Positions 1 to 64,000 of a DNA stretch of 64,000 bases are shown here, one piece after another (position 1 is the first letter of the stretch; the number at the start of each line of letters is the position of its first letter). A model generated the notes under the pieces. The model did not search any database. It worked only from the letters and a program-made list of their open reading frames with translations, and had not been told where the DNA came from. Source of the stretch: Phaeosaccion multiseriatum (lineage: Eukaryota; Protista; Ochrophyta, other classes); contig OZ218963.1 of assembly GCA_965112735.1 (NCBI GenBank), forward strand, positions 1-64,000, given 5' to 3'. The translations under genes were made by a program, and so were the position numbers.

Positions 1-3000
1 TCCTAACCCTAACCCTAACCCTAACCCTAACCCTAACCCTAACCCTAACCCTAACCCTAACCCTAACCCTAACCCTAACCCTAACCCTAACCCTAACCCT
101 AACCCTAACCCTAACCCTAACCCTAACCCTAACCCTAACCCTAACCCTAACCCTAACCCTAACCCTAACCCTAACCCTAACCCTAACCCTAACCCTAACC
201 CTAACCCTAACCCTAACCCTAACCCTAACCCTAACCCTAACCCTAACCCTAACCCTAACCCTAACCCTAACCCTAACCCTAACCCTAACCCTAACCCTAA
301 CCCTAACCCTAACCCTAACCCTAACCCTAACCCTAACCCTAACCCTAACCCTAACCCTAACCCTAACCCTAACCCTAACCCTAACCCTAACCCTAACCCT
401 AACCCTAACCCTAACCCTAACCCTAACCCTAACCCTAACCCTAACCCTAACCCTAACCCTAACCCTAACCCTAACCCTAACCCTAACCCTAACCCTAACC
501 CTAACCCTAACCCTAACCCTAACCCTAACCCTAACCCTAACCCTAACCCTAACCCTAACCCTAACCCTAACCCTAACCCTAACCCTAACCCTAACCCTAA
601 CCCTAACCCTAACCCTAACCCTAACCCTAACCCTAACCCTAACCCTAACCCTAACCCTAACCCTAACCCTAACCCTAACCCTAACCCTAACCCTAACCCT
701 AACCCTAACCCTAACCCTAACCCTAACCCTAACCCTAACCCTAACCCTAACCCTAACCCTAACCCTAACCCTAACCCTAACCCTAACCCTAACCCTAACC
801 CTAACCCTAACCCTAACCCTAACCCTAACCCTAACCCTAACCCTAACCCTAACCCTAACCCTAACCCTAACCCTAACCCTAACCCTAACCCTAACCCTAA
901 CCCTAACCCTAACCCTAACCCTAACCCTAACCCTAACCCTAACCCTAACCCTAACCCTAACCCTAACCCTAACCCTAACCCTAACCCTAACCCTAACCCT
1001 AACCCTAACCCTAACCCTAACCCTAACCCTAACCCTAACCCTAACCCTAACCCTAACCCTAACCCTAACCCTAACCCTAACCCTAACCCTAACCCTAACC
1101 CTAACCCTAACCCTAACCCTAACCCTAACCCTAACCCTAACCCTAACCCTAACCCTAACCCTAACCCTAACCCTAACCCTAACCCTAACCCTAACCCTAA
1201 CCCTAACCCTAACCCTAACCCTAACCCTAACCCTAACCCTAACCCTAACCCTAACCCTAACCCTAACCCTAACCCTAACCCTAACCCTAACCCTAACCCT
1301 AACCCTAACCCTAACCCTAACCCTAACCCTAACCCTAACCCTAACCCTAACCCTAACCCTAACCCTAACCCTAACCCTAACCCTAACCCTAACCCTAACC
1401 CTAACCCTAACCCTAACCCTAACCCTAACCCTAACCCTAACCCTAACCCTAACCCTAACCCTAACCCTAACCCTAACCCTAACCCTAACCCTAACCCTAA
1501 CCCTAACCCTAACCCTAACCCTAACCCTAACCCTAACCCTAACCCTAACCCTAACCCTAACCCTAACCCTAACCCTAACCCTAACCCTAACCCTAACCCT
1601 AACCCTAACCCTAACCCTAACCCTAACCCTAACCCTAACCCTAACCCTAACCCTAACCCTAACCCTAACCCTAACCCTAACCCTAACCCTAACCCTAACC
1701 CTAACCCTAACCCTAACCCTAACCCTAACCCTAACCCTAACCCTAACCCTAACCCTAACCCTAACCCTAACCCTAACCCTAACCCTAACCCTAACCCTAA
1801 CCCTAACCCTAACCCTAACCCTAACCCTAACCCTAACCCTAACCCTAACCCTAACCCTAACCCTAACCCTAACCCTAACCCTAACCCTAACCCTAACCCT
1901 AACCCTAACCCTAACCCTAACCCTAACCCTAACCCTAACCCTAACCCTAACCCTAACCCTAACCCTAACCCTAACCCTAACCCTAACCCTAACCCTAACC
2001 CTAACCCTAACCCTAACCCTAACCCTAACCCTAACCCTAACCCTAACCCTAACCCTAACCCTAACCCTAACCCTAACCCTAACCCTAACCCTAACCCTAA
2101 CCCTAACCCTAACCCTAACCCTAACCCTAACCCTAACCCTAACCCTAACCCTAACCCTAACCCTAACCCTAACCCTAACCCTAACCCTAACCCTAACCCT
2201 AACCCTAACCCTAACCCTAACCCTAACCCTAACCCTAACCCTAACCCTAACCCTAACCCTAACCCTAACCCTAACCCTAACCCTAACCCTAACCCTAACC
2301 CTAACCCTAACCCTAACCCTAACCCTAACCCTAACCCTAACCCTAACCCTAACCCTAACCCTAACCCTAACCCTAACCCTAACCCTAACCCTAACCCTAA
2401 CCCTAACCCTAACCCTAACCCTAACCCTAACCCTAACCCTAACCCTAACCCTAACCCTAACCCTAACCCTAACCCTAACCCTAACCCTAACCCTAACCCT
2501 AACCCTAACCCTAACCCTAACCCTAACCCTAACCCTAACCCTAACCCTAACCCTAACCCTAACCCTAACCCTAACCCTAACCCTAACCCTAACCCTAACC
2601 CTAACCCTAACCCTAACCCTAACCCTAACCCTAACCCTAACCCTAACCCTAACCCTAACCCTAACCCTAACCCTAACCCTAACCCTAACCCTAACCCTAA
2701 CCCTAACCCTAACCCTAACCCTAACCCTAACCCTAACCCTAACCCTAACCCTAACCCTAACCCTAACCCTAACCCTAACCCTAACCCTAACCCTAACCCT
2801 AACCCTAACCCTAACCCTAACCCTAACCCTAACCCTAACCCTAACCCTAACCCTAACCCTAACCCTAACCCTAACCCTAACCCTAACCCTAACCCTAACC
2901 CTAACCCTAACCCTAACCCTAACCCTAACCCTAACCCTAACCCTAACCCTAACCCTAACCCTAACCCTAACCCTAACCCTAACCCTAACCCTAACCCTAA

Positions 3001-6000
3001 CCCTAACCCTAACCCTAACCCTAACCCTAACCCTAACCCTAACCCTAACCCTAACCCTAACCCTAACCCTAACCCTAACCCTAACCCTAACCCTAACCCT
3101 AACCCTAACCCTAACCCTAACCCTAACCCTAACCCTAACCCTAACCCTAACCCTAACCCTAACCCTAACCCTAACCCTAACCCTAACCCTAACCCTAACC
3201 CTAACCCTAACCCTAACCCTAACCCTAACCCTAACCCTAACCCTAACCCTAACCCTAACCCTAACCCTAACCCTAACCCTAACCCTAACCCTAACCCTAA
3301 CCCTAACCCTAACCCTAACCCTAACCCTAACCCTAACCCTAACCCTAACCCTAACCCTAACCCTAACCCTAACCCTAACCCTAACCCTAACCCTAACCCT
3401 AACCCTAACCCTAACCCTAACCCTAACCCTAACCCTAACCCTAACCCTAACCCTAACCCTAACCCTAACCCTAACCCTAACCCTAACCCTAACCCTAACC
3501 CTAACCCTAACCCTAACCCTAACCCTAACCCTAACCCTAACCCTAACCCTAACCCTAACCCTAACCCTAACCCTAACCCTAACCCTAACCCTAACCCTAA
3601 CCCTAACCCTAACCCTAACCCTAACCCTAACCCTAACCCTAACCCTAACCCTAACCCTAACCCTAACCCTAACCCTAACCCTAACCCTAACCCTAACCCT
3701 AACCCTAACCCTAACCCTAACCCTAACCCTAACCCTAACCCTAACCCTAACCCTAACCCTAACCCTAACCCTAACCCTAACCCTAACCCTAACCCTAACC
3801 CTAACCCTAACCCTAACCCTAACCCTAACCCTAACCCTAACCCTAACCCTAACCCTAACCCTAACCCTAACCCTAACCCTAACCCTAACCCTAACCCTAA
3901 CCCTAACCCTAACCCTAACCCTAACCCTAACCCTAACCCTAACCCTAACCCTAACCCTAACCCTAACCCTAACCCTAACCCTAACCCTAACCCTAACCCT
4001 AACCCTAACCCTAACCCTAACCCTAACCCTAACCCTAACCCTAACCCTAACCCTAACCCTAACCCTAACCCTAACCCTAACCCTAACCCTAACCCTAACC
4101 CTAACCCTAACCCTAACCCTAACCCTAACCCTAACCCTAACCCTAACCCTAACCCTAACCCTAACCCTAACCCTAACCCTAACCCTAACCCTAACCCTAA
4201 CCCTAACCCTAACCCTAACCCTAACCCTAACCCTAACCCTAACCCTAACCCTAACCCTAACCCTAACCCTAACCCTAACCCTAACCCTAACCCTAACCCT
4301 AACCCTAACCCTAACCCTAACCCTAACCCTAACCCTAACCCTAACCCTAACCCTAACCCTAACCCTAACCCTAACCCTAACCCTAACCCTAACCCTAACC
4401 CTAACCCTAACCCTAACCCTAACCCTAACCCTAACCCTAACCCTAACCCTAACCCTAACCCTAACCCTAACCCTAACCCTAACCCTAACCCTAACCCTAA
4501 CCCTAACCCTAACCCTAACCCTAACCCTAACCCTAACCCTAACCCTAACCCTAACCCTAACCCTAACCCTAACCCTAACCCTAACCCTAACCCTAACCCT
4601 AACCCTAACCCTAACCCTAACCCTAACCCTAACCCTAACCCTAACCCTAACCCTAACCCTAACCCTAACCCTAACCCTAACCCTAACCCTAACCCTAACC
4701 CTAACCCTAACCCTAACCCTAACCCTAACCCTAACCCTAACCCTAACCCTAACCCTAACCCTAACCCTAACCCTAACCCTAACCCTAACCCTAACCCTAA
4801 CCCTAACCCTAACCCTAACCCTAACCCTAACCCTAACCCTAACCCTAACCCTAACCCTAACCCTAACCCTAACCCTAACCCTAACCCTAACCCTAACCCT
4901 AACCCTAACCCTAACCCTAACCCTAACCCTAACCCTAACCCTAACCCTAACCCTAACCCTAACCCTAACCCTAACCCTAACCCTAACCCTAACCCTAACC
5001 CTAACCCTAACCCTAACCCTAACCCTAACCCTAACCCTAACCCTAACCCTAACCCTAACCCTAACCCTAACCCTAACCCTAACCCTAACCCTAACCCTAA
5101 CCCTAACCCTAACCCTAACCCTAACCCTAACCCTAACCCTAACCCTAACCCTAACCCTAACCCTAACCCTAACCCTAACCCTAACCCTAACCCTAACCCT
5201 AACCCTAACCCTAACCCTAACCCTAACCCTAACCCTAACCCTAACCCTAACCCTAACCCTAACCCTAACCCTAACCCTAACCCTAACCCTAACCCTAACC
5301 CTAACCCTAACCCTAACCCTAACCCTAACCCTAACCCTAACCCTAACCCTAACCCTAACCCTAACCCTAACCCTAACCCTAACCCTAACCCTAACCCTAA
5401 CCCTAACCCTAACCCTAACCCTAACCCTAACCCTAACCCTAACCCTAACCCTAACCCTAACCCTAACCCTAACCCTAACCCTAACCCTAACCCTAACCCT
5501 AACCCTAACCCTAACCCTAACCCTAACCCTAACCCTAACCCTAACCCTAACCCTAACCCTAACCCTAACCCTAACCCTAACCCTAACCCTAACCCTAACC
5601 CTAACCCTAACCCTAACCCTAACCCTAACCCTAACCCTAACCCTAACCCTAACCCTAACCCTAACCCTAACCCTAACCCTAACCCTAACCCTAACCCTAA
5701 CCCTAACCCTAACCCTAACCCTAACCCTAACCCTAACCCTAACCCTAACCCTAACCCTAACCCTAACCCTAACCCTAACCCTAACCCTAACCCTAACCCT
5801 AACCCTAACCCTAACCCTAACCCTAACCCTAACCCTAACCCTAACCCTAACCCTAACCCTAACCCTAACCCTAACCCTAACCCTAACCCTAACCCTAACC
5901 CTAACCCTAACCCTAACCCTAACCCTAACCCTAACCCTAACCCTAACCCTAACCCTAACCCTAACCCTAACCCTAACCCTAACCCTAACCCTAACCCTAA

Positions 6001-8231
6001 CCCTAACCCTAACCCTAACCCTAACCCTAACCCTAACCCTAACCCTAACCCTAACCCTAACCCTAACCCTAACCCTAACCCTAACCCTAACCCTAACCCT
6101 AACCCTAACCCTAACCCTAACCCTAACCCTAACCCTAACCCTAACCCTAACCCTAACCCTAACCCTAACCCTAACCCTAACCCTAACCCTAACCCTAACC
6201 CTAACCCTAACCCTAACCCTAACCCTAACCCTAACCCTAACCCTAACCCTAACCCTAACCCTAACCCTAACCCTAACCCTAACCCTAACCCTAACCCTAA
6301 CCCTAACCCTAACCCTAACCCTAACCCTAACCCTAACCCTAACCCTAACCCTAACCCTAACCCTAACCCTAACCCTAACCCTAACCCTAACCCTAACCCT
6401 AACCCTAACCCTAACCCTAACCCTAACCCTAACCCTAACCCTAACCCTAACCCTAACCCTAACCCTAACCCTAACCCTAACCCTAACCCTAACCCTAACC
6501 CTAACCCTAACCCTAACCCTAACCCTAACCCTAACCCTAACCCTAACCCTAACCCTAACCCTAACCCTAACCCTAACCCTAACCCTAACCCTAACCCTAA
6601 CCCTAACCCTAACCCTAACCCTAACCCTAACCCTAACCCTAACCCTAACCCTAACCCTAACCCTAACCCTAACCCTAACCCTAACCCTAACCCTAACCCT
6701 AACCCTAACCCTAACCCTAACCCTAACCCTAACCCTAACCCTAACCCTAACCCTAACCCTAACCCTAACCCTAACCCTAACCCTAACCCTAACCCTAACC
6801 CTAACCCTAACCCTAACCCTAACCCTAACCCTAACCCTAACCCTAACCCTAACCCTAACCCTAACCCTAACCCTAACCCTAACCCTAACCCTAACCCTAA
6901 CCCTAACCCTAACCCTAACCCTAACCCTAACCCTAACCCTAACCCTAACCCTAACCCTAACCCTAACCCTAACCCTAACCCTAACCCTAACCCTAACCCT
7001 AACCCTAACCCTAACCCTAACCCTAACCCTAACCCTAACCCTAACCCTAACCCTAACCCTAACCCTAACCCTAACCCTAACCCTAACCCTAACCCTAACC
7101 CTAACCCTAACCCTAACCCTAACCCTAACCCTAACCCTAACCCTAACCCTAACCCTAACCCTAACCCTAACCCTAACCCTAACCCTAACCCTAACCCTAA
7201 CCCTAACCCTAACCCTAACCCTAACCCTAACCCTAACCCTAACCCTAACCCTAACCCTAACCCTAACCCTAACCCTAACCCTAACCCTAACCCTAACCCT
7301 AACCCTAACCCCTAACCCTAACCCTAACCCTAACCCTAACCCTAACCCTAACCCTAACCCTAACCCTAACCCTAACCCTAACCCTAACCCTAACCCTAAC
7401 CCTAACCCTAACCCTAACCCTAACCCTAACCCTAACCCTAACCCTAACCCTAACCCTAACCCTAACCCTAACCCTAACCCTAACCCTAACCCTAACCCTA
7501 ACCCTAACCCTAACCCTAACCCTAACCCTAACCCTAACCCTAACCCTAACCCTAACCCTAACCCTAACCCTAACCCTAACCCTAACCCTAACCCTAACCC
7601 TAACCCTAACCCTAACCCTAACCCTAACCCTAACCCTAACCCTAACCCTAACCCTAACCCTAACCCTAACCCTAACCCTAACCCTAACCCTAACCCTAAC
7701 CCTAACCCTAACCCTAACCCTAACCCTAACCCTAACCCTAACCCTAACCCTAACCCTAACCCTAACCCTAACCCTAACCCTAACCCTAACCCTAACCCTA
7801 ACCCTAACCCTAACCCTAACCCTAACCCTAACCCTAACCCTAACCCTAACCCTAACCCTAACCCTAACCCTAACCCTAACCCTAACCCTAACCCTAACCC
7901 TAACCCTAACCCTAACCCTAACCCTAACCCTAACCCTAACCCTAACCCTAACCCTAACCCTAACCCTAACCCTAACCCTAACCCTAACCCTAACCCTAAC
8001 CCTAACCCTAACCCTAACCCTAACCCTAACCCTAACCCTAACCCTAACCCTAACCCTAACCCTAACCCTAACCCTAACCCTAACCCTAACCCTAACCCTA
8101 ACCCTAACCCTAACCCTAACCCTAACCCTAACCCTAACCCTAACCCTAACTAACCCTAACCCTAACCCTAACCCTAACCCTAACCCTAACCCTAACCCTA
8201 ACCCTAACCCTAACCCTAACCCTAACCCTAA
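1..8231. repeat. Telomere, (CCCTAA)n / (TTAGGG)n, ~1370 copies
   Basis: CCCTAA from the window start, with the C-rich strand on + as expected for a left chromosome end. Only two variant units: CCCCTAA near 7309 and a CC deletion near 8150. Confidence 0.99.
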
Positions 8232-11200
8232 GTGGTTCTCAAGTGGTTCTCGAGTCTTGAGGCCTCGGACGAAGTGGTTCTCCACTGGTTCTCGAGTCCT
8301 GAGGCCGCGGACGAAGTGGTTCTCCACTGGTTCTCGAGTCCTGAGGCCTCGGACGAAGTGGTTCTCCACTGGTTCTCGCGTCCTGAGGCCTCGGACGAAG
8401 TGGTTCTGAAGTGGTTCTCGAGTCCTGAGGCCTCGGACGAAGTGGTTCTCCACTGGTTCTCGCGTCCTGAGGCCGCGGACGAAGTGGTTCTCCACTGGTT
8501 CTCGAGTCCTGAGGCCTCGGACGAAGTGGTTCTCAAGTGGTTCTCGAGTCCTGAGGCCGCGGACGAAGTGGTTCTCCACTGGTTCTCGCGTCCTGAGGCC
8601 TCGGAGGAAGTGGTTCTCAAGTGGTTCTCGAGTCCTGAGGCCTCGGACGAAGTGGTTCTCAAGTGGTTCTCGAGTCCTGAGGCCGCAGACGAAGTGGTTC
8701 TCCACTGGTTCTCGAGTCCTGAGGCCTCGGACGAAGTGGTTCTCCACTGGTTCTCGAGTCCTGAGGCCGCGGACGAAGTGTTCCTCCACTGGTTCTCGCG
8801 TCCTGAGGCCTCGGACGAAGTGGTTCTCAAGTGGTTCTCGAGTCCTGAGGCCCCGGACGAAGTGGTTCTCCACTGGTTCTCGCGTCCTGAGGCCTCGGAC
8901 GAAGTGGTTCTCCACTGGTTCTCGAGTCCTGAGGCCTCGGACGAAGTGGTTCTCCACTGGTTCTCGCGTCCTGAGGCCTCGGACGAAGTGGTTCTCCACT
9001 GGTTCTCGAGTCCTGAGGCCTCGGTGGAAGTGGTTCTCCACTGGTTCTCGCGTCCTGAGGCCTCGGACGAAGTGGTTCTCAAGTGGTTCTCGAGTCCTGA
9101 GGCCTCGGACGAAGTGGTTCTCCACTGGTTCTCGCGTCCTGAGGCCCCGGACGAAGTGGTTCTCCACTGGTTCTCGAGTCCTGAGGCCCCGGACGAAGTG
9201 GTTCTCCACTGGTTCTCGCGTCCTGAGGCCACGGACGAAGTGGTTCTCCACTGGTTCTCGAGTCCTGAGGCCTCGGACGAAGTGGTTCTCAAGTGGTTCT
9301 CGGGTCCTGAGGCCTCGGACGAAGTGGTTCTCAAGTGGTTCTCGAGTCCTGAGGCCGCGGACGAAGTGGTTCTCCACTGGTTCTCGCGTCCTGAGGCCTC
9401 GGAGGAAGTGGTTCTCAAGTGGTTCTCGAGTCCTGAGGCCTCGGACGAAGTGGTTCTCAAGTGGTTCTCGAGTCCTGAGGCCGCGGACGAAGTGGTTCTC
9501 CACTGGTTCTCGAGTCCTGAGGCCTCGGACGAAGTGGTTCTCCACTGGTTCTCGAGTCCTGAGGCCGCGGACGAAGTGTTCCTCCACTGGTTCTCGCGTC
9601 CTGAGGCCTCGGACGAAGTGGTTCTCAAGTGGTTCTCGAGTCCTGAGGCCCCGGACGAAGTGGTTCTCCACTGGTTCTCGCGTCCTGAGGCCTCGGACGA
9701 AGTGGTTCTCAAGTGGTTCTCGAGTCCTGAGGCCTCGGACGAAGTGGTTCTCCACTGGTTCTCGCGTCCTGAGGCCTCGGACGAAGTGGTTCTCCACTGG
9801 TTCTCGAGTCCTGAGGCCTCGGACGAAGTGGTTCTCAAGTGGTTCTCGAGTCCTGAGGCCGCGGACGAAGTGGTTCTCCACTGGTTCTCGAGTCCTGAGG
9901 CCGCGGACGAAGTGGTTCTCAAGTGGTTCTCGAGTCCTGAGGCCCCGGACGAAGTGGTTCTCCACTGGTTCTCGCGACCTGAGGCCTCGGACGAAGTGGT
10001 TCTCAAGTGGTTCTCGAGTCCTGAGGCCTCGGACGAAGTGGTTCTCCACTGGTTCTCGCGTCCTGAGGCCTCGGACGAAGTGGTTCTCCACTGGTTCTCG
10101 AGTCCTGAGGCCTCGGAGGAAGTGGTTCTCAAGTGGTTCTTGAGTCCTGAGGCCTCGGACGAAGTGGTTCTCAAGTGGTTCTCGGGTCATGAGGCCTCGG
10201 ACGAAGTGGTTCTCAAGTGGTTCTCGAGTCCTGAGGCCGCGGACGAAGTGGTGCTCCACTGGTTCTCACGTCCTGAGGCCGCGGACGAAGTGGTTCTTCA
10301 CTGGTTCTCGCGTCCTGAGGCCTCGGACGAAGTGGTTCTCAAGTGGCTCTCGAGTCCTGAGGCCTCGGACGAAGTGGTTCTCAAGTGGTTCTCGAGTCCT
10401 GAGGCCTCGGACGAAGTGGTTCTCCACTGGTTCTCGAGTCCTGAGGCCTCGGACGAAGTGATTCTCCACTGGTTCTCGAGTCCTGAGGCCTCGGACGAAG
10501 TGGTTCTCAAGTGGTTCTCGAGTCCTGAGGCCGCGGACGAAGTGGTTCTCCACTGGTTCTCGAGTCCTGAGGCCTCGGACGAAGTGGTTCTCCACTGGTT
10601 CTCGAGTCCTGAGGCCGCGGACGAAGTGTTCCTCCACTGGTTCTCGCGTCCTGAGGCCTCGGACGAAGTGGTTCTCAAGTGGTTCTCGAGTCCTGAGGCC
10701 TCGGACGAAGTGGTTCTCCACTGGTTCTCGAGTCCTGAGGCCTCGGACGAAGTGGTTCTCCACTGGTTTTCGAGTCCTGAGGCCGCGGACGAAGTGGTTC
10801 TTCACTGGTTCTCGCGTCCTGAGGCCTCGGACGAAGTGGTTCTCAAGTGGTTCTCGAGTCCTGAGGCCTCGGACGAAGTGGTTCTCCACTGGTTCTCGAG
10901 TCCTGAGGCCCCGGACGAAGTGGTTCTCCACTGGTTCTCGCGTCCTGAGGCCTCGGACGAAGTGGTTCTCAAGTGGTTCTCGAGTCCTGAGGCCGCGGAC
11001 GAAGTGGTTCTCCACTGGTTCTCGCGTCCTGAGGCCTCGGAAGAAGTGGTTCTCATGTGGTTCTCGGGTCCTGAGGCCTCGGTGGAAGTGGTTCTCAAGT
11101 GGTTCTCGGGTCCTGAGGCCTCGGACGAAGTGGTTCTCAAGTGGTTCTCGAGTCCTGAGGCCGCGGACGAAGTGGTTCTCCACTGGTTCTCGCGTCCTGA

Positions 11201-14200
11201 GGCCTCGGACGAAGTGGTTCTCAAGTGGTTCTCGAGTCCTGAGGCCTCGGACGAAGTGGTTCTCCACTGGTTCTCGAGTCCTGAGGCCGCGGACGAAGTG
11301 GTTCTCCACTGGTTCTCGAGTCCTGAGGCCTCGGACGAAGTGGTTCTCAAGTGGTTCTCGGGTCCTGAGGCCTCGGACGAAGTGGTTCTCAAGTGGTTCT
11401 CGAGTCCTGAGGCCGCGGACGAAGTGGTTCTCCACTGGTTCTCGCGTCCTGAGGCCTCGGACGAAGTGGTTCTCAAGTGGTTCTCGAGTCCTGAGGCCCC
11501 GGACGAAGTGGTTCTCCACTGGTTCTCGAGTCCTGAGGCCCCGGACGAAGTGGTTCTCCACTGGTTCTCGCGTCCTGAGGCCTCGGACGAAGTGGTTCTC
11601 AAGTGGTTCTCGAGTCCTGAGGCCGCGGACGAAGTGGTTCTCCACTGGTTCTCGCGTCCTGAGGCCTCGGAAGAAGTGGTTCTCATGTGGTTCTCGGGTC
11701 CTGAGGCCTCGGTGGAAGTGGTTCTCAAGTGGTTCTCGGGTCCTGAGGCCTCGGACGAAGTGGTTCTCAAGTGGTTCTCGAGTCCTGAGGCCGCGGACGA
11801 AGTGGTTCTCCACTGGTTCTCGCGTCCTGAGGCCTCGGACGAAGTGGTTCTCAAGTGGTTCTCGAGTCCTGAGGCCTCGGACGAAGTGGTTCTCCACTGG
11901 TTCTCGAGTCCTGAGGCCTCGGACGAAGTGGTTCTCAAGTGGTTCTCGGGTCCTGAGGCCTCGGACGAAGTGGTTCTCAAGTGGTTCTCGAGTCCTGAGG
12001 CCGCGGACGAAGTGGTTCTCCACTGGTTCTCGCGTCCTGAGGCCTCGGACGAAGTGGTTCTCAAGTGGTTCTCGAGTCCTGAGGCCCCGGACGAAGTGGT
12101 TCTCCACTGGTTCTCGAGTCCTGAGGCCCCGGACGAAGTGGTTCTCCACTGGTTCTCGCGTCCTGAGGCCTCGGACGAAGTGGTTCTCAAGTGGTTCTCG
12201 AGTCCTGAGGCCGCGGACGAAGTGGTTCTCCACTGGTTCTCGCGTCCTGAGGCCTCGGAAGAAGTGGTTCTCCACTGGTTCTCGAGTCCTGAGGCCGCGG
12301 ACGAAGTGTTCCTCCACTGGTTCTCGCGTCCTGAGGCCTCGGACGAAGTGGTTCTCAAGTGGTTCTCGAGTCCTGAGGCCCCGGACGAAGTGGTTCTCCA
12401 CTGGTTCTCGCGTCCTGAGGCCTCGGACGAAGTGGTTCTCCACTGGTTCTCGAGTCCTGAGGCCTCGGACGAAGTGGTTCTCCACTGGTTCTCGCGTCCT
12501 GAGGCCTCGGACGAAGTGGTTCTCCACTGGTTCTCGAGTCCTGAGGCCTCGGTGGAAGTGGTTCTCCACTGGTTCTCGCGTCCTGAGGCCTCGGACGAAG
12601 TGGTTCTCAAGTGGTTCTCGAGTCCTGAGGCCTCGGACGAAGTGGTTCTCCACTGGTTCTCGCGTCCTGAGGCCCCGGACGAAGTGGTTCTCCACTGGTT
12701 CTCGAGTCCTGAGGCCCCGGACGAAGTGGTTCTCCACTGGTTCTCGCGTCCTGAGGCCACGGACGAAGTGGTTCTCCACTGGTTCTCGAGTCCTGAGGCC
12801 TCGGACGAAGTGGTTCTCAAGTGGTTCTCGGGTCCTGAGGCCTCGGACGAAGTGGTTCTCAAGTGGTTCTCGAGTCCTGAGGCCGCGGACGAAGTGGTTC
12901 TCCACTGGTTCTCGCGTCCTGAGGCCTCGGAGGAAGTGGTTCTCAAGTGGTTCTCGAGTCCTGAGGCCTCGGACGAAGTGGTTCTCAAGTGGTTCTCGAG
13001 TCCTGAGGCCGCGGACGAAGTGGTTCTCCACTGGTTCTCGAGTCCTGAGGCCTCGGACGAAGTGGTTCTCCACTGGTTCTCGAGTCCTGAGGCCGCGGAC
13101 GAAGTGTTCCTCCACTGGTTCTCGCGTCCTGAGGCCTCGGACGAAGTGGTTCTCAAGTGGTTCTCGAGTCCTGAGGCCCCGGACGAAGTGGTTCTCCACT
13201 GGTTCTCGCGTCCTGAGGCCTCGGACGAAGTGGTTCTCAAGTGGTTCTCGAGTCCTGAGGCCTCGGACGAAGTGGTTCTCCACTGGTTCTCGCGTCCTGA
13301 GGCCTCGGACGAAGTGGTTCTCAAGTGGTTCTCGAGTCCTGAGGCCGCGGACGAAGTGGTTCTCCACTGGTTCTCGAGTCCTGAGGCCGCGGACGAAGTG
13401 GTTCTCAAGTGGTTCTCGAGTCCTGAGGCCCCGGACGAAGTGGTTCTCCACTGGTTCTCGCGACCTGAGGCCTCGGACGAAGTGGTTCTCAAGTGGTTCT
13501 CGAGTCCTGAGGCCTCGGACGAAGTGGTTCTCCACTGGTTCTCGCGTCCTGAGGCCTCGGACGAAGTGGTTCTCCACTGGTTCTCGAGTCCTGAGGCCTC
13601 GGAGGAAGTGGTTCTCAAGTGGTTCTTGAGTCCTGAGGCCTCGGACGAAGTGGTTCTCAAGTGGTTCTCGGGTCATGAGGCCTCGGACGAAGTGGTTCTC
13701 AAGTGGTTCTCGAGTCCTGAGGCCGCGGACGAAGTGGTGCTCCACTGGTTCTCACGTCCTGAGGCCGCGGACGAAGTGGTTCTTCACTGGTTCTCGCGTC
13801 CTGAGGCCTCGGACGAAGTGGTTCTCAAGTGGCTCTCGAGTCCTGAGGCCTCGGACGAAGTGGTTCTCAAGTGGTTCTCGAGTCCTGAGGCCTCGGACGA
13901 AGTGGTTCTCCACTGGTTCTCGAGTCCTGAGGCCTCGGACGAAGTGATTCTCCACTGGTTCTCGAGTCCTGAGGCCTCGGACGAAGTGGTTCTCAAGTGG
14001 TTCTCGAGTCCTGAGGCCGCGGACGAAGTGGTTCTCCACTGGTTCTCGAGTCCTGAGGCCTCGGACGAAGTGGTTCTCCACTGGTTCTCGAGTCCTGAGG
14101 CCGCGGACGAAGTGTTCCTCCACTGGTTCTCGCGTCCTGAGGCCTCGGACGAAGTGGTTCTCAAGTGGTTCTCGAGTCCTGAGGCCTCGGACGAAGTGGT

Positions 14201-17200
14201 TCTCCACTGGTTCTCGAGTCCTGAGGCCTCGGACGAAGTGGTTCTCCACTGGTTTTCGAGTCCTGAGGCCGCGGACGAAGTGGTTCTTCACTGGTTCTCG
14301 CGTCCTGAGGCCTCGGACGAAGTGGTTCTCAAGTGGTTCTCGAGTCCTGAGGCCTCGGACGAAGTGGTTCTCCACTGGTTCTCGAGTCCTGAGGCCCCGG
14401 ACGAAGTGGTTCTCCACTGGTTCTCGCGTCCTGAGGCCTCGGACGAAGTGGTTCTCAAGTGGTTCTCGAGTCCTGAGGCCGCGGACGAAGTGGTTCTCCA
14501 CTGGTTCTCGCGTCCTGAGGCCTCGGAAGAAGTGGTTCTCATGTGGTTCTCGGGTCCTGAGGCCTCGGTGGAAGTGGTTCTCAAGTGGTTCTCGGGTCCT
14601 GAGGCCTCGGACGAAGTGGTTCTCAAGTGGTTCTCGAGTCCTGAGGCCGCGGACGAAGTGGTTCTCCACTGGTTCTCGCGTCCTGAGGCCTCGGACGAAG
14701 TGGTTCTCAAGTGGTTCTCGAGTCCTGAGGCCTCGGACGAAGTGGTTCTCCACTGGTTCTCGAGTCCTGAGGCCGCGGACGAAGTGGTTCTCCACTGGTT
14801 CTCGAGTCCTGAGGCCTCGGACGAAGTGGTTCTCAAGTGGTTCTCGGGTCCTGAGGCCTCGGACGAAGTGGTTCTCAAGTGGTTCTCGAGTCCTGAGGCC
14901 GCGGACGAAGTGGTTCTCCACTGGTTCTCGCGTCCTGAGGCCTCGGACGAAGTGGTTCTCAAGTGGTTCTCGAGTCCTGAGGCCCCGGACGAAGTGGTTC
15001 TCCACTGGTTCTCGAGTCCTGAGGCCCCGGACGAAGTGGTTCTCCACTGGTTCTCGCGTCCTGAGGCCTCGGACGAAGTGGTTCTCAAGTGGTTCTCGAG
15101 TCCTGAGGCCGCGGACGAAGTGGTTCTCCACTGGTTCTCGCGTCCTGAGGCCTCGGAAGAAGTGGTTCTCATGTGGTTCTCGGGTCCTGAGGCCTCGGTG
15201 GAAGTGGTTCTCAAGTGGTTCTCGGGTCCTGAGGCCTCGGACGAAGTGGTTCTCAAGTGGTTCTCGAGTCCTGAGGCCGCGGACGAAGTGGTTCTCCACT
15301 GGTTCTCGCGTCCTGAGGCCTCGGACGAAGTGGTTCTCAAGTGGTTCTCGAGTCCTGAGGCCTCGGACGAAGTGGTTCTCCACTGGTTCTCGAGTCCTGA
15401 GGCCGCGGACGAAGTGGTTCTCCACTGGTTCTCGAGTCCTGAGGCCTCGGACGAAGTGGTTCTCAAGTGGTTCTCGGGTCCTGAGGCCTCGGACGAAGTG
15501 GTTCTCAAGTGGTTCTCGAGTCCTGAGGCCGCGGACGAAGTGGTTCTCCACTGGTTCTCGCGTCCTGAGGCCTCGGACGAAGTGGTTCTCAAGTGGTTCT
15601 CGAGTCCTGAGGCCCCGGACGAAGTGGTTCTCCACTGGTTCTCGAGTCCTGAGGCCCCGGACGAAGTGGTTCTCCACTGGTTCTCGCGTCCTGAGGCCTC
15701 GGACGAAGTGGTTCTCAAGTGGTTCTCGAGTCCTGAGGCCGCGGACGAAGTGGTTCTCCACTGGTTCTCGCGTCCTGAGGCCTCGGAAGAAGTGGTTCTC
15801 ATGTGGTTCTCGGGTCCTGAGGCCTCGGTGGAAGTGGTTCTCAAGTGGTTCTCGGGTCCTGAGGCCTCGGACGAAGTGGTTCTCAAGTGGTTCTCGAGTC
15901 CTGAGGCCGCGGACGAAGTGGTTCTCCACTGGTTCTCGCGTCCTGAGGCCTCGGACGAAGTGGTTCTCAAGTGGTTCTCGAGTCCTGAGGCCTCGGACGA
16001 AGTGGTTCTCAAGTGGTTCTCGAGTCCTGAGGCCTCGGACGAAGTGGTTCTCCACTGGTTCTCGCGTCCTGAGGCCTCGGACGAAGTGGTTCTCAAGTGG
16101 TTCTCGAGTCTTGAGGCCTCGGACGAAGTGGTTCTCCACTGGTTCTCGCGTCCTGAGGCCTCGGACGAAGTGGTTCTCAAGTGGTTCTCGAGTCCTGAGG
16201 CCTCGGACGAAGTGGTTCTCAACTGCTTCTCGGGTCCTGAGGCCTCGGACGAAGTGGTTCTCAAGTGGTTCTCGAGTCCTGAGGCCTCGGACGAAGTGGT
16301 TCTCAAGTGGTTCTCGAGTCCTGAGGCCTCGGACGAAGTGGTTCTCCACTGGTTCTCGAGTCCTGAGGCCTCGGACGAAGTGGTTCTCCACTGGTTCTCG
16401 AGTCCTGAGGCCGCGGACGAAGTGGTTCTCCACTGGTTCTCGCGTCCTGAGGCCTCGGACGAAGTGGTTCTCCACTGGTTCTCGAGTCCTGAGGCCTCGG
16501 TGGAAGTGGTTCTCCACTGGTTCTCGCGTCCTGAGGCCTCGGACGAAGTGGTTCTCAAGTGGTTCTCGAGTCCTGAGGCCTCGGACGAAGTGGTTCTCCA
16601 CTGGTTCTCGCGTCCTGAGGCCCCGGACGAAGTGGTTCTCCACTGGTTCTCGAGTCCTGAGGCCCCGGACGAAGTGGTTCTCCACTGGTTCTCGCGTCCT
16701 GAGGCCACGGACGAAGTGGTTCTCCACTGGTTCTCGAGTCCTGAGGCCTCGGACGAAGTGGTTCTCAAGTGGTTCTCGGGTCCTGAGGCCTCGGACGAAG
16801 TGGTTCTCAAGTGGTTCTCGAGTCCTGAGGCCGCGGACGAAGTGGTTCTCCACTGGTTCTCGCGTCCTGAGGCCTCGGAGGAAGTGGTTCTCAAGTGGTT
16901 CTCGAGTCCTGAGGCCTCGGACGAAGTGGTTCTCAAGTGGTTCTCGAGTCCTGAGGCCGCGGACGAAGTGGTTCTCCACTGGTTCTCGAGTCCTGAGGCC
17001 TCGGACGAAGTGGTTCTCCACTGGTTCTCGAGTCCTGAGGCCGCGGACGAAGTGTTCCTCCACTGGTTCTCGCGTCCTGAGGCCTCGGACGAAGTGGTTC
17101 TCAAGTGGTTCTCGAGTCCTGAGGCCCCGGACGAAGTGGTTCTCCACTGGTTCTCGCGTCCTGAGGCCTCGGACGAAGTGGTTCTCAAGTGGTTCTCGAG

Positions 17201-20200
17201 TCCTGAGGCCTCGGACGAAGTGGTTCTCCACTGGTTCTCGCGTCCTGAGGCCTCGGACGAAGTGGTTCTCCACTGGTTCTCGAGTCCTGAGGCCTCGGAC
17301 GAAGTGGTTCTCAAGTGGTTCTCGAGTCCTGAGGCCGCGGACGAAGTGGTTCTCCACTGGTTCTCGAGTCCTGAGGCCGCGGACGAAGTGGTTCTCAAGT
17401 GGTTCTCGAGTCCTGAGGCCCCGGACGAAGTGGTTCTCCACTGGTTCTCGCGACCTGAGGCCTCGGACGAAGTGGTTCTCAAGTGGTTCTCGAGTCCTGA
17501 GGCCTCGGACGAAGTGGTTCTCCACTGGTTCTCGCGTCCTGAGGCCTCGGACGAAGTGGTTCTCCACTGGTTCTCGAGTCCTGAGGCCTCGGAGGAAGTG
17601 GTTCTCAAGTGGTTCTTGAGTCCTGAGGCCTCGGACGAAGTGGTTCTCAAGTGGTTCTCGGGTCATGAGGCCTCGGACGAAGTGGTTCTCAAGTGGTTCT
17701 CGAGTCCTGAGGCCGCGGACGAAGTGGTGCTCCACTGGTTCTCACGTCCTGAGGGCGCGGACGAAGTGGTTCTTCACTGGTTCTCGCGTCCTGAGGCCTC
17801 GGACGAAGTGGTTCTCAAGTGGCTCTCGAGTCCTGAGGCCTCGGACGAAGTGGTTCTCAAGTGGTTCTCGAGTCCTGAGGCCTCGGACGAAGTGGTTCTC
17901 CACTGGTTCTCGAGTCCTGAGGCCTCGGACGAAGTGATTCTCCACTGGTTCTCGAGTCCTGAGGCCTCGGACGAAGTGGTTCTCAAGTGGTTCTCGAGTC
18001 CTGAGGCCGCGGACGAAGTGGTTCTCCACTGGTTCTCGAGTCCTGAGGCCTCGGACGAAGTGGTTCTCCACTGGTTCTCGAGTCCTGAGGCCGCGGACGA
18101 AGTGTTCCTCCACTGGTTCTCGCGTCCTGAGGCCTCGGACGAAGTGGTTCTCAAGTGGTTCTCGAGTCCTGAGGCCTCGGACGAAGTGGTTCTCCACTGG
18201 TTCTCGAGTCCTGAGGCCTCGGACGAAGTGGTTCTCCACTGGTTCTCGAGTCCTGAGGCCGCGGACGAAGTGGTTCTTCACTGGTTCTCGCGTCCTGAGG
18301 CCTCGGACGAAGTGGTTCTCAAGTGGTTCTCGAGTCCTGAGGCCTCGGACGAAGTGGTTCTCCACTGGTTCTCGAGTCCTGAGGCCCCGGACGAAGTGGT
18401 TCTCCACTGGTTCTCGCGTCCTGAGGCCTCGGACGAAGTGGTTCTCAAGTGGTTCTCGAGTCCTGAGGCCGCGGACGAAGTGGTTCTCCACTGGTTCTCG
18501 CGTCCTGAGGCCTCGGAAGAAGTGGTTCTCATGTGGTTCTCGGGTCCTGAGGCCTCGGTGGAAGTGGTTCTCAAGTGGTTCTCGGGTCCTGAGGCCTCGG
18601 ACGAAGTGGTTCTCAAGTGGTTCTCGAGTCCTGAGGCCGCGGACGAAGTGGTTCTCCACTGGTTCTCGCGTCCTGAGGCCTCGGACGAAGTGGTTCTCAA
18701 GTGGTTCTCGAGTCCTGAGGCCTCGGACGAAGTGGTTCTCCACTGGTTCTCGAGTCCTGAGGCCGCGGACGAAGTGGTTCTCCACTGGTTCTCGAGTCCT
18801 GAGGCCTCGGACGAAGTGGTTCTCAAGTGGTTCTCGGGTCCTGAGGCCTCGGACGAAGTGGTTCTCAAGTGGTTCTCGAGTCCTGAGGCCGCGGACGAAG
18901 TGGTTCTCCACTGGTTCTCGCGTCCTGAGGCCTCGGACGAAGTGGTTCTCAAGTGGTTCTCGAGTCCTGAGGCCCCGGACGAAGTGGTTCTCCACTGGTT
19001 CTCGAGTCCTGAGGCCCCGGACGAAGTGGTTCTCCACTGGTTCTCGCGTCCTGAGGCCTCGGACGAAGTGGTTCTCAAGTGGTTCTCGAGTCCTGAGGCC
19101 GCGGACGAAGTGGTTCTCCACTGGTTCTCGCGTCCTGAGGCCTCGGAAGAAGTGGTTCTCATGTGGTTCTCGGGTCCTGAGGCCTCGGTGGAAGTGGTTC
19201 TCAAGTGGTTCTCGGGTCCTGAGGCCTCGGACGAAGTGGTTCTCAAGTGGTTCTCGAGTCCTGAGGCCGCGGACGAAGTGGTTCTCCACTGGTTCTCGCG
19301 TCCTGAGGCCTCGGACGAAGTGGTTCTCAAGTGGTTCTCGAGTCCTGAGGCCTCGGACGAAGTGGTTCTCCACTGGTTCTCGAGTCCTGAGGCCGCGGAC
19401 GAAGTGGTTCTCCACTGGTTCTCGAGTCCTGAGGCCTCGGACGAAGTGGTTCTCAAGTGGTTCTCGGGTCCTGAGGCCTCGGACGAAGTGGTTCTCAAGT
19501 GGTTCTCGAGTCCTGAGGCCGCGGACGAAGTGGTTCTCCACTGGTTCTCGCGTCCTGAGGCCTCGGACGAAGTGGTTCTCAAGTGGTTCTCGAGTCCTGA
19601 GGCCCCGGACGAAGTGGTTCTCCACTGGTTCTCGAGTCCTGAGGCCCCGGACGAAGTGGTTCTCCACTGGTTCTCGCGTCCTGAGGCCTCGGACGAAGTG
19701 GTTCTCAAGTGGTTCTCGAGTCCTGAGGCCGCGGACGAAGTGGTTCTCCACTGGTTCTCGCGTCCTGAGGCCTCGGAAGAAGTGGTTCTCATGTGGTTCT
19801 CGGGTCCTGAGGCCTCGGTGGAAGTGGTTCTCAAGTGGTTCTCGGGTCCTGAGGCCTCGGACGAAGTGGTTCTCAAGTGGTTCTCGAGTCCTGAGGCCGC
19901 GGACGAAGTGGTTCTCCACTGGTTCTCGCGTCCTGAGGCCTCGGACGAAGTGGTTCTCAAGTGGTTCTCGAGTCCTGAGGCCTCGGACGAAGTGGTTCTC
20001 AAGTGGTTCTCGAGTCCTGAGGCCTCGGACGAAGTGGTTCTCCACTGGTTCTCGCGTCCTGAGGCCTCGGACGAAGTGGTTCTCAAGTGGTTCTCGAGTC
20101 TTGAGGCCTCGGACGAAGTGGTTCTCCACTGGTTCTCGCGTCCTGAGGCCTCGGACGAAGTGGTTCTCAAGTGGTTCTCGAGTCCTGAGGCCTCGGACGA

Positions 20201-21184
20201 AGTGGTTCTCAACTGCTTCTCGGGTCCTGAGGCCTCGGACGAAGTGGTTCTCAAGTGGTTCTCGAGTCCTGAGGCCTCGGACGAAGTGGTTCTCAAGTGG
20301 TTCTCGAGTCCTGAGGCCTCGGACGAAGTGGTTCTCCACTGGTTCTCGAGTCCTGAGGCCTCGGACGAAGTGGTTCTCCACTGGTTCTCGAGTCCTGAGG
20401 CCGCGGACGAAGTGGTTCTTCACTGGTTCTCGCGTCCTGAGGCCTCGGACGAAGTGGTTCTCAAGTGGTTCTCGAGTCCTGAGGCCTCGGACGAAGTGGT
20501 TCTCAAGTGGTTCTCGAGTCCTGAGGCCTCGGACGAAGTGGTTCTCAAGTGGTTCTCGAGTCCTGAGGCCTCGGACGAAGTGGTTCTCCACTGGTTCTCG
20601 CGTCCTGAGGCCTCGGACGAAGTGGTTCTCCACTGGTTCTCGAGTCCTGAGGCCTCGGACGAAGTGGTTCTCAAGTGGTTCTCGAGTCCTGAGGCCTCGG
20701 ACGAAGTGGTTCTCCACTGGTTCTTGCGTCCTGAGGCCTCGGACGAAGTGGTTCTCAAGTGGTTCTCGAGTCCTGAGGCCTCGGACGAAGTGGTTCTCAA
20801 GTGGTTCTCGAGTCCTGAGGCCTCGGACGAAGTGGTTCTCAAGTGGTTCTCGGGTCATGAGGCCTCGGACGAAGTGGTTCTCAAGTGGTTCTCGAGTCCT
20901 GAGGCCGCGGACGAAGTGGTGCTCCACTGGTTCTCACGTCCTGAGGCCGCGGACGAAGTGGTTCTTCACTGGTTCTCGCGTCCTGAGGCCTCGGACGAAG
21001 TGGTTCTCAAGTGGCTCTCGAGTCCTGAGGCCTCGGACGAAGTGGTTCTCAAGTGGTTCTCGAGTCCTGAGGCCTCGGACGAAGTGGTTCTCCACTGGTT
21101 CTCGAGTCCTGAGGCCTCGGACGAAGTGATTCTCCACTGGTTCTCGAGTCCTGAGGCCTCGGACGAAGTGGTTCTCAAGTGGTT
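8232..21184. repeat. Subtelomeric 42-bp tandem satellite, ~308 copies
   Basis: Consensus GAAGTGGTTCTC(AAG/CAC)TGGTTCTCG(A/C/G)GTCCTGAGGCC(T/G/C)CGGAC. Variation is by substitution only. The array ends abruptly at ...CTCAAGTGGTT|ATACAC. Confidence 0.99.
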
Positions 21185-22395
21185 ATACACGACTGTGTCG
21201 GACTTGTTTGCTTTTCTATCTAGTATGGGGTGTAGCGTATTGAGCCTTGTTTGGTTGCCTCCCCACAGAGTGGCTCGGCAAGGGGGGATCTGGCTGTGGT
21301 GGAGCTGGGGTGGGCTCATTACGTAGTTAAGGGTGGGAACTGGATCCTGGGGAGGCGGTCTCGGGTCTCCCTCACTCCTGAACCCGTATAGACAAAGTGG
21401 AAAGCTTCCTTACCTCAAGGAAGCTTCCAGGGGCTTAGGGTGGGAGAGCTTCAGCCTTAATATATCAGTGTTCTAGTATCACTTCTCGCCCCTCTCTCCT
21501 TATGGTACGGGAACGCCCCGGCCTGCGCTCAGATTGGGGGTATCTTCCTACTCTTAGGCAGAGGGAGGTAGCGGCCCCACAGTGCCATGTCACCACTATC
21601 TACTCAGCACTGAAGTGGCACCAAGGCGTAGTGAGGAGAGCGGAGAGGAGAGTGGAGGGTGGAGTGGAGATAAGGGGGGGAGCATGGGGGCACAGGAGAG
21701 GGATTGGGCTGCTGAAAGGAGGCCGCCTCAGGTGGGTCTCTGTTGACTTCGGTGCACTTTCATGAACGGAGCTCTCAATTATGTATCGCATATAATGTTG
21801 GTGGCCTCTAGACTACCCATCGGAACATGGTACTTTGTCCACACGAACACGCCGTCACTCACTCACTTACTCCCTTCCTACAATGGCATTCGAGAGGTGA
21901 CAGTCCGGTCGCGGCTTGCAAGGCACTGTCCGCTCCCTTCCTCTGCTGTGAGCCCTCCTCTTTCGTTTCGGTTTCAATTTCCTGGCCCTTTGCAAGCCGA
22001 CTGCCAAGCTGAAGAAGCCCAGCCACCTCCTGATGCTAAGGGAGAGAGGGCCATGAAAAGCCATGCGCAGGCAGGGGCCCACGTCTGTGTCTGCCCTTCC
22101 GCACTTCCACGCCCGGGCGGGCCATCTGCGGCCACCATTGCTTCATTATGTTCTTTGCTGTTTGTTTGTATCTCCGTGGTGCCACCGCAGTGTGTTTTGC
22201 TCGCACCGACTGCGGGCATACAGGCAGGCACATTCCCCATTGGAGCCCTCTTTGCTTCTTACTCAGCCAAGGCCTTCTGTCTTGCCCCTGGCGTGTTTGG
22301 CACCCAAGGCAGTCCCTTTGCTTGGCTTACTGGCTGCTCGTGTCGCACATGGCCCTGGACTGCCTCTCATCGCACATGACACCCCACGCTCGCTC

Positions 22396-25300
22396 TCACC
22401 CCGCCGCGCCCCGACTTGGTCTCCTGCGCGGCAGAGGCGTTGTGCAAGCCCCCCGCTCTACCGTTGCTGACATTACTGCCGATACCCCACTCGGGGGGCC
22501 CTCCTTTGACATCCTAACGTCCTCACCCAGCGCAATTGTGGACAGCGAGACTTGTAAGGCTGGGCTCACCACTACACCACTGTCTGCTTCTGCCTGGGCG
22601 CCCCAGTCACCCGCCCCGCTGCCGTGAGGTAGGCAAGTAAGACCAGCGGTCGATGCGACGGGGGTTGGGGCCGTGTGTTCCGTCGTGACGGACGCGAGAC
22701 TGATTGAGCTGCTCACTTGGGCTGATTGGGCATTGGCAAGGCTCGGGCCGCTATGTACACTGCCATCGGCTCTCAAGCCTCCGCTAAGCCCCCCTGGGGA
22801 CGAGCAGGAGAAGGACGAGGGAGAGGAGCACAGGGACGCCCCCCCTTCCTGCTGGTCCCGGCCCTCACCCTCATCCTGACTCTGACCCTGACCCTGACCC
22901 TGGCCCGGCTGAGGCGGAGCCTGCGGGTCGTGGTGGTACTCGTGGTTGTGGATGTGCACCTTCCTGGTCCCTCTGCCCCTCCGCTTGGCCTTGACGATTC
23001 TCCTTCCTGTGGGCTTCTTGTCTGCCATATCACCAACAACTGCAGTGGTTCCAGTCGCCAAAGGCGGGAGCTGACCCCGCCCTTTCCGGGGGCTATCCCC
23101 GAGAGCTGTGGCCCCTCCTCCTCCCATCTCAGAGCCACTCACCCCTCCCTCCCCTCCTCCCGCCGGGAACAGCTTCCTCACGGCGGTGCTGCGGAAGGGA
23201 GTGCCCTCCGCGCCATGAGACCCTGCCACATGCCCCCCCCCCTGGGGCATTGGGCCCACTCCTTCGCCCCGGGGCCACATCGTGGACGCTTGCGAGTCGT
23301 CGCTCTTGCCACAAGAAGCAGCAGCAGGAGTAGCAGGACCAGCAGCGGGATCAACAGATGGTGATATAATAGGAGAAGGGGCAAGGCCAAGGGCGGCGCG
23401 TGCGTCAAGCGGGTTGGGAGCGAAAAGCTCGAGGGGAGAAGGCGCGTTTGGCCCGTCCCTTAGACCAGCGCCGCCCGTTACGGCAGTCTCCGGATGGCCT
23501 GGCTGTGGCTCAAAACGCACCGTACACGGCTCGGCGGACATGACTCGACGGTGATAGAGCCCCGCTGTGTGGAGTGGAGTCGCCATTTGTTTAGGTGTGC
23601 AGGACGAGGTGCGAGTTTGTTTAGGTGCGCAGGACGAGGTGCGAGGGAGACTTAGGAGGGCGGGTACAGTCAGGTCCTGCCTTGGGGTGCCTTCGCTTCG
23701 TCCAACGCGTCAGGCATGCACTCACTCACGCACGCACGCACGCACGTACGCACTCCCACTCCCACTCGTAGTAACACTCACACGCGTGCACGCACTCCCA
23801 CTCCACTCTTAGTCACACTCATGCACGCCCATACTCGCATTCCCACTCACACCAACACTCGCTTTCACACACACACTCGCATTCGAAGCGCTACTCACAC
23901 TCACTCTCCCGCACCCACCCACGCACACACGAGCACACGCAAACTCACCGGACTCTTGCTTTTCCGCTTCGTCGCCGTCGTCGGATGTGAAGGACGGCTT
24001 GGCCCCCTCGGAGAGAGGCAGCCCTTGCGCTCGGGCAGAGCCTGCTTGGTGTCAAGGACGGAGGGGCAGGCGAGGAGGGGAAGAGGCGACGGAAGTGAGC
24101 GAGAGGAAGTGGGGGACTTGAAAGGGAGGGGAGTCCGGCGGCTGTCCGTTCGGCTATTCTCTATGTGGTACAGATCGTGTGTGTGTATGTGCGTGTGTGT
24201 GTGCTGCCATTCATACAGCACAGGAACTAGGTGATAATCTGAGAAGATGATGCACAAGGCCAGCCTGGACGGTGGAGAGAGAAGGGCAGACCACTCGCCC
24301 GCCCCGCTGCAGGCATATGGGCCAAGGCTACAGCATGCAACTATCGAGCCCCCAGTCGGGCAACGGGCCAGAGTAAGAGCAAGTGCAAGAGCAAGAGCAA
24401 GGAGCAAGGACATAGGGCACCATCTCCGGTCCATATACACACGCACACACTCACGCACACAGTCATGTTCACGCACCTCTCCTTTGCTTGCCGTGCCCTT
24501 GTCCATTCTGGCCTTCCTTTGCCCCTCCCGCCCCTGCTCCACTGCCGTTGAGCCCCTGTTCCTCCGCCACCTCCCCCCCCTCTCCACCGAGAAGCTTGGT
24601 GTGTGCGTGGCCGAGCGGGATGCGTCCCACGAGCCCGTGCAGACCGCCGAGGAGGGACGTGCGTCGACCCGCAATGGATGCGCGGCGGAAGTAGAACTTA
24701 ATCTGTTTGGGTGGGGGGATTGTTGGAATCAAGGAAAGGCGTAAGTAAGCAGCAAAGGCCAAATGGCATTGACATGGCATGGTGAGCCGCTATGAGAGAT
24801 GTACAGGTCTGCTGAGAGAGAGGAGGAGACATGTGCTGCTCAGAGAGAGAGAGAGCGCGCGCAGCACCACATCTTCTCGCACTCCCCACTCTCTTTCTCT
24901 CCCGTACCCACGCATTGGACCCCCCCTTCTTGGTTCACCCTGACACCAAAGCACTCTGCCCCACCCCCCCCCCCCATGTACTACTGCCCACCCACCCCCC
25001 GTTATAGTACGGCTTCACCGCCACGTACCCCTCCGCCTTCGTCTTGGCCATTGCCCTGAGCGGTGGTGGCGTCTTTCGCATCATCCTCGTGCATCGTGGC
25101 GTGTGGCTTTTCGTCCGGTTCGTACGCCTACCCAGGGGGGTGGAGGCAAACCCAGGGGGTGGAGACAAACCCAGGGGGGTGGAGGCAAACCCAGGGGGTT
25201 GGGAGGTAGATACAGGGGGGAGGGGGGGTCGATGCAGGGAGCAAGGGGGTGAGGGTAGACCCAAGGGAGGGAAGGAGGGATGAAGGGCTGCTACCTCGGC

Positions 25301-28300
25301 TGCGACCTCACTTTGCTTGCCTTCGCTCCGTCCATCATTCCCAACAACTTTGCTTGGAACGTTGGCCCCCTTCTCCCTCCTCTCCCCTCCGTGATGACAC
25401 CCCGCAGGAGCCGAAACCGAGATTGCATACTCGATATCGATTCTCTCGCCACCAGATCGACCGTCCTGTTCGCCTGTCCTTCCTCACCTCAAGCGGCGCG
25501 TATGCCTGAAACCCCTCTGCCTTCTCTCCCAAGTTTGTCTCTAAATTTCCGGCCAGAAAGCGCTTGATCTTCCTGCGCTGCTTCCTGTGATTGAACTGTC
25601 ACAGGGTGAGAAAAGACGGGAAGGAGGGAGGGAGGGAGGGAGGGAGGGACAGGAACAACAGAGAGGGGCAGAGAGAGAGGGAGTGAGAGAAGTCATAATG
25701 CAAAGGGGCTGAAAGCGGAGAGGGTGAGAGCACAAGCAGTACCGAGATGGTAATGAATGGCAGCGGATGGCAGCGGGTGGCAAAGGGGGGTCATGCGATG
25801 CCGTGCGCACGTGCACGAACTCGCTCAAACCCTCACACCCTCACACCCTCATGCACACACTCGCCCTGACGGTCCTAACTTTGGCTGACTACTTACGGAG
25901 AGGAGCCTGGGCTTCATGAAGGTGTCTCCGGCGATGCGCCCGAGGGAGTCGCGAATGGATACATCCGCGCCTTGCAAGATGAGCAAGCGGACCTAAAGGG
26001 GGTCAGGAAGAGGTGTACGGGCAGAAGAACAGAGGAATATGGGCGAACAGATAGATGCATACGGGCGGGCGGACAGGGCATTGGCGACTGCATTGGGGGA
26101 CGGGGTGAGGAGCACACGCACGCACGCTCGCACGCAGGCACGCACTCGCTGCGTTGATTTGCTTAGGGTAAGGGCCTAACCCGTTGATTTGCTGGTATTG
26201 TTTCAAAGCGAAGCGCCAATGCGCCGGCCCCTACGACGGCGAGGTGACTCACCACGGCGCAGTGGAGGTTGTAGCAGGCGATGTGCAGCGCGGTCCACCC
26301 CCCGGTCCTCTCCAGCGCGTTCAGATCCGCCCCCTGGCGAGGAGGGCCGCAGATGGCAGCAGACGGTCAGTGGGCATCATGAGGGTGAGGGGACGATTGA
26401 GCGTGCCGTGAGTCTACTTCCTCTAAGGCCTTGGGCTGCCATCGAGGGCCCTTCCCGCGTGACTTCGCCTCAGGCTTTTTCTCCTCTCCCCTCCCCGCCG
26501 TACTCAACACCTGCACGCACTCACACACTCACGTTATCGGTGAGCACCTTAGCGCAGCCGTACCTCCCCCCCCGTGCGGCACACATGAGCGGGGTCCTTC
26601 CCCTCTCGTCTCTGCAGTCGGGGTCAATGCCGTCCTCCAGCACCGCCACCTTCACCATAGCGAGGTTCCTGGGGGGAGGGGGGGGGGGAGGGGGGGACGT
26701 CAGTGGGTAACTGGGAAGGGGGGTCGTCAGTCCACTAGTCTGTCAGACAGTCAGTCAGTCAGTCAGTCAGTCAGTCAGTCAGTCAGTCAGTCAGTCAGTC
26801 AGTCAAAGCGAAAGGGGAAGGACGGACGGACGGATGGAGTGCACAGAGAGAGAGGTGGGTAGGAAGCATTGCTGATGTTGATATGACGCTCCATCGGGTG
26901 CCATCCATCAAGGATTTGAAGCCTTCTCCCACTCACCCCGCCCTGGCAGCCACGTGCACTTGAACCTGTCCGTCCTGCCCCACGAAGCTCTTGGCTTTGC
27001 CCTTGCCGCGAACCTTGCTGCTTGAGCCTAAGCACTTCTTCGCTTCTGCCCCCATCCCGAACCTACGAGACACGCTGCGCATTATGGTCGGCGTCTGGAT
27101 GGACGGCAGAGGATGGCAGTGGATGTCAGGGAATGTCAGGGGATGGTAGGGGTTGGCAGTGGATGGCAGGGGATGACAGGGGATGGCAGGGGATGGCAGG
27201 GGGATGGCAGGGGATGGCAGTAGTAGCGAGAGCAGCAACCAGCTCGCTAGCCAGCCGGCATCAGTACTCAGGCACCCACTCCTTCTCTTCTCCCCCCACC
27301 TCTTCCCTCCCTTCCTGCCTCCCTCCCTCTCTCCTTCTCTCCCTCACTCTCTCTTCCCTCCTTACCAGGTGAATGGGCCCCCGCTCGGTGGATATGTCAT
27401 CGTCCTCTGACCCCACCGCTGTCGATAAGAGCTGCGGCCGCACGTCGTCTGTGCCCCCCGTCGTGCTCTCCACTGATGCTCGCTGTCTGTCCCGACTGTC
27501 CTCCCCCGCTCCTTCTTCTCTTCTTCCTCCTCCTCCTCCTCCTCCTCCTCCTCCTCCTCCTCCTCCTCCTCCTCCCACTCCTGCTACTTCTACTCCTCCT
27601 CCTCCTCCTCCTCCTCCTCCTTCTCCTCCTCCCCCTCCTTCCCCTCCTTGGGCGTTTACTTGTCCCGCCCAAGGGCAGATTCTGCCGTCCTCGCTTGAAC
27701 GGCCGTTGCTCGCTCTGTTCCTATCTTCCCCTCCTGCCTCTACCACTGTCTCTGCTGCTTCCTCTGCTGCCGATGGTCGATCACTGTCCGCCAGTCCCCC
27801 CCCTGCTGCCGCTCTCTCCTCTACATTACCAACTTCTGTCTCTCCCCCTGAGCCGGAGAGCCCGCTGTCCACCTTGGACCCCACGCTTCCCCCCGTTGAG
27901 GTGCGTGCAGAGGGCGATAAGGGCCCGGGCGTGGGCGTCACCCCCCTCCTCCCCATGGCGAGGTCGTGAATCGTCCTTCCGCTGCTGTTGTGGCGCTCGA
28001 GTGCACTGCCGCCCGAAGCTGATGCTGTGGTGGCGGGAGTGTCTTGGGAGGACAGGGAGCGGTGCTTCAGACCTCGTGGAGCTGGAGTGCGCAGCCGCTC
28101 GAAGTCGATGATCAGAGTACGAATCTCCATCACTTACAGAACAGGCACGCACACACATAAACAGAAAGGGGGGGGGGGGTCGGGGACATGAGCGCCCCTG
28201 TACAGGGAGGGGGGGGGGGGCTAACCAAAACCGTAGCCTTGATGCAGGGAGGGGGGGGGGGCGCAGTCACCGCTCGCCGTGAGAAGCTGTAGGGACGCCG

Positions 28301-29156
28301 GTCTGTGGCGACTTAGGGTTGGCCTGCAAGCGGTGAGGGCCTCTCAGGGAGAGAGGAGTCAGGAAAGAAAGATCTGCTTCCCCTCACCTCCCGCCCCCTC
28401 CCCTCCCCTCCCTTCTCTTCCGTGCCTCCTCCCTTTCTCTCCCACCCAGCCACTCACTCGTCTGTGCAGTAACATCGGCGTCGAACAGATCAGCAGGTTT
28501 GTTGCCATAGGTGTCCTCCGCGTGGAAGCTTGCGTTGCTCCTCAGCAGCAGCTCCACACACGCTGGATGCCCCCAGTAACAGGCCTGGTGCAGGGGCGTG
28601 TCCTTGACGTAGTCCTCGGCGTTGACGTCTGCCCCGCAGTGAATGAGGTAGTCCACCACCTCCTCCTGCCCCCACTGCGCGCCGAAGTGCAGAGGTGTCT
28701 TGCTGGTGCGGTCCCTCACGTCCACCTGCTTGCCGCTCTCGATCCAACGCCTGGGGTGAGGGGAGGGGGTGGTAGAGGGCAAAGTAGCGTTAGAAAGACG
28801 AGGTGTCTACTCTTTGTTCAATACGCCACTCAAAGTTTTCAAGGGCTGACATATAGTGGGGTTGAGGCGAACAGTAAACGTAATGACCGAAAAGCAGAAG
28901 GACGCACAGAGAGATGGGAGGAAGAGGCGAGAGATAGAGAGGGGGGGGCGGGGGGGGAGGCAGAGAGGGAGGGAGAAAGGGAGAGAGACAGGGAGAGCGA
29001 GAGCGAGAGAGGCACAGGAAAAGAAGATAAATCGCTCCTCTTCCCATCAGCACCACCAATCGGACCAATCGTGCGCTGCCGCACTCACTTGACGGCGTTG
29101 ATGTGACCAGTCCGACATGCTTCGTGCACGCGAATGTAGGATACGGTCTGCCCCAT
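22396..29156 (-). CDS. Ankyrin-repeat protein with N-terminal myristoylation motif and long disordered C-terminus (~1174 aa, 12 exons)
   Basis: Phase-consistent GT-AG exons: 29156-29089, 28750-28458, 28132-27366, 27094-26937, 26668-26533, 26333-26253, 25992-25897, 25595-25488, 25127-25029, 24702-24477, 24160-23949, 23676-22396. Starts MGQTVS. Ankyrin motifs: KTPLHFGAQWGQEEVVDYLIHCGADVN, DTPLHQACYWGH, GRTPLMCAARGG, WTALHIACYN..VRLLILQGADVS. The 3' exons are less certain. Confidence 0.8.
26748..26805. repeat. (CAGT)n intronic microsatellite; reads (CTGA)n in the transcript of the minus-strand gene
   Basis: Direct reading. Confidence 0.95.
27108..27222. repeat. Tandem GGATGGCAG(G/T)G ~10-bp repeats near an intron 3' end
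   Basis: About 10 degenerate copies, lying just upstream of the 27094 acceptor in transcript sense. Confidence 0.85.
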
Positions 29157-29889
29157 GTCCCGAGCTCAAGCGGCGACGGTGTCCCTCTGCCTGCTGTCTC
29201 ACTCGTCTCTCGCTCTCTCCACCACCTCCTCACTTTCGCATGTTTGGGGCAGGCAGGACGCAGATGCAACGCGGCCAAGCCTTGGGCTGTCTCCCACCAA
29301 AGTGCCTCAGCTCCGGACCATCCCACAGCAGTCTTGTCTGCGCTTCAAAGAATAATACTGCCCCCTTCTGATCGGCAAGGTCCATCCTTCTCATCCGCCT
29401 ACTTACGGCCTTGGACGCCATGCCGCAGCATCACCACCATCGCCACTCACTGTGGCTTACCTCGAGCTACGTCTCCACCGCCTTCTGCTGCTACAAGAGT
29501 GCTGCTGCTGAGCCACGCCGACACAGCTAGCACGTAACGTTGCCTTGCTTTTCACCAGCCTAGACGGCGGCGCAAAGCTTCACAGCAGGGTAATCTGCTG
29601 CTCCCCCTGCCATTGTTGCTCCCCCTGGCCTTGTTGCTTGGCCGTCTGGCCTTTTATTGGCTACTCTCTCCCTCCCCTCCAGTGCTTCGGAGCGCCGTGA
29701 AGCAATGTGGAAGGACAGGATAAGAGAATGAAGAAATGCAGCAAGGGCCTTGCCGTCTGTGACTTTCCTTGTTCTGTCCAGCTCCTCTCGCCTGAGCGAG
29801 GGGGTGGGAGAAAAAATGGGACCACGTATTTCTGTAACCGACAAGGATGGATTTTATCGATTTTAGTGCTTCCCCTCTTTCCTTTCCCC

Positions 29890-32830
29890 ATGCCTCTCCC
29901 TTCCGGAAGGAGGAGGGTGCACCCGGGGGGAAGCTCTACCGGTCTGGCCGGAGAGGGGCCTGCTGATGCTGCACATGGGAGAGCGAGAACGAAGAACGTG
30001 CCTGTGGCGATATCGGGCTTGGCCCCTGCTGCTGGATACTCACTGACAGCTTTGCGATCGTCGCAGCAGCAGCAGCAACAACAGCAGATGGAAGAGGGTC
30101 GCAAGAAGGTCTCGGAGGGCTTGGAGCTGCTAGCGTTGCTGAGACAGGCGGAGAGCGGGAGCGGCCTGGGAGGCGCCTCCTCTGTCGAAATGGAGAGGGC
30201 CATGGCGGCCACCCTGGGCAGGGCGGAGGGAAGGGGGCGCAGTAGGGAAGGGAGGAGGAGAGCGCAGCGAATGCGGGGGGGGGGGTACTCTGGGGAAGTC
30301 GCAGGTGGCGATATGATAGAGGCAGTGAGTGGGCCCCACCGCAATACCGGCCTTGGTCTTCCTGGTAGGAGTAGCCGGCGCCTTCCTCGAGGGCCAGAGA
30401 CTTTGAGCTTCCCCAACGCCGGTCATAGCTCAAGCCTTTCCGAGATTGCGCGCCAGAGGAGGGAGGGCGGTCGGGCGCGTGTATATGCCGCGAATGAAGC
30501 GAAGGAAGACACCAGGGGAGGGGCTCCGCAGGCCTCTCGGGAGCAGCAGAAGTTGGTGATACACAAGGAGCAGCAACAGCAGCAGCAGCAGCAAGAAGAA
30601 AGGGGGCGGCAGGGTGAGAGGGAACACTTGCCACCCGAGGGAGGGGCGGCAGCGATGGCGATAGCGGGAGGCGGAGACCAAAGTGATGAGGAGGTGCAGG
30701 GCTTCTATAGGGCCCTTCTCACCGCCAAACCGAAGGTGGCGCCAGGGGCGAGAGTGGGCACGGGCACGAGAGGGGGGAGAAGCCATGCGAAGAGGGCCAA
30801 GAAAGAGGTGGGGTTGCAAAAATGCAAGCTCGGAAGCAGACAGGGGCGGGCAGGGGAAGCAATTGGTGATACAGCAGCGGTGGCACTTGTCGATTCAGCA
30901 GCGCCCGGCCTGGGGACGGTGCTGCCACAAACAGCTGCGGTAGGGGAGGCAGCTGGCACTGTCGCAGCGGCGAAAGTTGGTGATACGGCAGCAGTTGCAG
31001 GGGCACTCGCAGCGGCAGCGGCCGCAGCAGCTGTGCAGTCAATCACAGCGGCCGTGGCAGGACTCGTTGCAGGTGCTGGGCATGTAGCTAAGGACGGCGT
31101 TGACGATGCAGCCGCTGGTGGTACAGCCGCTAGTACAGCCGTTGGTGATACACCCGCTGGTACAGCCTTCGGTGATACAACAGATAGTGCCGCGGCCTTT
31201 GCTGACCTCGAGCACTTGACACCGAACGTATCTCCAAGCCAAGGAGGAGGCGAGGGAGCGGGCATGTCTCGAACGATGAACGCCAACCACACGGCACAGG
31301 GGGATCTCCTCTCCTCTACACGCTATCAGACCCGCCCAATGGCACCCCCTGCACCAGTAGCAGCTGCTAGGACCGCCGCGGGAGCTCCTGACCTTACCGG
31401 GGGAGGGAGAGGACGGGGAGGCGCCTGTCGGGGGCTTAAAGGGGGGATGGCAGTGGATGGGGGGGGAAGGGACGCAGAAGCTGGTGCCGCAGATACTGAG
31501 ACTGAGGCCAAGACAGCTCAGCTGTTGCACTGGGCACAGAGGGAGACAGAGGGCCTGCAGCAGAGCAAAGCCAAGTGCATCAAGACAGAGAGGAAGATTC
31601 TGCACCTTCTGCGAGGTGAGACTGTCTGACTGCCCGACTGCATGGCTCGCTGACTGACTGACTGACTGACTGACTGACTGACTGACTGACTGACTGACTG
31701 ACTGACTGACTGACTGACTGACTACCTGACTGACTGCCTGACTGACTGACTGACTGACTGACTACCTGACTGACTGACTGACTGTCTGACTTCCTGACTG
31801 TCTGACTCACTGACTGACTGCATGATTCACGGCCTGACTGACTGACTGACTGACTGGCTAACTGACTGCCTGCCTGACTGACTGACTGACTGACTGACTG
31901 ACTGACTGACTGACTGACTGACTGACTGACTGACTGACTGACTGACTGACTGACTGACTGACTGACTGACTGACTGACTGACTGACTGACTGACTGACTG
32001 ACTGACTGACTGACTGACTGACTGACTGACTGACTGACTGACTGACTGACTGACTGACTGACTGACTGACTGACTGACTGACTGACTGACTGACTTGTCT
32101 GACTGACTGACTGACTGACTGACTGACTGACTGACTGATTGACTGACTGACTCACTGAGTCACTGCCTGACTGCCTGCCTGACTGCCTGACTGACTGACT
32201 GACCCCCGTTGGGGAGAGTCGCGATGCATTTGTGTCTTTGGGTCTGAATCGTCTGACGGGGCCCCAAGCGTCTTTGGTGCACACGGCGCCCCTCCCCTCT
32301 ACCTCCTGCCCCCCATCCTTTACTGTACAGTCACTCCCTGACCTCTCCTCCCTCCCTCCTCGCTCCCCGTCCTTCCTACCTCTCAGCGGATGTGGAGAAC
32401 GTTTTGCGCACACTCCCCGCTGGCTACTTGAAGGAGAAGGGGCTGCTGAGCGCCATCACCTCGCACAGTCTTGACCGATTCACCTCCCTCATCACCCGCC
32501 AATATCGACAGGCCATGGTAAGGGAGGGAGGGAGGGAATGCAGCCCCTGCTTGTCTACTTTTCTGCTTGTTGGAGCGAGCCGCAGGGAGGCGTATGCCCG
32601 TACGCCTGTGGCTTCTCTCACCCCCTGTCCATTAGACTCTAACGTGCCCTTGCACACACGCCGTCGCCGTCCGTGTCTTCCTCCTCGCCGCGCAGGCTGA
32701 GGCCCTCTCCCGTTGGCAGAGGCTCGCGAGGAAGTACAGGAGGCAGTCTCAAGTGAGTACGTTGAGATCGAACGTGTGTATGTGTGAGTATGTGTGTGTG
32801 TGTGAGTGTGTGTGTGAGTGTGTGTGTGAG

Positions 32831-32875
<45 letters not shown>

Positions 32876-35800
32876 ACGTCTGCATATTGTAGGCCAATAT
32901 GGTGGTACGCTCTCCATGGACTGACATCCTTTGGACGCTTTGCTTCCGTCGAGGAATCGTCTCGGAGGGGAGGGGAGGGGAGGGGAGGGGAGGGGAGGGA
33001 AGGTCGGGGTGTACCCTACCCCGTTGGTGCAACTGCTCAAAGTAACTGACTCGAGCCTCCAAACACGCACACACACGCTCATGCACACGCTCATGCACAC
33101 GTTTACAGGCACTCACACACCACATCCTGCCCCTCCTCCTCGTCCCCCCCCGGATCACTTAGGAGGGCGCCGCTGTAGCGATTCAGTGCCAGTGCCGCGT
33201 GTTCCTCGCTCGTAAGAGGCACCGATCTGTCCTCGAGCGGGCCCACAGGAAGGGCAGGGCCCTACGCCGGATGGAGAGAACCAAAGTCACTCTGAGAGCG
33301 CAGCACGCCAAGAGGATCGGCAGGGCACTCAAGGTAGAGCTTACCCTACGCTTACCCTAAGTGCTGCTTGCAGTGCTGCTTGCAGCCCAGGCGTCTGTCT
33401 CTCCCTCTCTCTGCCCATCTGTCGCTGCCTCTCGCTCTGCTAGTTTGGAGCTGTTTCCCTCCCCCCCTCTCAATGTCTGCTTTGCTCCTTGTTCCGCGGA
33501 CCGTTCTTCGGAGGACAGCGGAACGTTCAGCGGGTGCGTGAGTACAGGGCCTCGCGGCTCCAAGGGGCGGTACGGCTCGTGGAGAGGGCACGGATGCGCA
33601 GGAACAACAAGGTCCGTAGTAAGGCAATGAGTGCAAGTCGTTCCTTTCTGAGTACTTTACAAGAGCGTCGCTCTAAGGGGCGGGGGTCTGTAAGACGGGC
33701 CCTCACCCTTGCCCTTGCTCTGGTCGGGCACTCTCACCTCCCCTCTCCCCCTCACCCTCCCCCTCCGAAAGCTGTCCGGCATGGCGCAACTGTCGTTCAA
33801 GAAGGTGGAGTGGAACAGCGCACTCAAGATACAGACGCGCTTCAGGTGGGGTGGGGTCATTGATTGGGTGTCTAGTAGGCTTGATTGGGTGTCTTGTAGG
33901 CTTGGTTGGGTAGCGTCATGTAGGCCTCCCTCCACGTTCCCCTCACACCCTTCCCCCACATGTGTGCTCCACCCTCAGGGGGCACATGGCCCGCAAGCGC
34001 CTCCCCCGTGTGCGACTCTCTCGGCACGTGGAGCGGCGCGTGGCCCTGCACAGCAACCCCATGCAGCTCTACACCAACTACCTGCAGCAGCAGGTCTGTG
34101 CGTTGGCTTGGCAGTCTTCTCCCCAAGGGATAGGCTTGTGCGGATTTATTTGGGGTATCGTAGTGAGGGAAGGGTGGAGCACACACCCTTCCCTTGTTGC
34201 ATTTTGTCCTTGACTTGGGCAAAGTGAAGGAGGGTTCCTGTTGCTGTGCTGCCATGAAGTGCAAGTGCCCTTTAGCTGCTGCCGTACTGCCCTCAACTGA
34301 CAGCGTGTGCTGCTGCCCTCACCCCCCGTCTTGCCTCTCCCTCCCTCCCTGCCCGTATGTCTGCCTGCCCTTCCCTCCAGGGAGCGGCGGTTGCGATTCA
34401 GCATTGGTACGCACACCTCTCCTTCCAACAGCGCAAGATCCTCGTGCTGCTAAAGCGCTACGCTGAGGCCCGTGCGCTCAAGGCGAGCAGGATACAGCGC
34501 TGGTGGAGGTCAAGGCTCCAGGTGAGGGGGGGGTGGAAGTCTTGACGGCCCAGGGGGGGGTGAGGGGGGTGGGTGAGTGCGTGCGTCAGTCGTGCCTCTG
34601 CTGCAGGGGGGCTCCCGAGGGGGCTCACATGACACTTGTCTCCCGAGGGAGCTCCTGGTGTTTCCCGAAGGGGAATGTTCCCGAAGGGGAATGTTCTCGC
34701 TTGTGGCTTTGACCATGTGTACTCTCGCTCAACAGGTGTGGGAGGAGCAGCGGCAGGAGCAAGAGAGGGAAGCGGCCAAGGCCAAAGAGGAGGCGGACAA
34801 ACTGGCACCGCGCACTTCGCCCATGTTCTTCAGAACCCCCGGGGGGGCGGACACCGGTTCTAAGGGCCTGATGAAGCAAATGACCTCGGGCCTGTCGGGC
34901 CTGTCGGGCCTGCAGAGGGGCTTATCCCAGAGGCAGCATCACCAGCACTCGCCGGGTAGTGGAGGCATTGGAGATGTGGAGGAAGGGAAGGAGGGGGAGG
35001 GGCGGACAAGCGGTGAGTGAGTGTGTGAGTGAGTGAGTGAGTGAGTGAGTGATTGAGTGAGTTGAGTAAGTGAGTTGGTGAGTGAGTGAGGAGTGCTGCG
35101 AGATGACCCTTGATAGGGGGAGAAGCAGAGAAGCGGTGCCAGACAAGCCGTGTGCGTGTGCACCTAACCCTAGCCATCATCACGCCATCGTGCCTGACAC
35201 TGACCACAGCCACTGACCACAGCCACTGACCGCAGCCTGCCCTTCCTCTCTCCTCTTAATGATTGCCTACCGCTGCCCCCCATCGTTCCACAGGGGCCGA
35301 AGCCGCAGACCAGCCCAAAGAAGATGGCACCACTGCAAAGGACAAGGCCCTGGCCAAGGGCAAGGCTGTGGGGAGGGGCTTAGGGGCGCTCCCGCTCGTA
35401 AGTTGATCTTCTTCTTCTTCTTCTTCTTCTTCTTCTTCTTCTTCTTCTTCTTCTTCTTCTTCTTCTTCTTCTTCTTTTTCTTCTTCTTCTTCTTGTTGTT
35501 GTTGTTGTTGTGTCTCAAAGGCCCCCTCTCCCTCCTTCCCTCTCTCTGTACCTCCGTCATTCCAGGCGGTGCGAACGGGCCGCTCCAGGAAGCAAGAAGC
35601 CGCGGCTACGCTGATCCAGAGCTGGGTGCGGCGCTTCCTCTCCGCCAAGCGAGTCCTGCTCATGAAGCACAACGCCAGCACCGTGGCCGCGTTGGTGATA
35701 CAGCGCAACATGCACGCCATTTGGGCTAACAGAGCCACCTCCAAGATCCGCATGCTGCAGCTCGACATGAAGGAGGCTCTCAGGAGATCGTAAGTCAATG

Positions 35801-36731
35801 AGTGAGGGGGTCGCTGTGAAGTGAGGGGATGAGGGGGTCTGAGGAAATGATTGAGGGGATGCACCACACACGCACACACAGGCACACACACACACACATA
35901 TCACGCCTGCCGAAGGAGAGCCCAAGCCGATCACGTGCACACCGCTGCTCTACCCCCCCCCCCCCTGCTGTATCACCAGCTGCTATGCTCCCCCCTGAAT
36001 CCTGCGGCTGATGTAAGTCGCTCCCCCACCGCGCCCACTGTGTCCTCCCTCCACTCCCCCACTTTTCTCCCCCCATCCACTGCCATCCTCAACCCCCCCC
36101 TCCCCAGGCGCATGCACCAGGACACGGTGGTAAAGGTGATCCAAATTGTGTACCGCTCCCGCTTGTTTCTCCGCTACATGCGTAGAGGCAAGGTCGTCGC
36201 CATCGGTGGGCAGCGCATCTTCCGCGGCTGGAGAGACAGACGGAGGGTACACGTAAGTTGCGTAAGTTGGGTGCTCGCCCCCCCCAAGGAGCGATGGGAG
36301 CACTCTCCCCACCTCCGACAATGTGCCTGCCCCTCTCTCTCCTCAACCCGTCCTCGGCCACTCCCCACCTCTCCCCTCCCCACCCCTCCTCCCCACCCCT
36401 CCTCCCTCACCACCTCCCTCACCCCCTCCCCCATTTCCGACCCGTACGCCTTCCGTGTGCCTCCCTTCTCAACTACCGTACCACCAACTGTTGCACTGCA
36501 CCAGTGCATCAAAGATCGCTTGGTGCGGCTGGAGGAGCTCAGAGAGGTGGGGCGACTTCACCATGCAGAGACCTTGTCTGCCCTGACCTGGGGGCAGCTC
36601 TACGACACGTCCATGTGCGACGACAGCGAGGCGGACGGGGAGCTTCAAGCCCTTTTCAGAGCATATTGCAGCTTCGGTAACAAGGTACCGAGGAGGAGGA
36701 GAGGCGGGGAGGAAGGCAGAGAAGGAAGGCT

Positions 36732-36819
<88 letters not shown>

Positions 36820-39800
36820 TGTAGTATAGTAGTAGGAGTTGTTGTTGTTGTTGTTGTTGTAAGAGGAAGAGCAGGCGTCGTGGCAGTGTGATCGTGAGGA
36901 GGGCGACGCTAACATCGTGAGCTGCCACCCCCTGCCACCCCTCCTCGCCATGGCTCTGCCCTCCCCTTCCATCCCTGTATCACCAACAGGCCAACACGAC
37001 GCGTCTCGAGGGAGGCAAGATGGTGAAGATGGCAAAGGACACGCCGGGCTTGCTCGACTTAGGGGGGGGCAAGAGCCCCAAGAGAAAGGAGAAGGAGAAG
37101 GAGAAGGAGAAGGAGGGGGGTGCAGGGGCGGCAGGAGGGTGGGCAGGAGGAGCGGGAGGAGGAGGAGCGGGAGGAGGAGGAGCGGGAGGAGGAGGAGCGG
37201 GAGGAGGAGGAGCGGTAGTAAGGCCGAGGAGTCGCGGGGGAGCGGGGGAGGGCGGCGGCCGCGGTTGCAGCCCAAAGGGGGCAGCAGCCCAAAGGGGGGG
37301 GTGGCAGGCGGGGCCAAGAGCACCGTCAGTGCCGGTAAGAAGGTAGCAGACTCCAAGGTGGGGGCTCAGGCGGAGGGGCAGCAGTTGGTGGTACAGCCGG
37401 AGAGCGGGAGTTCTGGCACCAGCAGCAGCGGGGCCTTTACACCTCCTCACAGGGGGGGGGGCAAAGCGGAGAGGACGGGCATCACTAGCGAGGTATGGGG
37501 GATCGGCAGTGGATGGCAGTGGATGGGGCGGGGGCTGCGGCTGTGGGTTTGTGGGTGCGTGCGTCACTTCAAAGCCCCCCAAATGGTTACGCCCCTTGGT
37601 CGAGCACTGAAACACTCTGTCTCATTCTCTCGTCCTGCTCCTCCCTCTCGGTGCCCACACGTGCCCACACACCTCCCCCATACGCTTCTGTCCTTATACC
37701 CCACCCCCCCCTTAGCACGTGGAGGTGACGTTCTCTCGCCTGAAGACGTACGGAGACCCCACCATGCCCTACCCCGTGTTCCTGACTCTCCTGCAGCAGC
37801 TCGCCAAGGACCACAGGCACACAAGAGCGGTGCGTCAGTCTCTTATTGTCAATCAGCAAGTCCATATCTAGTCAAGAGGTCCATGTCGAATGCTATCTGT
37901 GGGTGGCGCGTGAGACTGAGTGACTGAACCATACAGGGTGTGGTGACCAGCAGCAGTCACAGCCGCGCGAGTTGGTCGTACTGCCATAGTCACAGCACCA
38001 GCGACATCCTTACACCTCCCTGGCGCCTACCGCCTCACAACTCACACCTCACACCTCACACCTCACACCTCACACCTCACACCTCACACCTCACCCCTCA
38101 CACCTCACCCCTCACACCTCACCCCTCACACCTCACACCTCACACCTCACACCTCACACCTCACCCCTCACACCTCACACCTCACACCTCACACCTCACA
38201 CCTCACCCCTCACACCTCACACCTCACCCCTCACACCTCACACCTCACACCTCACCCCTCACCCCTCACCCCTCACACCTCACCCCTCACACCTCACCCC
38301 TCACACCTCACCCCTCACCCCTCACACCTCACCCCTCACACCTCACCCCTCACCCCTCACCCCTCACCCCTCACCCCTCACCCCTCACACCTCACCCCTC
38401 ACACCTCACCCCTCACATCTCACCCGTCACCCCTCACACCTCACCCCTCACACCTCACCCCTCACATCTCACATCTCACCCCTCACCCCTCACACCTCAC
38501 CCCTCACACCTTGATGGCTCAGGTGACTCAACTTGGGCCCTACACGGGGGACGCTGCGCGATTCCTCGCCCTCGTGTCCATGCTGCTCAAGGGAGGGGTA
38601 AGTCACTTACGTAATGGCTTACGTAATGGCACCTGGCAAGGGCTTAGCGAGTGACTGACTGACTGACTGACTGGCTGACTGACTGTCTGACTGACCGACC
38701 GACGTTGTGTGCCTCTCTCTCTCTGTGTCTGCGCGTCTCTCTCTCTCTTTCCGTCCCTCACTCCCTCTCAACGTCCCTCTCTCTTCCTCCCTTCCTCCCC
38801 CCCTCTCCCTCTCTCCTCCTCTCTCGCCTCCATCCCTCCCCCACATTGACTTACTGATCATTGACTTACTGATCCAGGTGGCATCTAAGGAGGTTGCCGC
38901 CCTTCGCCTGCGCTCCCAACACGCGGAGGGGAGGGCCCAGACCATGATGCTCCAGGCCGCTCGGACCATTCAGGGTGAGGCAGTAAGGCAGTGAAGATAG
39001 GCGAGCATGAGGCAGTGAAGGCTGTGGGCTGGCTTCCCACTCGCTGCGGAGGAGGGGCAGCGGCGGTGGGAGCAGCAGCAGCACATGCAGCTCTACACGC
39101 ACGTACGCAAGCTCAAGTGACGCACGCAAGCTCAAGTGACGTAAGCAAGCTCAAGTGACGTACGCAAGCTCAAGTGACGTACGCAAGCTCAAGTGACGTA
39201 CGCAAGCTCAAGTGACGTACGCAAAAAGCTCAAGTGACGTACGCAAAAAGCTCAAGTGGGAGCTTGGCGCTCCGCGTTGGCGTGAAGCCCCGCCCGCTCC
39301 TATAAATGGCCGTACAAGCTATTTTCAATGAGCCGCCAATGGTGCTTGCATTGATATGCTTGCAATGATATGGCTCACCTGTGTATGTGTGTGTGTTTGT
39401 GTGTGCGTACGTATGTGTGTGCTTGTGCGTGTGCGTGTGTGCGTGTATCCAGGGCTGCCCCGCCGCTTGAAGTGTCAGGACCTGGCGAGGCTGCTGCGCC
39501 AGGAGAAGGCCCACAGGGAACAAATAGAGAGAGAGAAGGAGGTGAGTGAGTCAGTGGGTCAGTGAATGAATGAATGAATGAGTGAGTGAGTGAGTGAGTG
39601 AGTGGATGAGTGAGTGAATAGATGTGTCGCTTGCCAGGCACTTTAATGTTGATGCGCAAATGGTGTTCATGTGCGGAGTAGAGCATGCAATAGGCAGGCA
39701 TATACAAGTGAAATTGAAAGGTACACGGGCAGGCAGGCTGGCCAACAAAGCCATGCTAAGGCTTATGTACAGGCATGCAGGCAGTTGGGAAGCAGGCTAT

Positions 39801-40004
39801 TGGGCAGGAAGAGGGAAAGGAGTCCTCAGACACTCAACTCTCTCTCTCGCCTCAGGTCACCTCGTCCTAATGCTCTCTGTTAGTCTCTGTTAGTCCGCCC
39901 GCCGGTCCGCTGCCTTAGGGTTAGGGTTATGGCTAGTCCACTGCCGCTCTCACCCTGCCTCCCATGAATCACGCACCGCCCCCCGCACACCCGCACACAC
40001 ACAA

Positions 40005-40077
<73 letters not shown>

Positions 40078-40353
40078 CACACACACACACATACACGCAC
40101 ACACTGGGTCTACGCCCCCCCCCCAGGCGGCCCTACTCCTGCAGCGCCGTGGCCGCGTGTTCCTCTCTCGCCAGCGCCTTCGCAACTTGGCCCTCTCCTG
40201 CTACCTCAAGTGTCGCGACTCTGCCACCGGACAGGTAACGTGTAGCGTGCACACCCTCACTCTCACCCTCACCTTCACTCTCACCCTCACTCTCGCCCTC
40301 ACTCTCACCCTCACTCTCACCCTCACTCTCACCCTCACTCTCACCCTCACTCT

Positions 40354-40387
<34 letters not shown>

Positions 40388-40431
40388 TTCACCCTCACTT
40401 TCACCCTCACCCTCGCCCTCACCCTCACATT

Positions 40432-40478
<47 letters not shown>

Positions 40479-40479
40479 T

Positions 40480-40561
<82 letters not shown>

Positions 40562-40605
40562 TTCACCCTCACCCTCACCCTCACCCTCGCCCTCACCCTC
40601 ACATT

Positions 40606-40664
<59 letters not shown>

Positions 40665-40689
40665 TCACCCTCACCCTCACCCTCACTCT

Positions 40690-40738
<49 letters not shown>

Positions 40739-40755
40739 GCCCTCACCCTCACATT

Positions 40756-40831
<76 letters not shown>

Positions 40832-40875
40832 TTCACCCTCGCCCTCACCCTCACCCTCACCCTCACCCTCATCCT

Positions 40876-40970
<95 letters not shown>

Positions 40971-41055
40971 TCACCCTCACTCTCGCCCTCACTCTCACCC
41001 TCACTCTCACCCTCACTCTCACCCTCACTCTGGCCCTCACCCTCACCCTCACTCT

Positions 41056-41118
<63 letters not shown>

Positions 41119-41169
41119 CCTTACTTTCACCCTCACCCTCACCCTCACCCTCGCCCTCACCCTCACATT

Positions 41170-41209
<40 letters not shown>

Positions 41210-41211
41210 TT

Positions 41212-41305
<94 letters not shown>

Positions 41306-41307
41306 TT

Positions 41308-41365
<58 letters not shown>

Positions 41366-41367
41366 TT

Positions 41368-41405
<38 letters not shown>

Positions 41406-44400
41406 TCCTCACCCTCACCCTCATCCTTACCCATCCTCACACACGCTGTCGGCCTCTCACCCACTCAAGTCCTCTCCCTCTCCCCTCTCTCTCTCTTGCC
41501 CTCGCGCTCTCTCTGTTGTAAGGTGTACTACTTCAACCCCAGGAGCGGCACGAGTGTGTGGGACAAGCCCCGCATCTTCGGCAGGTGTGTGTGGTGTGTG
41601 TGTGTGTGTGTGCCAGTTGTGGCTTTAGTTGGGATTTCGCTAAATTTCGGACGCGCTAACCAGCTCCCTCACTACTTCTCCCCTCCTAACTGACTCACTG
41701 ACTGACTGACTGATTGGCTGAGTGAAGGACTCTCGGTTTGAGTTTGAGTTGACGGGGCTGCATCGCTCTTCCTTTCCCTACAAAACAAAACTCTCGCTCA
41801 CCCCCCCCCCAACGCCTACCACGCCCCAACCTTCCTTCCCTTCCCTTCCCTTCCCCTCCCTTCCCTTCCCTTCCTTGCCTGTGGCCACCCCCCAAATATG
41901 TCGTGCCTCCCCTGACGCCCCTGACCCTATCCCCTGATGTGCAGTAAGGACATTCTTCAGGTGGTGCGCATGCCCAAAAGCTCGCAGCTGCTCGTGGTGC
42001 TCTGCCTCCAGTGCGGGCTGAGGGCCGCTTCCTCCTTCTGCCTCGACTGCGATGACCTCTTCTGCGAAGAGTGCTTTGCCGATCTGCACACGGGGGGCAA
42101 GACGAAGGAACACACCAAGGTACGTAAGAGGGTACGTAAGAGGGTACGTAAATCCTTCGATGGGATGACTACCCACGGGATGGGCTCACGCGCCGCCCGC
42201 GTCTATCCTGACACCTCTGATGCCCTCCGCTTCCCTCACAGACGACGGTGGATATGTGTGTGGAGTGCGGTTTCCAAGCTGCCGTGCGGAAGTGCAACGC
42301 CTGCAAGGACGAGTTCTGCTGGAGCTGCTTCGACTTTATACACAGCAAGGGTGAGTGAGTCAGCAAATCAGTCATAGTCATGCCCAGCCCTCAGCAAGGG
42401 TCCGTCCTGTCATGTGCGCTCGTAGCTCACTCCCTCGGCAACTGCTCCCTCCCCCTGTTCCTTATCTACTTGCCTCCTCCTTGTGGCTCATTAGGTCGGC
42501 TTGCACGACACACATGGGAGCCCCTTGCCGGCGTGTGTATGGACTGCAAAGTGGCCCCTCACACGCACGCCTGTAGCGGCTGCCAGGACGGGGAGGAGGG
42601 GCACCAGTTGGCTGTACGGCAAGGCACTGGCGACGACGACAAAGACGCTGACTCACGGGTGCTGCTGTGCAAGCCCTGCCTGGACGCGAGGCACGCCGCC
42701 ATCATGCAGGAGTTGGTGCTACAGCAGCAACAACAGCACCAGAAGTATGATGATGAGGGCAACCCCCTCCCGCTGGACCCCTTGGTGCTCCAGCAGCTGC
42801 CCGCTGTGACGCTCCCCGAATGCCACCAAGTGGAGGCCGTGGCCTTCGTGCCGCTTAAAGTGGCGCAAATGCGGAAAGCGGTGAGTGAGCACGCATGTAC
42901 GCATGCCCACTGGCACGCCACGGAATGCACCTTCACCTTCCTTCCTCTGTCTGTCGGGCCGCTGTATCACCAACTACTGTGCTATGCTGTGCAGTGCTGG
43001 ACTTGCTCTACCGATGCCCGGACCGCAGATGGTGCTCACACTCACCCCTCCTCTCCCCCTAACCCCCTCACCCCCACCCACTTCCCCGCGCGATGCCCCT
43101 TTGCCTCTCTGCCTCCCTGTCCGTCTACCGCTGCCCCTGCCCCTGGCCCGCGCCCTCCCCTGTCAGTCGCTGGAGCTCAAGGCGGCTCTGCTGCGTGACG
43201 CCGCGGAGGAGGCCAAGCGCAAGGCCGCGCACGCGAGGAAGGTGCAGACCCACGCCATCAAGGTGCAGGTAAGTCAGGAAGTCAGTATGTCAGTAAGTAA
43301 GTAAGTCAGTGAGGAAGTCAGTCAGGAAGTCAGTCAGTCAGTCAGTAAGTCAGTGAGTCAGTGAGTCAGTCAGTCAGTCAGTCAGTTAGTCAAGTCAGTC
43401 TGTGAGGGGCAACAAAGAGCAGGGTGCTACATGAAGCTTCGTTCAGCGCGCGGAAACTAGATTCTCAGACGCCGCCCTTGCCCCGCCCATTGCCATCCCC
43501 CCCCCATCCATTGCCATCCCCACCATATCAGGCCAAGTGGCGCGGCAAGAAGGTGCGGCGAACGGTGGAGGAGCTGCGGGAGATGCGGCGCAAGTGGAAG
43601 AGGGAAAGGGACGCGGAAGATACCATCAGGAACTCGCTCAGGTCAGGGGAGGGGATGGCAGTGGATGGACAGGAGGGGAGGGGAGGTGTCTTGTGGGGAG
43701 ATTGTCTTCTGAAGCTCCGTGTGACGCTCCATATGGGGCAGAGCGACGCAATTGCGACTTCGGGGCGGAACAGCGATAGCCTCCCTCGCTAGGAAGGGGC
43801 CCAGCTGCTGTGTGTGTGTGCGTGTGCGTGTGCGTGGACCATGGACAGTGCCCTACTTCATCTCACGGAAACCTTTCCTCCGTCCCTCCATTCCTATATC
43901 TCCCTCTGTATCACCAACCCCCCAACCAACAGATACAGGGCCCTGCTGGAGGTGGGCCGCGCCCCTCCGCTGAAGAGCGACACGGACAAGGAGAAAGTGC
44001 TGAAGCGCTTTTGGAAGACGCAGTACAAGACCGTCAAGGAGGTGGTGACCACGGATGGCAGGGGGGGGGGGGGGTGGGAGGGCTGCGCGAGGATGGTGCG
44101 AGAGCAGGAGTTCTTCGAAAAGAAACTCAAGCGGGTGGGTGGGCACGAGGTAGGTGGGGATGGCAGTGGATGTGACATTGCCAAGGCCAAGGCGAGGCAG
44201 CCACACCAGGGGGGGGGCAGTTGCTTGTACGGCGAGGAACTCTCTTTTTGGAGTCGACGTCGATCTTGACATCGATATCAACACCGACACCGACATGGAC
44301 CTCGGGCCCCTCATTTCTCCCTCTCGTGTGATACAGGCCCTTCCTTCCACTGCCATCCCATCGCCGCCCCCCCAACGCACTGCTCTCCACTACCATTCCA

Positions 44401-46399
44401 CCGCCACCCCCCCACACACACTTCCATCGGCTGCCATCGTCTGTTCCACCTCACCCCCGCCCCCACAGGCCCGCAAGGAGCGGAAGGCCCTGCTCAAGGT
44501 CAATGCCCGCCTCCGGGCCCTGCGCCTGAGGGAGAGGCAGCTCCAGAGGGTGGCGCAGAGGTGTCAGGACAGGCACAAGGCGGCCCGCAGAGGCTTGGGC
44601 TCAGACGGGTCAGGACCAACCAAGGAGCAGAAGCAGCAGTTGCAACAGCTGGCGCGAAAGGCCAAGCAGGAGCTGAAGGACCAACGCGCCAAGGTGGCCG
44701 CTCTGGAGCAAGGGGAGAGGGCGGATGTGGAGCGGCGTCTGGCGCAGCTCGTGGGGCCGAGGAGGCTCGACAAACTGATGGACAAGGCCAAGAGGTGCGT
44801 TGCAGTTGCAGCTAGTTTAAATACGTATACTTATGTAAGCTTTCCGAAGCGATGCCTACCCTGAGGGGGGCGTGAGGGACTGCCTCACTGCCTGACCGCA
44901 CATGGTGCATTTGCTGGTTCGTCACTTTCCCCATTTTTCCTTGCTCACTTCCTTTCCAATGTATACTGCAACACACTTGCACTGTCCAGGCACGGCATCG
45001 AGCTGCCCTTCACTGTGGACCTTCGCTTGGGCAAGCGGATGGCGCTGCTGCCCACGGACGTCAAGGTAAGTCGGTGGGGGGATGGGATGTGGATGAGGTG
45101 TCCTCCCTCCTCCCTCGCTCTACCACCACATGCCATCCACTGCCATCCTCCGTCCTCCCTCCCTTTGCCAAGCACTATCATCCATTGCCATCCACTGCCA
45201 TCCACTGGTGTCAAGCCCCCGACGGAGGTGGAGAGCTCTCGGCATCAATCCCGACCCACTCTGACCCGCCTGTCCTCACCATCCGACCCTGACCCTGAAC
45301 CTCACCCTGAACCTTCAGATGAAGGACGTGGTGGGGCGTCTGCATGCAGGAAGCCGCCTCCGGATCAGCCTCGACCCTGATGGGGAGGCCTTCAGCAGGG
45401 GGCAGTTCTTGCTACTGGGAGTGGACCTCTGTAAGTTTGCCCCATCCACTGCCATCCTCTCTGACCATGCGTGACCATGTTTACGTCCACTTTCACTGGC
45501 GACTTTCTCCTTCCCTCCCCTCTGCCCCTCTGCCCGTGCTGAAGTGTGTTTGAGCATTCACTCTGCCCTCTGCTAAAGTGCTTTGCTCCTTTTCGCGTCG
45601 CGCTTACTACTCTCTCACTCACACACACACTAACACACAACTCCTCAACGAACAATCACAGGCCGGGATGAGGGAATCGATCCGTTGGGATCCGGAGACA
45701 TCACAGTCGGCTCGGCCGAGAAGCAGAATGAGGGGGGAAACGACGGCGCCGGCGGCGGCGGAGGAGGAGGAGGAGGAGGAGGAGGAGGAGGAGGAGGAGG
45801 AGGAGGAGGAGGAGGAGGAGGAGGAGGAGGAGGAGGAGGAGGAGGAGGAGGAGGAGGAGGAGGAGGAGGAGGAGGAGGAGGAGGAGGAGGAGGAGGAGGA
45901 GGAGGAGGAGGAGGAGGAGGAGGAGGAGGAGGAGGAGGAGGAGGAGGAGGAGGAGGAGGAGGAGGAGGAGGAGGAGGAGGAGGAGGAGGAGGAGGAGGAG
46001 GAGGAGGAGGAGGAGGAGGAGGAGGAGGAGGAGGAGGAGGAGGAGGAGGAGGAGGAGGAGGAGGAGGAGGAGGAGGAGGAGGAGGAGGAGGAGGAGGAGG
46101 AGGAGGAGGAGGAGGAGGAGGAGGAGGAGGAGGAGGAGGAGGAGGAGGAGGAGGAGGAGGAGGAGGAGGAGGAGGAGGAGGAGGAGGAGGAGGAGGAGGA
46201 GGAGGAGGAGAAGATGGAGACGGATTCTTCGGAGGGGCCTGGGATGAGGACGGAGAGGGGGACGCAGTCATGATGAGGCACGCCCTGAGGCTCAACAGAC
46301 ACTGGTGAGTGAGTGAGGGAGTGAGTGAGCAAGTGAGCGGGGGATGGCAGTGAATGGGGGAGGGTGTATGAGCGGGCGATGGCAGTGGATGAGGGGGGC

Positions 46400-46441
<42 letters not shown>

Positions 46442-48911
46442 ATGAGGCTTGGCGTGTGTGGGTGTAGAATGAGTCAGAGCGGGGAAGGGAAGGGGGATGG
46501 CAATGGAAAGGCGGTGACTACATGCCCGCCGCCGCCTGCAGCTCAACCTCAACCTCAAACTCACGTCGCGCCCCCCCCCCCAGGCTGGACTCGGACTGCG
46601 CCTCTCTCAAGCTCTTCAAGATGCCCATCCTGCCCCCCTGGAGAGAGGCGCTGCACAGGGGGGGGAGGGCGGCCAGGGCCATGTTCCTGTACCAGGTACG
46701 TACGTACGTACGTACGTAGGAGTGTGCAAGGGCGTGATGCCCATTGACTTACTGTGCGTGAGGCCATGCCCGTGACTTGCAGTCAGTCTACTTTAGAGGA
46801 AGTGGAGGGTGGGCAGTGCTCAGATGGCCTGGGAGCACGGACATTCTCGCCCACTGCAATCCTGCTCTCTACAGCGTCCTCACCGCCCTGACGTGGTCAG
46901 CGTGGTCAGCTAGCTCGCCGCTCAACGTCCCCTCTGCCTCTCCTCCCAACGCCCCCTCTTGCTCCTCCCACCTTCCTCCTCCGCTCCTTTCTCCCCCGTC
47001 CACTGCCATCTCCTTGCCAAGCTCTGCCTCAAGGCCGCTGCCGTGTGGGTCCATCTGTGGCGGCTGAGGCTAGAGAAGGTCCAGTCGGAGTACGACGATG
47101 ATAGTGCCGCCTTCCGCAGGATCGGCAGGTGGATTGAGAGCTGCCATGCAGGGGAAGGGGAGCTACTGCAACGCAGAAACAGGGTAAGAGGAGGATGGCA
47201 GTGGAAGGAGAGTGGGGGAAGGGCGGGGTGCGAGGGGGATGGCAGTGGATGGGGGATGAGAGGGGGATGGCATTGGATGGGGAAGGAGAGGGGAGATGGG
47301 GGGAAGTGGGTGGAGGAGTGAAAGCCTGAAGTGGATTAGACAGATACTTTTCCTCAGGTCTTGCGGTCCCGATTGCTCGATGGTCGGATTGATGGGTACT
47401 GATGATGGACTCCTCCTCCCTACCCCCTCCCCCTTAGGTGTTCGACATGGACGCGGGCTTCAAGGTGTCGTCGCGCTGGCGCAAGATCAAGAAGGCCTTG
47501 GCGTTCCTCGCCACTGTCATCAAGGAAGAGGCCAAGGTCAGTACTTCAATCCTTCCTGTCCAGCACCACCCTGCCCATGACGTCCCCCCCACCTCCCGCC
47601 GCTGGCTTTCTTTCAGTATAATCATCCTATACGCCTCTACATGCAGTCCATACGCCCCTATCACGTTCACCATACGCCTCCATCATCTCTATGGCCCTCA
47701 CCGTCCTCCCCCCACCCGCACGTCCTGCTCCTCCCCCCCCCCCCCCGCAGGAGGCCGTGGCCAAGACAGATGACGCCAGCGTGCTCAGGGACACCTTCAA
47801 CGAGTGGCGCGCCTCCGACTCGAGAGAGCCCGTGTTCGTGGTGCTCATCCGGGAGGACTCACAGCTGGCGGTATCCCCCGTGCTGCGGGCGGACATGAGC
47901 ACCCCCCTGTACATTGTGAGGGAGTTTGTGCGGCGCTTCTGCGGGAAGTGGCTCAACGATAACGCCATGGGGGAGGTTAGTGCTCACTCTTTCTCTTTCT
48001 CTCTCTGTGGGCAGTAAGTAGCACCAGTGAGAGCACCAGTGAGGATATGGGGAGATGGGCATATGGGTAGCAGGTGTGCAGCACGGAGAGAGAGCAAGTC
48101 ACGCACGCACACACGTGAAAGCCATCGCACCACCACACACATCACATACACACACACACACACAAACGTATACATACACACAATACACACACGCACGCAC
48201 GCGGGTCAGTTGGAACTGATCGGACCCGACTGCCGCCCTCCGTGGGTCATTCCGTTGCCACGCTTACCCCTTACCACTGCGGTCCACTACCATCCGTCCC
48301 GTCCCAGATGTTCGAGATGGAGACGAGCAAGGGCAAGGTCATGAGCCTGAAGGAGGAGAAGACGCTCTACCGCGGCAAGGTGCTGCTGGAGCTGCTGCGA
48401 GACCGACTCAATAAGGACACAAGAGAGATGGAGGCCGTGTTGTACATTCGCGAGATGCCGCCAGGCCCGCCCACCACTGCCCAGCGCCTGGCAGGAGCTG
48501 ACCCCCCGGGGGGGCTGGAACCGGAAGACGGCGTCGTTCGGACAGAGTGGGATCTCGTGCCCGATAAGGTAAGCCAAAAGGGAGGCACGGGCAGTGCCTC
48601 GTCCCTGCTCGTTCTGTATGACGGACTGCAGCATCATGTCACTGTCTTCCTCTTTGACCCTTGACCATTGAGCAGCGGCAGCCAAGCAACGTCTGTCCGC
48701 CTGTCTCATGCCCCTCTCCGTCCCCTTCCATACCCCCCCCCGCCCCCCCCAGGACATCATTGAGGAGGTGGTGGAGGACTTGTCCGACGACGAGGACAGC
48801 GAGTACGGCCGTAATGCGGTGCAGCTGGGCAAGGAGGGGCAGGAGGACGATGACGACGAAGAACTCGCCGAACTTATGGCGGCAGACGCGGAGGAGGAGG
48901 AGGACGGGTAG
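29890..48911 (+). CDS. Large multidomain protein: multiple IQ motifs, p25alpha(TPPP)-like domain, WW domain, three B-box-type Zn fingers, coiled coils, poly-Gly tract (~37 exons)
   Basis: Phase-consistent exon chain ending at TAG 48909-48911. IQ motifs: [66 protein letters not shown]. p25alpha-like: [56 protein letters not shown]: [23 protein letters not shown]-boxes: [23 protein letters not shown] and [21 protein letters not shown], plus a third degenerate copy. Start uncertain (ATG at 29728, 29890 or 30088). Confidence 0.8.
31625..32203. repeat. (CTGA)n intronic microsatellite, ~580 bp
   Basis: Direct reading; first intron of the large IQ gene. Confidence 0.97.
32774..32874. repeat. (GT)n intronic microsatellite
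   Basis: Direct reading. Confidence 0.95.
35408..35511. repeat. (TTC)n(TTG)n intronic compound microsatellite
   Basis: Direct reading. Confidence 0.95.
36732..36860. repeat. (AGC)n(AGT)n(GTT)n intronic compound microsatellite
   Basis: Direct reading. Confidence 0.95.
38033..38510. repeat. (CTCACAC/CTCACCC)n 7-bp intronic repeat
   Basis: Direct reading; ends ~12 nt before the acceptor. Confidence 0.95.
39102..39258. repeat. 19-bp intronic minisatellite CGTACGCAAGCTCAAGTGA, ~8 copies
   Basis: Direct reading; the last two copies carry a 3-nt A insertion. Confidence 0.95.
39990..40103. repeat. (CA)n intronic microsatellite
   Basis: Direct reading. Confidence 0.95.
40254..41430. repeat. (CCCTCA)n telomere-variant hexamer array in an intron, ~1.17 kb
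   Basis: TGAGGG-type repeat with CTCTCA/CTTTCA/CATTCA variants; lies in the intron that splits the WW domain. Confidence 0.97.
45760..46209 (+). repeat. (GGA)150 exonic trinucleotide repeat
   Basis: Pure repeat inside exon 45662-46304. Confidence 0.95.
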
Positions 48912-50117
48912 TCTGCCTTGCGATGTACTACGAAGTACTTACTAGCTGGCTACTTGTCGAAAAAAAAAGGAAAAAAAAAAATTCTAGTAGAACCGCCAGC
49001 TTTCAGTTGTGTGAGCACCATAGAACACCATAGAGTTTGTGTGGCGACTCCACTTGGAACCGCTCGGAACCACCGACAGGGTAACAGGGAGCCTCAAGGC
49101 CGACAGGGAGCCTCAAGAAGGCCGTGTCGATCGCGCGCCTTCAACACCTCCTGGTCGTAGTACTCGAGCTAGGCAGGTAGCACCTTCGAGGCAATGACTG
49201 ACTGCAGCCTCGTAGACCCTGTCCTCTTTCCTTAGACTATTCCTTTGCTCCCCCGATCGTCTCACCCGACTAGCAAGCTCTTTGCTCGTCGCAGTCCGCC
49301 CAGCCACTGACTAGCTTCGTCCCCCCCTTGACGTGTTCGATCATCCCGCCGACCCCACTTCGCCCATCCAACAAGTTGCCGCCTCCTTCGCATCCACATG
49401 ACTTGATCCATATCTACAGCACAGCAGCGCGCCGAGCGGCATCTTCAACATCATCAGTGGCTGCACACGTCGACACACGAGGCCAGATGGTGTGCAACGG
49501 AATTGACGAAACGATCATAAGCCACCAAAATCCCTGGGGGGAGCCTATTCCGGGGCTGCTCAAAAAAGGTTGGTGAGGAGAAGAGACGTTAAAGCAGGGA
49601 CTTCCAGCAGTCAGCCAGAGCTGTATAGGCCAGGTGAGGAGGGGGTGGAGGTGGTTCACGTGTTGTTTGTGGGGCTGTTGCGGCCTACGACGCGCTCCTG
49701 CACCCTTCAATTCTTTCTTCACACATGAGCTCTTCTCCCTTTCTTTCATATCCTGCTCCCACCATCGCCCCCGATTCCTCCTTGACGCACACTCCGTCTC
49801 AAGAAGATACCCCATCTCGCTGATTTGAAGTACCACAAGCCCCACAAGCCCTCCTCTCTGCACAGACCACGTAGTTTTCCCCCTTCAACCTCCTCATCCA
49901 ACCACCTTTTACCTTTTCGCCGCTCCTTTCTCACCCTCGCCCCCCCATTCTGCTTGCCTACTGCGTGGCCATACTCTCTACCACTGGACCGTGTCATCCA
50001 CACTCACTCTTCCCCTTTCCCCGTCTCCTTCTCCTTCTCTCTCCCTTGCCCGCCCGTTCTGTTTGCCTCGTGCAGCCTCTCGATCAAAGAGAGCGCGCCG
50101 TCCAGCACAGGGTGAGC

Positions 50118-52973
50118 ATGGCGCCCGCCGCGAGCAAAGCGGTTATGGCCTTGGTCCTAGCGAGGGCTGTCTCGGCATTCCTGGCTCCTCCCCCCCCTCT
50201 GTCCTCTCTTTCGGGCGCACCTTCCTCCATCTCCTCCTCCTCTTCGTCCGCCAGGGCGCCGCAAGCACAAGCGCCAACGGCAGCAACGCGAGGCGAAGGG
50301 GGGAGAATGAGGCTGAGGCCGACACTCGCAGCGCGTTCGCCGTCCATGTCTTCCTCTTCCTCCTCTTCCTCCACCATGCCCAAGGGCAGGAGCAAGAACA
50401 ACCGCCGCTACCGCCGCAACTGGCTGAGCATGATGAGCAGCAGGAGCGACACGAGCGAGAGCGGCAGCAGCGGCGGCGAGAGCGCGGTCCTGGAACCACC
50501 CAAGCAGTCGTCCAACCCCTCGCAGGCCGAGCCAACTCAAGGTCGAGGAGGTAAAGGTCAAGGAGGTCAGTGCCCAGAGGCCGACCTGCTCGCGTCCCAG
50601 GCGGCCACCCTGCGGCAGGAGGCGGCGCTGCTCAACAGCCTGGAGCGCTCTTACAAGATTGACGAGGATCAGCACACCTACCACTACCTGCACACCCTCA
50701 GGCACTTTGAGGGCATGGACATGGAGGCCTACAAAGCAGGTGCGAGGGAAGTGACGTTACACGGCCATGTCCCATCTCTCATCCGCTGGGGGAGGTTGGG
50801 TGGTGGCAACCTCGTTCAGGGTAGAGGGATATGGGCAGGGTGGTGTCACTGCACGCCCTTGTGCATTGCTTCTTCCTTACTTCTTCACCCCCTAACTCCG
50901 TGCACGTTTTCTCCCTCCCTCTCTCCTCCCTCAGACATAGAGATGGAGAACCGCATCACATCCCTGCACCTCAGTGACTCTCCCTACGGCCCCGAGGCGC
51001 TCAGCGTGGCCCAAACCAAGCTCGGACAGGCCGAGAAGCTCTACCGCCAGGCTCTAAAGCAGCGATTGGAGCACCTGCCGGCAGAGCACCCACACCAGGC
51101 CACCTCCTGTTGCAGCCTCGCCGCGGTGCTGCAGGACCAGGGGAAGCTCGACGAGGCAGAGGTGCTGTACAGGGAGGCGCTGGGCATGCGGCTGGAGGGG
51201 GTGCAGCGGGCGGAGGGGAAGGAAGGGCTCGAGGCGGGGGCGGAGGGGAGCTTGGTGGGGGTGGGTGTGGTGAAGAACAACTTGGCGACGCTGCTGAAGG
51301 CACAAGTGGTGAGGAGGTCGGAGGAGCGCAGTCTCGCGGCGAGGGCGGCCAAGCTGGCAGTAGAAGCAGCTGGTGCTACGGCAGGAGGGGAGGGGCGAGA
51401 GGGGAGCGGGGCCGAAGGAGAACAGGAGGAGGAGGAGGAGGAGGAGGTGGTGGACATGGAGGTGCAGTACCGCGCTGCAGACTTCCAGGGCGACTTGAGC
51501 TGCATCACGGAGGCGGAAACCCTCCTCAGGGAGGCGCTCCTTGTCTTTGAGGAGGGCCTTCCTCCCCTGCACCCCTTCTCAGCAGGCGTGTGCCACAACC
51601 TTGCGGCGCTCCTGCAGTTCGACCAAAGCAAGCGCGAGGAGAGGGAGGAGCTGTTGAGAAGGGCGCTGACGATTCGAGAGGCCATGTTGCCTGCCAACCA
51701 TCCGGACACCGCCCACACCCTCGGCAGCCTCGCCACCGTCCGCCTCGAGAGGGGCGACGTGAAGGAAGCTCTGGCGCTCTTTCGACGGGCCACGGAGGTG
51801 CGGGAGGCGTCTCTGCCTGCCAACCACCCGCACCTCGCCATGAGTCACCACATGCTAGGCACGGCGCTGCAGGGAGTGGGGGGCGGGGATGAGGAGGCGG
51901 AGGCGGTGATTAGGAAGGCCATCGCCATTCGGGAGGAGGTGCTGCCTGCCGACCATCAGGACACGGCCCAGTCGTACTGCCTTTTGGGGGCCCTGCTGCC
52001 CAAGATCGGCAAGAGGGACGAGGCCGTCAAGCTGTACCAGAAAGGTCAGAGAACGATGAGCCTTGCAAGCGGGGTTGGCTGCTCGGCATGAAATTCTTAC
52101 CCTCTGCCCGAACGAGCACGAAAGTAACCCCCCTCCCCCTGAATAGTATTCACACTCACACTCTCCCCCCCCCCCTCCCGCCCTCCTCTCCCTCTCTCTC
52201 TTCCCTCAGCCATCGCGATCTACGAGTCTACCCTGCCGTCCAACCACCCCACTCTGGCCATGGCATACTCCAACTTGTCCCTGCTGCTCAAGGCCGAGAA
52301 GGAGCTGGAGGCGGCGTGCGAGCTGTCCGGCAAGGCAGTGGACATTTACACAGAGGTGCTTCCCCCCACTGACTTGCACCTCGGTCGGGCAGTACGCAAC
52401 CACGCGGGCCTGTTGCAGGCCACGGGGCAGCTGGCAGAGGCCAAGGACTACTTCCTCAGGGGCCTGAGCATCAGTCAGGAGATGCTGGATAGGAACCACC
52501 CCAGCCTGGCGGCCGACTATTACACCCTCGGTGACATCATGCTGCAGCTGGGAGAGCCCGAGGAGGCCGAGCCCATGCTGAGGCGCTCCATGGAGATCAG
52601 CGAGGCGTGCCTGCCGCCCAACGACCCCGCGCTGGCCCTGTTGTACAACAACGTCGCCAACCTGTTGAAGCAGCAGGGCCGCCTCGAGAGCGCCAGCATG
52701 CTGTACGGCAAGGCGTTGGTGATCTACGAGCAGGCCCTGCCCGCCAACCACCCCGAGCTGGCCTCTGCGCGCTTCAACTACGCCATCCTGCTGGGCAGTC
52801 AAGGCCGCCTGGAGGACGCGGAGGCGCTGGCCAGGGCGGCCTTTGAGAGCTTCAAGGAGAGCTTGCCCCCCACGCACGAGCACCTGAACCGAGTGAGCAA
52901 GCTGCTGAGCAACCTCCTCAAGGCGCAGGGCAAGGTCAAGGAAGCAGAGGTTTTCTTCATGCGCTCGTCGTGA
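50118..52973 (+). CDS. Kinesin-light-chain-like TPR repeat protein with bipartite plastid-targeting leader (3 exons)
   Basis: Exons 50118-50739, 50935-52044, 52210-52973. Leader MAPAASKAVMALVLARAVSA-FLAP followed by a Ser/Arg-rich transit peptide. Repeated ~42-aa TPR units of the form LPxNHPxxAxxxxNLAxLLxxQGxxxEAxxLYxxAL. Confidence 0.88.
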
Positions 52974-53467
52974 GCGGGGTCATGCGGATGGCAACTAATG
53001 GTACTGGGCGGGGGACAGAGGGAGGGAGGACCCTTGGGGTAGTTAACTGCTGTATAGTGTAGCAGTAGGAAACTCACCAACTACTTGGCAGATGGCACTG
53101 GATGGTGTATACGATAAGAGTAAGACATTAGGACAGTGTATACAATAAGAGTAGGACGTTAAAGCAGTCTCGGGCCTTTGCGTTAATTTAAAGAAAAATG
53201 TATGATGGTAGGTAGCAGCAGGTTGGCTGAGCGAGTGACACGTCACGGATGTAAACATAAGACACAATCGTATAGTAATACAGCGATTTGATTCAATGAT
53301 ACAGTACGTACTGGTACGAGGCTTAAAAAAAAGGGTGGAGCATAACAGCCAAGGTCCACGCAAATACCCTCCCTCCCTGCTTGGTGATTTCTATCTACTG
53401 CTGAGGCCGCCATCAACTGCCATCACTCCTGTATTGCCATCGGCTGCCTTCCCTGACTCCAACTCCA

Positions 53468-56400
53468 TCAGTCCTCGTAATTCTCCCTGTTGAGCTTGCC
53501 CAGCACGGGAATCTTGTTGGGCAGCACCCCCAACAGGGAGGACGCCACCGAGTAAAACACACAGGCCATGAGCAGCCCGAACACGATGTCAGACGCGCCG
53601 CCGCCGACAGTGGCCACGAAGTTTGGGTCAAAGGAGGGGGCAACCACTGAGAAGACGGCACCGAAGATGGAGGGCAGGAACAACGCGATGTCCAGGTTGA
53701 TGGCTGGGGAGGAGGAGGGGAGGGGAAGGGAGGGGAGGGGGCAGAAGGGAGGGGTAGAGGTTCAGTGTTGGGCGGCGGGTGAGAGATGAGGCGCAAGCGG
53801 GGTGGTGGGGGGGCAGAGATGCACATGTGGTGGAGAGGAGATGTTGAGAAAGGGAGAGGAGGGGGACGAAGAAAAAGAGAAAGAGAGAAAAGCGAGAGGA
53901 AGAGAGAAAACCTTGATGTGGGTCTCACTCTCCCTTCCTGCATACACGTCTCTCTCTGCCTGCCCATATGCCTCTCTCTCTCTCTGCCTGCATATACGCC
54001 TCTCTCTGTCTGCCCATACGCCTCTCTCTGCCTGCATATACGCCTCTCTCTGCCTGCCCATACGCCTCTCTCTCTGCCTGCCCATACGCCTCTCTCTGCC
54101 TGCCCATACGCCTCTCTCTCTCTGCCTGCCCATACGCCTCTCTCTCTCTGACAGCCCATACGCCTCTCTCTCTGCCTCCCCTAACCTCTCTCTCTGCCTG
54201 CCCATACGCCTCTCTCTCTGCCTGCCCATACGCCTCTCTCTGCCTGCCCATACGCCTCTCTCTCTGCCTGCCCATACGCCTCTCTCTCTGCCTGCCCATA
54301 CGCCTCTCTCTGCCTGCCCATACGCCTCTCTCTCTGCCTGCCCATACGCCTCTCTCTGCCTGCCCATACGCCTCTCTCTGCCTGCCCATACGCCTTTCTC
54401 TCTCTGTCTGCCCATACGCCTCTCTCTCTGCCTGCCCATACGCCTCTCTCTGCCTGCCCATACGCCTCTCTCTCTGCTGGCTATACGCCTCTTCGTACGT
54501 ACATTGGCGGAGGTTGAAGCGCACGAGTTTGTTTACGGTGGGCTGGTTGGCGATCCATTGGAAGCCGATGCTGCGCAGTCACAATTGCCAATCAAGAGAC
54601 CCAATTAGAAGCCCAAGAGGGGAAAGAACAACAAAAGGGGGGGGTGAGGGGGCGTCCCAATCAACCAAGATGTCCTCAGTGCGGCACAGTGTTGTTCAGG
54701 CGAAAGAGAGAGAGACGCCAAGCCTCGATTGTACAGCGTTGCTCAGACGAGAGAGAGAGGGAGAGAGACAGAGAGAGAGGCCAAGCCTTGATTGCGTCTC
54801 CTCAGCAGGCAGTGAAGAGTTGTGAGACTTTCAAGTATGTAAGCACTGGTGCGAGAGTTCGTCTCACCCCAGGCCCAATCAACAAACTCCCTCTCATCCC
54901 TCTCATCCCCCAATGAGGTGACCCAGACCCACTCATGTGACCCAATCACACGTACAAGAGGAGCAGGCCGCCGAAGGGCACGCTGCGGTAGGCCAGGAAA
55001 GCTCCGAAGAGGGGGGCGGCGATGCCGTTGAACTGCGGGTTGTTGGCCACTGAGCAGGGGGGGGGCAGGGACCAGATGGCAGCGGACGGGAGGCGCAACA
55101 AGGGCATAGCGTCAGCATGCTTCCAGAGGGAGGTAGAGAAGGGTAGAGAACCAACGCCTGTGCCTACACATGTAGATACGTACATACAGCACTGCACCAA
55201 GCACTGCACTAGCCAACATGCCCTACACACTCCACTCGCAACACACTGCCCCTCGACTGCCTTGGGGGCCGCAGCGGAGAGCAGAGCAGAGGCATACGGG
55301 CAGAGCGAGCGCCGCGGCGTGGCCAAGAGTGAGGCCCAAGCACACACACAAAACGCCACTGTTCTGTTCTTTTCTTCCCATAAGCCTCCGCTCTGTGCGT
55401 ATGACTCAGCTCTCATCCTCCTCTGCTGTCTCCTTCCCCATCCCTCGTCCACTGCCATCCCCTGCCCCCTCCCCTTCCTCACCGAAGTGTGTGCCGTAGG
55501 TCAGCCCGTCGAGAAACGGCAGGAGGTACGGCAGCACGCTCAGCACCTTGTCCGACGTCTGCGGGGGGCGGTCGTTGAGCATGCCCGGCTCAGGGGGGGC
55601 AGAGGCGGCCTCGGCCTCGCGAGTGGCAGCCGCAGCCTCCTGAGATCACACCACACCACACCAGTTGGTGATACACCACACAAGCCAGGCACGAGCGGCC
55701 ACGGGGAGTTCAGTTGAGGTTCGTTAGTAGTGAAGTGGCATTGCATTGCGTAGTGCCGTACATTGAGAGCCTATCGAGGCGACAGGGACAAGTCGATACA
55801 TCGACAACACACCATCGGCGCCATCGACACATCATCGACTCTATCGACAGATCATCGACTGTATCGACATATCATCGACTCTATCGACATATCATCGACT
55901 GTATCGACATATCATCCACTCTATCGACATATCGACTCTATCGACATATCATCGACTCTATCGACATCTCATCGACTGTATCGACAAATCATCGACTCTA
56001 TCGACATAATCATCGACTCTATCGACATAATCATCGACTCTATCGACTACTGGTGCAGTATGGTACCTGCAGGGCCTTCCACTCCTTCTGGCGCTCCTCC
56101 CTAAGCTCGTCCTTTTGGCGGGAAAGGATGCGGTCCATGTACATGCGCAAGTCCTGACAACTCGCAAAGACGCGCACGCACACGCACACAGGAGAAGTGA
56201 GTAACGACAACGGAGCCCCTGGCGGGCAGTGCGGCATACAGAGTGAGGCGGGGGGGGGGGGGGAGAGAGACGGGTATACACATGCCGGGACACGGACAAA
56301 GGAGAGACAGAGACAGAGACAGGAGCAGAGACAGAGACAGAGACGAACGCAGAAACAGAGACAGAGACAGAGAAAGAGAGAGAGACGAAGCCAGACAGAG

Positions 56401-57627
56401 ACAGAGGGACAGAGACAGAGACGAAGCCAGACAGAGACAGAGACAGAGAGAGAAATCATGCCAGGGACGCAAGGTCGGAGGTGCTGGGAGGTGCTAGGGG
56501 GACGCTGCAGAGGGCCAAAGAGGGCTGATGCTTGTCTAGGCTCTTGCCCTGATGCTTGTCTAGGCTCTTGCCCCGTGAGGTACGTATCGCAAAGAGCAGA
56601 GGAGTGAAGAAACCGACTCACTCGAAGACCGACTGAATTGAGTCGACCCCCCCCCCCCTCCCAGATAGTAGGCAGAGGAGTGAGAAAAAACACACGCACC
56701 CCTCCCCCCTCACCTGCGTCCTCCGGAACTCTTCCATCTTGAGCACCCCGTCCTTGTCGGCGTCGAACTCCCCCATTAACTCCTTGATCACGTCGTCGGC
56801 GATGCTCACCTACGGTTGCGTAGCAAGTCAATCAATGAGGCCGTCAGTTCGAATGCCGGTTTCAAGCATGGGATGTAGTGATGACGATGGTGATGCTTAC
56901 GTACCTCGCTTTCCTTGAGTTTTGCTTGATCGCCGCCGCGCGTCCTATTGATGGCCCGCACCTTCGCGCGCGCGTCCTTCTCCAAGCCTGCGAGTTGGTT
57001 GTGAGGATATACACAAACATATTGTCATCATCGACAAGAGGGACAAACGTGACTAGAGTATCAAGGGTAAGAAGCAAAGGGCGATCCGAATCCTGATCCG
57101 GGCCCTGATATGACGGCCACATTGACTGCTCTCTGTCTACACGACACAACTCACAGAGCACGTGGGCCGGTCCGTATCATACCTGCTTTGAGCTCCGCGA
57201 GATCGACTACCCCGTCGCCGTTCGTATCGAAGGCCAGAAAGTCCCTCTCTGCCTCCTCCACCTTCTGATTCTTGAGACTGGCCTCAATCCCGAGGGCCTC
57301 CTCCCTCATGGCTTCCGCCTGCAAACGGAATTTCTCTGCTTCTTTCTGAGCCAACTCAAGCTTGCTTGGTCCGCTGCTGCTCTCCACCTCAGCCTCACTA
57401 CTGCTGAGGAAAGTGCTGCGCCGACACCGTTTGCTCCCTGTCGTGCTCCTGCCTACCATCCCACTGCTCGTCTGCGCTATAGCAGCTGTCCTCCCCCCCG
57501 AGATGGATCCTCTTCTACTGAGGAGGCTGCTGGTGGTGGTGCTGGTGCGGACAGAGGGCGCCACGAAGCCCGACACCCCATGCACGAGAGCAAGGCATGC
57601 CATCGCTACAAGCTTCCCCCCCATCAT
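53468..57627 (-). CDS. TIC20: Plastid-targeted Tic20-family (Ycf60-like) inner-envelope protein with N-terminal EF-hand pair (8 exons)
   Basis: Exons 57627-57183, 56987-56905, 56809-56714, 56153-56067, 55639-55483, 55049-54956, 54570-54503, 53703-53468, all in phase. Leader ..VHGVSG-FVAP. EF loops DTNGDGVVDLAE and DADKDGVLKMEE. Tic20 motifs VLSVLPYLLPFLDGLTYG, YRSVPFGGLLLF, NKLVRFNLRQSINLDI, FYSVASSLLGVLPNKIP. Confidence 0.88.
53935..54491. repeat. Intronic minisatellite GCCTGCCCATACGC(CT)n, ~22-28 bp units
   Basis: Direct reading; last intron of the Tic20 gene. Confidence 0.95.
55791..56048. repeat. Intronic ~20-bp minisatellite ATCGACTCTATCGACATATC
   Basis: Direct reading; TCGA-dense. Confidence 0.93.
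56303..56452. repeat. (GAGACA)n intronic repeat
   Basis: Direct reading. Confidence 0.9.
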
Positions 57628-57769
57628 AGTCTTTGGATTGTTATCCTCTTTGATTTTTTTCGCCCCGCGATGCCATGCTGACTAGGCAATCAATATGTCA
57701 ATGAATTACGTAAACCCCCTTACGCTTGAAGAGGAAGAATGAAGTGCGATTTCAAAAAAAGAGCAGACC
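57628..57769. promoter_or_regulatory. Putative compact bidirectional promoter
   Basis: Only 142 bp, comparatively AT-rich, between the divergent start codons at 57627 (-) and 57770 (+). Confidence 0.55.
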
Positions 57770-59730
57770 ATGGACGGATGCAACGGTGCTAAGCGGGGGC
57801 GAGACGAGGTGGAGAAGGGGGAGGAATCCCCAGCTGGGACTGAGGGAGAACAAGTAGAGGAGGCCCCATCGTGCAAAAAGACCAAAGGTGAGTTTAAGCT
57901 GAGTTTTTCTTTTCCCTCTTTTCCTCTCTCTCCCCCTCTTCTGATGTCTTTCACCTCTTCTTTCTCTCATCCCATTCCCGTACTCCTGCTCCGTCCTCCC
58001 CCGACCCCCTCCTGTATCCAGCTGAAGGCGAGCGACTGAGGGGGGAGGAGGGCGCGGCGCTGGAGCTTGCTGGCCTGGAGCCCTACGTCGGCCAGCGTGT
58101 CGAGGTGCTGTGGGATGTGGAGAACTGTGGCAAGAAGACCATGGTGCGTGCCGCAATACTGTACTTTGACGCCCACAGAAGAGCAGGAGGGGGGCACGCG
58201 AGTACAGTAGCACTCACAGGGGGGGCTGGGGCGGCGAGCAAACACCTTGCCCTGCTCTCGCGGTTCGGAGAGGGGCCTTGGCTACTTCTAGAACTCATCT
58301 CTCCCCCTCTCTCCACCCTGTATGCCTGTCTGCGTCAGTATCCTCTCCGCTCCAGCGCCAAATCACCCCTCTCTGACCTCTCCTCTGTGTGGCTCTCTCT
58401 CTCAGTGGTGGGGCGCCTCCGTGGGGCTCTTCGCTGGTGACTCTGAGTACCCCGCAGCGCGCACCACGGATGGTAGCGGACAAGTCATCTTCTCTCTGGA
58501 GTACGACGAGAAGGACGGCAACCCCCCAACCTCCACGAGGTGAGTTCCTGTTTCAGTTTCAGTTTCAGTGTAAAGGCCATACTAAGAGGCCACACTCACA
58601 CCTTCCCTCCAAGTCTCAGAGTCTCACCCACCCGTGCGCGTGTGTGTATATGTGTGCGAACTGTTGCCCCCCCCCCTTCCGGCCCCTCAGAGTGGTGTTT
58701 GTGGACGCGCTGCACCTGCTGGACCTGGACTACTCCGCCGAGCTGTCCTGGAAGAAGGAGGGGGCATCAGAGGAGCTGCACAGGGAGGCCATCAAGAGGT
58801 ATATGGGGGATCGCAGGGTTGGCACTGGATGGGGGGTGGCTGGCAGTGGATGGGGGCATCAAGACTTCGCAGGATGGGCATTGTGGGTGTTTTCGTCGCG
58901 GCGTGAAGAAGAGAAGAGAGTTGCCCACCTCCGGTTCCTGGCGGCGACATGCCTCTGACCAGCCTCTACCGTCCCCTCCCTCGTCCACTGCCATTTTCTG
59001 CCTCTATCTGCCATCCCCTCCCCCATCCACTGCCATCCTCAGCTGCCTGGCGGACGAGAGCTCCCTGACCATCGGGGAGGTTCACGAGGCTCTGCAGGAG
59101 GGAGGGGCGGATGAGGAGCTCGAACGGCAGGGAGAGGAGGAGCTGCAAGCCATGCCCTACGCCCAGCAGGTATATGGACATAAGACGTACAGGCATATGG
59201 GCCGTGTATGGGCCATCAGAGGGGGCCGTGTGAATCGCTGCAGGAGCCGTCTGTGTGACGCCTCTCCCACGCGCTCAGTCTTCCTCACACTCCTCTCACT
59301 CGCTCAGTCTGCCTCGCCCCTCTCCCACTCACTCCAGGGCCGGCTCCTGGCAGTCCCGTTTCCTCCTCCTCCTCCGCTCGCTCCAAAGCTGGGTCGCATG
59401 TCTCCTCACGCCCTCCTCCGCTCCTCCCTCCTCCCTCCTTCCTCCTCGGCAGTTGGCCCTCCGGACTGGCTTCCGTCAGTTCGCCAACACAGTCAAATCC
59501 AAACTGATGGAGGTCGCTCGCGGAGGCACAGAGGTGAGCGAGAGAAAAATAGACGGTGGGAAAGGGGGAGAATGGAGCTACTTACAAAAGGGAGATGGCA
59601 GTAGCGCGGGAGGAGAGCAGGACTCACTCTGATTGCAATCCAATCCACGCACGCACGCAAACACACACAGATCACAGAGGGCGATATCAAGTCCATCATG
59701 GAGCACGTAAAACAACAGCGCGCGGTTTGA
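57770..59730 (+). CDS. Hypothetical protein with Tudor/Agenet-like segment (7 exons)
   Basis: Exons 57770-57887, 58022-58143, 58406-58539, 58691-58798, 59043-59169, 59453-59533, 59671-59730, all in phase. VGQRVEVLW..WWGASV..FSLEYDE resembles a Tudor-like beta-barrel. Basic NLS-like AKRGR..KKTK at the N-terminus. Confidence 0.72.
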
Positions 59731-59953
59731 GTATAGATGAGCTCTATACACAGAGTCGACATGCTCGATAGGGAGCTCGATATTGATCATCCCTCCAAAG
59801 CCGACCGACACACACGCAACCACTGGCAGTACCCAGCGCGATGGAGCACGTACGGTGCGGGCATTGGGCATTCGTCTGTCTTCTCTGTGTCTGTGAGTGT
59901 TGCTACCCGCCCTCAGTGTGGGGAAGGAGCGCATTCCTTTATACGGACTGCAT

Positions 59954-59963
59954 GGCAGGCATG

Positions 59964-59995
<32 letters not shown>

Positions 59996-60097
59996 TAGGC
60001 AAGCAGGTTGGCAGGCAGGCAGGCAAGCAGGCAGGCAGGCAGGCAAGCAGGCAGGCAGGCAAGCAGGCAAACAGGTATACAGGCAGGCAGGCAGGCG
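59954..60097. repeat. (GGCA)n microsatellite between convergent genes
   Basis: Direct reading. Confidence 0.93.
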
Positions 60098-60448
60098 GTT
60101 GAGCTGCTGTCTGTGGCAGTCTGCTGCCACCTGGTGCCATCTGCTGCCATCTGGGGTGCCCTCTGCTCTGTTCTTGGGCGCTTCTCACGTCCCGTCTGTC
60201 GGTTATCAATGGCTGCCATGGCTGCCATTGGCTGGGCCCTCCGCGGGGTGTAGTCTTTCTGTACAAAAAACTCCCCCCGACACACCTACGAAATGTACAT
60301 TCACTCATTTAAAAATTAACAAACGGATGGCTTAGAGCTCTGCACTTTCTTTTGGTGCGTGTGGTATGTACAAAGAGCACATTATCGGTAAGTGCATGCA
60401 GGTAACGTGCGCTCTGTAACAGCAGAGCCAAATACACCTACCCACCCA

Positions 60449-63400
60449 CTAGGCCGCCTCCTCCCAGTCTTCATCGCTGGAAGTCGCCTGGTTGCCGTCC
60501 GCTGAAGAGTCTGAAGAATACACGTCCTCGGTAAACACCTTATTCGTCTTCTTGTTCCTCGCCGGCTGCTTCTTCTTCCTCGGCTTCTCTTTCTCCCCCC
60601 CCGCTGCGGCTCCTGCTGCCTTTCTCTTCCCCTTCCCCTTCCCCCCTGCCGCTGTTGCTGCTGCTGCTGCTCCTCTCCCCCGCGTTCGTGTGCCTCCCGG
60701 AGCGGCCTCCTGCCTCTCCTTCATTTCCTGCCTCCGCTTGTTGCCGGTCCCTGCCCCGCTTCCTCCTTCCTCCTGCTCCAGCTGCTGCTGCTGCTGCTGC
60801 TGCTGCTGCATATCCGCTTCGATTGCGCCCATCTGCTCTATAATGTTGGCGTGAGCCTCCTCCAAGGCTGCTCCCTCCTGCTCCGTCACATACTCCAAGT
60901 GCGCCTCCCACTCGGGAAAGGTGGCCGTGAGGGAAGGCACAGCGCGCCCCTTCTCCAGCCATGTCTGCAGCCACCCCTCCACGCTCACGCCCTGGCTGGG
61001 ACGCCCCTCTGACGGCCCCTCTGAGGACGCAGAGGCCGGCGGTGCACCGCCACTATCACCCCTGATGGAAGGAGTCGAGCTACCCTCTCTATCTTTCTCC
61101 TCCTTCCTTCGCACCAGCAAAGCCTGCATAAAGTCTGCATGGAAGCGCAAGCCCAGCAGCTTGTCCTGACAACTCTGATAATGTCCCGCAGCAGTTGGTG
61201 ATACGCTGGACGAACCCCTCCCCTTCTCTGTCCGTGAGCCCCCCTCCCCGCTGTCTTCGTCTTTCTGCAGCGACATGGCGATGGCCAGCTCCAGCAGCCT
61301 CGCCTCTTCCTCTTCGTCCTCCTCACTGGAGCTGGAGCTGCTCTTCGTACCCTTCGCAGCACTTTTCTTCTTCTTCGTACCCGCGCCCGCACCCACCCGC
61401 TTCCTCGCACCCCCGCTGCCGTTGGTCCCACCCTGACCCCTTCTCGACTCACCAGCTGCTCCACGCCCAGATGGCGCCGGTGGCGGCCCGCTCAGGCCCA
61501 CGGCCTCTCTCATGCGCTGGCTGCGAATCCTGGCCACACGCAAACCGGTGTGGTACGTGCGAAAGTAGCGGTCGATCCTCGCCTGCCGCCCCCTGCCCCC
61601 CACTCTCCCCTTGGCCATCAAGCGATCCACCAGCGGCTTCACCACTGCCGACAACTGTGACTCGCCCCAGCCGAGCACGCTCCTGCACAGGCGCCTGAGC
61701 CCCTCCATGTCGGGCTCCTGCCAGCTGAGAGGCTCCTCAGACGAGTCCACCTGTGGCTTCTCGTAGGCCTGGATCACCAACGGGCTAGGGAACACGGCGG
61801 ACACGACCCAGCGGTTGCGCGCATTGCGGTGCTTCACCCTGAACAGCTCCTCCGCCGTGAGTTGCAGGGAGGCGTCGTCATCTGCTTCGTCACTGTCACT
61901 ATTCGCCCTCCTCGCAGCAGCCTTCTTGGCGGCGGCCTGGCTCTTGGTGTGCCTCTTGAGCAGTGCCTTCTCCCCCTCCGGGTCGAAGCCCCCCAGCCAC
62001 TCTTTGAAGGCCGTCAAGCAGTGCAAAGGCCCCTTGCCCTGCAGGGGAAAGGCCTTGAGGATCTCAGTGGCGTTGACGATGCCCACCCCCTTGACCCCCT
62101 CCGTGTAGTCACTGCCCAGCAGCAGGGCCAACGCGCGCATCTCCTCTGTGCCGAGGCCGAGCTCCCTCTCCGCGTCCGCCAAGTGGTATTCCTCCACGCT
62201 CTTCCGGTCCTCGAAGATGTTCTGACGACCACACGTACCACACAGCTCACGTAAGTAAGTCAACAAAGGCTACGCGGTAACACCAACACTCACGATAGTC
62301 GCAGGCGCACTTCTGGGACACGAGTGCCGCGAAAGATAGAAGGAGCGGTGCCTGCTGTTTCGCCCATACCCATACGCCTGCGCTTACTCTCTCGGCTCAC
62401 CTTGTACGCAATCTGCCCCCCGAACACGAACACGTCGCTGTCATCTGTGATGACCCCCTCCACCAGCCCGAGCCTCTCCAGCTCCGCGCACTGAGCCTCT
62501 GCCTCCATGGGGGCCACTACACGGACGCATGCACGCACCCACCCACACACACGCATCGAGACAGTCACACAAACGCAGGCGTGAGAAAGTGAGAACAGGT
62601 TCGAATGAAAAGAGGATGGCGGGGGGGTGGTAAGAGTACCTTCCTCCTTCACTGGCAGCTGCACAATCAAGCTATATAACATCCCCTGCCACTCACGCCA
62701 CCTACTTCCATACCCTACAATTCCCTACCATCCCTTGCCATCCTCTGCCATCTCCTGGCATCCCGTACCGATGTAGGGCACCCCCAGCAGCTCGAGCAGC
62801 TCCATGATGTCGTCTCTCATGTCCTCCGTCACGGTTTCCGCGTCGCGAGCCGCCTTCTTGGCTTGTTTCCGCAGCGCCGCCATGCGCCGCCTGTCCGAGT
62901 GGGCCCGTGCTGCCTCTTCCTCCGCCGTCTCCTCCGGTGCCGCCTCCACTACCACCACATCGTGGCCCGGGCTGTGGATGGGGGGCCTGACAGGCGGCCT
63001 CACGGTGACCGCATCTTCATTCCGTGGAGGAGGGGCGGGGGGAGCAGTCCCTTGCTGGCCATTGGCGGCGTCTTCCTCCTGCAGAGACATTGCAATGGCG
63101 ATATCCATCTCCTCCTGGTAATCGTCTTGCTCCTCAGTGTCAGGTGCGACCCTTGCTCCCCCTACTGCTGCACCACCAACAGCCGCTGTACTACCAACTT
63201 GTGCTGCTCCCGCTGCTGCTGATGGTGCCTCGCGGTCCTCCTGGAGCGACATTGCAATCGCGAGATCCATCTCCTCCTGGCTGATGTCGTCGTCATCCTC
63301 CTCCTCCTCTTCCTCCTCCTCGCCTTCGGCCTCATTGCTGCCCGCAGCACTTGGTGGTACAGCAACTGCCGCCTCCTCGGACGCCGATACAGCCGTTGGT

Positions 63401-64000
63401 GGCACAGCAGCAGGAGCCCCTCCGCCTCCCTCGCCCTCTTGCGAAGAAGGCAATGGCCCTGCTCCTGTCACCACGGAGACCGACTGATGGACAAGTTTGT
63501 GGCCGCCCCCCCCCTTCCCCTCCCTGTCTTCTTTCGACGGAGATTGGCCCTCTTTCAGCTCTTCTTCCTCTCCTTCTTCCTGCTGTTGCGCACCTGTATT
63601 CACATCTAAGGAATGATGCCCACTCCCCGCCTTTTCTAACCCCTCCTCCCCCTGGAGGGCCTTGTCCTTGCCGATACGACTTTTATCTCCTTCCCTACTT
63701 GCTGCTCCTGCTCGATGTCTGGCGTCAGCCCCGCCCTCCCAGCCCTCGGCGTCTCCGCCCTTTCGTACTACGTCCCCTTTTCCAACCTTGAGGCCCGTCC
63801 CGTCCCCACCCACCGCATTGGTATTAACACCCCCTACTTGTGCTCCCTGCGCAGACCCACTCGATGCTGCTGGCCCCTGCTCTTTCCCTCCTCCTCCTTC
63901 TCCCACGTCGCCCCCCTTCCGCTGTTCGTATCTTACATCATCCTCCTGTACACCCCCCCCGCCGTCACCACTCTCCACTTTCTCCGTCCCAGCATCGCGC
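60449..64000 (-). CDS. XPG: XPG/RAD2 (ERCC5/UVH3-like) structure-specific endonuclease, 3' part (5' end lies beyond the window)
   Basis: Exons >64000-62769, 62516-62401, 62221-60449. XPG-I motif [34 protein letters not shown]3TH motif [22 protein letters not shown]-box-like QARIDRYF. The long acidic spacer fits XPG rather than FEN1/EXO1. Confidence 0.93.

Follow-up and report, generated by a model that had tools for sequence, protein, structure and literature searches.

An EF-hand–Tic20 gene of a brown-alga-related stramenopile, a probable divergent orthologue of SjTic20-14

The minus strand of the 64-kb window (the whole stretch of DNA analysed here) carries, from 57627 to 53468, a nuclear eight-exon gene for a 421-aa protein in which a pair of EF-hands precedes a Tic20 membrane domain. 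Sequence comparison points, with a probability of about 0.9, to an orthologue, in a stramenopile related to brown algae, of the ochrophyte EF-hand–Tic20 chimera of the SjTic20-14 type. The fusion as such is already known, and the gene is a divergent orthologue of a published protein. Taken as a whole, the best explanation, which we hold to be very likely, is an SjTic20-14-type orthologue with a stromal EF arm on an innermost-membrane Tic20 and Ca2+-responsive import; the calcium component, considered separately below, is more tentative.

Results

One coding frame joins EF-hand and Tic20 exons

The reconstructed gene has a coding sequence of 1266 nt without internal stop, and all 7 of its 7 introns are GT..AG with consistent phase. 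The initial annotation had proposed a phase-consistent frame running from EF-hand to Tic20 on a segment whose limits coincide exactly with the gene ends (first ATG at 57627, stop TGA at 53468-53470, minus strand), and the eight exons bear it out, the frame being open throughout. Comparison of five orthologues with the window by tblastn gave colinear minus-strand matches that end at the modelled splice sites: the matches to exon 1 stop at 57178, that to exon 5 covers 55618-55487 (52–60% identity), and that to exon 7 covers 54569-54504 (72% identity to P0008). These tblastn searches found no second EF-hand–Tic20 copy within the 64-kb window, and Rfam gave no match within the window. Two introns contain non-coding, unstranded minisatellites, at 53928-54492 in intron 7 (period 22-24 or 46, ~24 copies) and at 55823-56047 in intron 4 (period 20, ~11 copies).

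A bipartite leader precedes the EF-hand module

Exon 1 (57627-57183, minus strand as all exons; aa 1-148 plus 1 nt) encodes the leader, a coiled coil and EF loop 1. By inspection, the leader consists of a signal peptide (aa 1-20; 57627-57568), hydrophobic with a Kyte-Doolittle maximum of 1.91, a cleavage site VSG↓FVAP with Phe at +1, and a transit peptide (aa 21-77; 57567-57397) with 15 Ser, 9 Thr and 8 Arg, 9 Arg/Lys in total and no Asp or Glu. Signal peptide, aromatic +1 residue and hydroxylated, basic transit peptide are what bipartite targeting calls for, and the plastid leader read initially from the same letters was recovered in this Ser/Thr/Arg-rich form. The xxA/G↓FV motif is also present in orthologues.

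The coiled coil lies at about aa 84-130 (57378-57238) and is followed by the two EF loops, DTNGDGVVDLAE at aa 134-145 (57228-57193) and DADKDGVLKMEE at aa 192-203 (56764-56729), which are spaced by 58 residues. Exon 2 (56987-56905; aa 149-176) encodes the insert between both EF-hands, which is ~21 residues longer than in short-linker relatives and 9 residues shorter than in brown algae. EF-hand 2 is encoded by exon 3 (56809-56714; aa 177-208), and exon 4 (56153-56067; aa 209-237) adds a charged helix that prolongs its exit helix and ends in exon 5. The coiled coil and charged helix that the initial annotation placed beside the EF pair are both found in the spliced protein (exon 1; exons 4-5). 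At the level of domain models, the exon 1 piece matches Pfam EF-hand_5 (E 1.8e-5, just below the gathering score) and the exon 3 piece EF-hand_1 (E 3.9e-5; 23.3 bits vs a cut-off of 25.4), and a protein atlas search with exon 1 returned only generic EF-hand clusters, with scores <0.9.

The initial annotation had called both loops canonical. Both are indeed present, and loop 1, with the Leu that follows it, fits the strict PROSITE PS00018-type pattern, a 12-residue loop with its ligands at positions 1, 3, 5, 9 and 12 (match at aa 134). Loop 2, however, although canonical at positions 1, 3, 5, 6 and 12, fails this pattern because Lys is disallowed at position 9, where relatives have a near-invariant Gln. 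Both loops align column for column with those of 34 relatives. Non-conserved loop residues in orthologues had been named at the outset as an observation that would speak against a calcium sensor; 34 of the 35 long relatives retain ligand positions 1, 3, 5 and 12, and the window copy departs in loop 2 by its Lys at position 9. In P0028 (Laminaria digitata) the loops occupy 113-124 and 180-191, which agrees with the published numbering of SjTic20-14. Across the family D113, D180, D184, G185 and E191 are invariant.

The C-terminal half resembles Tic20

Exon 5 (55639-55483; aa 238-289) encodes the last part of the charged helix, followed by a Pro-rich linker (APPEPGMLNDRPP) and the start of the Tic20 domain, including TM1 with the motif LPYLLPFLDG. 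The domain continues through exon 6 (55049-54956; aa 290-320; bulk of TM2) and exon 7 (54570-54503; aa 321-343), which carries the conserved motif NKLVRFNLRQ, whose R, N and Q are invariant in the family. Exon 8 (53703-53468; aa 344-421 plus the TGA stop) completes it with TM3, TM4 and a C-terminal NRENYED tail. Four transmembrane helices can be recognised: hydrophobic spans cover aa 302-325, 343-370 and 371-406, and a weaker TM1 lies at ~268-287.

With the TIC20 model PF16166, the exon 5 piece alone scores 15.6 bits (E 0.014; gathering cut-off 28.6 bits), and 7 of 8 full-length relatives score 33-54 bits, with P0020 at 28.0. A phmmer search with exon 8 against 1.84 billion cluster representatives returned 23 matches (best 2.7e-11), all of them Tic20-type C-termini and none above 50% identity; the full-length relatives from this search measure 388-430 aa. 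The AF2 model of the P0028 orthologue (pLDDT 82) has helices matching the four TM spans, and its best structural matches are the Tic20 chains 7xzi_B, 7vcf_W and 8z9y_B (TM by target 0.64-0.70), with calmodulins next. Transitive homology and the orthologue's fold thus suggest that the window protein belongs to the Tic20 family (PF16166), and the full Tic20 membrane domain claimed for the fusion is matched by four helices and by the orthologue's likeness to Tic20 of TIC cryo-EM structures. In the same model, the stretch equivalent to the charged helix is a single helix (195-235), and pLDDT falls below 50 at 236-240, in the linker region from charged helix to TM1 (pTM 0.49). As this linker is Pro-rich and of low confidence, direct mechanical coupling between sensor and pore is not evident.

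Relatives and phylogeny

That similar fusions may exist in other ochrophytes, as was surmised initially, is now clear from relatives with both domains as well as from the published chimera. Of the 10 relatives scanned, seven score above the Pfam cut-offs with TIC20 as well as with an EF-hand model. The spliced window protein and P0028 are joined by a single blastp match spanning both domains (aa 33-418 vs 6-402; 37% identity; E 2e-74, in a small local database). Phylogenetic analysis groups the window protein with Chrysoparadoxa and brown algae (support 98/94); it branches outside the brown algae themselves, and its branch is long (1.41). Word searches with P0008 and P0001 returned mostly brown algal proteins and no protein of this genome, EF-hand words saturating the candidate list. 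Brown algae have several copies per genome.

Discussion

Prior work on the fusion

The EF-hand–Tic20 chimera was reported in ochrophytes by Dorrell et al. 2017 (PMC5462543), who cite Méheust et al. 2016 for it. For SjTic20-14 of Saccharina japonica, Chen et al. 2019 (PMC6720183) confirmed the cDNA by 5' and 3' RACE, located the protein in the innermost plastid membrane and determined its topology by split-GFP in Phaeodactylum as N-in/C-in, with the EF domain stromal. They also reported higher-plant Tic20 to be without the EF-hand module and explicitly suggested Ca2+-modulated translocon activity. The initial annotation had known of no functional description of the fusion, which these three papers contradict, Méheust et al. 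as cited by Dorrell et al.; the split-GFP topology that it proposed as a check has been published for SjTic20-14. Among the papers searched, we found no Ca2+-binding or import assay for any member of the family.

The window protein has the same order of parts as SjTic20-14 (signal peptide, transit peptide, coiled coil, two EF loops, charged helix, four-TM Tic20), a similar length (421 vs 413 aa) and a place in the same tree clade. It differs in being only 36–40% identical, on a long branch, in its inter-EF insert (9 residues shorter) and in the residue at loop 2 position 9 (Lys, not the family's near-invariant Gln). What the window adds is a divergent orthologue only, with a last exon far from its relatives, a shorter inter-EF insert than in brown algae and the loop 2 Lys; as a natural variant, it may be of use when Ca2+ binding is tested. 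The hypothesis of a Ca2+ switch is already published (Chen 2019), and demonstrating it would be new.

A possible calcium-responsive arm on the translocon

In the mechanism that we propose, the bipartite leader would take the 421-aa precursor across four plastid membranes. The four-helix C-terminal Tic20 domain would then insert in the innermost membrane with both termini stromal, as expected from the family, so that the coiled coil, EF-hand pair and charged helix would face the stroma, in line with the split-GFP result for SjTic20-14. There the EF-hand pair may bind stromal Ca2+, which could alter the packing of the N-terminal helical arm against the Tic20 domain or stromal partners, so that import through the Tic20-family channel would track stromal Ca2+. 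As readings of the sequence, we consider both the architecture and the proposal that the innermost-membrane Tic20 carries its own calcium sensor to be sound; the fusion and its loop residues are conserved. Ca2+-dependent regulation of import by EF-hand–Tic20 is possible, though we would put it at somewhat less than even odds, and a directly Ca2+-gated channel is a hypothesis, for the window protein as in the literature. A more specific version, in which the EF pair genuinely switches the ochrophyte inner-membrane translocon in response to stromal Ca2+ and, in this lineage, Lys9 has retuned or silenced loop 2 to leave a single-site sensor, seems doubtful. If true, protein import into complex plastids would be tied directly to stromal Ca2+ transients, for example in light-dark shifts or stress. 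For import regulation in four-membrane plastids there are few concrete handles, and a Tic20 with a fused calcium sensor is among them.

Alternative explanations

Could the chimera be an artefact, with a neighbouring EF-hand gene and a Tic20 gene wrongly joined by in-silico splicing? The two halves are separated by intron 4, which measures 427 nt and contains a minisatellite. The four sequencing runs that contain the locus, all from one study, are DNA-type rather than RNA, with contigs in which the introns are covered; they hold no splice joints, only repeat-related joints. Splicing into one transcript is accordingly a prediction from homology. Several observations nevertheless make such a misjoining very improbable. 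The frame is open through all junctions, and the alignment of orthologues is colinear and gapless at 6 of the 7 exon junctions, with a single-residue gap next to junction four. No leader is encoded by the Tic20 exons themselves, and the first Met there is aa 257, just before TM1, so a Tic20 translated from its own transcript would not be targeted to the plastid. The contigs that encode relatives of 394-415 aa measure 1.27-1.31 kb and must therefore be intron-free transcripts, and the RACE products of SjTic20-14 (Chen 2019, PMC6720183) cover the same type of fusion.

Two further readings accept the fusion and differ on what it does. Purely structural EF-hands usually lose Ca2+-ligand positions. 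The EF module might even so be a Ca2+-independent structural or docking domain, so that calcium would not gate import; the stromal coiled coil and EF pair would then be a fixed arm that recruits chaperones, motor components or TIC subunits and replaces partners that ochrophytes lack. The disallowed Lys in loop 2 of the window copy fits this, as do the flexible Pro-rich linker that uncouples the arm from TM1, an inter-hand linker with anything from 0 to ~30 extra residues in different family members, a variability not usual in a tuned sensor, and a literature in which we found no report of Ca2+ binding for any member. Against it, both loops retain D1, D/N/S3, D/N/S5, Gly6 and E12 in brown algae, Chrysoparadoxa, dinoflagellates and other lineages, and we regard a purely structural role as rather unlikely. 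The protein might instead be a Tic20-family paralogue other than the general preprotein channel, such as a Ca2+-regulated ion or small-solute channel or carrier, or one dedicated to a specialised import route, with an EF-less Tic20 from another site in the genome working alongside it. In the tree of Chen et al. 2019 (PMC6720183), stramenopile Tic20s are split between two clades, and SjTic20 lies outside the rhodophyte/haptophyte/alveolate clade; because SjTic20 is thereby separated from some other stramenopile Tic20s, the window protein could be something other than the main import channel. Saccharina's 14 tandem Tic20 candidates (same paper), the several copies per brown algal genome and the weak sequence similarity to Chlamydomonas Tic20 (E 0.04) point the same way, whereas the orthologue's fold best matches Tic20 of solved TIC complexes. 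We judge a role outside general import to be unlikely, and retain an SjTic20-14-type Tic20 with a stromal EF arm as the preferred reading.

Comparison with other systems

Unlike the kelp tandem arrays, this 64-kb window contains one copy. The four-helix membrane domain is common to the window protein and green-plastid Tic20 (Chlamydomonas 7xzi_B, 7vcf_W; Arabidopsis 8z9y_B), as are conserved motifs before TM1 and around TM3; the EF-hand module sets the window protein apart. To our knowledge, neither green nor cyanobacterial Tic20 has such a module. Green Tic20 works with Tic214/Ycf1, Tic100 and Tic56, which, as far as we know, have not been recognised in ochrophytes. The plant TIC has a separate calmodulin as its sensor, which binds the accessory dehydrogenase Tic32. 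The initial annotation drew a functional analogy here, as calcium may act at the inner-envelope import step in both cases; in the window protein, however, the sensor is in the same chain as the Tic20 domain. A comparable architecture is that of the SCaMC-1/APC mitochondrial carriers (PDB 4zcu, 4n5x), in which an N-terminal EF-hand domain is fused to an organelle inner-membrane transport domain. The membrane domains are unrelated, and the four EF-hands of SCaMC point into the intermembrane space, as against two that, going by the family, would face the stroma here. The EF-hand–Tic20 family profile matches the SCaMC-1 EF domain with E 3.5e-10.

The EF-hand and Tic20 parts are encoded by one gene

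A minus-strand gene occupies 53468-57627; we rebuilt it from the raw sequence and the ORF list as eight exons (57627-57183, 56987-56905, 56809-56714, 56153-56067, 55639-55483, 55049-54956, 54570-54503 and 53703-53468). All seven introns are GT..AG, measure 95-799 nt and are consistent in phase. The resulting coding sequence of 1266 nt encodes 421 aa and ends in a TGA stop; its start and stop coincide exactly with the boundaries given in the initial annotation. Because splicing is phase-consistent, homology is colinear and the Tic20 exons lack any start codon carrying a leader of their own, the EF-hand and Tic20 parts are confirmed, at the level of the sequence, as a single gene in P. multiseriatum. 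Several relatives of 394-415 aa come from source contigs of just 1.27-1.31 kb, so that these must be intron-free transcripts, and the cDNA of SjTic20-14, the Saccharina japonica type protein of the chimera, was obtained via 5' and 3' RACE (Chen et al. 2019, PMC6720183). No RNA run matched the locus; the four sequencing runs that did match, all from one study, gave DNA-type contigs that cover the introns too and carry no splice joints. These read contigs are broken at three mini-/microsatellites inside the introns: an (AGAGAC)n array in intron 3 (56303-56453), ∼11 copies of period 20 in intron 4 (55823-56047) and ∼24 copies of period 22-24/46 in intron 7 (53928-54492).

The predicted protein begins with a putative signal peptide (aa 1-20), hydrophobic and ending in VSG before FVAP, with Phe at +1, and a transit-peptide-like stretch (aa 21-77) that contains 24 Ser/Thr and 9 Arg/Lys and lacks acidic residues. 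A charged, heptad-like helix (aa 84-130) leads to EF loop 1 (aa 134-145); EF loop 2 (aa 192-203) is followed by a charged helix (aa 204-250), a Pro-rich linker and a Tic20-type domain with four hydrophobic spans (aa 263-421). The lineage-specific insert between the EF-hands (aa 149-176) corresponds almost exactly to one 83-nt exon (exon 2, 56905-56987). Pfam EF-hand models matched exons 1 and 3 (E 1.8e-5 and 3.9e-5, respectively), and the TIC20 model matched exon 5 weakly (E 0.014), scores just below the gathering cut-offs because the exons were scanned singly.

The protein is a divergent orthologue of a known chimera

A phmmer search of 1.84 billion representatives with the exon 8 piece returned 23 matches (best 2.7e-11), of which the full-length ones measure 388-430 aa and align through their C-termini. 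EF-hand and TIC20 models both scored above Pfam cut-offs in 7 of 10 scanned matches. With five relatives as tblastn queries, colinear minus-strand matches ended at the rebuilt splice sites, and no second copy was found in the 64-kb window. The spliced protein is colinear with its relatives in a MAFFT alignment, without a gap at six of the seven exon junctions and with a one-residue gap adjoining the fourth. Single blastp matches span both domains, as for the Laminaria digitata orthologue P0028 (aa 33-418 of the window protein, 37% identity).

Named relatives include many brown algae, Chrysoparadoxa australica and the dinoflagellate Polarella glacialis. In a maximum-likelihood tree built from 30 full-length protein sequences, the window protein groups with Chrysoparadoxa and brown algae (support 98/94); its branch is long (1.41) and falls outside the clade of the brown algae themselves (98/98). 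This position agrees with the layout between the EF-hands, where brown algae and Chrysoparadoxa have ∼30 extra residues and the window protein ∼21, and where dinoflagellate proteins and several others of unnamed lineage have no insert at all.

The fusion is already known. A passage in Dorrell et al. 2017 (PMC5462543) covers the chimera and credits it to Méheust et al. 2016, and Chen et al. 2019 report it from stramenopiles and dinoflagellates (PMC6720183). Their SjTic20-14 has 413 aa, a bipartite leader, four TM helices and an EF-hand domain spanning residues 105-193, whose ligands are 113, 115, 117, 124, 180, 182, 184 and 191 (PMC6720183). As the EF loops of P0028 lie at exactly 113-124 and 180-191, the SjTic20-14 numbering, our relatives are the published family, and the window protein is a divergent orthologue of that chimera. 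The initial annotation knew of no functional description; one exists, since SjTic20-14 has been characterised, and the split-GFP topology experiment it proposed had been done on this relative. With self-assembling GFP in Phaeodactylum, SjTic20-14 was located to the innermost plastid membrane in an N-in/C-in topology that puts the EF-hand domain entirely on the stromal side (PMC6720183).

EF-loop ligands are conserved

Among 35 relatives no shorter than 320 aa, 34 follow one pattern in both loops: position 1 is Asp, positions 3 and 5 are Asp, Asn or Ser, and position 12 is Glu, rarely Asp. Gly occupies position 6 in every loop except one. D113, D180, D184, G185 and E191 are invariant in a 29-sequence alignment. 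Such ligand conservation speaks for metal binding having been kept across the family. Of the two loops first described as canonical, loop 1 is so, but loop 2 of the window protein deviates slightly: it has Lys at position 9, Gln in nearly all relatives, and for this reason only loop 1 fits the strict PROSITE pattern.

An AF2 model of P0028 built from the family alignment (mean pLDDT 82) predicts a long helix (67-112) running into EF-hand 1, a helical insert, and an exit helix of EF-hand 2 extended over 40 residues (195-235). Next come a linker of low confidence (below pLDDT 50 at 236-240) and a confidently modelled helical membrane domain (250-405); with a pTM of 0.49, placement of the arm relative to this domain is unreliable. 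The top Foldseek matches in the PDB were Tic20 chains of Chlamydomonas TOC-TIC (7xzi_B, 7vcf_W) and Arabidopsis TIC (8z9y_B) structures (TM by target 0.64-0.70), with calmodulins ranking after them. By sequence, these same Chlamydomonas Tic20 chains were the only solved non-EF relatives (E 0.04). Further matches of the family profile were EF domains from neuronal calcium sensors and from SCaMC-1, a mitochondrial carrier regulated by Ca2+, in which the fusion of an EF-hand domain with a transporter of an organelle offers a useful functional analogy.

Possible calcium-dependent import and its alternatives

By analogy with the family's experiments, the window protein would sit in the innermost membrane with a stromal EF domain. 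Stromal Ca2+ might bind the EF pair and thereby change how the helical arm contacts the Tic20 domain or partners in the stroma, modulating import. We give this hypothesis a probability of roughly 0.35-0.4. The built-in sensor of the initial annotation matches a published hypothesis, since Chen et al. 2019 suggested that Ca2+ modulates the translocon (PMC6720183), and is hence not novel. Among the papers searched, none later than Chen et al. 2019 reported Ca2+-binding or import assays.

The EF module could instead be a docking arm working independently of Ca2+, a reading favoured by the variable length between the hands, by the flexibility of the linker and by Lys at position 9 of loop 2; given the conserved Ca2+ ligands, we consider this rather unlikely. 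Two stramenopile Tic20 clades in the tree of Chen et al. 2019 and the many Tic20 copies of kelp (PMC6720183) would suit a Tic20-family paralogue other than the general channel, a reading that we hold to be unlikely. That the fusion is a gene-model artefact is extremely improbable.

Neighbouring genes

Convergent to the Tic20 gene, a plus-strand gene at ∼49965-52973 encodes a TPR_10/TPR_12 repeat protein of NPHP3 or kinesin-light-chain type. An internal Met precedes MAPAASKAVMALVLARAVSA and then FLAPPPP, a signal-peptide-like stretch ending in AVSA before FLAP, an ASAFAP-like motif; because of these features, it may be another plastid-targeted protein. On the other side, a divergent plus-strand gene starts with an ATG at 57770 (MDGCNGAKRGRDEVEKGEE...), only ∼140 nt from where the Tic20 coding sequence begins on the minus strand (57627), and the stretch between them, 57628-57770, resembles a bidirectional promoter region serving both genes. 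Farther away, 8232-21326 (plus strand) is a single reading frame that stays open over 4364 aa; antisense to it, ORFs of ∼1000-1300 aa recur in a 3.5-4 kb register. Its first 1300 aa gave odd Pfam matches from many tiny stretches (DUF3696, BAH, GH38 C-terminal), which points to a giant protein of very repetitive sequence or to a large tandem repeat.
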